A DNA stretch of 64,000 nucleotides. Origin: an uncultured Gammaproteobacteria bacterium. GTDB lineage: Bacteria; Patescibacteriota; Microgenomatia; JALYQM01. A program made the position numbers and the translations under genes. The notes beneath the pieces are model-generated. The model was not told where the DNA came from, searched no databases, and worked only from the letters and a program-made list of their open reading frames with translations. The stretch spans positions 1,216,826 to 1,280,825 of the forward strand of contig CAYOFQ010000001.1 in the NCBI GenBank assembly GCA_964403585.1, in the 5' to 3' direction. Shown piece by piece: positions 1 through 64,000 of this stretch. Numbering within the stretch: the first letter of the stretch is position 1; every line of letters starts with the position of its first letter.

Positions 1-455
1 CGTTTTCGTTCGTCCATAGTCGGATCAATAACGTCCGACACATCCTGTTTTTTATTACCATCCTGACGAATTACCTCAAAATCCGATTCTCCCGGCTCCC
101 AGTAGCCATCCTCAGTAACCAGTACCGAATAAGAAACATCCGTATGGAAACCCTTATAATAAGCCCCCACATCGATTCCCATACGGTCACCGACCACTAA
201 CGGCTCCGTTTGAGGGATACCGTGTACAACAATATCATTTAAACAGGAGCAGATCGTATATTTATAACCTGGAACCCGTTTAAATGAGGCTTCTCCGCCC
301 ATTTCCCTGATTTTAGCCTCAGCGATACGATCAAGCTCCATTGGGGTTATTCCGGGCCTTACAGCGGCTTTAACGGCACGTAACGCCGCTGTGGTGATCT
401 TACCACCCTCCCGCATATTATCGACATCTTCTTTTGACTTCATAGGTATTTTCAT
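1..455 (-). CDS. map: methionine aminopeptidase type I, partial (C-terminus beyond window start)
   Basis: Reverse-strand translation from the ATG at 455: MKIPMKSKEDVDNMREGGKITTAALRAVKAAVRPGITPMELDRIAEAKIREMGGEASF...HGIP; M24A-like N-terminus; canonical position after adk in the spc operon. No stop before position 1. Confidence 0.8.
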   Translation of the reverse strand, partial: MKIPMKSKEDVDNMREGGKITTAALRAVKAAVRPGITPMELDRIAEAKIREMGGEASFKRVPGYKYTICSCLNDIVVHGIPQTEPLVVGDRMGIDVGAYYKGFHTDVSYSVLVTEDGYWEPGESDFEVIRQDGNKKQDVSDVIDPTMDERK

Positions 456-597
456 AAATTTATCTTCAAAGACTGCTGCAGACTTGTTTCCATGCGACCT
501 TCTTCGCCATACTTCTATTGGCGAAGCAGAGCTCCTAAACGCGAAGCGTTGAGCGTGTCGCCTGAAAACAAGTCAATGAGGGTTTTGATATATAAAA

Positions 598-1161
598 CTA
601 GCTCATTAACTCCGCATCCCCTATTTGTAACATTCGCTTTATTCTACCATACAAATCCTGAAAAATCGCATCAGGATCACGCTCACCATCAATTTTCTCC
701 AATATCGCCAAAGACTCAAACCAGTGGAGAACCGGTACAGTACGCTCATAATACAACCGTAAACGCTCTTTGATAACCTCAGGAGTATCATCAGCCCGAC
801 CGCGATTGGCCAGCCGCCGGATACATTCATCCTGACCAACATCCAAATAAAATACCCGGTCAATTCTCCCCTTATGCTCCTGAGCCTGCTTCAAATCCCG
901 GGGAAAGCCGTCGACAATAACATGACTGTGGTATTTGGCCTTCTCAAACATGATTTCTAATACCATATCGGCAGTTTCTTTATCAACCAGATGACCTGCC
1001 TCCAGTGCCGAACGAACCTTTTGACCAAGCTCGGTATTTTCCTTAGCTATCTCACGAAAAACCTCACCTGATTCGAGGTGAGGTATATCAAACACAGCAG
1101 CCAGCCGTTCAGCCTGGGTAGTTTTTCCGCTACCTTGTGGACCCATGATGATAATTACCAT
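598..1161 (-). CDS. adk: adenylate kinase (short form, no Zn lid)
   Basis: P-loop IIMGPQGSGKTTQ; VDGFPR motif; follows secY region in the spc operon. Confidence 0.9.
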   Translation of the reverse strand: MVIIIMGPQGSGKTTQAERLAAVFDIPHLESGEVFREIAKENTELGQKVRSALEAGHLVDKETADMVLEIMFEKAKYHSHVIVDGFPRDLKQAQEHKGRIDRVFYLDVGQDECIRRLANRGRADDTPEVIKERLRLYYERTVPVLHWFESLAILEKIDGERDPDAIFQDLYGRIKRMLQIGDAELMS

Positions 1162-1214
1162 ATAAAATGCTAAACGATTATATATAACTTTACTAAGGAA
1201 TACAAAGGTATAAA

Positions 1215-2486
1215 TTATGTATTTGGTGTCGTCCGATTTTTATACGCAGCAACAAGCCTGGGTATTGGCCACATCTGAGTTATGTCCCATGCTTTTTGCC
1301 CAGAAACTGCTAAAGCGGCAGATACCTGATCTTCAGACATCCGATGAGTAACAGCGTTTGTAGTGGCCATCTGTAATCCGGACAGATCATTTTGAACCTC
1401 GGTAATCAGGCACGCCCAAGTTCCAACCAACATATCATATACCGGCGTCTCTCTAAACGGATCGATAGCCACGTTAATTTCGGTGATCGCGTTGAGTAAA
1501 GGATCCGCCCACCCCGATCCCCCTTCTTTTATCAGACTCGGCATATCCCGATCCAGACGTTTATACGCTCGATACATGGTATAGAGCAGATTGTAATACG
1601 TATCAATTGTATCCGAGTCGACTGCGGTAAGATCAACGTTCACAACAGCATCGCGGATATTCGGATGCTCAGTGTCAATCAGTGCCTTAACAACAATACG
1701 CCGTTCTTCCGGCAACGCATCCGTAAATAAAGGGATATCGGTTCGGTTATAATCATCTTTTGATTGAAACGAGTTATAGCCACCGGTATCAGGCAGAATA
1801 AAATCAGAGAGTTTTCCTACTTGTGAGTTAAGACCAAGTAAACGGAGGCCATCAATTCGCCGGATGTCCCGCATATCGATACGCACAGCAATCAGCAGCT
1901 GGCGATCATTATAGATATTTCCCCCACTTGTAAAGGCACTTCCCCCACTCGCCTCAACGTAGCGCAACCCAAGACCTTTGGATACATCACCTTTCGTACG
2001 ATAGTCAGGAGTAAATATCGCACCTGGCATATGCTCAAGAAGCTGCCAGGGAAAATCTTCTCTTCGTTCATTAGTCCATTGTTCAACTACCCCGGGTCGG
2101 AAACTGCTTACGGTTCTACGCAACTGATTCATTGTTTCAGTCTTCGCCTGAATCTGTCTCACGGCAACACGGGTGGTATCAGTATCAAATTGCTTGCTTG
2201 ATTCAAGTAGGGCTATCCCGTCAGCAATTAAGGCATTGTTCGCAGCAGAAAGATCCCGCAAATGTCTGGCAACATCACCACGCCATTGCTCAAGCTGAGG
2301 AAATCCATGGATACCGACACTAATTGGCAAACTGTGGTCCTCAAGATTACGACCAACTCGCCGGACAGCTAATCCTGCCTGCAATACTGATAGCGCATTT
2401 TCACCGGACTTAGCATCAGGAAGAGAATATAATAAACTATCTAAATACGAAGTGGCGTACTTGCCTTCTATTTTTTTCATAGTCAA
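1215..2486 (-). CDS. hypothetical protein, 423 aa, inserted between secY and adk
   Basis: Long uninterrupted ORF, co-directional and tightly spaced (13-16 nt gaps) inside the spc operon; no motif I recognise. Confidence 0.6.
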   Translation of the reverse strand: MTMKKIEGKYATSYLDSLLYSLPDAKSGENALSVLQAGLAVRRVGRNLEDHSLPISVGIHGFPQLEQWRGDVARHLRDLSAANNALIADGIALLESSKQFDTDTTRVAVRQIQAKTETMNQLRRTVSSFRPGVVEQWTNERREDFPWQLLEHMPGAIFTPDYRTKGDVSKGLGLRYVEASGGSAFTSGGNIYNDRQLLIAVRIDMRDIRRIDGLRLLGLNSQVGKLSDFILPDTGGYNSFQSKDDYNRTDIPLFTDALPEERRIVVKALIDTEHPNIRDAVVNVDLTAVDSDTIDTYYNLLYTMYRAYKRLDRDMPSLIKEGGSGWADPLLNAITEINVAIDPFRETPVYDMLVGTWACLITEVQNDLSGLQMATTNAVTHRMSEDQVSAALAVSGQKAWDITQMWPIPRLVAAYKNRTTPNT

Positions 2487-2501
2487 GGCAGAGAATGAGT
2501 A

Positions 2502-3788
2502 TTATTCCAGGAAACGGTCGTAATTGTGAGTTACCAGGAGAGATTCAAGTTGTTTACTGGTTTCAAGAATAACGGAAACGACAATCAATAAACCTGTTCC
2601 ACCTAAAAGAACGGTCGTAACTCCGGTAATTGAACTAGCAATCGCCGGTAAAATAGCAACTGAAGCTAAAAAGATACCGCCAACTAACGTAATACGATTG
2701 AGTACATAGTTCAGATAACTCTGCGTTGGCTTACCGGGCCTAATACCGGGAATAAATCCACCGTTTTTCATTAATTGCTCAGATATATCTTTGGTATTGA
2801 AGGCAATAGCCGTGTATAGATAGGTAAACCCGAACACTAAAAGAAAATATACCGCATTATAAACAAAGGAATTAGGATTAAATGCCTGAGAGAGCCAGAT
2901 CGCTGCATCAGCGAGCTGTTTATTGCGGGAGGTGCTGAAAAACTGCCCCAACATACTTGGAATAAGTACCATCGAAACAGCAAAGATAATCGGGACGACA
3001 CCAGCCTGATTGACACGAAGCGGCAAATGACTATCCTGTCCACCAATAACCTGGGTACCCCGAACCCGACGGGCATATTGTACCGGTATCTTTCGCGCAC
3101 CTTCACTGATATACACAATTCCGGCGATCAAAGCGATACCCATTACCGCAAATACACCGTAGTTAAACCAGTTAATCGTCGCTGTCGAAGCGTACGCCTG
3201 AGCAACAACTTCAGGCAAACTGCCAACTATACCGGCAAATATCAACATTGAAACACCGTTACCAATGCCATACTGAGTGATCAGTTCTCCTAACCACATC
3301 AAAATCATTGTTCCGGCGGCGAGCGTCAGAACAATGGCAATAATGGTTAAAGGATTAACATCACCGACTACTTTAGACGATCTGAGTAAAGCAAAGACAC
3401 CAAATGCTTGTAACGCAGCTAATGGAATAGTTAACCAACGGGTGTACTGATTAATCTTTTCTCTCCCCTGCTCGCCTTCTTTAGATAATTTCTCTAAGGC
3501 CGGGAACATAATCGTCATCAACTGAAGGATAATCGAGGCGTTAATATACGGATTCAAACCAAGTGCAATAATTGAGAATCTGCTCAAAGTACCACCGGAG
3601 AAGACGTCTAATAATCCAAGGAATTGGCTACGGTCAAATAATTGCTTTAATGCAGCAGTATTAACACCGCTAACAGGGATAAAAGCTAAAATACGAAATA
3701 CTACTAAAATAGCGACTGTAAAAAGAATCTTCTTTCGTACTTCAGGAATTTGAAACGCCTGAAAAATAGGAGCAAATATTTTTTGCAT
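2502..3788 (-). CDS. secY: preprotein translocase subunit SecY
   Basis: 428 aa, 10 TM polytopic protein, operon position after rplO. Confidence 0.95.
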
Positions 3789-3791
3789 ACT

Positions 3792-4226
3792 CTATTGTAC
3801 GTTTCCACCGGCACGTTCAATAGCTTCTTTTGCGGAAGCAGAAACAGGAAGTTCAACGGTTAATTTTTTAGTTAAATTGCCCTGTCCTAAAACCTTCACT
3901 CCAGACTGTGACGGAGAAACAACACCCTTCTCGTATAATGATTGTAACGTTACTGTCTCACCCGCATTAAATGAAGACTCCAGAACTGCCAGAGTCACCA
4001 CTATCGGTTTTTCATTTTTATTCAAATTTCCAATACCACGAACTTGTGGTAAATGCTTAAGCAAACGGCTTCGGCGGCTTCCGCCAACCCGATACCAGGG
4101 TGATTTACCGCGGGCCTTGTCACCTTTATGACCACGCCCTGAAGTTTTACCACGACCGGATGATGTACCACGTCCTACTCGTTTTCGGCTTCGCTCTACT
4201 AATGATGGCATTTCATGTAATTTCAT
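3792..4226 (-). CDS. rplO: 50S ribosomal protein L15
   Basis: GRGTSSGRGKTSGRGHKG motif; directly follows rpsE with no L30 gene between. Confidence 0.9.
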   Translation of the reverse strand: MKLHEMPSLVERSRKRVGRGTSSGRGKTSGRGHKGDKARGKSPWYRVGGSRRSRLLKHLPQVRGIGNLNKNEKPIVVTLAVLESSFNAGETVTLQSLYEKGVVSPSQSGVKVLGQGNLTKKLTVELPVSASAKEAIERAGGNVQ

Positions 4227-4230
4227 AACT

Positions 4231-4818
4231 TTACTTCACTTTCTTCAAAATATCTTTAACCGCATCATCGTCGGCAACTACCGGTAATTCATCAAGTGCA
4301 ATCTTCTCTTCTTTCTTCAAAATAACCTTCCGTCCCCCGTCGTCTTTACCAAGCCGGGTAGCACGCAACTGACCTAAAGCATGCAACGTTGCATAAACGT
4401 TTGAAGCCTGGTTTGTTGTTCCCATAATTTTAGAAACAACATCCCGAACTCCGGCTGCTTCAAGTACGGCACGGGCTGGTCCACCGGCAATAACACCGGT
4501 ACCTTTGGGAGCCGGCTTAAGCAAAATCTTAGCAGCACCAAGCTTTACAAATATATCGTGTGGAATAGTCGTTCCCTTCATTGGAACAGTTAGCAAATGC
4601 TTCTTGGCATAGTTAGCACCTTTACGAATAGCACTAGAAACATCCGGAGCTTTACCTAAACCAACACCAACTCGTCCTTTTTTATCGCCTACTACAATAA
4701 CTACTGAGAAACCCATACGGTTACCACCCTTTGTCTTTTTAGAGACTCGGTTAACCTGAACAACTTTCTCTTCGAATTCTTTTGGTTCCTGTGAATGATA
4801 TGAATTATTGTATGCCAT
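4231..4818 (-). CDS. rpsE: 30S ribosomal protein S5
   Basis: S5 dsRBD-like N-terminus and S5 C-terminal domain; operon position. Confidence 0.9.
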
Positions 4819-4838
4819 GCTATAAATCCTTTACTCCT

Positions 4839-5183
4839 TTAAAAGTTTAATCCTGCCTCTCGTGCTCCATCTGCAAACGCTTTAATTCTTCCATGATACT
4901 GATATCCACCGCGATCAAAAACAACGGTATCAATCTTTGCATCTTTAGCTTTCTTAGCCATCATTTCACCAAGTAACTTTGACATCTCTGTTTTAGTAAC
5001 TTTCTGGTCTTTCAATTCTTTCGGCGAAACACCGGCAATAGTTTTGCGGGCAATATCGTCAATTAATTGAGCATAAATACCAACGTTTGATCGGTATACA
5101 GCCAAACGAGGTCGCTCAGCAGTTCCTGAAACCTTAGCGCGTACGCGACGATGTCTTTTATTTCTTGCTTCATTATTTGCCAT
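4839..5183 (-). CDS. rplR: 50S ribosomal protein L18
   Basis: Basic N-terminus RHRRVRAKVSGT, 114 aa, operon position. Confidence 0.9.
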   Translation of the reverse strand: MANNEARNKRHRRVRAKVSGTAERPRLAVYRSNVGIYAQLIDDIARKTIAGVSPKELKDQKVTKTEMSKLLGEMMAKKAKDAKIDTVVFDRGGYQYHGRIKAFADGAREAGLNF

Positions 5184-5243
5184 ACGATTTTTCCTAACTT
5201 TATTATCAATCTAAAATCGCTCCGAGCATAAATTGCTTGGAGT

Positions 5244-5789
5244 TTATTTTGCTCCTGCTTTCTTTGCTTTACCTGCTTTGCGTCGTACAACTTCACCGGC
5301 ATAACGAACACCTTTACCTTTATACGGCTCCGGCTTTCGTTTCTGGCGAATCATTGCTGCCATCTCACCGACAACCTGCTTATCTGCTCCACTTACCGTA
5401 ACTTTATTACCATTTACCGCAAAACTTACTCCCGGAAGTGGCTTAACCAAAACCTGATGAGAATAACCGAGTGACAGGTTTAAATTAGCACCCTGAAGAG
5501 CAGCACGATATCCGGTTCCAACAATTTCCAAATCTTTAGTCCAACCTTTTGAGACGCCAACAATCATATTATAAAGCAGCGTTCTAGTCAAACCGTGCAG
5601 GGCACGGGCGTTGGCACTTTCATTAGCTCGGGCAACTACAATTTTATCTTCAACAACATTAACAGTTACATCGGGCATTATTGGTTGAGTAAGCTCACCC
5701 TTAGGACCTTTAGCCTTAACAACTCCGTTATCCACAGTGAAGGTAACATCCTTAGGCAATGTGATAGGTAATTTTCCAATTCTTGACAT
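5244..5789 (-). CDS. rplF: 50S ribosomal protein L6
   Basis: MSRIGKLPITLPKDV N-terminus, 181 aa. Confidence 0.9.
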   Translation of the reverse strand: MSRIGKLPITLPKDVTFTVDNGVVKAKGPKGELTQPIMPDVTVNVVEDKIVVARANESANARALHGLTRTLLYNMIVGVSKGWTKDLEIVGTGYRAALQGANLNLSLGYSHQVLVKPLPGVSFAVNGNKVTVSGADKQVVGEMAAMIRQKRKPEPYKGKGVRYAGEVVRRKAGKAKKAGAK

Positions 5790-5805
5790 ACGATTTTACT
5801 TTCCT

Positions 5806-6204
5806 TTACCAAACTTTACAAATAAGCTCTCCACCAATATTCTGTTTCTTGGCATCCTGCCCTGTCATCAAACCCTTGCTCGTCGAAACAATAATTGTGC
5901 CAAGTCCACCCATAACACGAGGTATCTTAGTTGAATCCTTATAAACTCGTAAACTTGGTCGTGACAGTCTTTGTATACCGGACAAAGCAGGAACCTTAGC
6001 AAGTGAACCGGGAGCAGTTACATAACGCAATTTAACTGTTAAATAACGCTCTTCAGTTGAAAAATCAGCAATATATTCTTGACTCTTCAAAACTTCAGCC
6101 AAAGCTACTTTAAGCTTACTTGTAGGAATACGAACCTGCTTTAATCGGGCAAGATAACCATTTCGTACTATTGTTAACATGTCTGCGATTGGATCTGTGA
6201 TCAT
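5806..6204 (-). CDS. rpsH: 30S ribosomal protein S8
   Basis: MITDPIADMLTIVRNG N-terminus, 132 aa. Confidence 0.9.
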   Translation of the reverse strand: MITDPIADMLTIVRNGYLARLKQVRIPTSKLKVALAEVLKSQEYIADFSTEERYLTVKLRYVTAPGSLAKVPALSGIQRLSRPSLRVYKDSTKIPRVMGGLGTIIVSTSKGLMTGQDAKKQNIGGELICKVW

Positions 6205-6220
6205 ATGAAATTTCCTTTTC

Positions 6221-6406
6221 CTATAACGAAGCTTTTACCACGCCTGGAAGTTCTCCTTTCTGAGCCAACTGTCGGAAACAAATACGGCAAAGTCCAAAAT
6301 CTCGAATATAGGCACGAGAACGGCCACACAACTGGCATCGGTTTCGATAACGAGTTGCATATTTAAGTTTTTTTGACTCACGTAATATGTTTGATTTCTT
6401 TGCCAT
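6221..6406 (-). CDS. rpsN: 30S ribosomal protein S14 type Z (Zn-ribbon, 61 aa)
   Basis: [22 protein letters not shown] Cys4 motif, 61 aa. Confidence 0.9.
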
Positions 6407-6418
6407 ATGAATTATCCC

Positions 6419-6985
6419 TTATTTATCTTCTTTCTTAAACGGCATACCGAACTTTTCAAGTAACTTATACGAATGTTCGGCACCTTTTGATCTGATAGTA
6501 AACGTAATTTGCATACCACGAACTTTATCTACTTTAGAGATATCAATCTCAGGGAATAATGTCTGCTCTGTTAAACCAAGAGAATAATTACCCTGGGCAT
6601 CGAATGCTTCACCATTTACACCCTGAAAGTCACGAACACGAGGTAAAACAACGTTGATTAAACGATCAAGAAATGAATACATTTTATCACCTCTGAGCGT
6701 AACTGCAACACCAATTACCTGTCCCTGACGCAATTTAAAAGTAGCAATAGCTTTTCGTGCCTTAGTTTGAACCGGTTTTTGACCGGCAATTTGACCAAGC
6801 TGCTCAGCAGCCTTTTCAATAACACCACTGTTTGCTACTGCTTCTCGGCCCAATCCCATATTCAAGACAATCTTATTAAGCACCGGAACTTCCATTGCTC
6901 CAAGATTGAGCTCTTTGGCTAATTCCTTCTTTATCTCTTCATTGTATTTTGTATGCATTCTGTTCATATTATATTTCCTTACCAC
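6419..6985 (-). CDS. rplE: 50S ribosomal protein L5
   Basis: 188 aa, operon position between rplX and rpsN. Confidence 0.9.
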   Translation of the reverse strand: MVRKYNMNRMHTKYNEEIKKELAKELNLGAMEVPVLNKIVLNMGLGREAVANSGVIEKAAEQLGQIAGQKPVQTKARKAIATFKLRQGQVIGVAVTLRGDKMYSFLDRLINVVLPRVRDFQGVNGEAFDAQGNYSLGLTEQTLFPEIDISKVDKVRGMQITFTIRSKGAEHSYKLLEKFGMPFKKEDK

Positions 6986-7274
6986 TCTTTACAGCGATGC
7001 GTACCTTTCGCTTATCTTTCATTTCATAACGCACGCGTGTAGCTTTATCATCTACAACCAAGGCAACTGCACTTGATCGTATCGGTTTATTCATCTCAAC
7101 AATAACACCTTTTTCACCGGTTCGACGTGGTTTCATATGCCGCTTCACTACATTCACATCTTTTACTTTAACCATTCCGGTCTTCGGATATACCCGCTCA
7201 ACACGACCCTTTTGCCCTTTATTTTTTCCGGACAATACCATAACATCATCACCTGTTTTAATCTTTAATTTCAT
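6969..7274 (-). CDS. rplX: 50S ribosomal protein L24
   Basis: KOW motif VKTGDDVMVLSGKNKGQKG. Confidence 0.9.
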   Translation of the reverse strand: MKLKIKTGDDVMVLSGKNKGQKGRVERVYPKTGMVKVKDVNVVKRHMKPRRTGEKGVIVEMNKPIRSSAVALVVDDKATRVRYEMKDKRKVRIAVKSGKEI

Positions 7275-7286
7275 ATAAATTCCTTT

Positions 7287-7655
7287 TTACCAAACCTCCG
7301 GAGCCAATGATAAGATCTTGTTATAGTTACGTGCGCGAAGCTCACGAGCTACCGGACCAAAAACACGGCTTCCTACTGGTTCACCATTAGCATTAACTAC
7401 CACTGCCGCATTATCGTCAAACTTAACGTACGAACCGTCTTCTCGGCGTGTTTCTTTGCGGGCACGCACCAAAACAGCTTTAACAATTGTCGCATCTTTA
7501 ACTTGACCATTCGGATCCGCACCTTTAACAACACAGGTTAATAAATCACCAATTCGTCCGTAGCGCTGCTTGGATTTACCAACAACCTGGATAACCATAA
7601 GTTGTTTTGCACCACTATTATCAGCCACATTTAAATAAGATCGATGTTGTACCAT
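7287..7655 (-). CDS. rplN: 50S ribosomal protein L14
   Basis: 122 aa; MVQHRSYLNVADNSGAK N-terminus. Confidence 0.9.
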   Translation of the reverse strand: MVQHRSYLNVADNSGAKQLMVIQVVGKSKQRYGRIGDLLTCVVKGADPNGQVKDATIVKAVLVRARKETRREDGSYVKFDDNAAVVVNANGEPVGSRVFGPVARELRARNYNKILSLAPEVW

Positions 7656-7658
7656 ATA

Positions 7659-7889
7659 TTAAGCCTTTACTACCTCAAGTGCTTTCCAGCGCTTATTCTT
7701 TGACATTGGACGCACTTCTGCGAATTTTATCATATCTCCCTCATGAAGTCCAAGTTCATCATGTACCAAAAATCGCTTCGTTCGAGCCATCCGCTTTTTA
7801 TATTTTGGATGAATCACAAATGTATGTACTTCAACAACAACTGTTTTGTCAGCCTTTTGTGAAACTACTTTTCCATGTAAAGTATTCAT
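7659..7889 (-). CDS. rpsQ: 30S ribosomal protein S17
   Basis: 76 aa; GKVVSQKADKTVVVEV. Confidence 0.9.
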   Translation of the reverse strand: MNTLHGKVVSQKADKTVVVEVHTFVIHPKYKKRMARTKRFLVHDELGLHEGDMIKFAEVRPMSKNKRWKALEVVKA

Positions 7890-7928
7890 AAAATTTCCTT
7901 TACCCTCTCTAACCCAATTTTATTCTGG

Positions 7929-8135
7929 CTAGGATTGTAATAACTCCTTTGCTCGCAAAACAGTAAGCACACGGGCAATGTCTTTTCGCAAAGAACTCAA
8001 GGTTCTACCATTAGTCAATTTACCCATAACATGATCTGAAGTAGCATTTTCAAGTTTATTGCGTAATTCTGAAAGCTGCTTATTCAATTCTTCTACTGAC
8101 GCAGTATGTAATTGCTTTACATCATTTGATCTCAT
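7929..8135 (-). CDS. rpmC: 50S ribosomal protein L29
   Basis: 68 aa helical protein at the canonical position. Confidence 0.85.
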   Translation of the reverse strand: MRSNDVKQLHTASVEELNKQLSELRNKLENATSDHVMGKLTNGRTLSSLRKDIARVLTVLRAKELLQS

Positions 8136-8140
8136 AAATA

Positions 8141-8554
8141 CTATTCCTTCACTACAAACTTAACTCCAATTGAAAACTTATGACCTGCCAGTCTCATTGC
8201 TTCCTGTGCCAATTCTTCAGATACACCACCAATTTCAAAGAGGATCGTACCTGGCTTTACCACAGCTACATAATGATCTACGTCACCTTTTCCACCACCC
8301 ATTTTAACTTCAGCCGGCTTTTTTCCAACCGGTTTATGAGGAAAAACGCGAATGTAGATTTTACCTCCACGCTTTGTCTCATGAGCAATAGCTTTACGGG
8401 CTGCTTCAATTTGACGACTGGTTACCCACCCTGCTTCCAGAGCCTGCAAACCAAACTGACCAAATGATACTTCATTGCCGCGTGTTGCAATTCCTCCGCG
8501 CTTACCACGGAATGCTTTTCGGTATTTAGTTCGTGACGGCATTAATAAAGCCAT
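8141..8554 (-). CDS. rplP: 50S ribosomal protein L16
   Basis: 137 aa; [19 protein letters not shown]. Confidence 0.9.
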
Positions 8555-8625
8555 ACGATTTTTCCTCTATCTAAAAAATTATAATCTAAAATCGGTCCGC
8601 GCTATGCGTGGACAAAATACTCCTA

Positions 8626-9267
8626 TTAAATCTTCTTCTCGCCTCGATTAATCCAAACTTTAACGCCAACATAACCTGATTTTGTTAAAGCAGGAACGTG
8701 TGCAAAATCGATATCGGCACGGAGAGTGTGCAAGGGAATAGTTCCTTTTTTCGCACTTTCCCGTCGGGCAATTTCCGCACCATTAATACGTCCGGAAAGC
8801 AAAACTTTAACACCCTTGCCACCAGCTTTGGTTACCCGTTCTACAACCTGATTCAAAACCCTCTTTGACGGCATTCTTTTTGCTAACTGCTCTGCAGCAG
8901 ATGAAGCAACGAGGAATGCAACCAAATCCGGGTTCTTAACCTCTTCAACTTTTATTTCAAGATTCTTAGCGTCAGTAATATTTAATTCGGACATTAACGC
9001 TTTTTTCAACTCATCAAGACCACTTCCACCACGTCCAATAACAACACCGGGTCGCGCTACATACAATGTTAAAGTCATTTTATTAACTGCTCTCTCAATC
9101 TCGACACGGGCAATTGAAGCACTGCGCAAACGTTTCATCAAAAACTCACGGAGCTTTACATCCTGCAACAAATAAGTCTTGTATTTCTTAGGATCGGCAT
9201 ACCATCGGGAAAGATGAGAATGAACGATGCCAAGACGAAATGATATTGGATGTATTTTCTGACCCAT
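8626..9267 (-). CDS. rpsC: 30S ribosomal protein S3
   Basis: 213 aa; MGQKIHPISFRLG, KH domain. Confidence 0.9.
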   Translation of the reverse strand: MGQKIHPISFRLGIVHSHLSRWYADPKKYKTYLLQDVKLREFLMKRLRSASIARVEIERAVNKMTLTLYVARPGVVIGRGGSGLDELKKALMSELNITDAKNLEIKVEEVKNPDLVAFLVASSAAEQLAKRMPSKRVLNQVVERVTKAGGKGVKVLLSGRINGAEIARRESAKKGTIPLHTLRADIDFAHVPALTKSGYVGVKVWINRGEKKI

Positions 9268-9272
9268 TGTAA

Positions 9273-9602
9273 TTATCCTTCTAAAACTACCGTTACATGG
9301 CTGTTGCGTCGCTTATACGAATGTGCAGCACCACGGGATGCCGGACGAAATCGCTTAAAAACAGCGCCACCATCGACAATAATATTCTTAATCTCTAAAT
9401 TGCTCGGCTCCAGCTTATGCGCTGACTGAGCATTTGCTACGGCACTTGCGATCAACTTGATGAGCGGCACTGATGCAGCCCGGTCAACATGTTGCAAACG
9501 AACTAATGTTTCAAGCGCTTTAGTTTTCTTGAAAACATTGGCAAGAACACGTAATTTACGTGGACTCATTCGAACATTTCGTGCTGTAGCTGTAATTTCC
9601 AT
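9273..9602 (-). CDS. rplV: 50S ribosomal protein L22
   Basis: 109 aa; operon position. Confidence 0.9.
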   Translation of the reverse strand: MEITATARNVRMSPRKLRVLANVFKKTKALETLVRLQHVDRAASVPLIKLIASAVANAQSAHKLEPSNLEIKNIIVDGGAVFKRFRPASRGAAHSYKRRNSHVTVVLEG

Positions 9603-9644
9603 ACAATAAACCCTTTAAACTTTCTCTATAATCAATTGCTATCT

Positions 9645-9929
9645 TTATGTCTTGGAAGTACTCTTCTCAGTCATCTTACCGTGTCCGCGGAAAGTGCGAG
9701 TCGGAGCGAATTCTCCCAAACGATGTCCTACCATAGATTCAGTAACAAAAACCGGAACGTGAATACGTCCGTTATGAACAGCAATGGTGTGACCAACAAA
9801 TTCAGGGGCAATCTGACAGTTTCGAGCCCAGGTTTTAATAACCTGTTTGGCACCTGTCTGGTTCATTCTGCTGACTTTTAACATTAACTTATCGTCAACA
9901 TATGGTCCTTTTTTTGTTGATCGTGACAT
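9645..9929 (-). CDS. rpsS: 30S ribosomal protein S19
   Basis: 94 aa; [12 protein letters not shown]..., GHTIAVHNG. Confidence 0.9.
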
Positions 9930-10071
9930 GAATACACCTCTATCTATTTTCTAATTTTTGTATTCATCCCGGACATTTATGTCTGGGATAGTTTTCCTAA
10001 TAATATTAACTCAATTTCACGTTTTCAGATTATACTAAAAATTACTATTTATTTCTATACCTAATCTCTGA

Positions 10072-10899
10072 TTAACGTTTCTTCTTTCTGCTCAAAATAT
10101 ACTTATTAGATGCTTTTTTCTTATCTCTGGTCTTACCGACAGCCTTCTTACCGTAAACAGTCTTAGGCGTCTTCATACCAATACCCGATCGGCCTTCACC
10201 ACCACCATGAGGATGAGAACCCGGATCCATGGACACACCACGAACCTGAGGTCGAATACCGCGATGGCGTGATCGACCGGCTTTACCAAGCTGAATGTTC
10301 GAATGATCCAGGTTACCAAGCTGTCCTATAGAAGCCATCGATAACTCATCAAACATACGAACTTCACCTGACGGCATCTTAATCACAACAGTACCTTCAC
10401 CACGGGACATGACAATAGCTGCAGTTCCGGCGCTTCGTACTAATTTACCACCCATTCCGCGTCGCATTTCAATATTATGAATCATTGTACCTACCGGAAT
10501 ATTCTTCAACTGCATTGCATTACCCGGTTTGGTATCGGTGATTTCACCGGATACCACCTTATCTCCCGGCTTTAAACCTTCAGGTGAGAGGATGTATCTC
10601 TTTTCACCATCTTTATAAACAACTAAAGCAATATTGGCGGTACGGTTAGGATCATATTCCACTGAAACAACCCGACCATCAATATTGAACTTATTCCGCT
10701 TAAAATCAATAACCCGGTAGAATCGCTTGTTTCGTCCACCCTGGTGACGAACGGTAACCCGACCCGAGTTATTGCGTCCTGAATTCTTGCGTAAAATAGT
10801 AACAAGTCTCTTTTCAGGATTATTTGCAATTACATCCAGGACCATGTCCAAACGATGTCTGCGCGATGGTGTTGTAGCAACATGCTTCTTTAAAGCCAT
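10072..10899 (-). CDS. rplB: 50S ribosomal protein L2
   Basis: 275 aa; conserved GGGEGRSGIGMKTPKT C-terminal region. Confidence 0.95.
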   Translation of the reverse strand: MALKKHVATTPSRRHRLDMVLDVIANNPEKRLVTILRKNSGRNNSGRVTVRHQGGRNKRFYRVIDFKRNKFNIDGRVVSVEYDPNRTANIALVVYKDGEKRYILSPEGLKPGDKVVSGEITDTKPGNAMQLKNIPVGTMIHNIEMRRGMGGKLVRSAGTAAIVMSRGEGTVVIKMPSGEVRMFDELSMASIGQLGNLDHSNIQLGKAGRSRHRGIRPQVRGVSMDPGSHPHGGGEGRSGIGMKTPKTVYGKKAVGKTRDKKKASNKYILSRKKKR

Positions 10900-10902
10900 A
10901 AA

Positions 10903-11190
10903 TTACCCCGTAACATTAAATAAACTAATTGATTCTCCCTTAACTAACGTAACAAATGCTTTTTTCCAGTCACTTCGTGGAACTTCTGTTCGTCGCTTAC
11001 CTACTCGATGTGCCTTACCATGCATAACAACAGTTCGAACATCAGTAACATGTACATTAAATAACCGCTCAATTTCCTTCTTAATCTCAATCTTGTCAGC
11101 TTTTTTAGCTACTGCGAAAGTATATACTCCGCGTGCTGAATTGCTGGTTGATTTTTCTGTTATCAATGGTCTTAATATCGTACTGTTCAT
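10903..11190 (-). CDS. rplW: 50S ribosomal protein L23 (start taken at internal Met MNSTILRPLITEKS; ORF track extends to 11268 and overlaps rplD)
   Basis: L23 motif ILRPLITEKS; with this start it abuts the rplD stop. Confidence 0.8.
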   Translation of the reverse strand: MNSTILRPLITEKSTSNSARGVYTFAVAKKADKIEIKKEIERLFNVHVTDVRTVVMHGKAHRVGKRRTEVPRSDWKKAFVTLVKGESISLFNVTG

Positions 11191-11191
11191 A

Positions 11192-11836
11192 TTATTTATC
11201 TTCCTTTTGAACTTTAGTCTTGCCAATCCAGGAATCAAGCACAGCCAACGCCTCTTTCGAAACTGCAATCATGTCATGATTTAATACTTCATACGTATTT
11301 AAATCCTGAGCTTGGATATAGTCGATACCATCAACATTTCTCAATGACTTAAGCGCATTACCCATTTCTGAAGTCAAAACAAGCAATGGTTTCTTTTTAT
11401 CAGCAACAACGTTCTTCAGACCTTTAGCGAGAGCATTAGTTTTAGCCTCAACCGAAACCAAACCATCAACAACAACTACATCCTCAACTTTAGCACTCAA
11501 AGCGCTGCGTAAAGCTGCCCGCTTCATTTTAACCGGCATACTCATAGTAAAACTATGAGCAACAGGACCATGGACTACACCACCACCGACAAAAACAGGA
11601 GCTTTAATATCACCATGTCGGGCATTACCGGTACCTTTTTGCTTAAAAATCTTGCGGGTCGAACCTGTTACATCTCCACGTCCCTTGGTATGGGCATTTC
11701 CCTGTCTCTGATTAGCCAGGTATACCCGTACTGCCTGAGCCATTAATGACTCATTAACTGGAGCCCCAAATACGGCCTGAGATAATTCAATGTCACCTTT
11801 ATTTTCACCGGTTATAGATACAACTCGAGTTTTCAT
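11192..11836 (-). CDS. rplD: 50S ribosomal protein L4
   Basis: 214 aa; operon position. Confidence 0.9.
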
Positions 11837-11839
11837 ACC

Positions 11840-12625
11840 TTATTTTGTCTCCTCTTCACTTTTTGCTTCAGGAGCTTCTGCCGGTTCTTCAACCGGTGCT
11901 GTCTCAGCTACAACTTCATCAGCAACAACTTCTTCTTTTACTTCTTCAGCCGGAACTTCAACCTGCTTAACCGCATCAAGTACAATTTCTTCCATCCCGG
12001 GAAAGTTCTTATTCTCACCAATTTTTGTAATAACTAACAAGCTATTTCGATGACCGGGAATAGGACCTGTCAGAAAAAGTTGATTTAATTCTTCATTGAT
12101 ATAAGCTACGGTCAAATTGCGTACGGTAGCGTTCTCACCACCGGCCCGACCGGCCATTCTTTTACCTTTAAACACACGACCCGGAGTTGTACCGGAACCG
12201 AGAGATCCGCGTGCTCTATGGCGATCACTCTGACCATGGGTTTTTGGTCCACCGCGGAAATTATAGCGTTTTACTACACCGGTAAATCCCTTACCTTTTG
12301 ATTCTCCAGTAACTTTAACTAAATCGCCAACAGCAAAAACGTCGGATAAATTCAATTTTGTGCCGGCTTCTACCGCTTCATCAGTTCGAACTTCCTTCAT
12401 ATACGCAGGAACAACACCCATTCCGGCAACTTTCTTCATGAAAGCCTTTGGAGCTCGCTTCTTTGTACCCAGTCCGAGAACGATACCATTGTATCCGGCT
12501 TTCTCGGTTTCCTTCTTTTCAACCACATAGTTAGTTCCGATAGTTACGGCTGTTAAAGTTAACTTTTTGCCGTTCTTGTCGAAACGGGTTGTCATATCTG
12601 ATTTTTTACCAAGTAAAGTATTCAT
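11840..12625 (-). CDS. rplC: 50S ribosomal protein L3 with acidic C-terminal extension
   Basis: L3 core (FTGVVKRYNFRGGPKTHGQS); about 45 extra acidic C-terminal residues (EEVKEEVVADEVVAETAPVEEPAEAPEAKSEEETK). Confidence 0.9.
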   Translation of the reverse strand: MNTLLGKKSDMTTRFDKNGKKLTLTAVTIGTNYVVEKKETEKAGYNGIVLGLGTKKRAPKAFMKKVAGMGVVPAYMKEVRTDEAVEAGTKLNLSDVFAVGDLVKVTGESKGKGFTGVVKRYNFRGGPKTHGQSDRHRARGSLGSGTTPGRVFKGKRMAGRAGGENATVRNLTVAYINEELNQLFLTGPIPGHRNSLLVITKIGENKNFPGMEEIVLDAVKQVEVPAEEVKEEVVADEVVAETAPVEEPAEAPEAKSEEETK

Positions 12626-12675
12626 ACAAAGTACAAAAAAGCCAGTTATTAACTGACCACTATTTTTAATTCATC

Positions 12676-12984
12676 CTACATTTTAATTGCGATATCCACA
12701 CCTGCTGGCAGTTCTAAGTGCATGAGGGAATCAATTGTCTTGCTCGTAGGCTCCATAATATCGATTAGCCGCTTGTGTGTTTTGAGTGTAAAATGTTCCT
12801 GGCTGTTTTTATCAATAAATGGGGAGCGGTTGACGGTATACATCGTGGTTTTAGTAGGTAAAGGTACAGGACCAACTACCTTAGCACCTGTTCGGAGTGC
12901 TGTATCTAAAATGAGTTGGCATGACTGATCGATCACTCGATTATCATAAGCCTTAAGTCGTACGCGAATTCTACCTTTTGCCAT
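12676..12984 (-). CDS. rpsJ: 30S ribosomal protein S10
   Basis: 102 aa; IRVRLKAYD...; first gene of the S10 operon. Confidence 0.9.
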
Positions 12985-13124
12985 ATTAATGAGCTTACCT
13001 TATTATTAATAAAATATCAAGTACAAGACAAACTAAGAACCACACCAAATAGCGGTAGTGGTTCAGGCAGTTGAATTATACCTATGATTTGAAACCTTTT
13101 AATTAGCTCAATTCACTTCTCAGG

Positions 13125-13153
13125 AGTGTACTACAACCTCAAATCTTTTGCAA
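13125..13153 (-). promoter_or_regulatory. putative S10-operon promoter
   Basis: Minus-strand TTGCAA-N17-TACACT about 135 nt upstream of the rpsJ start. Confidence 0.3.
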
Positions 13154-13203
13154 CAGGGAACTTACACAACTCTTATATAATTAGCAAAAAATATAGATTA
13201 TGG

Positions 13204-14124
13204 CTAATAAACGGCCACAACCCAGGAATTATACTCAGGAACATCACCTTTCACTACTTTGAAGTACGCATCCTGCAACTTTTGGCCAATCTCCCCGAGG
13301 CCGATTGTATAGCCATCAATCTCACGCACCGGAGAAACTTTAGCCCCGGTCCCCGATAAGAACACCTCATCAGCAAAGTAAAGCTCCGTACGGTCAATAG
13401 AGCGCTCTACAACGGTATACGCGAGGTCTTCGGCTAATTGGATCACGGTCTTCCGGGTAATACCTTCCAGGACATTATCGGTAACCGGTGGAGTAATAAT
13501 CTTTCCTTCACGCACAATAAACAGATTTTCAGCACTCCCCTCTACCGCATGACCAAGTGAATCAAGTACAATAGCCTCATCATACCCATTTCGTAAAGCC
13601 TCTTCTTTCGCAAAGGCCGTATTTACATATGCTCCGAAGATTTTGGCACGAGCAGGAATCGCAGTATCCTCTACTCGCCTCCATGAAGATACCATGCAAC
13701 GCATACCTGAGGTCGGCACATAATCACCTAAGGGATACAGAAAAATAGCCAGAGAATCAGTTCCATGGGCAAATTTAGGCCCGATATCCACTGCATCCGT
13801 GAACTGCGACACTCGAATATACGCATCCTGCCTGATCTCATTCCGCTTTAAAAGCTCAACCAGTACCGCCAAAAACTTCTCATACGTGTACTTTTTTTCA
13901 AAGTTATCGTAGTTACACAACCGACACGACCTCAAAAATCGTTGGTAATGGTCCTCAGGACGGAAAATATACAACTGCTGCTTTTCCTCATTCCAATGCG
14001 CCCGCATCCCCGTAAATACCCCTAAGCCATACAGAAACCCGGTCGTAGCAATACTGATATTGGCCTCGGCAAAGGGTACAAACTGATCACGAAAATATAC
14101 CTGTAGGGATTTATAATCAAACAT
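13204..14124 (-). CDS. class IV (fold-type IV) PLP aminotransferase, branched-chain/D-amino-acid aminotransferase family
   Basis: EGSAENLFIV and GITR motifs typical of BCAT/DAAT; 306 aa. BCAT vs DAAT cannot be resolved by eye. Confidence 0.75.
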   Translation of the reverse strand: MFDYKSLQVYFRDQFVPFAEANISIATTGFLYGLGVFTGMRAHWNEEKQQLYIFRPEDHYQRFLRSCRLCNYDNFEKKYTYEKFLAVLVELLKRNEIRQDAYIRVSQFTDAVDIGPKFAHGTDSLAIFLYPLGDYVPTSGMRCMVSSWRRVEDTAIPARAKIFGAYVNTAFAKEEALRNGYDEAIVLDSLGHAVEGSAENLFIVREGKIITPPVTDNVLEGITRKTVIQLAEDLAYTVVERSIDRTELYFADEVFLSGTGAKVSPVREIDGYTIGLGEIGQKLQDAYFKVVKGDVPEYNSWVVAVY

Positions 14125-14179
14125 ATGGTGAAATTATATCAATGGCACTGTCGTTACGACAGTACCAGAGAGGAACGCA

Positions 14180-15604
14180 ATGCAATGGTATAATTCCAAT
14201 CCATCTATGAATGAGCAACAAAAAAGGAAGTATTCCGATCACGCACTACTTGACCAACTGCCACTCCCCTTTGTCGGGAAAAAAACCAAGATTGGCAATG
14301 GCGCTAACTCGGTCGCGATTAGGATTGAGTCAGATAACCAGGCTCGCTTCATAGCAATTATTAAAGAAGATAACCCCGAGACTCGAAATGCACTCCGAAG
14401 AGGTATGGATTTGCGTCAACAATTTCCTGAATTCACACAAGACCAAATGGCTATAGTAACCGAAGGGCTAGACGGTGAACATATAACTGTTCGCATCGGA
14501 CCCGAAATTGACGGAGGCAATCTTAATGACTACGGATTGCTCTATAACCTTTCCAACCCAACCATTAGACGAAAACTAGTACAGCTAACCGCTGAGACAC
14601 TGCACCACTTTTCGCAAACCGGCACCTTACTGGATTGGGGAGGCCGTAAACCACGGAACAAAATTCACAAAGCGCTTATCGCCGCCAACCCCCTCAGTAC
14701 CAATAATATTGTTGCCTCTGACGACCAAAGGGAGTTCATTTTTGTAGACAATGAAGTCTACGATACCTTCAACTGGAGAACAGCCAGCCCTATGTACAAA
14801 GCTGTCATAGCCATACAGTTGGCAGCCCATGTCGGCTGGGCGACTGTCATGGGTACTATCGAAAAACTGAGTTTCACCGACAAGGGATTACCAGTAGAAC
14901 AAGACTCTGCTTTCAAATTCACCGACGGCCTTTCCAAAGTAATACGTCTCTTGAAGGAATCAGGAACTAACTATTTTATCGTGGGTTCAACTGCACATGC
15001 AGCCTGGTGCGAACAATACGGTGTATTTAAAGATCTGAGTTTACATCGAGCTAACGGAACCAAAAGAGATATCGATGTAATGATCTACTCGAGCGATCAT
15101 GAGCAACTTGCTCAACTACAAGCAAAAATAACTGCACTTGAAACTGATATAAATTGCCCTGAAGTATCTCTCCATATCTCCCAAGAACTCTCTCTTTATC
15201 AAGCTAAGCAAGAAAAACGTGTCGGGAAAAGAATAAAAACCATGTTCCAAGTTCCGGTAATAGACCAGGGTCAACCTGCGGCTGCGTATGATGACCTTGT
15301 ATTATATCTCGACCCTTCAATGCTCGAACCTCAACAAATTACCTACAAAAATATTTCTATAAGAACGTTACGTCCCGAAATATTAGCCGGAATGTATATT
15401 TATCGAGGTGGTGCAGTGAAGCCGAAGGATACTGAAAAGATTAAAGAATTAGTAACTTTAGCTGGACAATCTATACCATTTGAATTTATAGAGTTTGCTC
15501 GAGAAATTAGACGCACCCATCGAAACGACTATCGCAACTTCATAATTACAGAAATTACAAAGCCATTAAGAAGTAAGATTAGAAAATTACTGTCATTTAG
15601 CTAA
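14180..15604 (+). CDS. two-domain protein: N-terminal small-kinase-like domain (Gly-loop IGNGANSVAIRI...IAIIKE) fused to C-terminal pol-beta-type nucleotidyltransferase domain (GS...TKRDIDV, ANT(2'')/Lnu-like)
   Basis: Motifs read from the translation; 474 aa; stop is 4 nt before the TagA-like gene. Confidence 0.55.
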   Translation: MQWYNSNPSMNEQQKRKYSDHALLDQLPLPFVGKKTKIGNGANSVAIRIESDNQARFIAIIKEDNPETRNALRRGMDLRQQFPEFTQDQMAIVTEGLDGEHITVRIGPEIDGGNLNDYGLLYNLSNPTIRRKLVQLTAETLHHFSQTGTLLDWGGRKPRNKIHKALIAANPLSTNNIVASDDQREFIFVDNEVYDTFNWRTASPMYKAVIAIQLAAHVGWATVMGTIEKLSFTDKGLPVEQDSAFKFTDGLSKVIRLLKESGTNYFIVGSTAHAAWCEQYGVFKDLSLHRANGTKRDIDVMIYSSDHEQLAQLQAKITALETDINCPEVSLHISQELSLYQAKQEKRVGKRIKTMFQVPVIDQGQPAAAYDDLVLYLDPSMLEPQQITYKNISIRTLRPEILAGMYIYRGGAVKPKDTEKIKELVTLAGQSIPFEFIEFAREIRRTHRNDYRNFIITEITKPLRSKIRKLLSFS

Positions 15605-15607
15605 TAT

Positions 15608-16378
15608 ATGAAAAATAATTCGGAGCGAATATTTCATCATGGAGTACCAATAGATCAATTAACTGAACCAGAGGCGCTAGCATGCATTTCCCAGCAACTT
15701 CAGATACAAGACCGCCCCAGACAAATAGTCACGCTCAATAATGAAACGTACAGCCATGCTCGAAGATATCCCAGTTTTCGAAAGGTATTAGAAGAAACCT
15801 GGCTGGTTCTAAACGAGTCTCACGGACTGACCACATTTACCTGGGTAGTACGACCAGCACTACACAAGATCCCCGGTGGAGTATATCTAGCCGAAAAAGC
15901 AGTTAATTTATGCGCTCAAGATCAAAAGCGAGTTGTATTGGTAGGAAGCAATGAAAAGAACCGTTTAACGGCAAAGACAAAACTTAAAGAAAACTATCCT
16001 CAACTAGATATTCAGCAATTGCCAGGAGATTACTCATATAACAATAGAGATGCCAATTATATTGTTCAAGGATTACAGACACTAAAACCTGATTTTGTCT
16101 TACTGGCCGGAGACGAAATTCAAAGCCAGCAATGGATCCATCAGCATATTGTCCTTCCCAACACTATCAGATGTATCATTGGAAATTTCGGCGGAACAAT
16201 CGACTACCTCACTGGAAGCTCCACTCAATGGCGGCCCAAGGAAGAAGATAATAAATGGGGCATCTCTTCGTTAATAATCAATATGCGAAGAACTCCACAA
16301 CGACGCAAGCGAGCACTTCGGGCCATGGCAAATATGGCCGTTCTGGCTGTTGAAGATCTAACCCACCAAAGGCATTAA
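15608..16378 (+). CDS. WecB/TagA/CpsF-family glycosyltransferase (N-acetylmannosaminyltransferase-like)
   Basis: N-terminus IFHHGVPIDQLTEPEALACI resembles the TagA/WecG I(L/F)GV.VD..T..EA start; 256 aa. Confidence 0.6.
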   Translation: MKNNSERIFHHGVPIDQLTEPEALACISQQLQIQDRPRQIVTLNNETYSHARRYPSFRKVLEETWLVLNESHGLTTFTWVVRPALHKIPGGVYLAEKAVNLCAQDQKRVVLVGSNEKNRLTAKTKLKENYPQLDIQQLPGDYSYNNRDANYIVQGLQTLKPDFVLLAGDEIQSQQWIHQHIVLPNTIRCIIGNFGGTIDYLTGSSTQWRPKEEDNKWGISSLIINMRRTPQRRKRALRAMANMAVLAVEDLTHQRH

Positions 16379-17080
16379 AGTTGAAACAAACTGTTCACTG
16401 ACATCATGCGGGGAAACTCCAGTAGTATCGATATACGTTACTGCAGTCCCCTCTTCTTGAAGCACCTCTAAAACTCTAAAAAACTCTGCACGGATTTCGC
16501 GCAACCCGTTATTATTCTCGTGCTGATGCCTCCATTTTGGACGTACTAACCTCTCACCTGAGATAGCTTCTTGCGCAATGCGTTCGTCAATCCGAGCAAC
16601 AGCAACTTCCGGGTCTACGTCTAAAAAAATTGTATGATCCCGATATGGTGATCCATGTAATCGACGAAGGTATGCAAGGCGCTGAGGAATTGGCAATGCA
16701 CCAAGCGACTCAGGTGTATAGTAAGGTGCGTAAGCAGCTGGATCAGCATACCCATCTCGTAATGAAAATACCACGTCGGGGTTGTACCTCCTTATAAGAC
16801 GAGGTTCCTGATATCTCCATTGAAACATTATTATCAAAGCATTAACAGCTGAAGTAAGGTGCCTATTCCGAGATTCATCAGCCTTAGTATGAAGTCTATC
16901 TAATGCCGCGGAAACCTGTTGATCAACAAACTCTTCCCTACCTCCGAGTATGATTGAGGACGGTTTCCCTATTTTTACTATACGAAGATCAGAAGGAATA
17001 GCCTGTTTAGAAATACGCCATACCGTATCTTTCCCAACACCATCTGTTCCGGTAGCACTTATTCGAACTAAACTTTCCAT
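16358..17080 (-). CDS. P-loop nucleoside-monophosphate kinase, thymidylate-kinase-like
   Basis: ISATGTDGVGKDT matches the GxDGxGK[ST]T dNMP-kinase P-loop; 240 aa; 3' end overlaps the TagA-like gene convergently by 21 nt. Confidence 0.55.
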   Translation of the reverse strand: MESLVRISATGTDGVGKDTVWRISKQAIPSDLRIVKIGKPSSIILGGREEFVDQQVSAALDRLHTKADESRNRHLTSAVNALIIMFQWRYQEPRLIRRYNPDVVFSLRDGYADPAAYAPYYTPESLGALPIPQRLAYLRRLHGSPYRDHTIFLDVDPEVAVARIDERIAQEAISGERLVRPKWRHQHENNNGLREIRAEFFRVLEVLQEEGTAVTYIDTTGVSPHDVSEQFVSTLMPLVG

Positions 17081-17144
17081 AGCACTATAAATACAATTAA
17101 TTCACGGATTGTATCATATTTATGACAAATTAGTCACATTAAAC

Positions 17145-18275
17145 TCATGTTAACAATTCTTTTGATACCAGGTGTGGTATAGTTGGTACTAACTTTGGCA
17201 CTCTCAATTCGGCAGTATTTAGAACCGTAAAAGTACTCATGATCTCTTCTAGCGATCGACTCCGCAGCAGTTTCAATCCGATCAGACATCCCATCAAGTT
17301 AGCTCTGATATCAAACCGCCACTCATTATCAAAATATCCGTCCTGAACAGGCACACTTGAGATAACATTAGTCAGATTATGCAATTTTAAGGTTTGTTTC
17401 AATTCAAAACCATACCCCGCCATAAGAGACGCTAGAGACAGTGCAGACTCTTTATGTACCATTTGGAGATAGTCTGGGATGAAACTCAACAACCCCGCTG
17501 CTTCCAAGTGCAGATGCATGTTATATTTTTGGCTTAAGCCAAGTAAAACCACCAATGCCATATGATGACTCGCGTGTATCAAACGGTCTACTCCGTTGTA
17601 TTCGACCGGATTAGTCGCTTGCTCTTTACGCAGAATACCGGCGTTATTGAATACCCGTAAATACCCTGAATTACGATCCCAGGCGTTGGGATAGCGATAC
17701 CGGCTACTACCAATTTGATTATCAAAATCAGGAGTATACGAATTAAGCAAGGCCGCGGTCGAAATAACAAAATTCATCAATAACTCGTCACGGTAGTTCA
17801 CGCTTTGAAGTGCCTCCTCCAGCCGATCGGGATAGGCACCCTTAGGAAAATAACTGGCAGCGGAATCATCGAGCGCTTGATGCGTAGAAGCCAGCAACGC
17901 CGTATAAATATCTCCCATTCCCCAGTTTGAATGAATTTCGGCAGCGGAAAAAGCATTATATGCGGCTTGATGAACGAGCGGAAAAACTAATTCATTGGTA
18001 TACCAACCAATCGGATCAGCGGTTCCAAAATAAGGTTGCGGATTGGCAAAACAAGCAATTCCATACCCAGGAAAGACATCTGTCGCAGTTGCAAGTTTCT
18101 CCTGAAGGCTTTGTCTATGTTCAAAAATCCGGTCAAGGCGATATAACGGCTCTGCAGCAACCACACTGCCAAGTAATCCTATCCTACGCAACACTTGAGC
18201 AATAGTTATTGCTCTCACCGTCCTTTCACTTCGCTCCAGGAACTGCCGTCTGGGGATTCCTTCATATAAACTCAT
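17145..18275 (-). CDS. hypothetical protein, 376 aa
   Basis: Long ORF, no recognised motif. Confidence 0.5.
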   Translation of the reverse strand: MSLYEGIPRRQFLERSERTVRAITIAQVLRRIGLLGSVVAAEPLYRLDRIFEHRQSLQEKLATATDVFPGYGIACFANPQPYFGTADPIGWYTNELVFPLVHQAAYNAFSAAEIHSNWGMGDIYTALLASTHQALDDSAASYFPKGAYPDRLEEALQSVNYRDELLMNFVISTAALLNSYTPDFDNQIGSSRYRYPNAWDRNSGYLRVFNNAGILRKEQATNPVEYNGVDRLIHASHHMALVVLLGLSQKYNMHLHLEAAGLLSFIPDYLQMVHKESALSLASLMAGYGFELKQTLKLHNLTNVISSVPVQDGYFDNEWRFDIRANLMGCLIGLKLLRSRSLEEIMSTFTVLNTAELRVPKLVPTIPHLVSKELLT

Positions 18276-18332
18276 AATTCAGTTAAAGTAGCAGTTGACC
18301 ATTATGGCTTTACCAATAAAAAACCAGAGCGC

Positions 18333-19133
18333 CTATTCTGCTGCCGAAAGCAGGTACATCCCTTGATACGCAATTAGCCGGTCGGTGACTTGACGCCGCC
18401 TCGATCTATCCAGCGGATGGACCATTTTTGGAATAACATCCCAAACAGCTTTTTCAAACAATCGGGCATGGAGTCTCCTAAACCCCGGTCTCGTTTGAAA
18501 AACGTTATCCCAACTACCGGTAACTCCTTCAAACCAGTTCGTGGTCTCTTCCTGATCAACGATAAAACCGCTTTCCTCAAATAATCGTCTATGTCCTGCT
18601 TGATCCGTAAAAATCTTATGTGTTCGGTCAAGCAGACCTGTTTCAGGCATCCTCATCTGTCGTACCGCACGCAAAGCTTCGATCATCAAGGGAATCGACC
18701 AAATCGAATGAATAGGCATGGTCACAATCACATTCTTAATATTAGGCAAAGCCCGGATACCTCTTAACACCTCTAAGGCTTCTGGACGACGAAAGTGTTC
18801 GATGACATCCAGCGCTAAGACTGTGGTAATATCGGAACTTTCATAATCAAACGGCAAATGACGGGCATCAGCTTGAATAACCCGTGCATCAGCTGCATTT
18901 CCGTGAGCCCTCCGCAGCGCACTTCGATCCAAATCGGCGCCAACAACCCGATATCCTTCCTGCATTAGTATGCGGGAGGCAACCAGATCGCTACACCCCA
19001 AATCTAGTACTGTGCCGTTACCATGTACTTTGCGTACCAATTCACGGGCAGCATCATATAATGAAGACCGCTCGCGTTCGGCAATGTCCTTACGCACATA
19101 TACACTCACACCTTCTGTTTGATTGACCGACAT
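18333..19133 (-). CDS. class I SAM-dependent methyltransferase
   Basis: Motif I VLDLGCSDL, motif post-I VVGADLD. Confidence 0.7.
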   Translation of the reverse strand: MSVNQTEGVSVYVRKDIAERERSSLYDAARELVRKVHGNGTVLDLGCSDLVASRILMQEGYRVVGADLDRSALRRAHGNAADARVIQADARHLPFDYESSDITTVLALDVIEHFRRPEALEVLRGIRALPNIKNVIVTMPIHSIWSIPLMIEALRAVRQMRMPETGLLDRTHKIFTDQAGHRRLFEESGFIVDQEETTNWFEGVTGSWDNVFQTRPGFRRLHARLFEKAVWDVIPKMVHPLDRSRRRQVTDRLIAYQGMYLLSAAE

Positions 19134-19156
19134 ATGAAAGCTATTTTACCAGATAA

Positions 19157-19189
19157 ACAAAAAAAGAGCCCCATTGCTGGGACTCTCTA
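19157..19189 (-). terminator. rho-independent terminator after tuf
   Basis: Minus-strand agagtccc-agcaat-ggggctct followed by TTTTTTT. Confidence 0.6.
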
Positions 19190-19216
19190 AAACAATTGTT
19201 TTAATTGATTTCCTGA

Positions 19217-20395
19217 TTACTCAAGAATCTTGGTTACAACACCTGCTCCAACTGTGTGTCCACCTTCGCGGATAGCGAATTTAAGACCTTCTTCAAGAGC
19301 GATTGGGGTGATCAGAGTTACAGTAACTTTGGTGTTATCACCAGGCATTACCATTTCTACACCATCCGGAAGCTTAACTTCACCGGTCACGTCAGTTGTA
19401 CGTACGTAGAACTGAGGGCGATAACCAGAGAAGAATGGAGTATGACGTCCACCCTCTTCCTTGGAGAGGATGTATGCTTCACCTTCAAACTTGGTATGTG
19501 GCTTAACTGATCCTGGCTTAGCGAGAACCTGTCCGCGCTCAACCTGATCTTTTTCAATACCACGGAGTAAGATACCAACGTTGTCTCCGGCTTGTCCCTG
19601 TTCCAACTGTTTACGGAACATTTCAACACCGGTAACGGTTGTTGTCTGAGTATTGGTGATACCGAGGATTTCGATTGTGTCACCCACTTTAACAATACCG
19701 CGCTCAACACGACCGGTAACAACAGTTCCACGGCCTTTAATTGAGAATACGTCTTCAACAGCCATCAAGAATGGCTTATCGATGTCGCGGGTTGGTTCAG
19801 GAATGTACTCATCAACAGTGTCCATTAATTTCTTGACTGCTTCAACATTAGCTGCGTCACCTTCAAGAGCCTTCAAAGCTGAACCACGAATGATTGGAGT
19901 GGTATCGCCTGGGAACTGGTAGCGAGTAAGAAGTTCACGAACTTCCATTTCGACCAAGTCGAGAAGTTCAGGGTCATCAACCATGTCGCATTTGTTAAGG
20001 AAAACAACAATTGCTGGAACACCAACCTGACGAGCCAAAAGAATGTGCTCGCGAGTCTGAGGCATAGGACCATCTGGAGCTGAAACAACGAGGATTGCTC
20101 CGTCGGTCTGTGCAGCACCGGTGATCATGTTCTTGATGTAGTCAGCGTGACCTGGCATATCAATGTGTGCATAGTGACGCTTAGCTGTTTCATATTCCTG
20201 GTGGGAAATGTTAATTGTAATACCACGTGCCTTTTCTTCAGGCGCGCTGTCGATCTGGTCATATGCGCGGTATTCCGCCATACCCTGATCAGCAAGTACT
20301 TTGGTGATAGCCGAAGTAAGAGTTGTCTTACCGTGGTCTACGTGTCCCATCGTACCAATGTTAACGTGTGGCTTTGTTCTTTGATACGTTGCCAT
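19217..20395 (-). CDS. tuf: elongation factor Tu
   Basis: [23 protein letters not shown] motifs; 392 aa. Confidence 0.97.
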
Positions 20396-20478
20396 TTGTT
20401 TCTCCTTTTAAAATAATAATAACTACTAGTAATTACACGTTCAATAATTTTAATATTCTAATTCAATTTTTACAATAA

Positions 20479-22590
20479 TTACGCTGCTGCTGTTTTTACA
20501 TTTTTGTTGATTATCTGAGCTGCAATGTTTGGAGGCATTTCTTCATAATGTGAAGGCAGCATCACTGAAGTCGCACGTCCCTGCGTCATTGAACGCAAGT
20601 TTGTGGTATAACCAAACATTTCAGCCAATGGAACTAAGGCATTGATAATAACCGCATTAGCACGCTTCTCTGTACCTAAAATCTGAGCTCTCTTTGATGA
20701 CAAGTCACCAATGACATCTCCCATGAAATCATCAGGTGTCGTAACTTCAACCTTCATGATTGGCTCAAGCAGAACCATATCAGCGTTTTGTACAGTATTT
20801 TTTACACCCATTGAACCAGCGATTTTAAACGCCTGTTCATTAGAGTCAACCTCATGATAGGATCCATCAGTAACAACTACTCGAATGTCTACCATTGGAT
20901 ATCCCGCTAAGATACCACCATCAAGCGCTTCTCTAACACCTTTTTCGATAGCCGGGATATATTCACGAGGAATAGCACCGCCGAATATTTCTGATTTCCA
21001 CTCAAATCCCTGTCCACGTTCAAGCGGCTCAACGCGCATGACAGCATGACCATACTGTCCACGACCTCCGGACTGGCGGATAAATTTACCTTCACCAGTG
21101 GCGATCTTCTTGATTGTTTCACGATAGGCAACCTGTGGCTGACCGACATTCGCCTCAACTTTAAATTCACGCTTCATTCGATCAACTAAAATTTCCAGGT
21201 GAAGCTCACCCATACCAGAGATTAACGACTGACCTGTTTCCTGATTAGTACTGACGCGGAATGTTGGATCTTCTTCAGAGAGCTTAGATAAGGCTAGACC
21301 CATTTTCTCTTGGTCAGCTTTAGTCTTTGGTTCAATCGCCAATGAGATAACTGGCTCAGGAAACGTAATTGATTCTAATACAATTTGCTTAGATTCATCG
21401 CACAAAGTATCACCAGTAAATGTTTTAGCTAAACCGACAACACCGACAATCTCTCCAGCGTATGCTTCATCAATCTGTTCCTGTTTGTTAGCATGCATTA
21501 AATACAAACGACCAATACGTTCTTTATTTCCTTTAGTAGAGTTCAATACATATGATCCTGCTTTAAGAACACCAGAATATACACGTACATAGGTGAGCTT
21601 ACCAACAAATGGATCAACTTGAATTTTGAATGATAGTCCTGAAAAGGCTTCTTCGTTGACTGTCTTACGAATTTCTTCTTCCTCAGTTATTGGGTTAGTT
21701 CCTTTTACTTCACCAAGATCAACAGGTGAAGGAAGATAATCAATAACGGCATCGAGAAGTGGCTGTACACCTTTATTCCGGAGCGAAGAACCGGCAAGTA
21801 CCGGAACAATCTTATATCCGATAACTGCAGCACGCAAAGCTTTCTTTAACTCTTCAATACCAATCTCTTCACCATTGAGAAATTTTTCCATCAGCACGTC
21901 GTCTGTTTCAGCAATCTTCTCGACCAAAACGGCACGGTGTTGTTCAATTTCATCTTTCATTTCTTCGACAACTGAAGCATCTTCAACGAACTTAGCACCG
22001 GTTTCATCACCCTGCCATACCCATCCGGTTCGTGTTAACAAATCGACAACACCACGGAAGGAGTTTTCTGCACCGATAGGCAAATTGTACGCTACCGCGG
22101 GAGCACCGAGGCGCTCGTGTATAGACTTAATGGTTGCATGGAAATCTGCACCAAGCTTATCCATTTTATTAACGAAACAAATACGAGGAACTTTATATTT
22201 ATCTGCCTGTCGCCATACAGTTTCAGACTGAGACTGAACACCTTCTTCAGCATCAAGCACAGTCACGCCACCGTCAAGAACACGCAGTGAACGTTCTACT
22301 TCGGCTGTAAAGTCAACGTGCCCGGGAGTATCAATGATGTTAATACGATTATCTTTCCAGAATGCAGTAATGGCAGCCGAAACGATAGTAATACCTCGTT
22401 CCTTTTCCTGCTCCATCCAGTCGGTAGTAGTATTACCTTCATCAATATCACCAAGCTTGTAGTTCTTCCCTGTATAGAAAAGAATTCGCTCGGTGGTGGT
22501 GGTTTTACCAGCATCGATATGAGCGATAATTCCGATATTACGGATTTTGTCTAACGGATAAATACGGTTGGTTGTGGTCTGTTGTGCCAT
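20479..22590 (-). CDS. fusA: elongation factor G
   Basis: [24 protein letters not shown] motifs; 703 aa. Confidence 0.97.
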
Positions 22591-22644
22591 AAAAAATTTT
22601 GATAAATAAATAATAACAAATCAATAAAATAGCTCTTTAAATGC

Positions 22645-22691
22645 AATAAAAAACGCCAACTTTAAGCTCGTACACTGTAAAGTCTGGCGCC
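22645..22691 (-). terminator. terminator/attenuator-like hairpin between the 118-aa ORF and fusA
   Basis: Minus-strand ggcgccagacttta...taaagttggcg (11 bp, one bulge) followed by TTTTTTATT. Confidence 0.4.
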
Positions 22692-22790
22692 GAAATCATT
22701 TTCTCTCTTATACAGAGAACCTATCGATGTTCGATAAACCAGTTAGATGATATCAAATACACAAAATAAATACAATATTTAGTTCGACTA

Positions 22791-23147
22791 CTAATCATTG
22801 ACACGGCGAATACTATAAACAGTCATCGGAACACCCAACGTATTTGCTACAGCAACTTCCAAGTCTCCCCTAACGATATCTTCACGCTCATAGCCTTTTT
22901 TCAGTAACTTTTTCTTCAATTTCCGCCACTTTTTACCGGTAATCTCAGGGTCCACTAACGCGGCCGGTCTCCAGGCTTCAGCCGAAGTGCCCGTACTGAC
23001 AACTGAGTACTCTTTTTTAGTACGAACAACCACATCTACCGCATGCTTAGAACTATGTGGAGCAAGAACCAACTTAAGTTGACCACCTTGCGGAATTTCA
23101 CTAATAATTCCACCTGCCGGAGAAAAAATTTCGGTATGTGAAGACAT
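22791..23147 (-). CDS. hypothetical small protein (118 aa) between rpsG and fusA
   Basis: ORF begins 24 nt after the rpsG stop, same strand; Lys-rich C-terminal half; no recognised motif. Confidence 0.45.
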   Translation of the reverse strand: MSSHTEIFSPAGGIISEIPQGGQLKLVLAPHSSKHAVDVVVRTKKEYSVVSTGTSAEAWRPAALVDPEITGKKWRKLKKKLLKKGYEREDIVRGDLEVAVANTLGVPMTVYSIRRVND

Positions 23148-23170
23148 ACGTAGTTTGATTTAGGTTAAAT

Positions 23171-23647
23171 TTACCAGCGGAAGTGCGCAAAAGCCTTGTT
23201 AGCTTCAGCCATCTTCAAAGTATTATCTCGCTTCTGAATTGCTGCGCCCAAATTATTGGTTGCATCAAGTACTTCAGCTACGAGTTTATCTGAAAATGAA
23301 TGAAATTCCCGGCTTGAACGCGCAGTAGCTGCAGTGATAATCCAGCGGATTGCTAAAGCTTCACGTCGGTCACCTCGAACTTCCATAGGGACCTGGTATG
23401 CAGCACCACCGACACGTCGGGGACGAACTTCCATTCGCGGACCAACATTACGGATAGCTGCTTCAAGCACAACAATCGGATCTTTACCCATATCAGCGAT
23501 CTTCTTGAGTGCATCGTACATGAGTTTTTCTGCTACGGATTTTTTTCCATCCAACATGATTCTGTTAACCATGCGGGTAACCAGTCGTGAATTATAGACT
23601 GGATCATTAATTAATGTTCTTTTTCTAATTTTGCCACCACGTGCCAT
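23171..23647 (-). CDS. rpsG: 30S ribosomal protein S7
   Basis: 158 aa; MARGGKIRKRTLINDPVYNS. Confidence 0.95.
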   Translation of the reverse strand: MARGGKIRKRTLINDPVYNSRLVTRMVNRIMLDGKKSVAEKLMYDALKKIADMGKDPIVVLEAAIRNVGPRMEVRPRRVGGAAYQVPMEVRGDRREALAIRWIITAATARSSREFHSFSDKLVAEVLDATNNLGAAIQKRDNTLKMAEANKAFAHFRW

Positions 23648-23662
23648 AAATTTACTCCACTA

Positions 23663-23872
23663 TTAATTTAATTGTACTCTTCGCGATGCCCGAGAAGTAG
23701 TCCTCAAGTCAACTTGAGGCTTAGGCTCAAGCCCTTCCCGTAACATAGCTGTATTATTGTTGAAGAATACTGGACGAAGTTCACGTATCCCGAAAACAGC
23801 AGGTCTTGTATTCACAAGACCGTCTTTATCAAAATTGTCATCATATCCCGCAGCTTCAGCTACAAATGCCAT
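23663..23872 (-). CDS. hypothetical small protein (69 aa) exactly filling the rpsL-rpsG spacer
   Basis: 12-15 nt gaps to both neighbours; may instead be non-coding spacer. Confidence 0.3.
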   Translation of the reverse strand: MAFVAEAAGYDDNFDKDGLVNTRPAVFGIRELRPVFFNNNTAMLREGLEPKPQVDLRTTSRASRRVQLN

Positions 23873-23884
23873 CGTTTCTACCCC

Positions 23885-24325
23885 TTACTTCTTACCACCC
23901 TTAGCAGCAGCTGCTGCCTGGCCTTTTTTCGCACCATACTTGCTTCGTCCTTGCATTCGTTTGGCAACACCTGCAGCATCAAGCTTGCCGCGAACGATAT
24001 GATATTTCACACCTGGAAGATCTTTAACACGACCTCCACGGATCATAACAATTGAGTGTTCAGCCAAAGAATGACCAATTCCGCCGATATATGCGGTAAC
24101 TTCTTTCTTGTTGGAAAGACGGACACGAGCAACCTTTCGAAGAGCTGAGTTTGGTTTTTTCGGAGTCATTGTTTTAACTACCGTACAAACACCCCGCTTC
24201 TGAGGGTTAAAGGTAGTAACCAGTTTGCGGTTACGTGCATTAAATGATTGACGCAATGCAGTAGCCTTCAATTTCTTGCTTGGCATGCTGCGTCCTTTTC
24301 GAATAAGTTGATTTATAGTAGGCAT
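23885..24325 (-). CDS. rpsL: 30S ribosomal protein S12 with Ala/Gly/Lys-rich C-terminal tail
   Basis: [12 protein letters not shown]...; tail [12 protein letters not shown]. Confidence 0.95.
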
Positions 24326-24333
24326 AGTTAGTG

Positions 24334-24362
24334 ATTATACCCGCGCATAGGCGAAGCGTCAA
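24334..24362 (-). promoter_or_regulatory. putative str-operon promoter
   Basis: Minus-strand TTGACG-N17-TATAAT; SD aaaagga before the rpsL ATG. Confidence 0.5.
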
Positions 24363-24415
24363 GCAGGTAAGCCAAAGACATTAAAGGAGCGCAACTAATT
24401 CGCATTTGTGCCAGC

Positions 24416-24556
24416 CGAACTTCCGCCCTGGATAGCGATTATGGGTTTATTAAGTACGTGGTGCGGAACTCATTAAGTAAGGAAAACCGGAGCATGTGAG
24501 GCCAACAAATCGAATTGGTCAGCTAGACCTCGAGCATGTTCGACAAAGCAAAACGA
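24416..24556 (+). repeat. copy A of a repeated ~100-140 nt intergenic element
   Basis: Shares cgaacttccgccctgg (16/16), ggagcatgt and gttcgacaa(a/g)g(c/a)aa(a/g)acgag blocks with 27211..27310; carries a ~36-nt insertion relative to copy B. Confidence 0.5.
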
Positions 24557-24572
24557 GTTATCAAGCAAACCA

Positions 24573-25715
24573 CTACTTCTTCCGTTCATGCCTCAAAAGA
24601 AGCACCCCAAATACCACAATTGCAACCGCTTCAATCGCGCCCAAAATGAGAAAACCCCAGCGCGGCTGCTGTCCATCCTCCGCAGTTGTAAAAATACCGC
24701 CTGGAATAAGTGCTGATGGCCCTGATTCAGTCTTTTGAGCCTGTACAGAGACTATTTTCTCGACACTTACCGAAGGCTTCAACACAAAACCATTCTTATC
24801 CAAAAGCGTAAACGTTACCTTTTGATTCCCCCCTGAAAGTCGCGGCAAGCGGGATTGAGGCTCCGTTACATAATAATGTACTCCCTCGGCAAATACATCA
24901 ATGTAACCATCCTTCCCCGGAGTAAAACCTGACAGGACAACCTCAAACGGAACTTCCTTGTTCATTTCGGTATTCCGTGGCAAGGTTACATTCTCAATTA
25001 CCGGCTTATTTTGCGAATAGATAAATGGCACCTGAAAATCGACAGTCGGAACAACCGGACGATCGTTCGCATTATATAGTGCAACGCGCAGAGAGTGCTT
25101 ACCTTCTGTTAGCGGCGTATTTAAGGTGTATCTGGTCGGATCAGCCAGATCCTTCGAAGTGCCGTCAACCTCTCCATCCACAAATACCTGATAGTATCCG
25201 GAATTTTCCTCAAAAGATGCATACTCATAGAGTATTGGGAAGGTCGGCGTGGCTGTATAGACAGTCGAATCGGGGCGGAAGTCTAGCACCTGCAACAAGG
25301 GACTCTTTTTCTGGACATGTATAGTAAAGGAATCGGCTATTCGGGGTACAAACGGCGAACGGTCAACATGCGTAAGTTCAACTTCAACATAATGCGTACC
25401 AACTCTCGGTATAGTAAGCGTCGCGCTGGTGGAAGCAGTATTGGTAAAGAATTTACCATCGACATACACTGCAATAACACCTGCCTGATACTCCTCAACC
25501 GGTTTTGCAGTAAGCAAATAGTTTGAAACTTCCATTTCCAGCGTAAATTTTGAGCTAACAATACTATCTTTTTGAGGGGATACAACGGATATACTTGGTG
25601 TCTTCGCGGTATCATCTGGAACCGGTACCAATAATCCGTCTTGTGCAGATACAGAAGCCATACCGAAAAATAAGCCTCCCAACATCAGTATCATTCCCAA
25701 GAGCAGTTTTTTCAT
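24573..25715 (-). CDS. secreted protein with N-terminal signal peptide and C-terminal transmembrane anchor (380 aa)
   Basis: MKKLLLGMILMLGGLFFGMASVSA signal; C-terminal GFLILGAIEAVAIVVFGVLLLRHERKK. Confidence 0.6.
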   Translation of the reverse strand: MKKLLLGMILMLGGLFFGMASVSAQDGLLVPVPDDTAKTPSISVVSPQKDSIVSSKFTLEMEVSNYLLTAKPVEEYQAGVIAVYVDGKFFTNTASTSATLTIPRVGTHYVEVELTHVDRSPFVPRIADSFTIHVQKKSPLLQVLDFRPDSTVYTATPTFPILYEYASFEENSGYYQVFVDGEVDGTSKDLADPTRYTLNTPLTEGKHSLRVALYNANDRPVVPTVDFQVPFIYSQNKPVIENVTLPRNTEMNKEVPFEVVLSGFTPGKDGYIDVFAEGVHYYVTEPQSRLPRLSGGNQKVTFTLLDKNGFVLKPSVSVEKIVSVQAQKTESGPSALIPGGIFTTAEDGQQPRWGFLILGAIEAVAIVVFGVLLLRHERKK

Positions 25716-25756
25716 ACTATTTAGTATAGGAGATCTCTAATCGGGAATCCAGTATC

Positions 25757-25786
25757 ATAAAAAACCCCCTCCAATAAGGAGGGGGT
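25757..25786 (-). terminator. rho-independent terminator after the glsB-like gene
   Basis: Minus-strand ccccctcc-ttatt-ggaggggg followed by TTTTTTAT. Confidence 0.6.
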
Positions 25787-25814
25787 GGAAAATTGCAGAG
25801 AAATTGATTAGAGA

Positions 25815-26069
25815 TTAGACAGTTCGACTGATCGCTCTTCCGATCATCAGAGCAACTATCGCACCAATTACTGCAACAAACAAACTCCAAAGGTTAAGTC
25901 CGCTTGCACCTGGAGCATCAGTTAAGTTAAAAAGGAATCCTCCGAGGAAAGCACCGATAATACCTAAAATGATATCACCGAGCAAACCCTGAGAACCGTT
26001 TGTCCCCATAATTACACTTGCTACCCAACCTGCTACTGCACCAAGGATAAGCCATGCAACAATATTCAT
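25815..26069 (-). CDS. GlsB/YeaQ/YmgE-family stress-response membrane protein
   Basis: IVAWLILGAVAGWVASVIMG signature; 84 aa. Confidence 0.8.
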   Translation of the reverse strand: MNIVAWLILGAVAGWVASVIMGTNGSQGLLGDIILGIIGAFLGGFLFNLTDAPGASGLNLWSLFVAVIGAIVALMIGRAISRTV

Positions 26070-26156
26070 ATAACCTCCTATTAAATTAATAATAAATAAT
26101 TATAGTAATAGTATAACATTTTAAATTATAATTGCAATACTCAATTGCACATTCTT

Positions 26157-26190
26157 ATAAAAAAGGCGACACATCTCTGTGCCGCCTTTG
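26157..26190 (-). terminator. rho-independent terminator after the 26211..26522 gene
   Basis: Minus-strand aaaggcggcac-agagatg-tgtcgccttt followed by TTTTTAT. Confidence 0.5.
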
Positions 26191-26210
26191 CTACACAATA
26201 ACTACCGTCA

Positions 26211-26522
26211 TTAGAAAGTAGTTGAATCGAGAGTTGTATCGGCAACATCGTCAAATGTGGTCTCAACTTTATTTTTACTCTTTACACTCTTCCCTGCTTT
26301 CTCTAAAGCATCGCCGGTTTTGTCAGCTACATTGGTTACTACCTCTGAAGTCTTGGTTTTGAGTGTGTCAGCAGTACCTTTAGCTTTGTTCATCAGGCGA
26401 TCTCTCTTATTCTTATCGGATAAATACGCTGCAGCTGCACCAACCGCAGCCCCAACCATAACAGCTCCCAGGGCACTTGCCACGCCGCTTCCTTTTTTAG
26501 GTGTGCTTGAATCGTAAGTCAT
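26211..26522 (-). CDS. small Ala/Gly/Lys-rich protein with N-terminal hydrophobic segment (YtxH-like, tentative)
   Basis: 103 aa; GVASALGAVMVGAAVGAAAAYL then charged coiled region. Confidence 0.4.
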   Translation of the reverse strand: MTYDSSTPKKGSGVASALGAVMVGAAVGAAAAYLSDKNKRDRLMNKAKGTADTLKTKTSEVVTNVADKTGDALEKAGKSVKSKNKVETTFDDVADTTLDSTTF

Positions 26523-26635
26523 AAATCCTCCTTCTTCCGCAACTTTATTGCAGACATTACATTAATAATATAAATTATAGATATATTATAGCACTATAGT
26601 TTTCATTTGTCGATTGGCTATGATATAGTACTTTC

Positions 26636-27169
26636 ATGACAGAAACAGCAACATTAGCAGGCGGATGTTTTTGGTGTACGGAAGCTATTTTTAAAAGAAT
26701 CAAAGGAGTTCTCTCCGTTGAATCAGGTTTTTCCGGAGGAAAAAGAGAAAATCCCACCTACTCTCAGGTTATTACCGATGCCACCGGCCACGCCGAATCC
26801 ATTCAAATTACATTTGATTCTGACATAATTAGGTACAGTGAAATCCTGGATATTTTCTGGCACATGCATGATCCAACAACACAAAACCGCCAGGGAGCTG
26901 ACATAGGCACACATTACCGTTCAATAATTTTTTATCATAGTGAAGAACAACATCAGACAGCTCTGGAATCTAAGACAGCAATAGAATCTGCCAAAATATA
27001 TCCAAACCCCGTTGTTACAGAGATCATACCTTTCGAAGCATTCTATAAAGCCGAAGACTACCATCAAAATTACTACGAGAATAATAAAGACAAAAACATG
27101 TACTGTCAGATAGTAATCGATCCGAAGATTCAGAAATTAATGCGGGAATATAAAGACCAATTAAAATAG
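26636..27169 (+). CDS. msrA: peptide methionine-S-sulfoxide reductase MsrA
   Basis: LAGGCFWCTEAIF active-site motif. Confidence 0.9.
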   Translation: MTETATLAGGCFWCTEAIFKRIKGVLSVESGFSGGKRENPTYSQVITDATGHAESIQITFDSDIIRYSEILDIFWHMHDPTTQNRQGADIGTHYRSIIFYHSEEQHQTALESKTAIESAKIYPNPVVTEIIPFEAFYKAEDYHQNYYENNKDKNMYCQIVIDPKIQKLMREYKDQLK

Positions 27170-27210
27170 GTTTCAGAGTTACTTGCGTAGCTTACTCGGC
27201 TTTACGAAGT

Positions 27211-27310
27211 CGAACTTCCGCCCTGGGAGATGATTACAATTCGGCGACGTGTACTTTTAAAGTACATTAAGGGAGTAATAACTGGAGCATGTTCGACAAG
27301 GAAAGACGAG
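27211..27310 (+). repeat. copy B of the repeated intergenic element
   Basis: See copy A; contains internal hairpin tgtactt-tta-aagtaca and long-range complementarity gtcgaac...gttcgac. Confidence 0.5.
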
Positions 27311-27367
27311 AAGCAAGCAAGCGATGACAAAGTGAGCATCAGTAACAAAAAACCAAAAAAGCGACTT

Positions 27368-27940
27368 CTATCCTAACCCCAACATCACCTTCACCACACC
27401 CCACTCAACAACCGTCAAGTAAATTACCCACACCACCAGCAAACTTCGAACAATAAAAACCTCAGTCCAGCCTCCCGTTTTCATACGCATGAATTTCAAA
27501 GGTGGAATTCCAAATCGGAACTTAATTGGCCATAATAAGGGAATCCCATCCTTAGTAATAGCATCGGCAAACAAATGAGAAATGAGCGAAATAACATACG
27601 CTAGCCACAATGCCTGCAGATTGAAGCCGTTCGCTTCAGGGATCATAAAAATGAGCCAGTGAGACAAATACCACAGAATTGCAACACCTAAAATTGAGTG
27701 CGAAATACTACGGTGTCTTCCAAAAGCCCGCTCCCCCACTTCGGCAAATAAGCGCTGACCTATTGGCACTATTTGATATATCTTATTTTCCTGGCTATCC
27801 AAATCCGGGGTTAAGCTTCCCAAAGAAATTAATAATACAGCAGCTATTACTGTTTGAGGATTGAGATGCGGCGTCTGCATAATGACTGCATAAGTATAAA
27901 CAGACACAAAACCAACTAGTTGGTGTGATTTTCCCACCAT
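27368..27940 (-). CDS. membrane-bound metal-dependent hydrolase (YdjM/DUF457-like)
   Basis: Multi-TM protein with GRHRSISHSILG-type His motifs; 190 aa. Confidence 0.55.
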   Translation of the reverse strand: MVGKSHQLVGFVSVYTYAVIMQTPHLNPQTVIAAVLLISLGSLTPDLDSQENKIYQIVPIGQRLFAEVGERAFGRHRSISHSILGVAILWYLSHWLIFMIPEANGFNLQALWLAYVISLISHLFADAITKDGIPLLWPIKFRFGIPPLKFMRMKTGGWTEVFIVRSLLVVWVIYLTVVEWGVVKVMLGLG

Positions 27941-28078
27941 AAAAATCCAATCTAAAATCGCCCTGAGTAACCGTGGAGCGATTTTCCGACCATATGAGTG
28001 TCAGAGTATAAGTTTTGGAGTTGACCGTCAAGCACTTCGAACCTTTACGCCATTGTTTTTAGGATATATCATATCTTC

Positions 28079-30292
28079 ATGGCAAAAAGCGTCGAACAAC
28101 CTGCAGAACCTCAAAAACCACATCAGATAATTGAACTGAAACCAAACCGTTTTGGTCTGGAAACACCTGACACTGCTATCTCACTATTTGGAGCACTTTC
28201 CTCGCTACCTCGCGCACCTTTCTTTGAGCGGTTACGGGGACGACACCACTCTATTACCCTGGAAATTGCGACTATCAATCAGGCGATCCATTTTTTCGCC
28301 GAAATGCCTGATCAGTTTAAAACCTTTTTTGAGAGTCAGCTGATTTCCCACTATCCGACTATTCAAATGTACCAGGTCGATGACTATCTACCGGGGTTCC
28401 TCTCTCAACCATATTTATCGTATGGTCAAATAAAATTTTACTCACCCTTCTACTACCCCATCAAAACCTTAAAGGATTTTAAAGACATCGATCCGCTTTC
28501 TTCAATCCTGGGTGTCATGTCAAAAACAAAGCCCAATGAGGGAATGCTAATTCAAATGACGCTGACCGCCGCACCACCCACCTGGCAGCGTATGGGTAGA
28601 AATGTCATTGATAAGGGTATTCCCGGACCGGAAAAAGGTACACGTCAAGCGCATCCGCAGGCAGCACTTATTCAGAGTAAAATCGATAGCAACGGACTGC
28701 ATGTAGCGATTAAAGTTGCCGCCTTTGCGGCAGATCTGAATACGGCAAGATCCAATTTGTATAATTTGGGTGGAGCCTACGGAGGATTCGCAACTGGTGA
28801 AGGGAACGCTTTGATATTACGATTACCATCGGTATTTGCCCGCAAAAAATTCCTGGAAAGCATGCGACAAAGAACCATCGCCTTCTCACCTCGAAACCAT
28901 GTCTTCTCGGATGAAGAACTCGCTACCATTTGGCATCTACCGGGTGAAAAACTGGCCGGTATTAAAAACATTGCGTGGGGAAAAAGCCAGAAAGGTGAGC
29001 CGCCACAAAACTTACCAATCGCACGGAATTTAACAGCCGAACAGAAACAGGAAGTTGCTTGGCTGGGACGGACTGATTTTAAAAACACTGAGGAAATTTT
29101 TGGTATTAAAAAAGAGGACCGGTTTAAACACACGTATGTAATTGGAAAAACCGGTACGGGTAAATCCACGCTTTTACAAAATATGATTATCTCGGATATG
29201 CGCAATCGCGAAGGATTATGTATCATCGATCCGCATGGCGATTTCGCCGATGTTATCCTCGATTATGTACCATCCTACCGTATTAACGATGTTGTTTACC
29301 TTGATCCTTCCGACATGGAACATCCGTTCCGCTTAAATCCGTTCGAGTTAGGCACCATTAACGCCTCCGACCTTACCGGACAACGCGAACTGGTTGCTGC
29401 CGGTATTGTGGGAATTTTCAAAAAACTGTATGCCAAGAGCTGGGGACCCCGATTGGAATATATTCTACGCAATGTAATCCTGACACTGGTACAGTTTAAA
29501 GATGCTACCTTTTTATACGTACCGGAAATGCTCACCAACGACCGCGTTAGAGGCGCGATTGTCTCCCGCATCCAGGATCCGGTCTTACGCAGTTTCTGGG
29601 AACAGGAATTTGCCGGCATGACCGATAAACTCCGCACCGAAGCAATCTCACCAATTCTAAACAAAGTCGGACAATTTATCAGTTCGCAATATACCCGATC
29701 GGTTATCTCAAGCCCTCGTTCTTCTATAAGTTTGGAGCAAATAATGGACGAGAAAAAAATTCTTATTCTTAACCTGTCTCAGGGAAAAATCGGCGAAGAC
29801 AACTCTGCTCTCCTTGGTGCGATGTTTATTACCAAAATGCAGATCGCTGCGATGAACCGCGCCTGGCTCGCCAAAGACCAGCGCCAGGATTTTTTCCTTT
29901 ACGTCGATGAGTTCCAGAACTTTGCTACTGACGCGTTCATTAAAATTCTTTCTGAAGCTCGTAAGTATCGTTTGGCCTTGATCATGGCTAACCAGTACAC
30001 ATCTCAGCTTAACGACGATATCCGCAGTTCAATCTTCGGTAACGTCGGTACATTAGTTTCCTTTACGGTTGGAGCGGAAGACGCCCCGTATCTCTCAAGA
30101 GAATTTGGAGGAATTTATACTGAACAAGACCTAGTAGGTATCGACAACTACAATATTGTTTGTAAACTTAACATCGATAACCAGACAAGTTTACCTTTTA
30201 GTGCCAAGACATTACCACTGCCTTACCAGCTGAAAAATAAAAACAAAGAGAAAGTACTCAAAGTAAGCTGGGAAAAATACGGAAAAAAATAA
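28079..30292 (+). CDS. TraD/VirD4/TrwB-like coupling-protein-family P-loop NTPase (FtsK/HerA superfamily) with novel soluble ~330-aa N-terminal domain
   Basis: Walker A VIGKTGTGKSTLLQNMI, DPHGDF motif, Walker B LYVDEFQNF; no TM helix at the N-terminus; 737 aa. Confidence 0.6.
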   Translation: MAKSVEQPAEPQKPHQIIELKPNRFGLETPDTAISLFGALSSLPRAPFFERLRGRHHSITLEIATINQAIHFFAEMPDQFKTFFESQLISHYPTIQMYQVDDYLPGFLSQPYLSYGQIKFYSPFYYPIKTLKDFKDIDPLSSILGVMSKTKPNEGMLIQMTLTAAPPTWQRMGRNVIDKGIPGPEKGTRQAHPQAALIQSKIDSNGLHVAIKVAAFAADLNTARSNLYNLGGAYGGFATGEGNALILRLPSVFARKKFLESMRQRTIAFSPRNHVFSDEELATIWHLPGEKLAGIKNIAWGKSQKGEPPQNLPIARNLTAEQKQEVAWLGRTDFKNTEEIFGIKKEDRFKHTYVIGKTGTGKSTLLQNMIISDMRNREGLCIIDPHGDFADVILDYVPSYRINDVVYLDPSDMEHPFRLNPFELGTINASDLTGQRELVAAGIVGIFKKLYAKSWGPRLEYILRNVILTLVQFKDATFLYVPEMLTNDRVRGAIVSRIQDPVLRSFWEQEFAGMTDKLRTEAISPILNKVGQFISSQYTRSVISSPRSSISLEQIMDEKKILILNLSQGKIGEDNSALLGAMFITKMQIAAMNRAWLAKDQRQDFFLYVDEFQNFATDAFIKILSEARKYRLALIMANQYTSQLNDDIRSSIFGNVGTLVSFTVGAEDAPYLSREFGGIYTEQDLVGIDNYNIVCKLNIDNQTSLPFSAKTLPLPYQLKNKNKEKVLKVSWEKYGKK

Positions 30293-30298
30293 CCTAAA

Positions 30299-30979
30299 TC
30301 AGGCCGCGCATCGTCGACGATCGCTAACAGCCAAAGTCAACGTTCGATCAGGCAAATCAATACCCCGAGTAGATTCAATAGCATATCCATTGACATCATG
30401 AGACAGATGCAAATAGGAACTATTCTCTATTTTTGGGAATTCTCCGCGAGCAATTGCACCTAAACGGTGAAGTAACAACCTCATAATCCCATAATGGGTG
30501 GCCAAAAGAACAGTTCCGCCTTTGTACTCGTGGACTACTTGATCAAGAAACGGCAGGAGCCGATCATACACTTCTATATCTGACTCAAACTCAGGATGTG
30601 GCTTAAATCGTAAATACTCCTCATCATTTAAAGCAACATGCTCCTCCTCCACTCTGCGTAATTCCTGATGTGAACGACCCTCAAACCCACCAAAGTTTCT
30701 TTCTCGTAATGATGGAGTTAACTGGATTGCCAGAGGCCGGCGTCCACGAACAATATGCGCCGTTTGTATTGCGCGCGTGAGATCTGATGCATAAATTGCG
30801 TCAAAGCTAACTGCACTCAAATCTTCACCAGCCAAGAAGGCTTGCTCCATGCCTTGGTTTGTCAATTGCGCATCGTTAGACTGACCCGACAGCTTCCGAG
30901 CAACATTCCAATCTGTTTCACCGTGTCTGATTAAATAGAGATTTGTACCTTCTGAGGGGACAATTTGTTCAATAAACAT
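30299..30979 (-). CDS. histidine phosphatase family protein (phosphoglycerate-mutase-like)
   Basis: LYLIRHGETDWN RHG motif; 226 aa. Confidence 0.8.
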   Translation of the reverse strand: MFIEQIVPSEGTNLYLIRHGETDWNVARKLSGQSNDAQLTNQGMEQAFLAGEDLSAVSFDAIYASDLTRAIQTAHIVRGRRPLAIQLTPSLRERNFGGFEGRSHQELRRVEEEHVALNDEEYLRFKPHPEFESDIEVYDRLLPFLDQVVHEYKGGTVLLATHYGIMRLLLHRLGAIARGEFPKIENSSYLHLSHDVNGYAIESTRGIDLPDRTLTLAVSDRRRCAA

Positions 30980-31108
30980 AAAATTAAAGCGCGACAGTAA
31001 GTCATAATATTATATCATACACAAATAGTAATGTAACTAACTAAGACTAACTAAATATAACAGACCCTTCACATAGAAATTTAATACATAAAGCAGTATT
31101 ATATCGCC

Positions 31109-31735
31109 ATGAACATATTTTTCGTGAGACATGGTGAGTCAGAAGGAAACTCTCAGAGAGTACATCAAGGCGAGAATGCGGATTTGTCTGAAAAAGGCCG
31201 ACATCAAGCCCAACTTGTTGCCAAAAGACTCCAAGACCACAATATTCAGGTTATATATTGTAGCCCATTTCTGCGCGCAAAGCAAACAGCAGAAATAATA
31301 GCAGCGGGGTTGAAACTACCAATTACCTTCGCTGAGGATTTAAAAGAGTTAAGAAGACCATCAGAAATAGAAGGTCTCTCTTATGGTGATCCAAAAGCCG
31401 AAGAAATTAAATCAATAATAAAGCAAAACCAAACTATCCCTGACTGGCGATATTCTGACGACGAATCATTTAACGATATAGTAACCCGGGCCAAATCAAT
31501 AGAAAAAATCTTATTCGATAATCATCACGGCCAGAATGTACTCTGCGTGTCACATGTGCAGATCATTGTTATGATCACATTACACATCATTCTCCAAGAA
31601 AAGCTTACTCCGGAAGTCTTCTGGCAATTCTATTATCATGCGAGATACAACAACACTGGAATAACTCATTTACAGCATAATGAGACCTTCGGCTGGAACT
31701 TAATGACTTGGAATAATACGGTACACCTTAGCTAA
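31109..31735 (+). CDS. histidine phosphatase family protein (phosphoglycerate-mutase-like), second copy
   Basis: IFFVRHGESEGN RHG motif; 208 aa. Confidence 0.8.
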   Translation: MNIFFVRHGESEGNSQRVHQGENADLSEKGRHQAQLVAKRLQDHNIQVIYCSPFLRAKQTAEIIAAGLKLPITFAEDLKELRRPSEIEGLSYGDPKAEEIKSIIKQNQTIPDWRYSDDESFNDIVTRAKSIEKILFDNHHGQNVLCVSHVQIIVMITLHIILQEKLTPEVFWQFYYHARYNNTGITHLQHNETFGWNLMTWNNTVHLS

Positions 31736-32423
31736 GTGCCTCAAGTCGGCGGAGAGTCTGGAATGCGCCATCAACTCGTTTGGCTACCTGTTCTCGAGAA
31801 GCATGTCCGTTAATACGAATCATAGGAATATCATAGCGAGATAAGGCTTCAAGCGTACCCTCGAGTACCTGAGTGTATAAGTTGTACTTAGACTCAAATC
31901 TTTCTGGATGATCTTCTTTTCGAATAACCAGGGCACCATCGCAATCGGTACATCGACGAACTTCATGTTTATCGGCCAGCGTTGTTTGAGTTAAACAATC
32001 CGCGCATATTCGGCGCAGTTCAACTCGGCTAAGAAGTTCATCAAAGGGAACTTCTATAAGTACAATACCACCGAGTGCCAAATTACGCCGCTTAACAATA
32101 GACTGAAATGCAGAAACTTCACCTACATGTTTAGGAAAGCCATCAAAAAGTATTCCATGTCCTGAAACAAGCAACGCACCAACTTTTTCGTCGACTAATT
32201 CAACGACCTCTGGTTCCATTGGTTTAAATTCAGTCCGAGGTCCAGTTGAATATCCGGTAAAGTGCCGGACAACCTGAGTCCCTCTCTGAATTTGTTCACG
32301 CACCAACCCACCAAAGGAAAAATACTCAGAGTTAGTAATTTGACGAATTTGTTCGGCGACAGTAGTTTTCCCTGCACCTGGAGGGCCATACAGCAAATAC
32401 GATAACTCTGTTGTTTCCGACAT
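31728..32423 (-). CDS. adenylate-kinase-family NMP kinase with Zn-binding lid (second adk-like paralog)
   Basis: LLYGPPGAGKTT P-loop; lid cysteines CADC...CTDC; 231 aa. Confidence 0.65.
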   Translation of the reverse strand: MSETTELSYLLYGPPGAGKTTVAEQIRQITNSEYFSFGGLVREQIQRGTQVVRHFTGYSTGPRTEFKPMEPEVVELVDEKVGALLVSGHGILFDGFPKHVGEVSAFQSIVKRRNLALGGIVLIEVPFDELLSRVELRRICADCLTQTTLADKHEVRRCTDCDGALVIRKEDHPERFESKYNLYTQVLEGTLEALSRYDIPMIRINGHASREQVAKRVDGAFQTLRRLEALS

Positions 32424-32449
32424 AAAGCACAGCTTTCTTTATCGGGCAG

Positions 32450-33631
32450 TTATACTCTTGCACTTGCGTCTAATCCGACATAGCTCAAGATCATCCGCCG
32501 TTGGTCAGGAACATTTAGAAGGGGCGCAATGTATAAAGGCGCACGAGGCAAGTTAGTTTGTGTAATACCTTTACCTTTAGTAACCTCACCTTGTAATGAG
32601 TCGAGATCAGCCATATCCTTAATTAGACTTCGAATAACAGCTGTAGCTCCAGCAAAAGTAGCAACTGTACGATCATAAGGCTGAGGTGCCACTTCGGAAA
32701 AATCGACTGGCTTGCCTAAAATAATTTGTCGACCCAAGGCCACTACTTCGTAACGCAAAGCAGTCTGTAATAAAAAGTTGGATGCGACTTTCTCAGCATC
32801 ATCACCACCTATTGCTTTAATTTGCGCAGCGATTTCTTCAGCATCTCGTACACTATACTTAACCTCTTGACTGGAATGTTGATCTAAACGTCGATCAGCA
32901 TGTGCAGCCCGCATATGTCTCATACGAGCTTGAATATAATCAGTTAAATCGATACGAGGATAGTGCATAAACACCGCGTCCTGAACCAGTAGTCGATCAT
33001 CAGGTGAAATTAAACTGTTCATAACACTATCTGAGGTAATACCCTGCTGACCAAACATTACTGGTCCAAGCTCAGCGTCAATCAACAACAAACTCCCCTT
33101 CAGCCGTCGTTTATGCCTATTTTTAGTCGTAAATTCACGAGCTAAAGGATGCTTATCCGCTTCAAAAATTTCCATCAACATATACTCAGCGTCAGTTAAA
33201 CCAAGCTCAAGCATACGCATAACTTCAGGTGGGTACGTCGCGTAATTAGCTCCAACAATTGGTTTATCCCCTTGATCCCACATGTTCAAGAAAGCGCGAG
33301 GGAACGGCGAAACATCAGCATCAAGAAGGAAGGTGCGCCGAAGACCTGCAGAAACTGCATGGCGACAAATAGTTCTCTCGGCTGCTACCAAACCAGGAGG
33401 AGTCCGGATAAATTTTATGTCGGCATTAAAATCAGATTTATTTACACCCCACTCAAGCGGTTGTAATCCGCGATTAATACGCGGACCGTTAATACCAATC
33501 ACAATGCCTGCGTCTATTTGCATTTGGTTAAGACAAATATCCACATTTCGTAAAGCCGCGTCCAGAACGTCCGGGCCTTCACCATCGTAAAAAGGTATTC
33601 CAACAATAGTGCTACTCTCTGTGTTTACCAT
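32450..33631 (-). CDS. GT-A-fold glycosyltransferase-like protein
   Basis: N-terminal IVGIPFYDGEG and DxD-like TFLLDADVSP; 393 aa; weak assignment. Confidence 0.4.
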   Translation of the reverse strand: MVNTESSTIVGIPFYDGEGPDVLDAALRNVDICLNQMQIDAGIVIGINGPRINRGLQPLEWGVNKSDFNADIKFIRTPPGLVAAERTICRHAVSAGLRRTFLLDADVSPFPRAFLNMWDQGDKPIVGANYATYPPEVMRMLELGLTDAEYMLMEIFEADKHPLAREFTTKNRHKRRLKGSLLLIDAELGPVMFGQQGITSDSVMNSLISPDDRLLVQDAVFMHYPRIDLTDYIQARMRHMRAAHADRRLDQHSSQEVKYSVRDAEEIAAQIKAIGGDDAEKVASNFLLQTALRYEVVALGRQIILGKPVDFSEVAPQPYDRTVATFAGATAVIRSLIKDMADLDSLQGEVTKGKGITQTNLPRAPLYIAPLLNVPDQRRMILSYVGLDASARV

Positions 33632-33820
33632 AGCGAAAATAGTATCACAGCAGCTTTAATAAGTCAACTATAGGCTTCTTACTCCAATGGAAGTACATAA
33701 GTATAGTGTAAGAGTACAGTAAAAATGTTACAGCATTCCTACCAATCTACAACTCGATCAATACTTGCTACCACCGGTCAATTGCAGTATAATAGCAAAA
33801 ATTATAGGATATATAACTCT

Positions 33821-35005
33821 ATGTCAGAAAAAACAAAAGTCGGTATCAATATTGGCAAAGTCGGAAAATCAGACCGTGGTATCACTATTTATACCCAAGA
33901 CATGCTCCGCGAATTCGATAAACAAGGTCCCGATAATGTCGAATTTGTTCTCTTGCACTATCCCGGCAAATCTCCCGAAGACAGCATTGAACTCAAAAAT
34001 GCGACAATGGTAGAACTCCCCTATTCGGATAAGGCCGGCGCCATTGAGATGATCGAAAACGAACAGGTAATCGGCCCTCAACAACAACGACAACTCGGTC
34101 TTGATGTAGTCTGGCATCCTCACAACCGAGGGCAATTATGGACTCCCGTACCGTACGTCGAAACGTTGCATGATGTGCTACCTGTCGCAGCACCAGAACT
34201 GGCCGGAAATTATATCAATTCCGCTGAGAAAAGAGCGCTTAATGAAAGTCGTCTTTACACCGCCCGGTTCGCAACTCGAGTTATAACCGACTCGCAGTTT
34301 AGTAAAGATGAAATTATTAAACATTTAGGAGTAGCCCCAGAAAGAATCGATGTTGTCCACCTCGGAGTGAATCGAGACGTCTACCGCCCCATCATCGATG
34401 AAGAGCAGCGCGCCCAAGTGAGAGATCGATACCAATTACCAGAGGATTACATCCTCACCACAGGAAGCTATGCTCCACACAAGAACCAAATTACCATCCT
34501 TAAAGCCTATGCAGCTAGCCGGCTTCCTGACCAGGGAATCGGACTGGTGATGGTAGGTCCAAACGATGCAACTGGATATCGTATTGGCTATGAGCATATT
34601 AAGCAAACTGCCGAAGACATGGGATTACCTCCACTGCTGGTACGCTTACTCCCTTCAGTCCCAATTTCAGATTTAGTTACGTTGTACAGCGGCGCTAAGC
34701 TATTTACCTCAGCCTCACTTTACGAAGGATTTGGCTTAACACCGCTGGAAGCCATGGCTTGCGGAATTCCAGTTGTGGCCTCAAACGCAACCGCAGCTCC
34801 GGAAGTCTTGGGCACCGCTGCACTCTTTAGTGAACCAAAAGATGAACTGACCTATGCTCGACACTACGAGAATATTGTCGGCAGTAATGATACGCGAAGG
34901 AGATTAGTTGTTGCAGGCGCTGCTCAAGTGGATAAATATGATATACGCCGTACTGGTAAACAAACATTAGATATCCTTATTGAAGCAGCCAACTCTAAGA
35001 AGTAA
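33821..35005 (+). CDS. GT4-family (GT-B) glycosyltransferase; start taken at MSEKTKVGINIG, ORF track extends to 33725
   Basis: EGFGLTPLEAMACGIPVV motif (GT4 EX7E region). Confidence 0.8.
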   Translation: MSEKTKVGINIGKVGKSDRGITIYTQDMLREFDKQGPDNVEFVLLHYPGKSPEDSIELKNATMVELPYSDKAGAIEMIENEQVIGPQQQRQLGLDVVWHPHNRGQLWTPVPYVETLHDVLPVAAPELAGNYINSAEKRALNESRLYTARFATRVITDSQFSKDEIIKHLGVAPERIDVVHLGVNRDVYRPIIDEEQRAQVRDRYQLPEDYILTTGSYAPHKNQITILKAYAASRLPDQGIGLVMVGPNDATGYRIGYEHIKQTAEDMGLPPLLVRLLPSVPISDLVTLYSGAKLFTSASLYEGFGLTPLEAMACGIPVVASNATAAPEVLGTAALFSEPKDELTYARHYENIVGSNDTRRRLVVAGAAQVDKYDIRRTGKQTLDILIEAANSKK

Positions 35006-35015
35006 AGGGGATCGT

Positions 35016-35753
35016 ATGTCTGAAAGAACAACCATTGTTGAAGCAGATATTCATACTCAAGAGGCAGAAAGAGATGCCGACTTACGAGTATTATCTGGCT
35101 TACGGAGCTTGTCGGAATCAGTCCCTGGCTCATTCTTCTTGGTTACCGGTAGCTATGCGATCGAAGGACTAACCCACACCCCCCTCGAACACGATGACTT
35201 AGATGGTAATATCTTTACTCCTAATATGGGAATGAGTTTAGCCAGAACGGCTAATCTTATTGAAAATCTCGGTGTACGGGGTCGACGCTTTACCTTATAT
35301 AAAAGAACCGATGATCGTCTTGAATACGATGTGGTTACTCCAGCCTACAACCAAGGAGCCAAGCGACTGGAAATCCAATTTGTAGATTATCAAGCAATTA
35401 CAATGACACCCACTACTGTCGATTTTAGCGTACTCGGCAAAGATGGCCGAGTCTCACACGTACCTTCAGTACTTTTTCCTGCAACTGAAACCCAAGGAGC
35501 AGAAGTAACATTGCGAGCAAAGTCCTGTGCATATCTTATTGCGACCTGGGCTATCCGAATCAGTGGAGCTGCCGAAAGCCAAAAAAGAGCAGTACGACCA
35601 AGCGACATTGAACACCTCAGAATGCTTTTGAAGGGAGACTATAGCCCTCAAGAAGTCGTTACAGCTATTCAAACACACGTCCAAGCACCTTCCGATATAG
35701 ACGCTAACGGCGTATTTAGTGCAGCGATAGGAATTTGTCAGCAAACTTCTTAA
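35016..35753 (+). CDS. minimal nucleotidyltransferase (pol-beta superfamily, ANT(2'')/Lnu-like)
   Basis: LVTGSYAIEGLTHTPLEHDDLDG motif; SD-like aaagggg 6 nt upstream of the ATG at 35016; 11 nt after the GT4 stop. Confidence 0.5.
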   Translation: MSERTTIVEADIHTQEAERDADLRVLSGLRSLSESVPGSFFLVTGSYAIEGLTHTPLEHDDLDGNIFTPNMGMSLARTANLIENLGVRGRRFTLYKRTDDRLEYDVVTPAYNQGAKRLEIQFVDYQAITMTPTTVDFSVLGKDGRVSHVPSVLFPATETQGAEVTLRAKSCAYLIATWAIRISGAAESQKRAVRPSDIEHLRMLLKGDYSPQEVVTAIQTHVQAPSDIDANGVFSAAIGICQQTS

Positions 35754-35772
35754 AATACACGCAATTGCCTGC

Positions 35773-37038
35773 CTATAAGGATAGACCTTCTACCGCAAGT
35801 CGAACTAAATCGCTTGAAGGGATACTATCGATAACGGTAAAGTCGTCTTCTTGCAGCGCTTGGACAATCTCATCACTTGTATAGGGTGACGGCTCAACTG
35901 TAATCCCTTTGAAAGAACGAGCAGAAGACCACACGTTTTTTGATAAAACATCTCCAGGAATAAACGGGACGATTACCGGCCGACCCACGGCGCCAGCAAT
36001 ATGAGCTGGTCCCGTATCATTAGATAGAATTATATTGGAATGGCGAGCGACTATAGCCAAGTCTCTTAACGACGGCAGCTTAGTTACATTGCAATGAATA
36101 TTACCAGTACCCTCAAAGTCCCCGAACTGTGCCTCAATATCCTCAGTCGTATACCGGTCACGAGTGTTCCCACTTGGAGCACAAGCCATTATGCAGTCTA
36201 TTTGCCTGTTGGGGTCGACTTGAGCGACATACTTACTAACTTCTTGCAAGACCTCTTGCCAACGACCATAACATTTAGCAGGGACAAAAGATTGAAAGAA
36301 ACACATAATAGTAACAGCATCATCGCGTAATTCTAACTGCTGACGCAACTCACCATAGCGTGCAGTATCTTTCGCATCAAATAAGATGGTCGGTTGGGCC
36401 GCTGCCGAATCAATACTCCCCTCAGGCAGGGCAAACATGTGCTCAAAAAAACGGCTATAGCGTACTTCTGGACCAAGCCCGGCAAACCCACGAACAGCCG
36501 GCTTAAACAAATCTGATAGTACCGTTACATCACGAGAATCATTCCCCTGAGAATAGTGAATTCTGGAAATCGAAGGCCTGCGACCGTTGCCACCATGAAA
36601 ATCAAAAACCATCAAATTACCTGGCTCTGAAGTAAATAGTCCTTGTACCTGAAAATTGGATAATACCGGCATAACGGTCATAACTTCTACCGGTCGACCG
36701 AGTTCCTGAGAATATAAATCAGCTGGATACAATGAGGCTAATCCCTGGTCTATGACAAGCTTTATCGGAGTATCGGGCTTTCCTGCTTTAGTGAGAACTT
36801 CATGTATCGGGTGGATAAACGCGCTGGTCAGCACACCTTCCCCCAATCTACCGCCATTTCCACCAATCTGAAGCACAACTTTATCAACTGAATCTAAGTC
36901 GTGGAGGGTTAGCATGTGTTCTCGAGAAAAATTCTCAATTTTGAAGTCCGGCCTATAGTTGACAGGAAGATCCAGGTCATGAGTGGTTACATCACTCAGT
37001 ACCATTTTTCTAGACTCAAAAGCGACTTCAGTTGACAT
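35773..37038 (-). CDS. GT9-family glycosyltransferase (ADP-heptose:acceptor heptosyltransferase-like) with ~80-aa N-terminal extension
   Basis: SNDTGPAHIAGAVGRPVIVPF matches the GT9 NDTG.MHLAAA.G.P motif; 421 aa. Confidence 0.7.
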   Translation of the reverse strand: MSTEVAFESRKMVLSDVTTHDLDLPVNYRPDFKIENFSREHMLTLHDLDSVDKVVLQIGGNGGRLGEGVLTSAFIHPIHEVLTKAGKPDTPIKLVIDQGLASLYPADLYSQELGRPVEVMTVMPVLSNFQVQGLFTSEPGNLMVFDFHGGNGRRPSISRIHYSQGNDSRDVTVLSDLFKPAVRGFAGLGPEVRYSRFFEHMFALPEGSIDSAAAQPTILFDAKDTARYGELRQQLELRDDAVTIMCFFQSFVPAKCYGRWQEVLQEVSKYVAQVDPNRQIDCIMACAPSGNTRDRYTTEDIEAQFGDFEGTGNIHCNVTKLPSLRDLAIVARHSNIILSNDTGPAHIAGAVGRPVIVPFIPGDVLSKNVWSSARSFKGITVEPSPYTSDEIVQALQEDDFTVIDSIPSSDLVRLAVEGLSL

Positions 37039-37116
37039 TGTTTACCCCTCCTCTTCTATGGGTTAAATAATAGCATATTGACAATATAAGTGCAACTATA
37101 AGATAATACGCAAGCT

Positions 37117-37974
37117 ATGATTAATGAGCTAATTACGCTTGATAGGCTTAGTCCAAAAGACCTGGTAGAGATATCTCGGGGGCCATTGCGACCAAGACGA
37201 AGCACCGAAGAACTCCTTCGGGAACTTGACCGAACAGGCATTCCCGCTACTCGTCGACTGGCTGCGAGAATTCAGCTACAGGACAATAGCACTCCTGGAT
37301 ACGAAAAGCAATTGGCGAGCTCAGTTATGGACAGCAGTAATTTGCCATTAACGAATAATACCATTGAACTGTGCAACTTTGGAGGGGAAGCCGATGTATA
37401 TTTGTATGAAGGTAAAAACGGTGAAAAAGTCGCTATCAAAATTTTAAAAGGATCAGTTAACGCCTCACCAGACCGGCTTAAAGAAATAGCCCTCGAAACA
37501 CGAGCAGAATATGAATGGGTGAAACAAACGTATGCGGCTTTTCCTGAGTTAGTAATCAATGAAGAGTACCTTATTCTTCACGGACCAGTTATGGCTATGC
37601 CAGCGGTCGCGATAGTCCAACCGGTAATCAGTAAATATAAGGATTTATTCTTAGATTTTACGCCTAAACAATTACTAGAAATAGCAGCACAAGATCTAAA
37701 TTTTCGAGATCAGCTTCACTACTTTGCAGCGCAAACGGTAAAAACTTACAAGGAAGAACGAAAAGTAATTGATATTTCATTAGGTAAAAATAACGTCGTG
37801 GTATTCGGAGAAAATTCCGAATCACCACGGATTGCCATAGTAGACCCTCATTCTATTCACACTTCACACTTTATACATAATCTGTACCCTAGAGCAAAAA
37901 TCAAAGTAGTTCAAATTCTACAAGAACGACTCAACCTTCTGTCAGAATTAAGTAGGGATTTATCTCAACTTTAG
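37117..37974 (+). CDS. small protein-kinase-fold kinase (Kdo-kinase/WaaP/RIO/Bud32-like)
   Basis: Gly-loop plus Lys: LCNFGGEADVYLYEGKNGEKVAIKILK; possible catalytic region IAIVDPHS; 285 aa. Confidence 0.5.
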   Translation: MINELITLDRLSPKDLVEISRGPLRPRRSTEELLRELDRTGIPATRRLAARIQLQDNSTPGYEKQLASSVMDSSNLPLTNNTIELCNFGGEADVYLYEGKNGEKVAIKILKGSVNASPDRLKEIALETRAEYEWVKQTYAAFPELVINEEYLILHGPVMAMPAVAIVQPVISKYKDLFLDFTPKQLLEIAAQDLNFRDQLHYFAAQTVKTYKEERKVIDISLGKNNVVVFGENSESPRIAIVDPHSIHTSHFIHNLYPRAKIKVVQILQERLNLLSELSRDLSQL

Positions 37975-37980
37975 GATCAA

Positions 37981-38013
37981 AAAAACCTCCGTTTCCGGAG
38001 GTTTAATTTTTTC
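37981..38013. terminator. bidirectional rho-independent terminator between the kinase gene (+) and the 16S transcript (-)
   Basis: aaacctccg-tttc-cggaggttt stem-loop with a T-run 3' on the plus strand and an A-run 5' (T-run on the minus strand). Confidence 0.6.
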
Positions 38014-38029
38014 TTTAAGAACTGAATAG

Positions 38030-38050
38030 TGATAGGAAGTAGCATTTTTT
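38030..38050. repeat. 3' half of the rRNA processing stem; inverted repeat partner of 39739..39759
   Basis: aactgaatagtgataggaagt is the exact reverse complement of acttcctatcactattcagtt at 39739..39759; the two copies flank the 16S gene. Confidence 0.7.
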
Positions 38051-38165
38051 AAGACTTAGTCTTGTCTCAAGATCGCGACGTAATTTGCAATCTCTCGAGC
38101 TTGTTTTATAAGTAGCTCTAACTGAACTTATGTAAGAAGCATCGTGCGCTTCTGGAACTCCTTAG

Positions 38166-39640
<1,475 letters not shown>

Positions 39641-39738
39641 ATAAAAATTATCCATCAAATTTTGGGTATTCCGTTATCAATCCTACTAACTCTTACAAGC
39701 GTTCGGTCTGTCAAACGGAATGAAATTCATAGGAATTG

Positions 39739-39759
39739 ACTTCCTATCACTATTCAGTT
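39739..39759. repeat. 5' half of the rRNA processing stem
   Basis: See partner at 38030..38050; 21/21 complementary. Confidence 0.7.
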
Positions 39760-39901
39760 GTTAAAGGACATATATCCTCCGTGGTGGAGAACTTTCCTTG
39801 TAATAGCATCCTGATGGATTGTTTACTTAGAAAACGTTGATTTACAACGTTTTGTATACAAGAAGACTCTTATATCCAAAATCTGCGAATCAACTTTCCG
39901 G

Positions 39902-39930
39902 ATAATATCAGATAGCTAACTATCTGGCAA
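39902..39930 (-). promoter_or_regulatory. putative sigma70-type rRNA promoter
   Basis: Minus-strand reading TTGCCA-N17-TATTAT; the spacer contains the palindrome cagatag-ctaa-ctatctg. Confidence 0.4.
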
Positions 39931-40266
39931 CCGGTAATATTGAGCTGTTAATTTGAGCGATTTCTCCTTAATGCAATATCAATTTGAAATCGTCCCGCGC
40001 ATGAATTGCGTGGGGCACAAAAAAATCAACTCGATTTCGAACTCTACCTCAGACGTGAGATGTCAACGTTCGTTTATCGTGTTGAATGTAAAAGGATTCT
40101 AGCACACTTGTTCTAAATATGCAACCGGTAAAAATGTCACACAAATTAGCAAGAGGTGTATTTTTGAGCTTAAACCCCGGAGGGGTGTCGGGTGCATGAC
40201 TGCCGGGAGGCAACCATCCAAACGAGCCCGAAGGCAACGCTCTGCTTTCGCAGCCCGACATACTTG

Positions 40267-40659
40267 TTAATTGTCGCTGTCGCGCGGCTTGAGGGGACGG
40301 TTAATCCACCACAGCAGGAGCTTTCGCCCCACAAGCAGAACTATGATGAATATTAATATTCCCCACATGCCACGGTACCAGCCGAGACCATACAGGGCCT
40401 TCACCCATTCGGCAACCCCCCAGTATAGGAGGAAGGCGAAAGTCCAACCAATCACCTTCTTCCAGTTCCATGTTTTTAACCATGGAACAATAAGGTAGAA
40501 AAACTCGAAACCTCCGGCAAGTAGCAGCCCGATTCCTTTGAAGTCTCCATCGGGCTCCAGGTAGTAGCCGAAAACTTCGCCACCGATCAATAACCCTATT
40601 CCAATCACGACTGCCCAAAAAATACGGGCACGAGTCTCATCAGTCACTGCATTCTCCAT
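40267..40659 (-). CDS. small polytopic membrane protein (start at MENAVTDE; ORF track extends to 40734)
   Basis: About 4 predicted TM helices, Trp-rich; no recognised family. Confidence 0.5.
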   Translation of the reverse strand: MENAVTDETRARIFWAVVIGIGLLIGGEVFGYYLEPDGDFKGIGLLLAGGFEFFYLIVPWLKTWNWKKVIGWTFAFLLYWGVAEWVKALYGLGWYRGMWGILIFIIVLLVGRKLLLWWINRPLKPRDSDN

Positions 40660-40883
40660 TCTAAATTCAATCCTCCACGCCTGGCATCTCAATAAAGAGG
40701 TGCTTCCAATGGACCATAGCTCCACCCGAAGCACCTCTCTACACCTACACCTCTTGCTGTAAAAGAGCTACAAGAACTCAAAATCTGAGTTCAGGGCTTC
40801 TACTCCTGCAATTCTCTGAGAATAACATTCGTTTTAGCCATGCAAGAATACCTTATTTTGCTATTAATGTAAACACTATAGGA

Positions 40884-41963
40884 TTGAGAATAGGTCTACA
40901 ATATGATATAAAAAAGCGTCCCTACATATGCACATCGAACAACTGGATTTTCTTGCACCAACACCATGGAATACAACAATGGAACTCATCAGTAATAACC
41001 CGTACGACGCTGGATGATATGTGGTTCCCTGTTTACTGTGACATGAACCGGGAATGGGTTCACTTGGATCCGTATGTTTTCGGTACGAATGGTTCGGAGA
41101 CAATCGAAGGGCCATTACCTGAACTGATACACGTTCTGGCTAAAGCTATCGGAATTGAAATACCGGTTATCCTTACCACGGAGGAACAGATTTCTGCCGA
41201 TGTTTATGAAGAACAAACCCAACTGGTACCCGGTAACGTTTCTCGGGCTGTCGCACTACGCAAAATTTTGGCACAACACGCTGATCAAGGATACTCACCC
41301 GGACCTGACAATATGGGAGAAGTGCTCGCCGAAGCCGAAGAACAACGAAAAAAGCAGCGGTTCCTGCGCAGAAAAATCGGATTTGCAAAAAAAACGTATC
41401 AGGAAACCGTCTACCATAAACCGCAAATTAACGTAATTCATGTCCTCGATCACCCCTACCAAAGCACTCAATCTCAACTTAATGCATATATGTGGTGGGT
41501 CAATAATTTCTATTATTATGTCATGGCCCGTCCCAACAACGGAACTCAATCAATCACCTATATCACCCGCGACATTGACTCTCCACTTGGATTCCCCAAA
41601 AATGTTCGTTCTCAAGGCGCCTTGCATATAAACACTACCGGCGATACAAATACCTTGCTGGATCTGGCGATTGAACATACTGCATTGCTCAAACAAGGAC
41701 CAAATAGCAAAACACACATCTTCTATTACTCTACACCGGAGCAACATCCCCGCATGCTGGAACAAACCTTAAACCAGGTACAGGCACTGGATTTAGAAAA
41801 CGACTCAATAACACTCTTAGAAGGAGACAATGTGTATCGCCAAAGTCCACTTTACTATCACCTTCACTCTCAAGGTGGTACGCTTCAGGCGGAAAAATTC
41901 GACCCTAATAAGATAGGACAAACTCTCAGCCTTACCCTACGAAACCCCTTTAGATATGCATAG
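40884..41963 (+). CDS. hypothetical protein, 359 aa
   Basis: Long ORF; true start may be an internal Met. Confidence 0.45.
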   Translation: MRIGLQYDIKKRPYICTSNNWIFLHQHHGIQQWNSSVITRTTLDDMWFPVYCDMNREWVHLDPYVFGTNGSETIEGPLPELIHVLAKAIGIEIPVILTTEEQISADVYEEQTQLVPGNVSRAVALRKILAQHADQGYSPGPDNMGEVLAEAEEQRKKQRFLRRKIGFAKKTYQETVYHKPQINVIHVLDHPYQSTQSQLNAYMWWVNNFYYYVMARPNNGTQSITYITRDIDSPLGFPKNVRSQGALHINTTGDTNTLLDLAIEHTALLKQGPNSKTHIFYYSTPEQHPRMLEQTLNQVQALDLENDSITLLEGDNVYRQSPLYYHLHSQGGTLQAEKFDPNKIGQTLSLTLRNPFRYA

Positions 41964-42006
41964 TATTATATTGACAAGCATAATTCTTTACAAATATGCT
42001 TAAGAC

Positions 42007-44835
42007 ATGCTTTCAAAAACGCTGAGCAATTCTCTCCAACGCAATAAAATAGTATTTATCTATGCAATTTTCGCAGCAGTTCTTGGCTTGTCACTCTATT
42101 ACAGCCAGACATCAACAGTAAAAATCAATCAAAAGAAACCTGAGATCTCCGGAACACTTCGGCATATTACCCAACACGTACTCGATCAGGAAAATCCCAT
42201 TGAGCAGGCAGTGCTTGTAACAGAGGGGAAAACATACACTTTGGATTATGGAGATAACCTGGAAGAATATTACAATAAGTATATAACCGTCCAGGGAGAC
42301 ATTAATCAGAATACGCTCATTGCACAAAAAATAGAGCTCTCCACAAACGCTTCGTTGACCGATATTGACTCAAGTGAAGCGCAATCAACAACCGGCGATA
42401 TAAAACCATTAGTACTTCTCATTAATTTCAAGGACAATACGTCAACTCCTTTTAGCAAAGAATTACTTGCTCAGAACATTTTTACCGGAGAAAATTCAGT
42501 AAAAAATTATTTTACTGAAGCTTCATTTGGAAAAACAAAAATTATCGGCGACATAAACAGTGTCAAAGGATGGTATACCATCGACTTGGCAAGCGACAAA
42601 TGTGATACAAATTGGCTTTATGATATGGGTATCAAAGCCAGAGCAAAAGCAGAAGCTGACGGAATTAGCTACAGCAACTACAACTCCTTTATCATCATCC
42701 ATGCTCGAACAGCAGCCTGCAGTACCAAGCTAGACGGAAAAACATATCCAATTGAAGGACTGTCTGAGTTAGGAGGAAGATTGGTCTGGATGAACGGCAA
42801 TGCGAATATCCGACCTATTGCCCATGAAATTGTACATACGATGGGTATCGGACACTCGCATCTCTGTACAGACATTTCCTGCCAAACAATTAGGGAAACC
42901 GGCGACCGGACAGATTTAATGGGAATTTACCAAAACACAGCGCCTTCACATATTAACGCAGCGTTTAAAAATGCTCTTAAATGGATTCCTGAAACCGAAC
43001 CCCGCACAAAAAGACTACTTGGTCCGAAGAAATATGATAATCTAGCGATTTATCCTGTCGAAGAATCAAGTTCTAACACCCAGCTAATAAAAATTGGAAT
43101 TCTCCCCCCTTATTATTCGGCGGACTATACTATTACCTACCGAGTTAAAAAGGACAATAACTTCGACGCTCGGGCAAATATTGAAAACGGAATATATATC
43201 CACCGTTATTCCACACTTGAGTCAACATTCGGGAAACAATCACCCAGTTCAAAATTAGTCAGACATTTGACCCCTGGCAACCCAACATTTACCGATCCGG
43301 AATATAAAGTAACAATCAAATTAATTGGCATGGATTCAACAAAAGCAAACTTGTTTATAGATTACGGGCTTGATGGAACGTTCGTCAACGAACCTGCACC
43401 TAGTCCAAGCGGTACTGCCCCGTCCATCAGCTACTGTTCAGGGCTCGATGCTAAAAATATGCTCTCTAACGCTGTGACTTATTGTTACGGACATGCGAAG
43501 AGCACAACCTGCGCAACTATGGATACAGCTCTTCGAGCATCATATGGACCGGCCAATCTATGCGAACAAAATAAAACCCAGTGTACCAGCGGTGCTTCCA
43601 GCGGGATATGTACTGCCGCAGCCGAATTTCAAAAAGTTACCGATTGGTGTTATAACATCGTACGCAATGATCCGACCGAAGCCGGCAAAGCTGGCGTCAG
43701 CGCAAAATGGTGCAATGATTTCGCGACAGTAACAAGTGATGCCCATGAAGACTGCAACACCTGTTCCGGCGGCACCGGAAGTAATCCTGAAGCCACACCG
43801 AAGATAGTAGCAATCAATGGAGGTATTTGGGATACTAATGGAAATCCGGTGAGTGGAGTAAAAGTAAAAGTTGAAGGCAATGGAGCTAGCGGCGCCTGGA
43901 AACCATACTTCCCGACAACTCGACCAAACGGGACTTTTAGTCAAGGTGGATTTATAGTTAAAGGCGGAAGATATAACGTCTCGGTAGTTGATGTTGAAGC
44001 AAAAACTATTGTTGAGCCTGATACAAAAAATAGAGTTACCGGACAAGATACACCACTTGGATCAGTTGCGTATCTAAATCAACAAGCGGAAAGCGACGAT
44101 TGCACAGAAAGTTGGGGTGGAGCTGATTCTCGATGTATTTTTCTAGTACGAAAACCTTTGGACATCGGAACTGCCAATGACGTTACGACATTCTATTACC
44201 CTTCAAATGACCGAATAGTGGTGCATCGCTCCTATGTAATGAAAGACGGGCGAACTTTCAATTGGAGAAAATGTTCATTTCCTCCTGCAAAAGGATGGCC
44301 TGTTTACTGTGAAGGATATAACAAAACAATGCTGGATACACCTACTCCAATACTCGGGTACGGAGCACTCATGATCTCGAGCAAAGTTCGCCAGGATTTT
44401 ATCGCATCCAACGGACAGACCAGGTACAGTAGAGTCTGCGCATGGAACAAAGAAAAATCTCAGGTTACAACTTGTGGGGCGTATGTTACCGAAAAAATTA
44501 CTGCCCCAACCGCAGTCAGAGACATTAACACGATGATTTTGTTCGGAAAATATCGGGAATCGCTCATTAGCCTTGATGGCAAAAAAACGTATTCAAGGGA
44601 CTGCACACTAGACTTCAGCACCACTGCTTTTTCAAACTGTACAGCATATCAAACATACTCAACTCAAACAATACTTTCTGGCGGTGTTAGTGGTTATGGA
44701 GCACTCCCTTATCGAGATGGGTATGGCAGAACTGCAATTCAGCAAATATTCCTTGGCATGGATGGACGTACATTCCAGGTGGGAAGCTGTGTTGCTCAAT
44801 CCTCCAGCAATATTACCTGCAAGAATGTATTTTAG
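42007..44835 (+). CDS. large secreted/membrane-anchored metzincin-like zinc metalloprotease with Cys-rich C-terminal region
   Basis: N-terminal hydrophobic anchor IVFIYAIFAAVLGLSLYY; IAHEIVHTMGIGHSH fits HExxHxxGxxH; more than 25 Cys in the C-terminal half; 942 aa. Confidence 0.6.
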   Translation: MLSKTLSNSLQRNKIVFIYAIFAAVLGLSLYYSQTSTVKINQKKPEISGTLRHITQHVLDQENPIEQAVLVTEGKTYTLDYGDNLEEYYNKYITVQGDINQNTLIAQKIELSTNASLTDIDSSEAQSTTGDIKPLVLLINFKDNTSTPFSKELLAQNIFTGENSVKNYFTEASFGKTKIIGDINSVKGWYTIDLASDKCDTNWLYDMGIKARAKAEADGISYSNYNSFIIIHARTAACSTKLDGKTYPIEGLSELGGRLVWMNGNANIRPIAHEIVHTMGIGHSHLCTDISCQTIRETGDRTDLMGIYQNTAPSHINAAFKNALKWIPETEPRTKRLLGPKKYDNLAIYPVEESSSNTQLIKIGILPPYYSADYTITYRVKKDNNFDARANIENGIYIHRYSTLESTFGKQSPSSKLVRHLTPGNPTFTDPEYKVTIKLIGMDSTKANLFIDYGLDGTFVNEPAPSPSGTAPSISYCSGLDAKNMLSNAVTYCYGHAKSTTCATMDTALRASYGPANLCEQNKTQCTSGASSGICTAAAEFQKVTDWCYNIVRNDPTEAGKAGVSAKWCNDFATVTSDAHEDCNTCSGGTGSNPEATPKIVAINGGIWDTNGNPVSGVKVKVEGNGASGAWKPYFPTTRPNGTFSQGGFIVKGGRYNVSVVDVEAKTIVEPDTKNRVTGQDTPLGSVAYLNQQAESDDCTESWGGADSRCIFLVRKPLDIGTANDVTTFYYPSNDRIVVHRSYVMKDGRTFNWRKCSFPPAKGWPVYCEGYNKTMLDTPTPILGYGALMISSKVRQDFIASNGQTRYSRVCAWNKEKSQVTTCGAYVTEKITAPTAVRDINTMILFGKYRESLISLDGKKTYSRDCTLDFSTTAFSNCTAYQTYSTQTILSGGVSGYGALPYRDGYGRTAIQQIFLGMDGRTFQVGSCVAQSSSNITCKNVF

Positions 44836-44845
44836 GAAATTGGGA

Positions 44846-45880
44846 TTACCAACCACCGCTGGAACCACCACCGCCACTTGATCCACCGCCAAATCCACCA
44901 AACCCGCCCCCACTAGAACCACGTCCCCAACCTCCACCACCAAAACCGCCATAAGAATGGAACCAATCAGTTGGTCGACCATTTCTTGAAAGACGCTGAT
45001 AATTTCGGGACAGAATCCAATCCAAAATTAAGCCCAAAATTCCACCAGCGACGACAGCACTGAGAATAAATCCAGTACTACCGAGAATAAATCCGAGTAT
45101 TCCTCCACCAATTCCTCCTACCAAACCACCAAACATTACATCTTTTGTTCTCGCCATATAACTGGCCATATAAATTAAGGCCATCGGTATAAGAAAAATA
45201 AACTCACCAAAGTTTGAAAGAATCGAATCAAACGTTGATCCCGTTGCTTTACGAACAGGGTTATTTCCGATACCTTGTGAAACACCATCTTCAGGGGAGC
45301 CGATTTCCTCCATTATGGCATGCGTTCCGTCAACAATCCCCTGTTCAAATTTTGACTCCCGAAAACGGGGGGCCACAACTGATCGAATTATCTCACCCGC
45401 ATCTCCGTCAGTCATAACCCCTTCCAGACCATAACCGACTTCAATTCGAATTTTTCGCTCATTTTTACTTATTAAAAATATAATCCCGTTATCTTTATCT
45501 TTTTTTCCTACTTTCCAGGTATCCATAAGTCCGATCCCATACTCTTCAAGCGTTTGTTCTCCCAGCGTATCAATCGTTACCACTGCGATCTCATTAGTCG
45601 TTTTTTGTTCATATTGAGTTAATTCCTGCTCCAGTTGTTGCCTGCCACCGCTTGAAAGCATCTGGGCATAGTCATTGACATACCCCTGATACGCAGGATA
45701 TGCTGCTCCGAAACATAAAGCGGCAAAAAGGAAAAAGTCGAGAAAAAACAGGACCACTCCAACGCCGAGTTTGTATAAGTAGTAGAAAAATCCATGCACC
45801 TGTTTGGCTGTCGAAGCCACTGCTCTCCGACGCACATTGGAAATTCGTGAATGCAACCGCTTCAGATGTTTACGCGACAT
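44846..45880 (-). CDS. TPM-domain protein (YgcG-like) with Gly-rich C-terminal tail
   Basis: TPM core ...NEIAVVTIDTLGEQTLEEYG...GIIFLISKNERKIRIEVGYGLEG...; tail GGFGGGGWGRGSSGGGFGGFGGG. Confidence 0.75.
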   Translation of the reverse strand: MSRKHLKRLHSRISNVRRRAVASTAKQVHGFFYYLYKLGVGVVLFFLDFFLFAALCFGAAYPAYQGYVNDYAQMLSSGGRQQLEQELTQYEQKTTNEIAVVTIDTLGEQTLEEYGIGLMDTWKVGKKDKDNGIIFLISKNERKIRIEVGYGLEGVMTDGDAGEIIRSVVAPRFRESKFEQGIVDGTHAIMEEIGSPEDGVSQGIGNNPVRKATGSTFDSILSNFGEFIFLIPMALIYMASYMARTKDVMFGGLVGGIGGGILGFILGSTGFILSAVVAGGILGLILDWILSRNYQRLSRNGRPTDWFHSYGGFGGGGWGRGSSGGGFGGFGGGSSGGGGSSGGW

Positions 45881-45900
45881 ACCCCACCTCTCGCGATTAA

Positions 45901-46461
45901 TTAGAATTCAACCTTCGGTGCCTGATCAGCACCGCTCTGCGCTTCAAAATATTTCTTCTCATCAAACCCCATCATGCCTGCCACCAGGACTGTTGGAAAC
46001 TTCTTCAGCGACGTATTGTAATCCTGTACACTGTCATTGTAACGCTTACGTTCGACAGAGATACGGTTCTCAGTTCCTGCTAATTCATCCATCAGTCGGG
46101 CTACCGTTGCATCACTTTTGATATTCGGATATTGTTCAACGATCACCAGCAATCTGCTCAAAGTGCTTTCCAGATTATTTGCCGCTGCGACTTTATCCTC
46201 AGTCGATTGAGCTCCGGCATATCGTGTACGGGCGTCAGCTATGTCTTTATAAATAGTCTGCTCCTGCTGGAAAAATCCCTTAGTAGACTCTACGAGATTT
46301 GGAATTAAATCAAACCGACGTTGATATTGCGTTTGAACTTGCGCCCATTGCGCATCAACTGCCTGGCTTTTTGACACCAGCGAATTATAGGTTCCACCGA
46401 ATATGAGACCTAAGATTAATAAGATACCGACGATAACACCTACCGGCATGAGCCATTTCAT
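45901..46461 (-). CDS. lemA: LemA-family protein
   Basis: N-terminal TM then LemA-type region TYNSLVSKSQAVDAQWAQVQTQYQRRFDLIPNLVE; adjacent to the TPM protein (common pairing). Confidence 0.8.
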   Translation of the reverse strand: MKWLMPVGVIVGILLILGLIFGGTYNSLVSKSQAVDAQWAQVQTQYQRRFDLIPNLVESTKGFFQQEQTIYKDIADARTRYAGAQSTEDKVAAANNLESTLSRLLVIVEQYPNIKSDATVARLMDELAGTENRISVERKRYNDSVQDYNTSLKKFPTVLVAGMMGFDEKKYFEAQSGADQAPKVEF

Positions 46462-46501
46462 AGTTCCTCCTATTCCAAAGATGCTATGCTAAAATTACTA
46501 T

Positions 46502-47299
46502 ATGATTCCTTCACCACCACTCAACGCAGTGCATCTTGGACCAGTAACAATTCATTTATATGGCTTTATTATAGCACTCGCCATAACTATATGTTATATC
46601 CTTGCATTAAAAATTGCAAAAGAAAAAGGGTTCTCTTCTGATGACGTTGATTCATACTTCTTCACAACGATACCAGTCGCACTCATATTCGCCCGTGGAT
46701 ATCACGTCTTTACCAACTGGAGTATTTACGCGAAAAATCCACTGAGCATTTTTGCAGTTTGGAATGGGGGGCTCGGAATTTTAGGTGCAATTATCGGCGG
46801 AGCGCTCACACTATTCTACTTGAGCAAAAAAACTAAGCATAATTTCATAGCGATAGCCGACTTTATCTTCCCCCTACTTGCCCTAGGACAAGCTATCGGG
46901 CGCTGGGGGAATTATTTTAACCAGGAGTTATACGGTAGTCCAAGCACTCTTCCCTGGGCAGTTCATATTGACGAGATCAACCGGCTTCCGGCTGTCAAAC
47001 AATACCCAACGTTTCACCCTACTTTTCTCTATGAGTCTTTATTAAACTTTATCAATTTCGGGATTTTGTGGGTTATATACCGGAAATATTCGCCACGCGG
47101 AGGAATTGTGACGAGCTTATACTTACTGAACTACGGGATCATCCGTTTCCTCGTCGAATTGGTCAAACTTGATCCGGATACCGACAGCAAAATTGGATTA
47201 TTACGTGTACCTCAATATCTCGCACTACTTCTGGTTAGTATCGGTGTTGTTCTCGCAATAAGATCATTCCACCAGAAAAAGATCGAGCATCGCGTTTGA
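46502..47299 (+). CDS. lgt: prolipoprotein diacylglyceryl transferase
   Basis: GRWGNYFNQELYG signature, multi-TM; 265 aa. Confidence 0.85.
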   Translation: MIPSPPLNAVHLGPVTIHLYGFIIALAITICYILALKIAKEKGFSSDDVDSYFFTTIPVALIFARGYHVFTNWSIYAKNPLSIFAVWNGGLGILGAIIGGALTLFYLSKKTKHNFIAIADFIFPLLALGQAIGRWGNYFNQELYGSPSTLPWAVHIDEINRLPAVKQYPTFHPTFLYESLLNFINFGILWVIYRKYSPRGGIVTSLYLLNYGIIRFLVELVKLDPDTDSKIGLLRVPQYLALLLVSIGVVLAIRSFHQKKIEHRV

Positions 47300-47920
47300 G
47301 TTTGGTGTGTGATCAACAGGGGGATTGAGATCTTTCGTATGATACCCCGAAGTTCCATCTTTACCACAATATTTAACTAGTGGATCCTTGCCTCCCGGGT
47401 GTAAAGTCATATAGTCGCTGACATTATAGATTTTGTGATCAATAACCATCCAGCAGTCATTCTGCGTATTATGTGAAGCAACTCGAACTAATTGCGGATC
47501 CGGAGGCTGAGTCGGCACCGGGGTTGGCGTAGGTGTCGGTGTTGGTGTCGGAGCCTGAGTAGGGGCTGGCGTCGGTGTCGGCGTAGCTGTTGGCTGAGTA
47601 GTTGCAGTAGTCGTGGCCGTGGCTGCTACAGCCGAAGGCTTTGGTGTCGCGGTTGGCTTCCTGGTAGGCGTTGGAGAAGGAGTAGGCGTTGCAATATCAT
47701 CGGGAGTTTCCGCTACCTCAGGAGAGTTCGTCAGGAATTCATCGGTCGGGGCTGGTGATAGTACCGCGGCTACCTCGGTAGGATTCGGTGAGGCCGATTT
47801 TTTGCCATTTTTTGATGAATTGGCTACAACCGATCGTTGCGAAAAATACACTACTACCAGCAAAATACAAACAAAGTTAATTATGCTAATCCGAATCAAA
47901 ATTAATAAATACGATTTCAT
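47264..47920 (-). CDS. membrane-anchored secreted protein with Pro/Thr-rich linker and C-terminal cytochrome-b5-like heme-binding domain
   Basis: N-terminal TM; PT linker; HNTQNDCWMVIDHKIYNVSDYMTLHPGG...GKDGTSGYH matches the cyt-b5 pattern [FY]-x-x-x-H-P-G-G plus the distal His. Start at 47920 lies 1 nt from the NOX-like stop (47922). Confidence 0.65.
   Translation of the reverse strand: MKSYLLILIRISIINFVCILLVVVYFSQRSVVANSSKNGKKSASPNPTEVAAVLSPAPTDEFLTNSPEVAETPDDIATPTPSPTPTRKPTATPKPSAVAATATTTATTQPTATPTPTPAPTQAPTPTPTPTPTPVPTQPPDPQLVRVASHNTQNDCWMVIDHKIYNVSDYMTLHPGGKDPLVKYCGKDGTSGYHTKDLNPPVDHTPNSNAMLDLFLVE
47483..47700. repeat. low-complexity ACN/CCN codon repeat encoding the Pro/Thr linker
   Basis: Repeated ggtgtcgg/ggtgttgg units on the plus strand (= TPTPTPTP on the minus). 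Confidence 0.6.
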
Positions 47921-47921
47921 A

Positions 47922-49229
47922 CTATAAAATATTAAAGTCCTCAAAAATAATGTCTTTCTCGTCAACCCCTCGAGATATAAACTGATTTTGTAAGCTCTTC
48001 ATCATTGGTTGTGGTCCACACATTAGTATCGTATACCCCGCGAGCGAACCGACAGTTCTCCAAATAGCGTCCCCATTCAGCCTCCCCTGGTCATGCGACG
48101 CCCACGGAATAAAACGTACCGATGGAGTATATGAAGTAAGGGTGTTTATTTCATCAACAAAAACCGCTTCTTGGGAATTTTTAAACGAATAAAATAATAC
48201 AATATTTCGAGATTTGGGATATACTGATTCAAAACGTAACATACTCAAAAATGGAGTAATTCCAATTCCGCCCCCAATAAACAACAAATTTTTATCTCCT
48301 TTCATATACGCACTACCAAACCGGCCATACGGACCGAAAATATGGGCGAAATCTCCCGGAGCCAGTTCTGTTAACCGCTTCGTGTAGTCACCCAAAATCT
48401 TAGCGCTTACTCTAATACCCTCTTCCCATGGAGCCGATGAAAATGAAAAAGGATGTAATTCATTCCCCAACTTTTGATTATCAAAACGTATATAAATAAA
48501 CTGTCCTGGGACAAATTTGATGGCTTTTTCTTCAGGTTTCAAATATATACTAAACACGTCACCCGTCCTGGTGATGTTCTCTATAACATATTTATAACGT
48601 GGACCAAACTTACGATATAAAAAAAGAATATATAAGGAAGAAAATATCCCAATAGCAATAAAAATATAGGTCCACCCACGAAGCAGTGCATTTCTGGTTA
48701 CATCGCTGGGGATATATACCGTATGAAGGCTACCCAAAATAAAAGATACAACTAACAGTCGGTGAGACCACAACCACGCACTATACGAAACCTTTATAAA
48801 CCCAATAAAAATAAAAGACAGGATCATTGAATATATCGCTGCAATTCCAAGATTATAGGCTAAATCACTACTCGGAAAAATATAAAACAAAGCCAACTTA
48901 AAATGAGGTAAATAATGGATTACTAGGAATAACGGGTGATTAATTAGGAAAATAAAGGAAATTCCACCAATAATATGATGCAGCACATAGTCTGAATCAA
49001 GCCCACCGAATATGTCTTCAAGAATCGCCAAACGCGTTGAGAATAACAAAGCAACAGAACAAAGCACTAACCCTAACAATGACAGAATTTGACTAACAGC
49101 TAGGAAGGGTTGTGTAGAAATTATCGCAAGATCGTCCTTCGAGAGTAACCAAAACGCAATTGTATTGACACAACAAAGTATGAGTATCGTGTACCCCAAT
49201 GCTTTATACATAGCACCATGATAATGCAT
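47922..49229 (-). CDS. ferric-reductase / NADPH-oxidase (NOX/FRE) family flavocytochrome: TM bis-heme domain + FAD-binding + NAD(P)H-binding domains
   Basis: Two His-x13-His pairs in TM helices (HHIIGGISFIFLINH; HRLLVVSFILGSLH); FAD motif HPFSFSS; NAD(P)H motif GGGIGITPF; 435 aa. Confidence 0.8.
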   Translation of the reverse strand: MHYHGAMYKALGYTILILCCVNTIAFWLLSKDDLAIISTQPFLAVSQILSLLGLVLCSVALLFSTRLAILEDIFGGLDSDYVLHHIIGGISFIFLINHPLFLVIHYLPHFKLALFYIFPSSDLAYNLGIAAIYSMILSFIFIGFIKVSYSAWLWSHRLLVVSFILGSLHTVYIPSDVTRNALLRGWTYIFIAIGIFSSLYILFLYRKFGPRYKYVIENITRTGDVFSIYLKPEEKAIKFVPGQFIYIRFDNQKLGNELHPFSFSSAPWEEGIRVSAKILGDYTKRLTELAPGDFAHIFGPYGRFGSAYMKGDKNLLFIGGGIGITPFLSMLRFESVYPKSRNIVLFYSFKNSQEAVFVDEINTLTSYTPSVRFIPWASHDQGRLNGDAIWRTVGSLAGYTILMCGPQPMMKSLQNQFISRGVDEKDIIFEDFNIL

Positions 49230-49353
49230 TACGTTGCAGACAACAACCGAGTTACCGCAAACAAGATGATGCTAATTGTAATAGCAAACAAAAGCAGAGC
49301 CAGCAGCACAGTCAGCGAAGTAGTTATAAGTTTAGAGACTTTCATAAAATCAA

Positions 49354-49383
49354 TTGACAACCCTTAAAAAACTGACGTATAGT
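49354..49383 (+). promoter_or_regulatory. putative promoter for the 49404 gene
   Basis: TTGACA-N18-TATAGT about 20 nt upstream of the ATG. Confidence 0.35.
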
Positions 49384-49403
49384 CTTAGTAGCTATAGTAT
49401 TGT

Positions 49404-50417
49404 ATGAAAAATAGAAAACTAAATCAAAACCTGACAGTGGTAATTGCCGCGTTTATTTTTGCAGTTATACTTTATTCTGGATCACGAATTCTACGAAGTA
49501 ATCCTGAAAGTATTAATACCGCCGAGTTGCTCAATGCCCAAACAAGCTGTAATACATCCTTCTTTTCAATAATTAGTCCGGCCGGTTGGAACTTTACCAA
49601 GAGCTGTCTCCAAAATAACCTTCAAATCTACTCTACAGACAGCCGTTTTTTGTTTTTTCAACCGTCTACTGAACTTAACAATGCTGTAACTATAAAAACA
49701 CCAAACAGTGAAATAAAAGATAACACTAATTTAAATTGGTCGATCAATGTTACAAGCAGCGCCAAACTGATTGTAATGCCACGACATATTCCGGGATTAA
49801 CCGCACCGGCTTGGATTAGGAACGGGTATACACGACAAACAACGGATGATCTGTCACAGATAGCCCAATTTAGTAAGCGAAAAAATGACCAGGGCCTGAT
49901 TGGTCTTTATGATATTTATACCCGAAACATCGGGCCGGGCACAGTTATATTACAAGGGGCTTCTGATGCTACAACTCCTGCATATTCAATGTACCTCGTA
50001 GCGTTGATTCCAGGCACCATCACAACACCGACAGCAACCCCGACTCCGTCACCTACGCCATCACGATCTCCTTCGCCAACACCAACGGCTAACCCCAGTC
50101 TGCCTCCCGCCAATCTTTTGGCTATTGCGTCCCAACATGTGAATCCGCCGGCAGATTGTTGGACTGTATACCGTGCTTCCGATGGCTGGCACCTCTATAA
50201 CATCTCTCCGTATTTCTCGGTCGTAGTAAACGGGAAAACGATTAAGCAGCACCCGGGAAGCGACGCAGATTTGGCCTGGGCCTGCGGCAAAGACATGACC
50301 GATGTATTTAACAAGGGTGCCAAAACTGCTGGGGTTTCTGGACACGGCGATAAAGCACATCTCAGCCATTCTTCGGCTACTAACAAATTAAAGGAATTAC
50401 GCGTACCCGGGTATTAA
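49404..50417 (+). CDS. secreted protein with Pro/Thr/Ser-rich linker and C-terminal cytochrome-b5-like domain (second copy, divergent)
   Basis: N-terminal anchor VVIAAFIFAVILY; linker TPTATPTPSPTPSRSPSPTP; C-terminal ADCWTVYRASDGWHLYNISPY...QHPGS...GKDMTDVFNKG...HG resembles HPGG...GxDATxxF...H of cyt b5. Confidence 0.55.
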   Translation: MKNRKLNQNLTVVIAAFIFAVILYSGSRILRSNPESINTAELLNAQTSCNTSFFSIISPAGWNFTKSCLQNNLQIYSTDSRFLFFQPSTELNNAVTIKTPNSEIKDNTNLNWSINVTSSAKLIVMPRHIPGLTAPAWIRNGYTRQTTDDLSQIAQFSKRKNDQGLIGLYDIYTRNIGPGTVILQGASDATTPAYSMYLVALIPGTITTPTATPTPSPTPSRSPSPTPTANPSLPPANLLAIASQHVNPPADCWTVYRASDGWHLYNISPYFSVVVNGKTIKQHPGSDADLAWACGKDMTDVFNKGAKTAGVSGHGDKAHLSHSSATNKLKELRVPGY

Positions 50418-50419
50418 AT

Positions 50420-50977
50420 ATGACAACGATTTTTGGATACATTTTGCTCGGAATATATCACGCGGTAATAGTAATTCCAATGTTTTATATAATTCCGCAG
50501 GCGCTAATTATAGCAGGATATTTATTCAACCTGAAAAAATGGAATAAGAAGTACATTCAGCATTTCGTTATTAATTCAGGTACTACATTTATCACCGCCA
50601 CGATAATTACTCATTTATACTTTTTACTGCGTCCTTTCGTAAACGTCTTCGAGTCAATTTCAATAATCTACACCCCGCTAACTATCGTGCTAATGCTGCT
50701 TTTTGTACTCATACCATTCCTTCCAATTCCAATATCCTATTACGTCAACAAGCGATTAACTAAGAAGAAAGAGCGAAAACTGTTCTACTTCTCCGCTGCC
50801 TACTTTTTTTATGCGCTCCTGCTATGTATCTTTTTCATCAAAAACTCACACTCGGTATATTTTCCGGAAGAACTACTTTTAAAACCGCTGCTCGTTCCTA
50901 ATCTCGTTAACTTTACCGAGATATTCGACATCCTCCAAAGCCGACTTTTTCTCGATCTATTCACCATTTTCGCTTAA
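50420..50977 (+). CDS. hydrophobic polytopic membrane protein, unknown function
   Basis: 185 aa, AT-rich, starts 3 nt after the 49404..50417 stop. Confidence 0.5.
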   Translation: MTTIFGYILLGIYHAVIVIPMFYIIPQALIIAGYLFNLKKWNKKYIQHFVINSGTTFITATIITHLYFLLRPFVNVFESISIIYTPLTIVLMLLFVLIPFLPIPISYYVNKRLTKKKERKLFYFSAAYFFYALLLCIFFIKNSHSVYFPEELLLKPLLVPNLVNFTEIFDILQSRLFLDLFTIFA

Positions 50978-51003
50978 ACCGCCTATAAAATAATTATTGC
51001 TCT

Positions 51004-51032
51004 TGTTCATATACCATTTATGTGCTATCATA
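51004..51032 (+). promoter_or_regulatory. putative promoter for the 51078 gene
   Basis: TTGTTC-N17-TATCAT; SD gaaaggag 7 nt before the ATG. Confidence 0.35.
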
Positions 51033-51077
51033 TTATTACATTAATAATATAATATATGTTTATGAAAGGAGTATCAC

Positions 51078-51611
51078 ATGCATACAATCATAGGCGTGTT
51101 TAATGAACGTGATGAGGCGGAAAAAGCAGTGCAGGAATTACAGGATATGGGCATTGGTAATACCGATATTTCGTATGTCCGCGGAGGACATGACGGTGAT
51201 ATGGAAGTAACCGACGCTGCCGGAGATGTAGCCAAAGACACCACTGCCGGAGCCGCCTCAGGCGCAGTAACCGGTGGTATTCTTGGTACCGTTGCCGGCC
51301 TTGCAGTAGCTAATGGAATACTTCCGGGACTTGGCACCCTCTTTGTGGCAGGTCCGTTAGCCACTGCACTCGGCTTTACCGGAGCTGCTGCTACAACAGC
51401 CGCAGGAGCTTTAACCGGAGCTGCAGCCGGAGGATTAGTTGGAGCCCTCGGGGGACTCGGTGTATCGGCTTCTGAAGCAAAAAATTACGAAGATAGAGTT
51501 CGCAGCGGCGGAACACTAGTCACTGCCAAAATTGACGATTACGATGAGTCAGAAGTCCGCAGCGTCTTTAAACAATATGATGCAGATGACATCCAGGTGT
51601 ATTCTACGTAA
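51078..51611 (+). CDS. general-stress-protein-like (YflT-type N- and C-terminal modules with Gly/Ala-rich hydrophobic centre)
   Basis: IIGVFNERDEAEKAVQELQDMGI at the N-terminus, YEDRVRSGGTLVTAKIDDYDES at the C-terminus; 177 aa. Confidence 0.45.
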   Translation: MHTIIGVFNERDEAEKAVQELQDMGIGNTDISYVRGGHDGDMEVTDAAGDVAKDTTAGAASGAVTGGILGTVAGLAVANGILPGLGTLFVAGPLATALGFTGAAATTAAGALTGAAAGGLVGALGGLGVSASEAKNYEDRVRSGGTLVTAKIDDYDESEVRSVFKQYDADDIQVYST

Positions 51612-51653
51612 TAATAGAAATTGTAAGAAACTAACACTTATTAATTCACCAGC

Positions 51654-51690
51654 AATAAGGGCCGTTTAACCACGGCTCTTATTGTGTTTA
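51654..51690. terminator. bidirectional hairpin terminator between the convergent 51078 gene and nfo
   Basis: aataagggccg-tttaacca-cggctcttatt stem-loop. Confidence 0.45.
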
Positions 51691-52542
51691 TCGGCTTAGT
51701 TCACGCAGATGATCAATGTTCTCTTTATCCGGACCGCTCTTCTCATCCATTCCCGGAACTTCCAGCATAAATGGCAGGTTCCGGAGCCGCTCCTCATGCA
51801 GAAGTTCTTTAAATACTGCATCACCAATCTGGCCTCTGCCAATGTTTTCATGCCGGTCTTTATGTGAGTTGAATTCGGTTTTTGAGTCGTTACAGTGGAT
51901 AACTTTTAAAGTATCGATTCCAACCAGTTCATCATATTTCTTCAAGACACCATCGAGATCCTTGGTAATATCATATCCGGAGGCAAAAGTATGCTGTGTA
52001 TCCCAACATGTTTTAACACGATGAACATCATTAATTCCCTGCCGTATATCCCGCAAATGCTCATATTGCGAACCGATAGTATTACCTGCTCCGGCAGTAA
52101 CTTCCAAAATAAGCGTAGTTTCGGCAGGGGTTTTACTCAAAACCCAGTTAATACTTTTCTGTATTGTTTCAATTGCCTGCTCATACGTTGTCCCAGTCGA
52201 CGAGCCGATATGGGTAACCACACCATCTGCATGAATCAAGGCTGCTGTATTGAGGTAATCAACTAACGATTGTTTGGCAAGATGATTTTTCGCACCTTCC
52301 TGAGAAGCAAGGTTCATCAAATAGATCGAATGGAAAAAAAGTCCCCGTAATCCTGAAGCAGCATATTTTTCATTAAATTTTTTGACTGTCGATTCCTCAA
52401 GCTGAGTAAATCGATACGATTGCGGTGCCGAGACGAAAATTTGCATGGCATCAGCACCAATTTCCAGCGCCCGATCAATGCCTTTATCAATACCACCGGC
52501 AGTCGAAACATGCGCACCAATAATGGGATAAGAATCACTCAT
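51688..52542 (-). CDS. nfo: endonuclease IV (AP endonuclease family 2)
   Basis: IGAHVS..GG, FFHSIYLMNL, HIGS, LEVTAG, HCNDSK, HENIGRGQIG motifs. Confidence 0.9.
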   Translation of the reverse strand: MSDSYPIIGAHVSTAGGIDKGIDRALEIGADAMQIFVSAPQSYRFTQLEESTVKKFNEKYAASGLRGLFFHSIYLMNLASQEGAKNHLAKQSLVDYLNTAALIHADGVVTHIGSSTGTTYEQAIETIQKSINWVLSKTPAETTLILEVTAGAGNTIGSQYEHLRDIRQGINDVHRVKTCWDTQHTFASGYDITKDLDGVLKKYDELVGIDTLKVIHCNDSKTEFNSHKDRHENIGRGQIGDAVFKELLHEERLRNLPFMLEVPGMDEKSGPDKENIDHLRELSR

Positions 52543-52543
52543 A

Positions 52544-53023
52544 TTAAATAACCCGGCTAACTAAATTAATAATAGCGTACATAAAAACAACTACAATTAC
52601 GGCGGGAATCAAATGTGGAATATTTTTTTGTAAATCCTCGGCAGTAACTTTGTAGCGTGACTGAAAAAGCATAATTAAGATACCATGGACAACAAATAAA
52701 GCCACAAACCCGGCCAGATAAACATTGCGCAGCGAAATATAACTCGATAAGAATAACGGTGAATGACGAAGGGTAAACAGATAGATACCCATCCCCCACA
52801 CTAACCCCCATACCGCATAGCGTAAAGCAGCAGCTTGACCTTTAAGTAAGGCATAGAGCATGATCGCAAATGAGGTTAAACTATACACTGCTATCCGAAA
52901 ACTATCCGGTGCTGCACCCGGCAAACTGCCAAAGTAAGCACTTCCCGCTAAATAAGCGAATACACCAATCAGCACAGCATAAGCAATTTCCAGCAGGGTA
53001 GGTAAACGATGATTAAATTCCAT
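52544..53023 (-). CDS. membrane protein, unknown function
   Basis: 159 aa, 4-5 TM helices. Confidence 0.45.
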   Translation of the reverse strand: MEFNHRLPTLLEIAYAVLIGVFAYLAGSAYFGSLPGAAPDSFRIAVYSLTSFAIMLYALLKGQAAALRYAVWGLVWGMGIYLFTLRHSPLFLSSYISLRNVYLAGFVALFVVHGILIMLFQSRYKVTAEDLQKNIPHLIPAVIVVVFMYAIINLVSRVI

Positions 53024-53026
53024 ACA

Positions 53027-53599
53027 TTACGTCGTAGCCATACGGCCATCAAGCTCCAATACATCTGCTTTCGACTGTAAGGCTTCGATCACATCTCCGA
53101 TCAGAACATCAAGTTCGAAACCCAACTCTTGAGCGCCGTTTATAATATCATCCCGCGATACCTTGGCAGCAAACTCTTTTTGCTTCAGTTTTTTCTTAAC
53201 CGAAGAAATCTCAACATCATTAATATTTTTACTTGGTTTAACCAGAGCAACCGCAGTAACAAATCCGGATAATTCATCCACAGCAAAGAGCGACTTCTCC
53301 ATATTAGTATGTCGTTCAACACCGGATCGTTCAGCATGCGAAAGTATCGCACGACAAATAACTTCATCAATACCTAATTCGCGTAAATGTTTAACACCCA
53401 CAAACGGATGTTCTTCAAGGGACGGGTGTTTCTCATAGTCAAAGTCGTGTAAGAGACCAACAGCCTCCCACAAGTCTGCATTTTCGCCAAATTTAAGAGC
53501 TAAGTGACGCATCGAAGCAGCGACTGCTTCACAGTGTTTCCGCAGGCTTGGCGCCTGCACCCATTCATAAAGTAGTTTGCGTGCATTTTCTGCTGTCAT
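53027..53599 (-). CDS. HD-domain phosphohydrolase
   Basis: H...LLHDFDY...H...D pattern; 190 aa. Confidence 0.7.
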   Translation of the reverse strand: MTAENARKLLYEWVQAPSLRKHCEAVAASMRHLALKFGENADLWEAVGLLHDFDYEKHPSLEEHPFVGVKHLRELGIDEVICRAILSHAERSGVERHTNMEKSLFAVDELSGFVTAVALVKPSKNINDVEISSVKKKLKQKEFAAKVSRDDIINGAQELGFELDVLIGDVIEALQSKADVLELDGRMATT

Positions 53600-53600
53600 A

Positions 53601-54056
53601 TTACTTAACCACTATCGTTCCTTTCATTCCCTGAGCAGCATGGTTTCCGATGGAACAGATAAATTCAAACGTACCGGCTTTATCAGGAGTAAACTCAATA
53701 GTTGTCGGCCCGCTGGTCGAAAGATCTTCACTTATACCCAAATCTTTCGCCACGAAATCATGCATTCCACCGGTATTTGTAACAACAAGCTTTACCTTCT
53801 CACCTTTAGAAACCTCTATTTTATTCGGATTAAAACCATAACTGAAAGCTTCCACCTTGATTTCCCGTGCTTGGCCACCCTGATCGGAAGTTATTTTATC
53901 ATCTGTCTGATCAAGCTGATTTGGATCAATACTTGCTACCGGAGATTGGCTCGAAGTCACTGGAGAATCAGTTTCCGCAGGAGTGTTTTGAGAAGAACAT
54001 GCACTAAGTGTAATAACGAGGGTAAGTAATGACACAGCCAGTACTGATCTTTTCAT
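53601..54056 (-). CDS. lipoprotein with cupredoxin-like (type-1 copper) domain
   Basis: Lipobox LTLVITLSAC; ligand-like GGMHDF ... FICSIGNHAAQGM (H...C-x4-H-x4-M). Confidence 0.55.
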   Translation of the reverse strand: MKRSVLAVSLLTLVITLSACSSQNTPAETDSPVTSSQSPVASIDPNQLDQTDDKITSDQGGQAREIKVEAFSYGFNPNKIEVSKGEKVKLVVTNTGGMHDFVAKDLGISEDLSTSGPTTIEFTPDKAGTFEFICSIGNHAAQGMKGTIVVK

Positions 54057-54105
54057 AGTAAAACTCCTTGAAGAACTATAATACTACCTACTATACCAAA
54101 ATATG

Positions 54106-54990
54106 TTAGTCGCGTGAAGACCATTTGCCGTAAATCCCAGTTGAAAGAACTCTTTCTGAACCTGTTTGATTTAGAATCAACTCTCCACAGGAAATATCAC
54201 CGGAGTAACCTGCCATAGTCTCTTCAAGCATGGTATCCAGCAATAAAGACGACACGCTTACCGCATAGGCATTCACTATCATAAACAACGGATCATCGGC
54301 CAATATACTCTGACACGCTTGCAATAGAGTTCCAAAATGAGTGTGAAATTTCCATACTTCTCCTTTTGCACCATGTCCAAAAGCAGGTGGATCCATAATA
54401 ATACCATGGTACTTTTTCCCACGCCGGGCTTCCCGATGCACAAACGATAATACATCTTCAAGAATCCAACGGATCGAGTCATCAGGTAGACCGCTAGCCT
54501 GCTGATTCTCTTTCGCCCAACTAATTGCCGGGCGCGACCCATCGACATGGGTAACAAAAGCGCCTGCCAAAGCACACGCGACACTGGCACCGCCGGTATA
54601 ACCGAACAAGTTAAGAATCTGTTGTTTCTCTTTTCGTAAAGAAATCTTTTCGCGCATCCAATCCCAGTGTGCTGCCTGCTCAGGAAACACCCCCAAGTGC
54701 TTGAATGGAGTAGGCTCAACCCAAAACTTCATGTCCTTATAACTGATTTGCCAACGTTGTGGAACAGAAGCAGACAATTTCCACTCCCCTTTATCTTCCT
54801 GTTTGCGTACAAACGTTGCATCTACCGAACGCCATAACGCTTCATCACTTCTATTCCACAGCACTTGTGGGTCCGGCCTCCTGAAAATATACTTCCCCCA
54901 ACGTTCAAGCCGTTCACCAGAGCCTGAATCAAGTAACGTATAATCTTTCCACTGATCCGCTGAGAGCAAAGAAATTGTTTTCATACCCAC
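54106..54990 (-). CDS. class I SAM-dependent rRNA methyltransferase (RlmI/RlmK-like)
   Basis: FGYTGGASVACALAGA motif I; IIMDPPAF motif IV. Confidence 0.65.
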   Translation of the reverse strand: MGMKTISLLSADQWKDYTLLDSGSGERLERWGKYIFRRPDPQVLWNRSDEALWRSVDATFVRKQEDKGEWKLSASVPQRWQISYKDMKFWVEPTPFKHLGVFPEQAAHWDWMREKISLRKEKQQILNLFGYTGGASVACALAGAFVTHVDGSRPAISWAKENQQASGLPDDSIRWILEDVLSFVHREARRGKKYHGIIMDPPAFGHGAKGEVWKFHTHFGTLLQACQSILADDPLFMIVNAYAVSVSSLLLDTMLEETMAGYSGDISCGELILNQTGSERVLSTGIYGKWSSRD

Positions 54991-55955
54991 TATTGTAACC
55001 TAAACTCCCCGTAGATACCAAAATGATCACTTATGGTACCGCCAAACCGGGTGTAACGAACAAAGGTATTAGTTTTATTAGTGAACTGATAATCAATTCG
55101 AATAGCCGGGAAACTGGTATGATAGGTTTTTGGAAAAATTAGTACCCCGTTAGGCTGGTTCATAGTATATTGCTGTTCTAAGAACCGGATAAACGAATAA
55201 TTTCTGGTTGAGTTGAAATCCCCCCCCATAAAAACCGGACCGGGTGTAGTATACAAATCCCTCGTCAAATCATGAAACTGTGTACTTCTCATCGCAAAAT
55301 CATAACCATTATCACGCCTGACTCTGTCACCGAATATCGGTACACGCCAGTGGATATTATAAAAAGTCACCATCTTATCCTGAATTTGGATCTCATGTCT
55401 GGAATAACCCTGCGATAACGGATACTCACTGTGGCTGATCGGAAAACGGGAAAGAACCATAAATTCTCCATGGTGTTCCACCGAATACTCCGGAAATGCA
55501 CGCTGCATCCGTTCAGCAACACCGGGAGATCGTGTATTCAAAACTTCCTGTAAAAGGTACACATCTGCGGTATGCAATTTCATTTCACGAATGAACATCG
55601 GCTCCCGATGTACATCCCAAACTTCAGTGTTCCAGTTAACTACACGAACCGTTTCCCCGGTAAATTCGTGCACGTGCTCCGGAATCCGGATCCACACAAT
55701 ATCCAGAAGCCAGATTACCGACATTAAAAGACCCGATACCGGCAATAATAGTAAAAAAGGAGCACGCTGACCAAACAAAGAATATCCACTTACAAGTAAC
55801 ACTAGAAAAATAAGTACATAGCTACTTTGCGGAATAAGGGAGAAATATTCGAACAGTGCCGCAGTTCCACCAAAGTAGAAACTGACAAAAATACAAAATA
55901 TGGCAAACAAATACGCAAGCAACCAGAAAAAGATCAATAATTTCCGCATGGACAC
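54990..55955 (-). CDS. endonuclease/exonuclease/phosphatase (EEP) family protein with N-terminal TM helices
   Basis: VYLLQEV, GGDFNS, SDHFGI motifs. Confidence 0.7.
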   Translation of the reverse strand: MSMRKLLIFFWLLAYLFAIFCIFVSFYFGGTAALFEYFSLIPQSSYVLIFLVLLVSGYSLFGQRAPFLLLLPVSGLLMSVIWLLDIVWIRIPEHVHEFTGETVRVVNWNTEVWDVHREPMFIREMKLHTADVYLLQEVLNTRSPGVAERMQRAFPEYSVEHHGEFMVLSRFPISHSEYPLSQGYSRHEIQIQDKMVTFYNIHWRVPIFGDRVRRDNGYDFAMRSTQFHDLTRDLYTTPGPVFMGGDFNSTRNYSFIRFLEQQYTMNQPNGVLIFPKTYHTSFPAIRIDYQFTNKTNTFVRYTRFGGTISDHFGIYGEFRLQ

Positions 55956-55961
55956 TATCTA

Positions 55962-56417
55962 CTATACCCCGGAAGCTTCATACTTTTCTACCATTTTTCC
56001 GAGTTCATCTATTCTATGAGCTAGAACTTGAAGCAACGAAATACTTATTTCCGGAAAAGCATAGAGCGTTTGCAAAAAATCAGCGGCCGACAAACCTAAA
56101 ACCTGTGTATCCATTAACGCCTCTGCCGATGCAGCACGGCGATACTGGTTAAATAACGAGAGCTCGCCAATAATTTCGCCCGGCCCGCGCTTGGTAAGAA
56201 GAATCTTTTCTCCCGAATCAGCCATCCGATAAATTTGTACAGCTCCAGAATTAATAAAATAAATAATTGTATCAAGGGAATCCTGCTCTATCAGCACTTC
56301 GCCCTGATGATAATCCTTCTCAGTAGTTTTAAGTGCAATCTGAACCAGATTGTCTTCAGCTAGAGTAGAAAATAGATAATTATTTTTTATGAGCTGGACC
56401 TTATCTTCAAGCGTCAT
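55962..56417 (-). CDS. stand-alone cyclic-nucleotide-binding domain protein
   Basis: GEIIGELSLF...RRAASAEA cNMP-binding signature; 151 aa; no DNA-binding domain. Confidence 0.7.
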   Translation of the reverse strand: MTLEDKVQLIKNNYLFSTLAEDNLVQIALKTTEKDYHQGEVLIEQDSLDTIIYFINSGAVQIYRMADSGEKILLTKRGPGEIIGELSLFNQYRRAASAEALMDTQVLGLSAADFLQTLYAFPEISISLLQVLAHRIDELGKMVEKYEASGV

Positions 56418-56438
56418 TAACTCACTCCTTGCACAAAG

Positions 56439-56735
56439 CTACTTTTCTTTTCTCTTCTGCATCTGATCGACGATCTTGTCTAATGCACCATCAACCGCTT
56501 CATACAAATCATCGTGTGTATTCTTGGCGACCACATCCGGACCGGGAATTTCCACCTTCACTTTAACATCGGCATTAGGTTGTCCGCCTTTTCGGTGATT
56601 CATATAATCTAATACAACTGTTGCTTTGGTGATATGCTCTTCATACACTTTCAACTGGGACAGAATCATTTTCTCTACTCGTGAACGAATAGCTTCGGTA
56701 AGCTCAAAATTGCGAGCTTCAATTGAGGTAAGCAT
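56439..56735 (-). CDS. hpf: ribosome hibernation promoting factor / RaiA (start at MLTSIEARNF; ORF track extends to 56843)
   Basis: HPF/YfiA fold: FELTEAIRSRVEKMILSQLKVYEEHITKATVVL. Confidence 0.8.
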   Translation of the reverse strand: MLTSIEARNFELTEAIRSRVEKMILSQLKVYEEHITKATVVLDYMNHRKGGQPNADVKVKVEIPGPDVVAKNTHDDLYEAVDGALDKIVDQMQKRKEK

Positions 56736-56817
56736 ACAGCTCCTTTGTACATTACAAATAATAATGCTAGGCAAAATATAACAGTATTGATAGTAGAAAT
56801 AAAGCCTGAAAAATACC

Positions 56818-57780
56818 TTAGAAACTAAAAAGCTTAAAGGCATTTGCTGTTGTGGCGTTTATTACTTCATCGAGTGAAAGGCCTTTTATCTCTGCAATTT
56901 TCTTAGCCGTTTCAACCATAAAGGCACTCTCATTGCGCTTTCCCCTATACGGCACCGGAGACAAAAATGGACCATCGGTTTCTAAAACTATCCGCGCAAG
57001 GGGAACTTCTCGTGCAATCTCTTGAATTTGTACGGCATTCTTATAGGTGACATTGCCGGCAAACGAAACCATGAATCCCATATCAATGCATTTTTTTACA
57101 TATTCCAGCGGACCACTCACGCAGTGCAATACACCAACTATCTTTGTCTCTTCGGCGGTTCCCGGGGTAGTAGAAACTTCTTCCTGGCCGCCCTCAAAGT
57201 AATTTTTTTCCAACTGCGCTATTGAGAAGGCAAAATCTTGTTCCGAATAGTCCTTACCTTCGCCAAAATATTCACCAAGGATATCCAGGACATCCCGGTA
57301 CGCCTGATCCCCGGACTCATCCCGTACATGCAGCGATAACGGAAGGCCATGCTGCAGCGCAAACAATATTTGACGTTCAAACAAATCGTGTTGCCATTCT
57401 TTTAATTGATCTATCTCAGACTCAGTGCGGGGACTCTCGTTCTCAGGACGGACAAAGCAGTAATAGTCCAGACCACACTCACCAACACCAACTGTTTTCT
57501 GAATAATAAGCTCATCATCGAGCTTCTTCATTAACCGGTTAATCTCATCCTGGCTAAAGTTCGCCCCGGTTACTATTTCCGGATGGTATCCGATACAACG
57601 ATAAACCTCCGCATTTTTGGCAACAATTGCGCGTGTTTTTTCGTTAGTGGATTCATCTACACCGATAGTGACAATCCGCTCTACTCCTGCTTCACGGTTG
57701 CGCTGTAATACAGAATCAAAATCTTCCTGGTAACTTTCCCAATCTAAATGACAATGGGTATCAATAAGCATATCTACCAT
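56818..57780 (-). CDS. tatD: TatD-family metal-dependent DNase with ~50-aa insertion
   Basis: MLIDTHCHL, GECGLDYY, SLHVRD, LETDGPFL motifs; 320 aa. Confidence 0.8.
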   Translation of the reverse strand: MVDMLIDTHCHLDWESYQEDFDSVLQRNREAGVERIVTIGVDESTNEKTRAIVAKNAEVYRCIGYHPEIVTGANFSQDEINRLMKKLDDELIIQKTVGVGECGLDYYCFVRPENESPRTESEIDQLKEWQHDLFERQILFALQHGLPLSLHVRDESGDQAYRDVLDILGEYFGEGKDYSEQDFAFSIAQLEKNYFEGGQEEVSTTPGTAEETKIVGVLHCVSGPLEYVKKCIDMGFMVSFAGNVTYKNAVQIQEIAREVPLARIVLETDGPFLSPVPYRGKRNESAFMVETAKKIAEIKGLSLDEVINATTANAFKLFSF

Positions 57781-57797
57781 TTTACCATAATGAAAGT

Positions 57798-58535
57798 CTA
57801 AAGCCGAAGCCCTACGCCATTCTCACGTAACCACTTCACCTGCTTTTTATACTCTGGATAATATCTCCACACTACTGCCCAAAACCGGTCTGAATGATTC
57901 ATTTCAACCAAATGAGCCAGTTCGTGCACTACCACATAATCCAGAACTTCTTTCGGAGCTAAAATCAGCCGCCAGCTGAAGTTTAAATTACCCTGAGAGG
58001 AACAACTACCCCACCGTGTTTTCTGATCTTTAATAGTCAGCTCGTTATAATCGAGATTCATTTGGGCACGATAGTATTCTAGCGATCCGGTTATAACCGC
58101 TTTAGCCTGCTGCCGGTACCATCGCTCCAGAATTTTCTCAGCCAGTTCGGCTTTAACACATTGCACTACAATCACGTCATCTTCAACAATAACCGGCGGT
58201 AGTACCCGCTTCCCGACATCAATAACCAGCTGGTATTTCTTACCCAAGTAGACAATCGAGTTCTTTTCCAGAAAAGGCTCAAACAAATGACTTTGCTTTT
58301 CCCTCGTTTTAGCAATTCGCAGCCACTCTTTAAATACCCATTCCCGGTTACTTTCTAAAAATCTTTCCCCATCCTGAATCGAGGCGCGTTTTGGTAGAAG
58401 TAATCTAATTCCCGCAATAGTCTCGGCAATAATCCGCATCCGGGTAGAACGGGAGCTTCGCTCAATCCGGTACGGGATCTCCTCATCATAGGCGATTAAA
58501 ACCTTTTCAATATAATCATCTGCCATAAGTGCCAT
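57798..58535 (-). CDS. YgjP-like (DUF45/WLM-type) metal-dependent hydrolase
   Basis: VVHELAHLVEMNHSDRFW HExxH motif. Confidence 0.7.
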   Translation of the reverse strand: MALMADDYIEKVLIAYDEEIPYRIERSSRSTRMRIIAETIAGIRLLLPKRASIQDGERFLESNREWVFKEWLRIAKTREKQSHLFEPFLEKNSIVYLGKKYQLVIDVGKRVLPPVIVEDDVIVVQCVKAELAEKILERWYRQQAKAVITGSLEYYRAQMNLDYNELTIKDQKTRWGSCSSQGNLNFSWRLILAPKEVLDYVVVHELAHLVEMNHSDRFWAVVWRYYPEYKKQVKWLRENGVGLRL

Positions 58536-58567
58536 ACTAGCTGAATAAAAAAAATGGTCAAGAGGTC

Positions 58568-59287
58568 TCAGGAGTCTTTATGGAGGTGTATAGGCATAAA
58601 GGTATTACGCAACAGCTTGACTGTGCTCTGTCGTTCTTCCAGTGAATTATATTGCTTATTCACTATAGTATGCCGGCGTTCCTGTATCGCTTTTAAAATC
58701 TCCCGCCAGTCACCGGTCTTGGGAAGATCAACCGAGACACACGTATTCCCGATATTATTCAACGTATGCGCATCACTGCCGCCAATACCAGGCAAATCCA
58801 ACACTAAAGCCAATGCCTGTGCACGCATATTATCGAGGGGTAATTCGTCACTGTTAAATACTTCTACCGCATCAAAGGCATAATCACCTACCTGGTGACC
58901 AATATAGAGTACTTTCCCGTATCTGCTGCAAAAAGGATGGGCCACAACTGCAATACCTCCGGCAGCATGTATAGCCGCAATAGTTTCCTTAACTGACCGG
59001 CGGGAAGGAATTCGCTCCTCGACGCCATATGCAAGGATATGAGTTCTGCGACGTGATAATCTGTTCGATCGAGTAGTAATTTCTACTCCGGGGATAAGTA
59101 CGATTCCTTTTTCCTGAGCATATTCTTTTACTACACCATATGCTTCCTGGGAATCATGATCGGTAATTGCGATAAAATCCAGTCCAATAGAAACCGCATG
59201 ATCAATAAGCTCAAAAGGAGTTGGCAAGTCACGATGAACCCATTTAACACGGGATAAACGCGTATGGCAATGCATCTCACCAATCAT
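58568..59287 (-). CDS. PHP-domain phosphoesterase
   Basis: MHCHTRLS...ITDHD PHP motifs; 239 aa. Confidence 0.75.
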   Translation of the reverse strand: MIGEMHCHTRLSRVKWVHRDLPTPFELIDHAVSIGLDFIAITDHDSQEAYGVVKEYAQEKGIVLIPGVEITTRSNRLSRRRTHILAYGVEERIPSRRSVKETIAAIHAAGGIAVVAHPFCSRYGKVLYIGHQVGDYAFDAVEVFNSDELPLDNMRAQALALVLDLPGIGGSDAHTLNNIGNTCVSVDLPKTGDWREILKAIQERRHTIVNKQYNSLEERQSTVKLLRNTFMPIHLHKDS

Positions 59288-59896
59288 AGAACGATTGTAT
59301 CACACCCCGCGAAAAATCTTGCAAATAATTTTCTCTTGCAGGACAATAATAGTATGAATAGTAACTTCGGCTTTGCCATGATTGTTGATCCGATCATTCC
59401 GATCGTTAATCTCTGTTATTTTTTTATCGTAATCATCGCCATAATCACGACCATCACAGTGTTAATTGGTAAACGAAAAACGCCGGGATACAACCTCAGG
59501 TTCCTGGTAACAGGGGCCTTATCAACAGCGTTCTCAGTTATAACATCGTTTATACTAATTGAAATATTCGCCTATTTCACTGCCGACACGGCACAAAGTT
59601 CCTATTACCGCTCAGTTGTGTACCATTCCAGCAGTTGGAATATCTTATATTTCCATCTCTTAACTGTTTTATTTACTACCGCTTCGGTATTTTATTTATA
59701 TAAGAGAGATAACAAATCATTCGCAACCACTACAACCATTGTTCTCTGTGTCTTGTTCAGTTTATTACTAAGTTTCATCCCGGCAATGTATGTCCGTCAA
59801 TTCATTTACGAACCAACCCCGGCTATTCAGTTACGAACTCCCGGACCCGAATTCTACTCACAACAACAGCTCCAACCACCTCAAGTACCGTACTAA
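59264..59896 (+). CDS. membrane protein, unknown function
   Basis: 210 aa, about 4 TM helices. Confidence 0.45.
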   Translation: MAMHLTNHRTIVSHPAKNLANNFLLQDNNSMNSNFGFAMIVDPIIPIVNLCYFFIVIIAIITTITVLIGKRKTPGYNLRFLVTGALSTAFSVITSFILIEIFAYFTADTAQSSYYRSVVYHSSSWNILYFHLLTVLFTTASVFYLYKRDNKSFATTTTIVLCVLFSLLLSFIPAMYVRQFIYEPTPAIQLRTPGPEFYSQQQLQPPQVPY

Positions 59897-59941
59897 TTGA
59901 CCCCTTTACGAGGCCAAACCTGAGGGATAAAATTAGGGGAT

Positions 59942-60991
59942 ATGAATATAGGTATTTTAACATCCGGTGGTGACTGTCCCGGCTTGAATGCAGTTATACG
60001 ATCTGTCGTATTAACAACCAAAAACAGAGACGAAAACAATAAAATTTACGGATTCCTCGACGGGTTCTGGGGTCTCTATGCTCCCGACGCCTTCGTTGAA
60101 TTAAAACGTCGCGATGTCGAAAACATCGAACGGACCGGAGGAACAATTCTTGGAACATCGAATAAAGGCGACTTTGGAGAGGTCGGACTATTAAAGGCAC
60201 CATCGCCTAAAGCGCTCGAAACCATCGACAAAATTAAAAAACGAAAAGAAGAATTGAATCTCGACGGATTAATCGTAACCGGCGGCGACGGCTCACTCAG
60301 AATTGCATACTGGATTGGACAACAGACCGGTATTAATATTATCGGCATTCCTAAGACTATCGATAATGACTTGGCCAATACTGAAGTAACCCTGGGCTTT
60401 AATACCGCCGTCACCACAGCCACCGATGCCATCGGCCGGATCCGTGATTCCGGAAGATCATTGCACCGGGTTATGATTGTCGAAGTAATGGGCTGGTCTG
60501 CCGGATGGATTGCTCTTGAATCGGGTATTGCCGGCGGTGCCGATGTCATTCTTCTACCCGAGATGCCATATAACTTTGATAATTTAGTTGCTCACATTAA
60601 TCAAAAAACTGAAAAAGACTTCAAATCGCTGGTTATTGTTATCGCCGAGGGAGCACCACAAAAGAACTTGGGCGAGAACCAGATGAGCGCAGGCACTGCG
60701 TTAGCGTACACGCTCCACCAGAAAACCGACATTGAAGCCCGGCTTACTATTCTCGGATATATTCAGCGCGGCGGCGAACCAACCACTTTTGATAAAATTC
60801 TGGGTACACGACTTGGCGAAGAAGCCGCTTCCGCACTACTCGACGGCAAGCATTCTCTCTATATGTCAGTTCAGAATAATTCGGTCGTACCGCTTCCGCT
60901 TGAAAAAGCCTCGTCGGAAACCCGTTTTGTACCAAATAATCATGAACTCATCAACACAGCCAAGGCTATTGGTGTGTACTTTGGTGAATAA
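59942..60991 (+). CDS. pfkA: 6-phosphofructokinase
   Basis: MNIGILTSGGDCPGLNAVIRSVV; GGDGS; PKTIDND motifs. Confidence 0.9.
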   Translation: MNIGILTSGGDCPGLNAVIRSVVLTTKNRDENNKIYGFLDGFWGLYAPDAFVELKRRDVENIERTGGTILGTSNKGDFGEVGLLKAPSPKALETIDKIKKRKEELNLDGLIVTGGDGSLRIAYWIGQQTGINIIGIPKTIDNDLANTEVTLGFNTAVTTATDAIGRIRDSGRSLHRVMIVEVMGWSAGWIALESGIAGGADVILLPEMPYNFDNLVAHINQKTEKDFKSLVIVIAEGAPQKNLGENQMSAGTALAYTLHQKTDIEARLTILGYIQRGGEPTTFDKILGTRLGEEAASALLDGKHSLYMSVQNNSVVPLPLEKASSETRFVPNNHELINTAKAIGVYFGE

Positions 60992-61012
60992 GAAAATTTA
61001 AGAAAACAAAAT

Positions 61013-61044
61013 AAAGGCAAAAGAGAAAATCTTTTGCCTTTATT
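61013..61044. terminator. bidirectional terminator between pfkA and the yggT-like gene
   Basis: aaaggcaaaag-agaaaat-cttttgccttt, perfect 11-bp stem. Confidence 0.5.
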
Positions 61045-61060
61045 AGTATCTATAGCAATT

Positions 61061-61606
61061 TTATCTGAAGATATCGATAATCCGGACGACAATATACGCA
61101 ATAAGTGCATATATTCCCATTGCGACAAGTGTTGTAAACTCCAGGTCGTACTGCGAAACTCGAATTGAATTCTGCAATGACGAACCAAACAACCCTTCAA
61201 ACGGAATCGTAAATACTTTCGTCATGTTATAGAGAAACTGAATAAATATATTATCAGGATCGGCACCAAGCAATTTAAATAAGAATCTTAAGGCTAATAT
61301 TGACTCTAAAATTACCAGCAACAAATAAACAAGTTCAATCATCTTTGTCGCTACACTCTTCCGATCCGGTATTTTATCTGAAACACCCGGCTTGGAAGCC
61401 ACAGAGTGTACCGGCGCTATCGGCGGATTCTGGTACCCTGGCTGAGGGGCAACATAACCGGGATGAACCGGAGGTTGCTGCGGCACTTGTTGAGGTACCG
61501 GTTGCGGCGGGTAATATTGTTGAGGCTGTTGTGGAGGAATATAGCCGGTTGGTGCAGGAACACCACCACCATTACCACCACTTGAATTTTGATCATTATA
61601 AAGCAT
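61061..61606 (-). CDS. YggT-family membrane protein with Pro/Gln-rich N-terminal region
   Basis: YggT core LRFLFKLLGADP...TIPFEGLFG...LVAMGIYALIAYIV. Confidence 0.7.
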   Translation of the reverse strand: MLYNDQNSSGGNGGGVPAPTGYIPPQQPQQYYPPQPVPQQVPQQPPVHPGYVAPQPGYQNPPIAPVHSVASKPGVSDKIPDRKSVATKMIELVYLLLVILESILALRFLFKLLGADPDNIFIQFLYNMTKVFTIPFEGLFGSSLQNSIRVSQYDLEFTTLVAMGIYALIAYIVVRIIDIFR

Positions 61607-61706
61607 AAGTACACTGATTATAAAAGTAACGGATTCGCCACGTCAATAGCGCGATCTTTCTTCTCTTGCATAATCCGGGCAAAAAAAATAGAATAGCATC
61701 AGATCT

Positions 61707-62606
61707 ATGAATAAGAAATTGCTACTTGTCACCGGAATTGCGATTGTTTTAGCAGGATGCACCTCAAATAATGCCTCTGCCGGATTGGAAATTAAGTCAT
61801 CTCCCGGCGCACGTGTCTTCGTAAATGACCAGTCAGTTGGGAACACACCCTATCAGAATACTAAAATGAAGGCCGGAGAGTACAGCATTAAACTTGAATC
61901 GGACGCCGGCACATGGAGTTCAGGTAAAATCAGAATCAATGAAAACACCGTCTACCATGTCAATCGTGAACTCGCTGCTAATCCGGAAGAACAGGCTGGC
62001 GAAAGCGTGAGTCTCGAAAAAGGTAAAGGTATAACGATAGTAACCACTCCGCTTCAGGTGGAAATCAGTATGGATGGCCAAAAACAGGGAAATTCTCCAT
62101 ACCTCATTCCGACAGTGAGTACCGGTATCCATGAAATCGAACTAAGCAAAGAAGGCTATCAATCCAGAAAAATAAAAGTTAAAGCTTTTGACGGCTATAA
62201 AATAGTTGTTGAAGCACAATTAAAGAGTGAGAACATTGCCTCACCCGAGCCGTCACCCACCGCCTCCGCTTCCGCATCACCATCAGTCAGTGGCAAAGCA
62301 ACGGCAACACCTAAAGCTACCCCAACACCAAAAGCTACCGCTACCCCCAAGGCTTCTGCCAGCGCCTCACCTACCGCTTCGGGAAGCGCTACTCTAGGTG
62401 AAAAAACAGTCACCGTACTTTCTACACCTACCGGTTGGTTGCGTGTGCGGGACAAAGCCGGCTCAGATGGTCAGGAAATTGCCAAAGTTAACACCGGTGA
62501 AAAATACGAATATATTGAGCAGTTGGATTCAGGTTGGACGCAGATAGTACTTAGCGATGGCACCAAAGGCTATGTCGCCAGCCGATACGTCAGGGTTAAC
62601 AAATAG
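61707..62606 (+). CDS. lipoprotein with PEGA domain(s), Pro/Thr/Lys linker and C-terminal SH3b domain
   Basis: Lipobox LAGCTSN; PEGA-like SSPGARVFVNDQSVGNTPY; SH3b-like GWLRVRDKAGSDGQEIAKVNTGEKYEYIEQLDSGWTQIVLSDGTKGYVASRYV. Confidence 0.6.
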   Translation: MNKKLLLVTGIAIVLAGCTSNNASAGLEIKSSPGARVFVNDQSVGNTPYQNTKMKAGEYSIKLESDAGTWSSGKIRINENTVYHVNRELAANPEEQAGESVSLEKGKGITIVTTPLQVEISMDGQKQGNSPYLIPTVSTGIHEIELSKEGYQSRKIKVKAFDGYKIVVEAQLKSENIASPEPSPTASASASPSVSGKATATPKATPTPKATATPKASASASPTASGSATLGEKTVTVLSTPTGWLRVRDKAGSDGQEIAKVNTGEKYEYIEQLDSGWTQIVLSDGTKGYVASRYVRVNK

Positions 62607-62644
62607 ACAAAAGACACCCGATCATAGATAATAAGAAGTGTCTT

Positions 62645-63055
62645 ATGGCCGACAAAAAAATCAATTATTTTATTCAACATTATCAGCCTATTACTGCGAA
62701 TCCGCATACAACTCAACCACCGATTAAAGGTGCCGGACTGGAAAATGAAGCGTTCAGTAGCGCTCCTTCCGAATATGCACCAATAGAAGAATATGTCGAA
62801 CCTGAACTAAACATTGAAATGCAGCAGCACATGCAGGCAACCAATGTTAAGTTCACTCCTCCTCCCCAGATACCGGTCACTCCGGTTGCCCCGCCGCAAA
62901 TGAATATTCCGGCAGTTAAAACACCACAACTACCACTCCAGGAGCTTGAAATAGAAAAAGAAATGAAAACAGATGTGTATACGGCAATTCGCTGGCTGGC
63001 CGAATGGTGCTTACGACAGCTCAAGGAAGTCCAGCTGAAAGAGAAAGAAGTGTAA
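62645..63055 (+). CDS. hypothetical Pro-rich protein, 136 aa
   Basis: ORF only. Confidence 0.35.
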   Translation: MADKKINYFIQHYQPITANPHTTQPPIKGAGLENEAFSSAPSEYAPIEEYVEPELNIEMQQHMQATNVKFTPPPQIPVTPVAPPQMNIPAVKTPQLPLQELEIEKEMKTDVYTAIRWLAEWCLRQLKEVQLKEKEV

Positions 63056-63108
63056 ATTGAGTTGAATAAGGTATATTTTTTTATTCCCCAGTTTGCTAAA
63101 GTAATAGT

Positions 63109-64000
63109 ATGTTCCTAACCGGAGATATCTTCCAAGCCTTGCCATTTTTAGGACTAATGCTCCTGACTATCGTCCTCACCCTCCTCATTGTTGGCGGAAT
63201 GCTCCTTATCGTCGGCATACTCGTTATCCGCTTCTCCGTATACAAAGAACGCGAGCAGGAATCCTTAAAGTCTAAGCTCTTACAAATAACCATACCCAGA
63301 GATAACGAAGTTAAGATTGATGCTGCTGAACAAATGTTCTCCGCCTTCACCGGCATATATAAGTCGGCATTAATCCCGATGCTAAAACACCAGCCATCAA
63401 TTAGTTTTGAAATAGTCGGACAGCCGGAGTCAATCAAATTTTATATTAACGCTCCTGAAGATCTGCAGGATCTCATTGAAAAACAAATTCATGCCGCCTA
63501 TTCCGGAGCAGAAATTAAAATAGTTGATGAATACAACATCTTTACAACTACAGGCAAGGTCCAATTTGCCTCATTACGCCTGAAATCGGCTAATTATCAA
63601 CCTATTAAAACATACAAGGAGCTGGCAACTGACCCGCTTTCAGCACTTACCTCGGCGTTAGCCAAAATGCGCGAAGGTGAAGGCGCAGTTATTCAGATGA
63701 TCATTGCGCCGGCCGGCGGGAAATGGTCGAAACGCGGGTACAGTTTCATTAAAGCCCAACGTTCACAGGAAACTTCCGGCGAAAAACCCAAACCAGCCGA
63801 TGCCAAACAGCTCGAAGCAATCGAACAGAAAACAGCCAAGCCGGGGTATGAAACAGCAATCCGCATTGTGGTTTGTGCTCAAACCAAGGACATGGCCAAA
63901 ACACATCTCAACAATATTCGGGCCAGCTTTGAGCAGTTCAACGGTCCGTACAACGGATTTAAAACAAAAAAAATCTGGTCGAAAAAAGTATTTCTTACTA
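63109..64000 (+). CDS. membrane-anchored paralog of the 28079..30292 TraD/VirD4-like protein (N-terminal domain only; continues beyond window end)
   Basis: My translation from the ATG at 63109 starts MFLTGDIFQALPFLGLMLLTIVLTLLIVGGMLLIVGILVI (TM) and has no stop to 64000. Segments align to the 28079 protein, e.g. PLSALTSALAKMREGEGAVIQMIIAPAGGKWSKRG vs PLSSILGVMSKTKPNEGMLIQMTLTAAPPTWQRMG. Confidence 0.6.
   Translation, partial: MFLTGDIFQALPFLGLMLLTIVLTLLIVGGMLLIVGILVIRFSVYKEREQESLKSKLLQITIPRDNEVKIDAAEQMFSAFTGIYKSALIPMLKHQPSISFEIVGQPESIKFYINAPEDLQDLIEKQIHAAYSGAEIKIVDEYNIFTTTGKVQFASLRLKSANYQPIKTYKELATDPLSALTSALAKMREGEGAVIQMIIAPAGGKWSKRGYSFIKAQRSQETSGEKPKPADAKQLEAIEQKTAKPGYETAIRIVVCAQTKDMAKTHLNNIRASFEQFNGPYNGFKTKKIWSKKVFLT

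Follow-up and report, generated by a model that had tools for sequence, protein, structure and literature searches.

The window analyzed here, a stretch of 64 kb of DNA, is, judging from its gene content, part of the Microgenomates-like chromosome of a CPR bacterium. The Candidate Phyla Radiation (CPR) comprises uncultured bacteria of tiny size. The best named matches of SecY were found in Patescibacteria, Parcubacteria and Levybacteria with identities of 58-62%, and uL30 was absent from between S5 and L15 in the ribosomal protein genes of the window, in agreement with the CPR host presumed by an earlier sequence-only reading. That reading described a 5.5 kb stretch (32450-37974) as an LPS-inner-core-like toolkit, and all the motifs that it quoted were present at their positions. 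Five genes lie there, coding for proteins A (on the minus strand), B and C (plus), D (minus) and E (plus). The alternation of strands implies four transcription units and not a single operon. C and D end tail to tail with a gap of 20 nt, and a spacer of 78 nt separates the divergently oriented D and E.

Together with three genes to their left, A to E form a segment of eight genes (30299-37974) located at a variable position of the chromosome. Two close relatives (L089 and L091) share with the window the synteny of the str operon, PMSR, YdjM and an ATPase and then diverge; the flanking synteny is kept, other genes are found at the A-E site, and the whole segment is absent there. At the left edge is a gene for a histidine phosphatase (30299..30979, minus strand, 226 aa, PF00300 E 1.3e-44). 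The right boundary is the 16S rRNA gene (38166..39645, minus strand), recovered at full length with RF00177 (1441.9 bits). Between E and this gene there is a hairpin resembling a bidirectional terminator (37983..38004), with a 9-bp stem and T-runs on both strands. It matches the consensus and no more; sites of this type are not enriched over shuffled sequence.

The conserved gene module

A, B and C belong with two of the genes to their left. One, which opens the module, codes for a second histidine phosphatase (31109..31735, plus strand, 208 aa, PF00300 E 1.1e-38) and the other, next in order, for an Adk-like NMP kinase with a Cys4 lid (31728..32423, minus strand, 231 aa, PF00406 E 8.6e-16), a paralogue of the housekeeping Adk (598-1161). 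Homologues of these genes recur on many metagenome contigs and are common in groundwater CPR contigs, with the order A-B-C or A-C conserved across loci. Specifically, locus L093 has on one strand the phosphatase (60% identity), the Adk-like gene, A (52%) and B (54%, directly after A), and L097 has an APH gene, the phosphatase (62%), the Adk-like gene, A (47%) and C (40%). The phosphatase at 30299..30979 has only about 25-27% identity to the operon phosphatases of these two loci, and by its sequence it is not the operon-type copy. Among 31 loci carrying C, A was found in 23, B in 16, a NUDIX gene in 14, the Adk-like gene in 13 and the histidine phosphatase in 12, and the Adk-like gene adjoined an A homologue in 13 surveyed loci. 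The set of histidine phosphatase, Adk-like kinase, GT-A, GT4 and nucleotidyltransferase is a conserved and undescribed CPR operon. No GT9 gene, either D-type or canonical, appeared in any of the 37 loci surveyed, although many of these metagenome loci are short and this absence is partly a statement about sampling. The module proteins are without exception acidic, and no convincing membrane-spanning stretch was seen in them.

Protein A (32450..33631, minus strand, 393 aa, family A3) gave no Pfam or NCBIfam match, and its family has no Pfam model. However, D104-x-D106 is invariant in the family, five of its 15 members match the GT2 model PF00535 below threshold, and a close homologue from Ca. 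Shapirobacteria (PIU33647.1) is labelled in UniRef as "Glycosyltransferase 2-like domain-containing". These data point to a GT-A-like (GT2-like) glycosyltransferase, as had been proposed. Protein B (33821..35005, plus strand, 394 aa; the start is probably the called one at 33821, with the frame open from 33725) was also correctly recognized as a GT4 enzyme (a retaining glycosyltransferase), matching PF00534 with E 1.3e-21 and PF13439 with E 2.8e-13. Its proposed role as a WaaG counterpart was not supported: against the PDB, the E-values were 1.8e-15 for MshA, 6.9e-10 for GlgM, 5.9e-7 for an SPS-like protein and 3.4e-4 for WaaG, a match eleven orders of magnitude weaker. MshA, sucrose-phosphate synthase (SPS) and GlgM, which are its best relatives both among solved structures and in NCBIfam, belong to GT4 and attach a sugar to a small acceptor carrying a phosphate, after which a phosphatase acts. 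The module resembles those pathways in the phosphatase gene conserved within the B operon, whose closest solved structures (PhoE, CobC and PspA) are small-molecule phosphatases. On the other hand, B falls far under every equivalog cut-off (98.5 bits against 462.5 for MshA), the phosphatase is of the His_Phos_1 type, and the GT-A enzyme, the Pol-beta nucleotidyltransferase and the NMP kinase are not part of the known pathways.

Protein C (35016..35753, plus strand, 245 aa, family A4) begins, probably at 35016, 10 nt after the stop of B. By itself it has no Pfam match. Among the 45 members of its family G45, D61, D63 and E119 are invariant and S46 nearly so, the signature of Pol-beta nucleotidyltransferases, bearing out the NTase assignment made from the sequence. 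The G-S...D-x-D...E catalytic core is common to C, ANT(2'')-Ia and Lnu/LinB. Nevertheless, the matches are weak: 22 of the 45 members match the ANT(2'') model PF10706, all below the gathering score, and C has a weak PDB profile match to a lincosamide nucleotidyltransferase. Besides, a conserved C-terminal region (W178, R181, S183, R191, H221, Q223) lies outside the ANT and Lnu models and, unlike those enzymes, C sits within a glycosyltransferase operon. Neither A nor C has a characterized close relative.

The GT9 protein and the RIO-like kinase

Protein D (35773..37038, minus strand, 421 aa), which carries LSNDTGPAHIAGAVG, scored 28.6 bits against PF01075 (gathering score 22, E 1.1e-6) and E 9.4e-15 against a canonical GT9 HMM that we built from 24 GT9 genes of diderm genomes. 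The profile of its family aligned to the canonical GT9 genes over 321 columns with an hhalign probability of 98.8% (E 9.6e-17), an agreement far beyond chance, and the nine best PDB folds for its structure model (pLDDT 89.9) were all GT9, with WaaF, WaaC and 3TOV the nearest. The GT9 assignment of the sequence-only reading therefore survives profile search, and by profile and fold D is a divergent GT9 glycosyltransferase. Residues 341-346 (DTGPAH) fit the heptosyltransferase signature D(T/S)(G/A)XXH (PMC3559599) and, in the alignment with canonical GT9 proteins, K255 corresponds to K192 and E67 to D13, so that a carboxylate is kept at the position of the catalytic base, with Glu as the putative base in D and Asp in WaaC (HepI) and WaaF (HepII). 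The signature residues are invariant throughout the D family (PMC3559599, PMC5713226). In spite of the shared GT-B fold, D has only about 12-16% sequence identity to WaaC, WaaF and 3TOV, is about 70 residues longer, is extended at the N-terminus, contains a beta-hairpin region as an insert (around 140-220), and has three additional invariant Cys. The 3TOV entry is a GT9 structure from Veillonella.

The D family also differs from the WaaC/WaaF type in its chemistry and context. Its proteins are acidic, with a median net charge of -14 and a median pI of 5.55, against +5.5 and 9.0 for the basic enzymes of canonical GT9, and D scored 17-19 bits against the NCBIfam models for heptosyltransferases I, II and III, with cut-offs of 135-185. 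Among the 20 relatives found, all the identifiable ones and genome matches belonged to Ktedonobacteria, and the full-length ones occurred only as stand-alone genes of this group of Chloroflexota, a phylum reported to be without LPS (PMC8871954). The hosts of the family, Ktedonobacteria and CPR, are lineages regarded as lacking LPS, unlike those of WaaC and WaaF. The 13 loci with D homologues (Ktedonobacteria and one unassigned contig) held no relatives of A, C or E and no tblastn match to B of the window; they had no conserved LPS-type neighbor in common, and their neighboring genes were not conserved. The softer alternative offered in the first reading was that D may glycosylate a non-LPS glycan or a protein. 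Bacterial autotransporter heptosyltransferases (BAHT: TibC, AAH), which use ADP-heptose to modify a protein, are a plausible functional parallel for GT9 activity on an acceptor that is not a lipid. They share the GT9-like GT-B fold, and TibC was among the fold matches of D (E 3.6e-7), below WaaC, WaaF and 3TOV. Autotransporters require an outer membrane, and no autotransporter or adhesin gene was found near D. The conserved Cys of D are in the C-terminal Rossmann domain adjoining Lys255; TibC reportedly has iron-finger cysteines.

Protein E (37117..37974, plus strand, 285 aa) had no Pfam match, and a word-index homologue search was empty, but a full HMMER search recovered more than 60 relatives. 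The family (64 members) keeps G89, K108, D219, N226 and D243. The model of E (pLDDT 93.3) matched protein-kinase-like folds only, Foldseek placing Rio2 at the top followed by PknB, AAK1 and Rio1, with TM-scores of only 0.33-0.38. With WaaP/KdkA and the RIO kinases it shares a minimal protein-kinase-like architecture with the Gly-loop, the VAIK-type Lys, the catalytic D..N and the DFG-like Asp, and the lack of an activation segment. The claim of a RIO/Kdo-kinase-like protein is therefore sustained for the RIO-like fold and fails for membership in Kdo/WaaP, since PF06293 matched none of the 64 members, nor did RIO1, APH, Pkinase or any other Pfam model. Unlike WaaP/KdkA, the E family is associated with Wzx-dependent polysaccharide clusters of a non-LPS kind, and some members are fused to a Wzx flippase, a CE4 deacetylase or a P-loop domain (the member fused to Wzx is part of such a cluster, L130). 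E belongs to an undescribed kinase family distinct from Kdo/WaaP.

Possible roles of the 5.5 kb stretch

If D, B and E acted like WaaC/F, WaaG and WaaP/KdkA to make a phosphorylated, heptose-containing core-like glycan, this CPR bacterium would have LPS-like chemistry or an unexpected envelope. The three genes are neighbors, D has the complete donor signature and its closest solved folds include WaaF and WaaC, and E is a minimal kinase of the RIO/Kdo-kinase kind. We nevertheless regard this reading as very unlikely. The trio co-occurs nowhere else, B is much nearer to MshA, D is acidic where lipid A-binding GT9 enzymes are basic and falls far short of the heptosyltransferase cut-offs, its relatives live in a phylum reported without LPS, and the E family lacks the PF06293 match. 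Besides, GmhA, HldE, GmhB, KdsA, KdsB and Lpx were all missing among the ORFs scanned in the window (60 of at least 150 aa, minus two overlapping and probably spurious), although the window covers 64 kb and the genome at least 1.57 Mb, and heptose or Kdo genes could sit elsewhere. Less improbable, but still unlikely, is a single accessory surface-glycan or glycoprotein pathway formed by all eight genes, with D and E recruited to extend and phosphorylate the product of the module. The tight packing with short spacers, the absence of the entire segment from the syntenic site in close relatives, the ties of the E family to polysaccharide clusters and the E-like genes found beside the module (L124) or about 8 kb from it (L120) would fit. 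Against it, the segment comprises at least four transcription units on alternating strands, it has no polyprenyl-phosphate glycosyltransferase, flippase, polymerase or ligase, none of its proteins has a signal peptide or convincing membrane span, and D is never found with the module elsewhere, the Ktedonobacteria genomes with D being without it.

Two further readings concern mainly the module. Modification of xenobiotics or antibiotics, as in the inactivation of aminoglycosides, lincosamides and macrolides, is about as improbable as the LPS core. The enzyme kinds (ANT-like nucleotidyltransferase, APH-like and RIO-like kinases, glycosyltransferases) are appropriate, the C family resembles solely ANT(2'') and lincosamide nucleotidyltransferases in the databases, and in L097, L098 and L115 the module has an APH/fructosamine-kinase gene next to it. 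But the similarities are all sub-threshold and limited to the generic Pol-beta core, resistance genes are not arranged in a strictly kept order of five that takes in an NMP kinase and a phosphatase, and many groundwater CPR contigs carry the module. The least likely reading is a conflict system, anti-phage or other, working by nucleotide or sugar modification: NTase, NUDIX and kinase components are present and B matches PF20706 ("GT4 in conflict systems") with 33 bits, but this is far under its 77 bits for generic GT4, PADLOC models matched nothing in the eight proteins apart from P-loop motifs, and there is no nuclease or effector gene.

We consider it probable that the stretch brings together, at a variable place of the chromosome, three pieces that are independent of each other, instead of the toolkit first proposed. 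The folds, conserved residues and gene-neighborhood patterns are observed; all the substrates that follow are inferred. The module, the first piece, would consist of five soluble enzymes (A, B, C, the phosphatase at 31109-31735 and the Adk-like kinase at 31728-32423), which elsewhere form a same-strand operon, often with a NUDIX hydrolase and sometimes with an APH/fructosamine-kinase-like kinase. B would join an NDP-sugar to a small phosphorylated acceptor, the phosphatase would then strip the phosphate from the product, A would attach a further sugar, and C, the NMP kinase and NUDIX would handle or attach a nucleotide moiety. D, the second piece, with its donor site intact (DTGxxH, Lys255 and the Glu67 carboxylate replacing the catalytic Asp), would be a lone enzyme moving a nucleotide-activated sugar, possibly heptose, onto a soluble or non-anionic acceptor other than Kdo2-lipid A. 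E, the third, would act as a kinase on a glycan or on a sugar linked to a lipid. What the stretch adds is a GT9 clade and a kinase family, both new, and a CPR operon not described before. Since D and E are wedged against the module, a functional link specific to this strain is possible.

The five genes and their host

The region contains five ORFs whose strands alternate: A, a GT-A-like protein (32450-33631, - strand, 393 aa), the GT4 protein B (33725/33821-35005, +), the probable Pol-beta-type nucleotidyltransferase (NTase) C (34980/35016-35753, +), the GT9 protein D (35773-37038, -, 421 aa) and the RIO-like kinase E (37117-37974, +, 285 aa). According to the gene calls of an identical public contig, B has 394 aa and C has 245 aa, so that C starts 10 nt past the end of B. 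A sequence-only reading had taken D, B and E for a toolkit like that of the LPS inner core (WaaC/F, WaaG and KdkA/WaaP), and every peptide motif that it quoted is present in the region. The sites found in a promoter and terminator scan were not enriched over shuffled sequence and are therefore only suggestive.

Within the window are the S10, spc and str ribosomal operons, together with genes for SecY, Adk, EF-G and EF-Tu and a solitary 16S rRNA gene. All the lineage-named matches of SecY were CPR ("Patescibacteria group", Ca. Parcubacteria and Ca. Levybacteria, 58-62% identity); the other named matches say only "bacterium", and closer relatives at 75-91% identity have no lineage label. The gene for S5 (4231-4818, -) is directly followed by that for L15 (3792-4226, -), so uL30 is missing from its canonical place, and the absence of uL30 is usual in CPR. 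Besides, the nearest homologue cluster of A includes a Ca. Shapirobacteria protein. These three observations support the assignment of the host to CPR/Patescibacteria, as had been presumed. Probes for the 16S rRNA of TM7 gave no diagnostic result. The GC content gave no sign of recent transfer (0.453 in D and 0.431 in the window).

A divergent GT9 protein outside the LPS context

We have examined D by profile, by alignment and by predicted fold. It matched Pfam PF01075 with 28.6 bits (gathering score 22, E 1.1e-6) over profile positions 135-207 of 247, which correspond only to its nucleotide-sugar-binding part. A custom HMM of canonical GT9, made from 24 genes of diderm loci located via a motif shared with D, recovered it with an E of 9.4e-15. 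The profile-profile comparison of the D family with this canonical set (hhalign) gave a probability of 98.8% and an E of 9.6e-17 over 321 columns that span both Rossmann domains. Specifically, K255 pairs with the canonical K201, the NDTGPxHIA block is identical, and the canonical invariant G17-D18 aligns with G66-E67, invariant in the D family, where the carboxylate is retained as Glu. The AlphaFold model of D (pLDDT 89.9, pTM 0.89) had as its first nine Foldseek matches 3TOV, WaaF 1PSW and WaaC 2H1H/2H1F/2GT1/6DFE, with E between 2e-10 and 2e-7, and TibC came twelfth.

The family of D is small. Only 20 matches were found among 5.8 billion proteins, one 44% identical and the others 34-40%, and all the full-length relatives in species-representative genomes belonged to Ktedonobacteria (Chloroflexota). 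The invariant positions are G59-G60..G63-R64.G66-E67, C246-F-F-Q-S..V.A-K255-C-Y, C286 and N340-D-T-G-P.H346..G-A; D341-T-G-P-A-H346 and K255 are found in 20/20 members, in register with the canonical residues. In the literature the signature of heptosyltransferases is given as D(T/S)(G/A)XXH, D261...H266 in WaaC (PMC3559599), and the catalytically important residues of WaaC are D13, K192 and D261 (PMC5713226). Compared with these, D retains the signature of the donor site, with Glu in the place of the putative base. Given the profile match, the aligned signature and the fold matches, D is a real but divergent GT9 enzyme.

The three cysteines that are invariant in the family (C246, C256 and C286) flank the donor-phosphate Lys255, and two Ktedonobacteria loci (L006 and L003) have rhodanese, NifU and ThiS genes in the vicinity of the D-like gene. 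This could point to a metal site or a redox link, although it may be a coincidence.

A function in LPS core assembly is a different matter. D scored about an order of magnitude under the equivalog cut-offs of the WaaC, WaaF and WaaQ models (TIGR02201, 19.1 against 170.2 bits; TIGR02195, 18.4 against 134.6; TIGR02193, 17.5 against 185.3). An LPS inner-core heptosyltransferase would be expected to have a basic surface for the anionic acceptor Kdo2-lipid A, and a role of positive residues of the N-domain has been described (PMC5713226), whereas D is acidic (pI 5.0, net charge -18). The median values were pI 5.55 and net charge -14 in its family, against pI 9.0 and +5.5 in the 24 canonical GT9. 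Among the window ORFs of at least 150 aa (60, minus two overlapping ones that are probably spurious), Pfam detected no gene for Kdo, lipid A or ADP-heptose, and no gene for heptose-nucleotide synthesis was found within the 64 kb.

The homologues in Ktedonobacteria are stand-alone genes with unrelated, non-conserved neighbors. Precomputed Pfam annotation showed no LPS-type neighbors in L003, L004 and L006, and the remaining loci had no conserved neighbor family. In four loci, which are probably related, an ABC ATPase is located just downstream of the D homologue; two further loci have one at other positions. The bacterial autotransporter heptosyltransferases (BAHT) TibC and AAH would be expected to have the gene of their autotransporter substrate adjacent, but the genes flanking D contain no autotransporter or adhesin domain. 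According to a review of outer-membrane genes (PMC8871954), Chloroflexi lack LPS and those few CPR cells that have been described are monoderm. Our search for literature about GT9 in CPR or Chloroflexi gave nothing useful.

Canonical GT9 genes are also found in Ktedonobacter sp. SOSP1-85 (L008, 1789-2694, -) and Tengunoibacter tsumagoiensis (L011, 335-1378, -), with PF01075 E values of about 1e-23, at some 8 kb from the D-like gene and as members of a conserved block that includes a HerA/DUF87 ATPase. Hence GT9 genes are not restricted to LPS-bearing phyla. With the D family, GT9 has a small clade outside the LPS-bearing lineages that retains the heptosyltransferase donor signature and is open to testing in cultivable Ktedonobacteria.

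A conserved module and a family of kinases

B is a GT4 protein, as proposed, with both domain models above threshold (PF00534, 77.3 bits, E 1.3e-21; PF13439, 50.7 bits, E 2.8e-13). Its best solved relatives are MshA (1.8e-15), GlgM (6.9e-10) and an SPS-like enzyme (5.9e-7), whereas WaaG scored 3.4e-4; NCBIfam agrees with this, and the LPS models of WaaG type gave E of only 1e-5 to 1e-3. MshA, GlgM and SPS-like enzymes glycosylate small phosphorylated acceptors. A and C themselves had no match in Pfam or NCBIfam, and searches of PDB sequences with A, C, D and E, by single sequence and by profile, gave only marginal matches. In the family of C (45 members) G45, D61, D63 and E119 are invariant and S46 is present in at least 90%, the G-S...D-x-D pattern with a third carboxylate that is looked for in the Pol-beta superfamily; 22/45 members matched PF10706 (ANT(2'')) below threshold, the best with an E of 5.9e-4. 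The A family has an invariant D104-x-D106 and a weak resemblance to PF00535 (GT2), at best 20.3 bits against the required 23.3, in a family member. A UniRef cluster 53% identical to A is labelled GT2-like.

On the contig with the nearest homologue of A, the genes for His-phosphatase, Adk-like, A and B follow each other on one strand; a contig with a C homologue has APH, His-phosphatase, Adk-like, A and C. We scanned metagenomes with a 12-sequence subset of the C-family alignment, which returned 30 loci, and analyzed the module loci by ORF calling and family HMMs. The order His-phosphatase, Adk-like, A, B, C, with all genes on the same strand, recurs repeatedly. Loci with C had A in 23/31 cases, B in 16/31, a NUDIX hydrolase in 14/31, Adk-like in 13/31 and His-phosphatase in 12/31, many of the loci being incomplete. 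The NUDIX gene recurs beside the module (L098 3426-4367, L101, L106, L120, L123 and L124) and in some loci carries a fused NTPase_I-T (ITPase-like) domain; no NUDIX gene accompanies the module in the window. In the window the module genes are contiguous (31109-35753), from His-phosphatase (31109-31735) and Adk-like (31728-32423) to C, with Adk-like and A on the opposite strand.

The relatives of B, the resemblance of the operon phosphatase to PhoE and CobC, and the soluble, acidic nature of all the module proteins suggest a cytoplasmic pathway that would make a glycoside via a phosphorylated intermediate, and which the nucleotide-handling accessory enzymes would serve. We considered a defence system as well and dropped it, since the PADLOC models had no match to the segment proteins. 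The module is an operon with wide conservation in CPR that combines soluble glycosyltransferases with nucleotide-handling enzymes, and Pfam has no model for two of its families.

E had no homologue by word-index search and looked like an orphan, until a full HMMER search, with E, A and C joined into a single query, recovered a family for all three. That of E has 64 members and conserves G89, K108, D219, N226 and D243, which correspond to the Gly-loop, Lys, catalytic loop and metal-binding Asp of kinases. The model built with the family alignment (pLDDT 93.3) had only kinases among its top 50 Foldseek matches, Rio2 being the first (E 1.6e-5, TM about 0.35). The kinase fold read from the sequence is confirmed; a likeness to the Kdo/WaaP family is not: PF06293 gave no match to E at E up to 1, neither Pfam nor NCBIfam matched E, and 0/64 family members matched any Pfam kinase family, PF06293 included. 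E-like domains form C-terminal fusions with a Wzx-type flippase (P0267), a CE4 polysaccharide deacetylase (P0332) and a thymidylate-kinase-like P-loop domain (P0326), architectures of which we know no description. The cluster around the Wzx fusion (L130, 6563-8947) is of a typical polysaccharide kind and includes Asn-synthase-like, CE4-GT4 and epimerase genes. The contexts of two further homologues were too short to inform. The family, fused to Wzx flippases and lacking a Pfam model, is a candidate for a glycan kinase.

Adjacency in a variable segment and other features of the window

The enzyme types of the proposed toolkit stand (GT9, GT4 and a kinase fold), while the LPS-inner-core interpretation is not supported by the cut-offs, the charge, the neighbors or the gene content of the window; had it held, it would bear on the monoderm/diderm debate. 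The adjacency of the three genes is best explained as a chance juxtaposition in a variable region. Close relatives keep synteny through a T4SS coupling-protein-like ATPase (DUF8128/DUF87/TraG-like, 28079-30292, +, over 90% identity) and have different genes right after it, indicating that the whole segment is variable. None of the surveyed module loci was matched by the D-family HMM or by that of canonical GT9, an E-like gene adjoins the module only in L124 (in L120 it is about 8 kb away), and no relatives of A, C or E were found closer than 10 kb to any D homologue of Ktedonobacteria. In one metagenome contig (L110, 8850-9830) an IS481-type transposase immediately follows the C gene of the module, which hints that the module surroundings are mobile or rearranged.

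A link among the GT9, GT4 and kinase genes that is peculiar to this strain is conceivable, since they do lie side by side here. A more specific proposal is that the D family are cytoplasmic non-LPS heptosyltransferases of bacteria that lack an outer membrane (Ktedonobacteria and some CPR), acting on a protein, wall-glycan or small-molecule acceptor, and that here D and E would make a phosphorylated, heptose-bearing envelope glycoconjugate. We regard this as quite improbable. If true, it would mean LPS-core-like chemistry on a single-membrane cell and the synthesis or scavenging of heptose nucleotides in a CPR organism. CPR account for much of the diversity of bacteria, and their envelopes have scarcely been characterised. 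Chance juxtaposition is still our preferred explanation.

The window has a second glycan-related cluster at 14180-19133. It includes a TagA/WecG-family glycosyltransferase (15608-16378), on whose flanks are ORFs of 474 aa and 376 aa without Pfam matches, and also a methyltransferase and a thymidylate-kinase-like P-loop protein (16358-17080). A similar thymidylate-kinase-like protein accompanies the Wzx-E-like fusion of L130, and P0326 has a domain of this kind fused to its E-like domain. The interval between SecY and the housekeeping Adk, which normally holds conserved genes only, contains a 423-aa ORF without Pfam match (1215-2486, -).

The 16S rRNA gene (38166-39645, -) has 1480 nt, against 1533 positions in the model, and no large insertions. 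The 64 kb contain neither 23S nor 5S nor tRNA genes; the rRNA genes are thus unlinked. Beside the 16S gene are two large ORFs of 359 aa (40884-41963, +) and 942 aa (42007-44835, +), both without Pfam match. Finally, a NOX-like ferric reductase with transmembrane, FAD and NAD domains (47922-49229) is located between two cytochrome-b5-domain proteins (within 47264-50417), and a cupredoxin is found at 53601-54056, an unusual set for a reduced CPR genome.

Follow-up and report, generated by a model that had tools for sequence, protein, structure and literature searches.

A gene pairing in the stretch of 64,000 nucleotides analysed here (the window) nominates a specific partner to which bacterial homologues of NADPH oxidases (NOX) might pass their electrons under physiological conditions, a tethered and exported cytochrome b5. 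The locus encodes a NOX-like protein, two proteins with b5 or b5-like domains, designated b5A and b5B, and a transmembrane (TM) protein; all four of these open reading frames (ORFs) were found where the original prediction, made from the DNA alone, had placed them (Table 1).

Table 1. Features of the NOX-b5 locus, in positions of the window, and the basis of their assignment
Feature	Position	Strand	Size, context and basis
b5A	47264..47920	-	218 aa; Pfam, PDB matches, alignments, topology scan
b5A heme domain proper, residues 136-218	47267..47515	-	alignments, PDB matches, profile-profile comparison
NOX-like protein, SpNOX-type flavocytochrome (prokaryotic NOX / long bacterial FRE)	47922..49229	-	435 aa; Pfam, motifs, PDB match, AF2, Foldseek
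Candidate 38-aa single-TM small protein MKVSKLITTSLTVLLALLLFAITISIILFAVTRLLSAT	49229..49345	-	ORF; TAA stop overlaps NOX ATG (TAATG)
Divergent intergenic region	49346..49403	.	between minus-strand genes and b5B
Strong sigma-70-like site TTGACA-18-TATAGT	49354..49383	+	~20 nt upstream of b5B ATG; consensus match only, 11/12
Weaker sigma-70-like site	49427..49399	-	consensus match only
b5B	49404..50417	+	337 aa, divergent from NOX; Pfam (below cutoff), hhalign, homologues, AF2, Foldseek
Polytopic membrane protein	50420..50977	+	185 aa, 2-nt spacer after b5B stop

The central protein is a full-length, constitutive flavocytochrome of the SpNOX type. The NOX/FRE architecture that had been read from its sequence is borne out by Pfam scores above the curated cutoffs for Ferric_reduct (33.0; cutoff 28), FAD_binding_8 (36.9; cutoff 22), NAD_binding_1 (42.5; cutoff 22) and NAD_binding_6 (23.3; cutoff 22.2), by the presence of both HPFSFSS (with the FAD motif HPFSF at residue 259) and GGGIGITPF (with the NAD(P)H motif GIGITP at residue 321, found in 34 of 35 homologues) and by an AF2 model (pLDDT 92.7, pTM 0.85) folded like SpNOX. 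SpNOX is equally the match among PDB sequences (E 9e-33, residues 46-433, 26% identity), and the SpNOX structures 8qta, 8qt6 and 8qq7 are the best Foldseek matches of the model, with E-values down to 2.6e-24, TM scores of 0.80-0.89 and an rmsd of 3.1 Å (TM 0.82/0.89 and rmsd 3.1 with 8qt6). Like SpNOX (PDB 8QQ7, 8QT6), the protein is a single chain without regulatory domains that combines six TM helices, as seen in a hydropathy scan and the AF2 model, with two bis-His hemes, an FAD lobe and an NAD(P)H lobe; both proteins have short extracellular loops, the C-loop of the window protein being approximately 13 residues longer. Of the two His-x13-His pairs initially described, the bis-heme arrangement in TM helices stands and the spacing holds for the first pair, H84-x13-H98, while the second has to be corrected to H156-x12-H169. 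All four histidines are kept in 35/35 aligned homologues, the inner pair H84/H156 aligning with H69/H129 of SpNOX, the outer pair H98/H169 with H83/H142 and, at the C-terminus, F432 with F397. The nearest named homologues come from Roizmanbacteria, Shapirobacteria and Patescibacteria.

Among the criteria for prokaryotic NOX proteins given by Hajjar et al. (2017; PMC5676040) are a His-x12/14-His pattern in two TM helices separated by 20 residues or more, three to seven predicted TM helices and the FAD motif H[PSA]F[TS][LIMV]. The bis-His pattern and the helix count of the window protein fall within this definition, GIGITP agrees with the NADPH motif and the fold is equivalent over its full length to that of a solved NOX, namely SpNOX. 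Among these sequence and fold features, deviation is restricted to the strict FAD motif, which is broken by the Phe at position 5 of HPFSF; 20 of the 35 homologues carry the strict form and 34 the relaxed form H[PSA][FY][TS]x. As FAD_binding_8 still scores above its cutoff, this deviation is a matter of motif definition and not of domain loss. A further attribute of the class, NAD(P)H-dependent reduction of O2 to superoxide or H2O2, is enzymatic, and even for SpNOX it is doubtful as the physiological reaction.

Both flanking proteins had been predicted to be anchored at the N-terminus and to end, after a Pro/Thr linker, in a b5-like bis-His domain, and this organisation is recovered by hydropathy, by Pfam for b5A and by hhalign for b5B. 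In b5A, a hydrophobic segment at residues ~6-27, a signal anchor or a signal peptide, is followed by a Pro/Thr/Ala-rich linker of approximately 110 aa (~residues 30-135) and a classical cytochrome b5 domain with the YMTLHPGG motif and the ligands H174 and H204, which scores 57.2 bits with Pfam Cyt-b5 (PF00173; E 1.8e-15, gathering threshold 23.7) and matches b5 structures at E-values of 4.5e-12 to 1e-9 (4b8n, 3lf5 and 1cxy at ~1e-11). The two axial ligands, the His of HPGG and the distal His, are invariant in 20 NOX-adjacent b5s; H174 and H204 align with H39 and H63 of bovine b5. The Cys pair C156/C185 is equally conserved. A soluble bacterial b5, cytochrome b558 of Ectothiorhodospira vacuolata (1CXY), with which b5A aligns at E 1.8e-11, shares with it both His and the Cys positions within DCW and xCGxE/D, and the HP(G/T)P form that the HPGG motif takes in b558 recurs in the NOX-adjacent b5s of loci L071 and L080; b558 is, however, small and soluble, whereas b5A is tethered by its anchor and long linker. 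In a paper of 1999 on 1CXY, the two Cys are said to form a disulfide and the protein to be periplasmic.

The second flanking protein, b5B, is more complex, with an N-terminal TM anchor (residues 12-30), a beta-sandwich module of ~160 aa (residues ~45-205, with conserved C49/C68), a Pro/Thr/Ser linker (residues ~206-233) and a divergent b5-like domain (residues ~234-337; C252, H283, C294, H319) that contains a 9-residue insertion ahead of the HPG motif. Its Pfam Cyt-b5 score of 20.0 bits lies below the cutoff of 23.7, which is passed by the homologues P0124 (31.2 bits) and L081 (23.9) and not by L082 (19.5). In an hhalign comparison, b5B matches the b5A family at 98.6% (E 6e-16) with both His aligned, H283 within KQHPGS and H319 within DKAHLS falling on the ligands of b5A and being kept in 4/4 family members. 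The AF2 model reaches a pLDDT of 70-90 in the N-terminal module and of 30-40 in the C-terminal domain, which is covered by only 4 sequences. Foldseek relates the N-terminal module, overlooked in the original prediction, to a GH138 accessory domain (E 1e-5), and anchor and module together are common to alginate lyases, enzymes that work outside the cell.

Lack of the pairing in any related genome had been named as grounds for rejecting the proposed module; this ground clearly falls away, with a NOX homologue directly followed by a b5 gene at 26 of 80 species-representative loci and in 5/5 metagenomic relatives, in CPR bacteria, DPANN archaea and two probable Gammaproteobacteria. In the window, the b5A ATG follows the NOX stop after 1 nt (TAG-T-ATG), just as noticed at the outset, and the tight coupling suggested from this junction is upheld by near-zero spacing in distant lineages, where junctions mostly range from -4 to +10 nt and 13 of 30 are a 4-nt overlap. 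Related loci totalling 1.26 Mb contain 39 b5 ORFs, 37 of which directly flank a NOX homologue, an adjacency far beyond chance. Tandem b5 domains (L004, L023, L040, L049) and NOX flanked on each side by b5 genes (L008, L083-L085 and the window) fit a multi-heme relay. On the other hand, about half of the closest NOX homologues, several from Saccharibacteria included, have no detectable adjacent b5, so that the enzyme is evidently able to work without one. In other phyla, different redox proteins adjoin the NOX homologue: four Rhizobiales or Rhizobiales-type loci have a c-type cytochrome of 1090 aa there (Pfam applied to L073 only), Geobacteraceae a cytochrome c, Saprospiraceae a membrane b561 and two DPANN-type archaeal MAGs ApbE. 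Across the surveyed loci, no gene for an acceptor shows consistent linkage.

The outward orientation of the b5 domains, as originally proposed, is supported indirectly, by hydropathy and by the Cys pair. Nearly every NOX-adjacent b5 protein starts with a signal-peptide-like n-region of 3-8 residues and a single hydrophobic segment at residues ~4-28, followed by linker and heme domain. The Cys pair, shared with the bacterial b558, is kept in every NOX-adjacent b5 subfamily seen and is absent from the bovine reference b5. Counts of K/R beside the anchors are not decisive for orientation.

The suggestion that such a system had not been described does not hold, as the co-localisation of NOX and b5 genes is already published as a preprint: Tamarit et al. 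(2021; bioRxiv 10.1101/2021.11.17.468889) report in section 3.5 a CPR cytb5/pFre/cytb5-like operon of unknown function and 185 CPR genomes in which PF00173 and PF01794 lie no more than 10 kb apart. In the window, whose host is probably a CPR bacterium, genes with these two domains are adjacent and within the 10 kb; as in that operon, a PF01794 'putative ferric reductase' gene is co-located with genes for b5 domains. The published operon has barely detectable, atypical b5-like proteins, CBLA and CBLB, on either side of pFre, with TM helices in all products, a description that fits b5B and a divergent 'type II' b5-like family (Pfam 14-26 bits; hhalign to the b5A type 98.1%), the comparison being one of descriptions. 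The published layout is seen in L083-L085, where a two-component system follows directly downstream, whereas no two-component system occurs in the window neighbourhood of the module. Furthermore, the operon includes a Tyr-ligated, MAPR-like cytb5MY, whereas the HPG His is retained in b5A as well as in b5B, both of which match bis-His b5s of the classical kind, and b5B carries the additional lyase-type module. Topology, export and SpNOX are left out of the preprint, according to which the pairing does not occur beyond CPR; among the loci surveyed here, it is also found on the archaeal contig L011 and on high-GC contigs labelled Gammaproteobacteria. Beyond the published co-localisation, the case for electron export is one of inference.

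On balance, the module probably transfers electrons from NAD(P)H via FAD and two hemes to a tethered extracytoplasmic b5 and from there to an external acceptor. By homology, cytoplasmic NAD(P)H would give hydride to the FAD of the NOX-like protein, from which single electrons would pass to the inner heme (H84/H156) and on to its outer counterpart (H98/H169) at the external side of the membrane. The main acceptor of the outer heme might then be not O2 but the heme domain of the co-translated b5A, which, held outside the cell by its N-terminal anchor and a Pro/Thr tether of ~110 residues, could move back and forth from the exposed outer heme to acceptors farther out in the envelope. Likewise, b5B, presumably made from the divergent promoter and fixed via its carbohydrate-enzyme-type beta-sandwich module, might serve as a second, more distal heme station. 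As terminal acceptor, chelated or mineral Fe(III)/Cu(II) would rank first, O2 second and a partner protein third, for example the lipoprotein cupredoxin encoded nearby or a component of the host surface; the net effect might be NAD(P)+ regeneration and/or reductive metal acquisition. A difficulty of this reading is that b-type heme outside the cell would need both a source and a route of loading. Individual elements have precedents. Eukaryotic FRE exports NADPH electrons to external Fe(III)/Cu(II), and membrane-tethered cytochrome c_y is a heme domain that shuttles between partners on a flexible tether. An FNR-type reductase with b5 is the classic microsomal couple (NADH-cytochrome b5 reductase); this eukaryotic couple is cytosolic with a tail-anchored b5, whereas the window pair would be separated by the membrane and bridged by the two TM hemes. 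In MsrQ-MsrP (YedZ-YedY), an FRD-type di-heme membrane protein passes electrons from an exposed outer heme to a soluble extracytoplasmic partner. The window module does not belong to that system; MsrQ is without a fused FAD/NAD(P)H domain and uses quinol or Fre, and its partner is a molybdoenzyme and not a cytochrome.

In SpNOX, the outer heme has been described as solvent-exposed and a canonical O2 site as lacking (PMC11564096), and SpNOX reduces cytochrome c directly and faster than O2 (PMC11564096; PMC5676040), with which electron export fits; the SpNOX authors themselves considered that O2 might not be the physiological acceptor and drew the analogy to MsrQ and MsrP (PMC11564096). No cytochrome partner is named in the parts of the SpNOX reports cited here, whereas an exported b5 gene is coupled to NOX in the window and in many CPR and DPANN relatives. 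An unlikely alternative is that the protein is a true NADPH oxidase, which reduces O2 to superoxide/H2O2 at the outer heme, a reaction that would serve O2 scavenging, signalling or host attack, with the b5 proteins serving another purpose such as scavenging or using superoxide. SpNOX does consume O2 in vitro and was initially described as producing superoxide (PMC5676040; PMC11564096), the window protein has the NADPH motif and bis-His pattern of the oxidases, apart from the fifth position of the strict FAD motif, and many homologues are without adjacent b5. This alternative, however, runs against the doubts of the SpNOX authors about O2 and leaves unexplained why the gene for an exported bis-His cytochrome overlaps the NOX stop codon in many lineages.

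Rather improbable is a main function in heme transfer instead of electron relay, with surface b5-like domains capturing or chaperoning environmental or host heme in a hemophore-like manner and the reductase acting on heme iron or Fe(III) for release or import. Long tethers would suit capture at the cell surface, and, to our knowledge, CPR genomes are generally without heme synthesis, yet the enzyme needs two hemes. Heme discharge and siderophore-like roles have, in addition, been speculated for the Tyr-ligated cytb5MY of related operons (Tamarit et al., bioRxiv 10.1101/2021.11.17.468889). Against such a role, both axial His are kept in b5A and b5B, b5A is nearest to classical electron-transfer b5s, and linked genes for heme transporters were found neither in the window nor in the surveyed loci. 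Bis-His ligation is the hexacoordinate arrangement of electron carriers, whereas coordination in heme-transfer proteins is typically labile. Finally, that the b5 domains reside in the cytoplasm and meet the dehydrogenase domain there, as the cytosolic location of eukaryotic b5 might suggest, or that the adjacency has no functional meaning, is highly improbable in view of a signal-peptide-like hydrophobic segment at the N-terminus, opposite to tail-anchored eukaryotic b5, the invariant Cys pair and Pro/Thr linkers, the anchor and module that b5B shares with alginate lyases and a NOX-b5 adjacency far beyond chance.

Patescibacteria and DPANN archaea have been reported to lack electron-transport chains (PMC7507113), and a conserved heme relay from NAD(P)H to the outside would give these organisms a redox outlet and possibly a contact point with hosts or minerals. 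More tentatively, the acceptors that SpNOX-type prokaryotic 'NADPH oxidases' use physiologically could in general be exported protein cytochromes, of the b5 type in CPR, DPANN and some Gammaproteobacteria and of the c type in Rhizobiales and Geobacteraceae. NOX and the tethered b5 would then constitute a minimal NAD(P)H-driven extracellular electron-export chain in ultrasmall symbionts, with minerals, O2 or the surface of the host cell as possible sinks for reducing equivalents. The module also seems to have passed by horizontal transfer between episymbiotic bacteria and archaea. As the proteins of the module are small and look expressible heterologously, as SpNOX was, direct testing is possible.

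Other elements accompany the module. A lipoprotein cupredoxin is encoded nearby, and no further b5-like genes were seen in 40-58 kb of the window. The 38-aa TM ORF ahead of NOX, overlooked in the original prediction, recurs at the corresponding position both in L081, with 56% identity over 34 aa (E 2e-7), and in L082 (47%, E 5e-5), and was not found in loci more distant than these two. The 185-aa TM protein gave no match in Pfam or NCBIfam and has only 5 homologues among 1.84 billion representatives, with one invariant His, H65; its gene adjoins that of b5B also in both close relatives, L081 and L082.

Tamarit et al. (bioRxiv 10.1101/2021.11.17.468889) reported that genes for cytb5MY, a putative ferric reductase and two atypical b5-like proteins form an operon in CPR bacteria together with a two-component system, and that PF00173 is located within 10 kb of PF01794 in 185 CPR genomes. 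They called its function unknown and had observed no such co-localisation beyond CPR. The module in the window, considered undescribed in the original prediction, thus belongs to a recognised but uncharacterised kind, and a literature search found no functional work later than this preprint. Novel aspects here are the link to SpNOX, the NADPH oxidase of Streptococcus pneumoniae, the topology argument for export, the statistics of translational coupling, the occurrence in DPANN archaea and probably in Gammaproteobacteria, and a lyase-type module on the second b5 protein.

The region consists of five ORFs that are co-oriented or divergent. The TAA of a small ORF overlaps the ATG of the flavocytochrome gene (NOX) as TAATG, one base separates the NOX TAG from the ATG of the first cytochrome b5 gene (b5A), and two bases lie between the TAA of the divergent second b5-like gene (b5B) and the ATG of the polytopic membrane protein. 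A near-consensus TTGACA-18-TATAGT lies in the 58 bp between the divergent genes, and b5A is convergent with lgt, which its 3' end overlaps.

Features of the locus and its surroundings in the window
Feature	Position	Strand	Basis or remark
Small single-TM ORF, 38 aa	49229..49345	-	ORF call
Flavocytochrome (NOX), 435 aa	47922..49229	-	ORF call, Pfam
b5A	47264..47920	-	ORF call, Pfam
b5B	49404..50417	+	ORF call
Beta-sandwich module of b5B, residues ~45-205	49536..50018	+	~160 aa, conserved Cys pair
Polytopic membrane protein, 185 aa	50420..50977	+	ORF call
TTGACA-18-TATAGT	49354..49383	+	Consensus match only
Cupredoxin	53601..54056	-	Cupredoxin_1 59.6 bits, Copper-bind 36.2 bits
LemA and TPM-domain gene pair	44846..46461	-	
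942-aa protein	42007..44835	+	
16S rRNA gene, complete	38166..39645	-	

The small ORF has counterparts in two near relatives, at 56% and 47% identity, and may encode a small accessory subunit; in one metagenomic relative (L081) the gene caller instead ran the NOX ORF across this region. The family of the polytopic protein is very small, as 1.84 billion representative proteins include just 5 homologues, and shows an invariant NxxxxxxxFD close to the C-terminus. With H65 as the only invariant histidine of so small a family, the protein was dropped as a heme-binding membrane partner.

NOX matches the Pfam families Ferric_reduct, FAD_binding_8 and NAD_binding_1/6, each above its cutoff, and across 35 aligned homologues (34-74% identity) H84, H98, H156 and H169 never vary. 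The spacings of the two predicted bis-His pairs are 13 and 12 residues rather than 13 in both. SpNOX is the best solved relative by sequence (E 9e-33, residues 46-433), and the AF2 model of NOX (pLDDT 92.7, pTM 0.85) matches full-length SpNOX with TM 0.82/0.89 and an rmsd of 3.1 A. According to the alignment to SpNOX, the inner heme would be held by H84/H156 and the outer heme by H98/H169, and F432 is the counterpart of the FAD-stacking F397. Of the motifs used as filters for prokaryotic NOX (Hajjar et al., PMC5676040), the protein carries the bis-His pattern and the NADPH motif, and its HPFSF departs from the strict FAD motif at one position. Pfam domains, invariant histidines, the SpNOX match and the motifs therefore place NOX in the prokaryotic SpNOX-type NOX/long bFRE family, which bears out the NOX/FRE architecture of the original prediction.

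Conservation was surveyed with one genome per GTDB species, resulting in 80 loci with NOX homologues (26-43% identity) in which b5 ORFs were detected with an iteratively built b5 HMM. A directly adjacent b5 ORF occurs at 26 of these loci; further probable cases are two divergent flanking b5-like genes in L036 (83%, hhalign) and an interrupted b5 in L032. Measured from NOX stop to b5 start, the gap is -4 nt for 13 of the 30 junctions, and most gaps do not exceed 10 nt. The loci total 1.26 Mb and contain 39 b5 ORFs, 37 of which flank NOX; adjacency by chance or artefact was therefore rejected. Two metagenomic relatives (L081, L082; 73-74% identity) possess the full arrangement including b5B, the membrane protein and the small ORF, while a more distant contig (P0006, ~49%) retains NOX, b5 and convergent lgt, with a phytase-domain gene replacing b5B. 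In L083-L085 (~45%), a divergent 'type II' b5-like gene is followed by NOX, Cyt-b5, an OmpR-type regulator and a histidine kinase. The predicted pairing is thus conserved among related genomes, and several proteins harbour two tandem b5 domains. Roughly half the near homologues of NOX have no b5 next to them. In phmmer searches against the 80 loci, the small ORF, the N-terminal b5B module, the 185-aa membrane protein, YflT, TPM, HD and TM159 gave no match, and Lgt, LemA, EndoIV and cupredoxin matched in 1-2 loci each; the widely conserved part is the NOX-b5 pair only.

The genomes that carry the pair bear labels of many CPR classes, of Pacearchaeota and of Woesearchaeota; one locus (L011) is genuinely archaeal, its neighbours being aIF2-gamma and aIF5B. 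Names of homologues, namely Roizmanbacteria, Shapirobacteria and the Patescibacteria group, suggest that the source organism of the window is itself a member of CPR. Two NOX-b5 contigs, L071 (labelled Porticoccaceae, GC 0.59) and L080 (labelled Pseudomonadales, GC 0.64), probably represent genuine Gammaproteobacteria. Their b5 is of the HP(T)PP variant, as in cytochrome b558 of Ectothiorhodospira vacuolata, which hints that b558-type b5s may have a NOX-like reductase as their partner. Several MAGs of low GC under the labels 'Gammaproteobacteria' or 'Pseudomonadales' (L001, L008, L028, L049, L057) look mislabelled.

Two b5-type proteins had been predicted, and for b5A this is clear, with a Pfam Cyt-b5 domain at 57 bits, closest solved relatives that are bis-His b5s of classical type, among them the bacterial b558 (1CXY), and H174 and H204 aligned with the two axial heme ligands. 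A word-based homologue search with the 79-aa domain of b5A gave no candidates. The Cys pair C156/C185 (b5A numbering), invariant in all NOX-adjacent b5s, is shared with 1CXY but missing in the bovine reference b5. b5B scores 20.0 bits, below the Pfam cutoff (family members P0124 and L081 31.2 and 23.9 bits). Its profile matches that of the b5A family at 98.6% (E 6e-16), an alignment that pairs His283, His319 and the two Cys, a proposed disulfide, with their b5A counterparts. AF2 resolved only the N-terminal module of b5B, the b5-like domain having pLDDT < 40. The C-terminal domain is counted as a probable, not a proven, divergent b5 domain. A compact 'type II' b5-like family (L083:5320-5958, L084:5264-5974, L085:5282-5983, L001, L002, L003, L008, L057) carries the motif C-I-I-T-x-x-G-x-x-Y-D-V-T ... 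H-S-G-G-[DN]-x-F-x-C-G-x-D, is barely recognised by Pfam Cyt-b5 (14-26 bits) but reaches 98% to b5A by profile comparison, and retains the two His and the two Cys. This family probably corresponds to CBLA or CBLB of the 2021 preprint.

In nearly all NOX-adjacent b5s, a short n-region precedes a single hydrophobic segment (residues ~4-28), which is followed by a low-complexity linker and the heme domain(s), a signal-peptide or signal-anchor layout that is the reverse of tail-anchored eukaryotic b5. The b5A linker, ~110 residues long compared with 18-90 in other lineages, fits a shuttle reaching away from the membrane. Between anchor and linker, b5B possesses a module of ~160 residues overlooked in the original prediction and covered by none of the Pfam families. 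Its AF2 model is a beta-sandwich (pLDDT 70-90) resembling an accessory domain of a GH138 pectin-degrading enzyme. The module has only 11 detectable relatives, most of them located ahead of beta-helix or alginate lyase (PF05426, PF08787) domains; a protein of this kind (P0127) is encoded in the same genome. The lineage-restricted module, always located after an N-terminal anchor and before a Pro/Thr linker, is fused either to a b5-like domain, to alginate lyases or to beta-helix domains. It is a shared module of surface-display or carbohydrate-binding type, which argues for an extracytoplasmic b5B. Anchor layout, Cys pair, Pro/Thr linkers and lyase-type module are most economically read as placing the b5 domains outside the cell.

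According to the structural study of SpNOX (PMC11564096), its outer heme is strongly exposed to solvent, a canonical centre for O2 reduction was not found, cytochrome c receives electrons directly and anaerobically at a higher rate than O2 or Fe(III), and the physiological acceptor may not be O2, in analogy to MsrQ, which delivers to periplasmic MsrP. These properties combined with the gene coupling lead us to propose an electron path to tethered b5A. Fold, cofactor motifs and heme ligands are shown by the data above. Electrons would flow from NAD(P)H through FAD and the inner heme to the outer heme within NOX, a direction that follows from homology, might then pass to b5A, the type of acceptor nominated by gene coupling, and from there, possibly via b5B as relay, to an external acceptor.

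NOX homologues without b5 are found beside other redox proteins, which supports a general principle of a reductase teamed with a redox partner: a multi-domain c-type cytochrome of ~1090-1155 aa directly downstream in Rhizobiales or Rhizobiales-type loci (L068, L073, L076, L077), a small cytochrome c lipoprotein upstream in Geobacteraceae (L029), a membrane cytochrome b561 downstream in Saprospiraceae (L046) and, in DPANN-type archaea (L013, L017), ApbE (flavin/FMN transferase) upstream and a small Pro-rich anchored protein downstream.

A single-domain, lipoprotein-type cupredoxin with the copper-site pattern C-x6-H-x4-M is encoded 3 kb from the NOX-b5 module. A homologue is present at the same relative position in L081 and the P0006 contig, and 7.6 kb from NOX in L032. 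As a downstream acceptor it could serve the module, a weak link; as a fixed member it was rejected, being linked in close relatives and L032 only.

Elsewhere, the 64 kb of the window hold neither a 23S nor a 5S gene besides the 16S rRNA gene, which means that the rRNA genes are unlinked. The 942-aa protein, with an N-terminal anchor, an HExxH motif (AHEIVH), a Cys-rich C-terminal half and no Pfam match, may be a secreted metalloprotease-like surface protein. The LemA-TPM pair, whose TPM protein has a long Gly/Ser-rich tail, adjoins lgt also in L082 and the P0006 contig.
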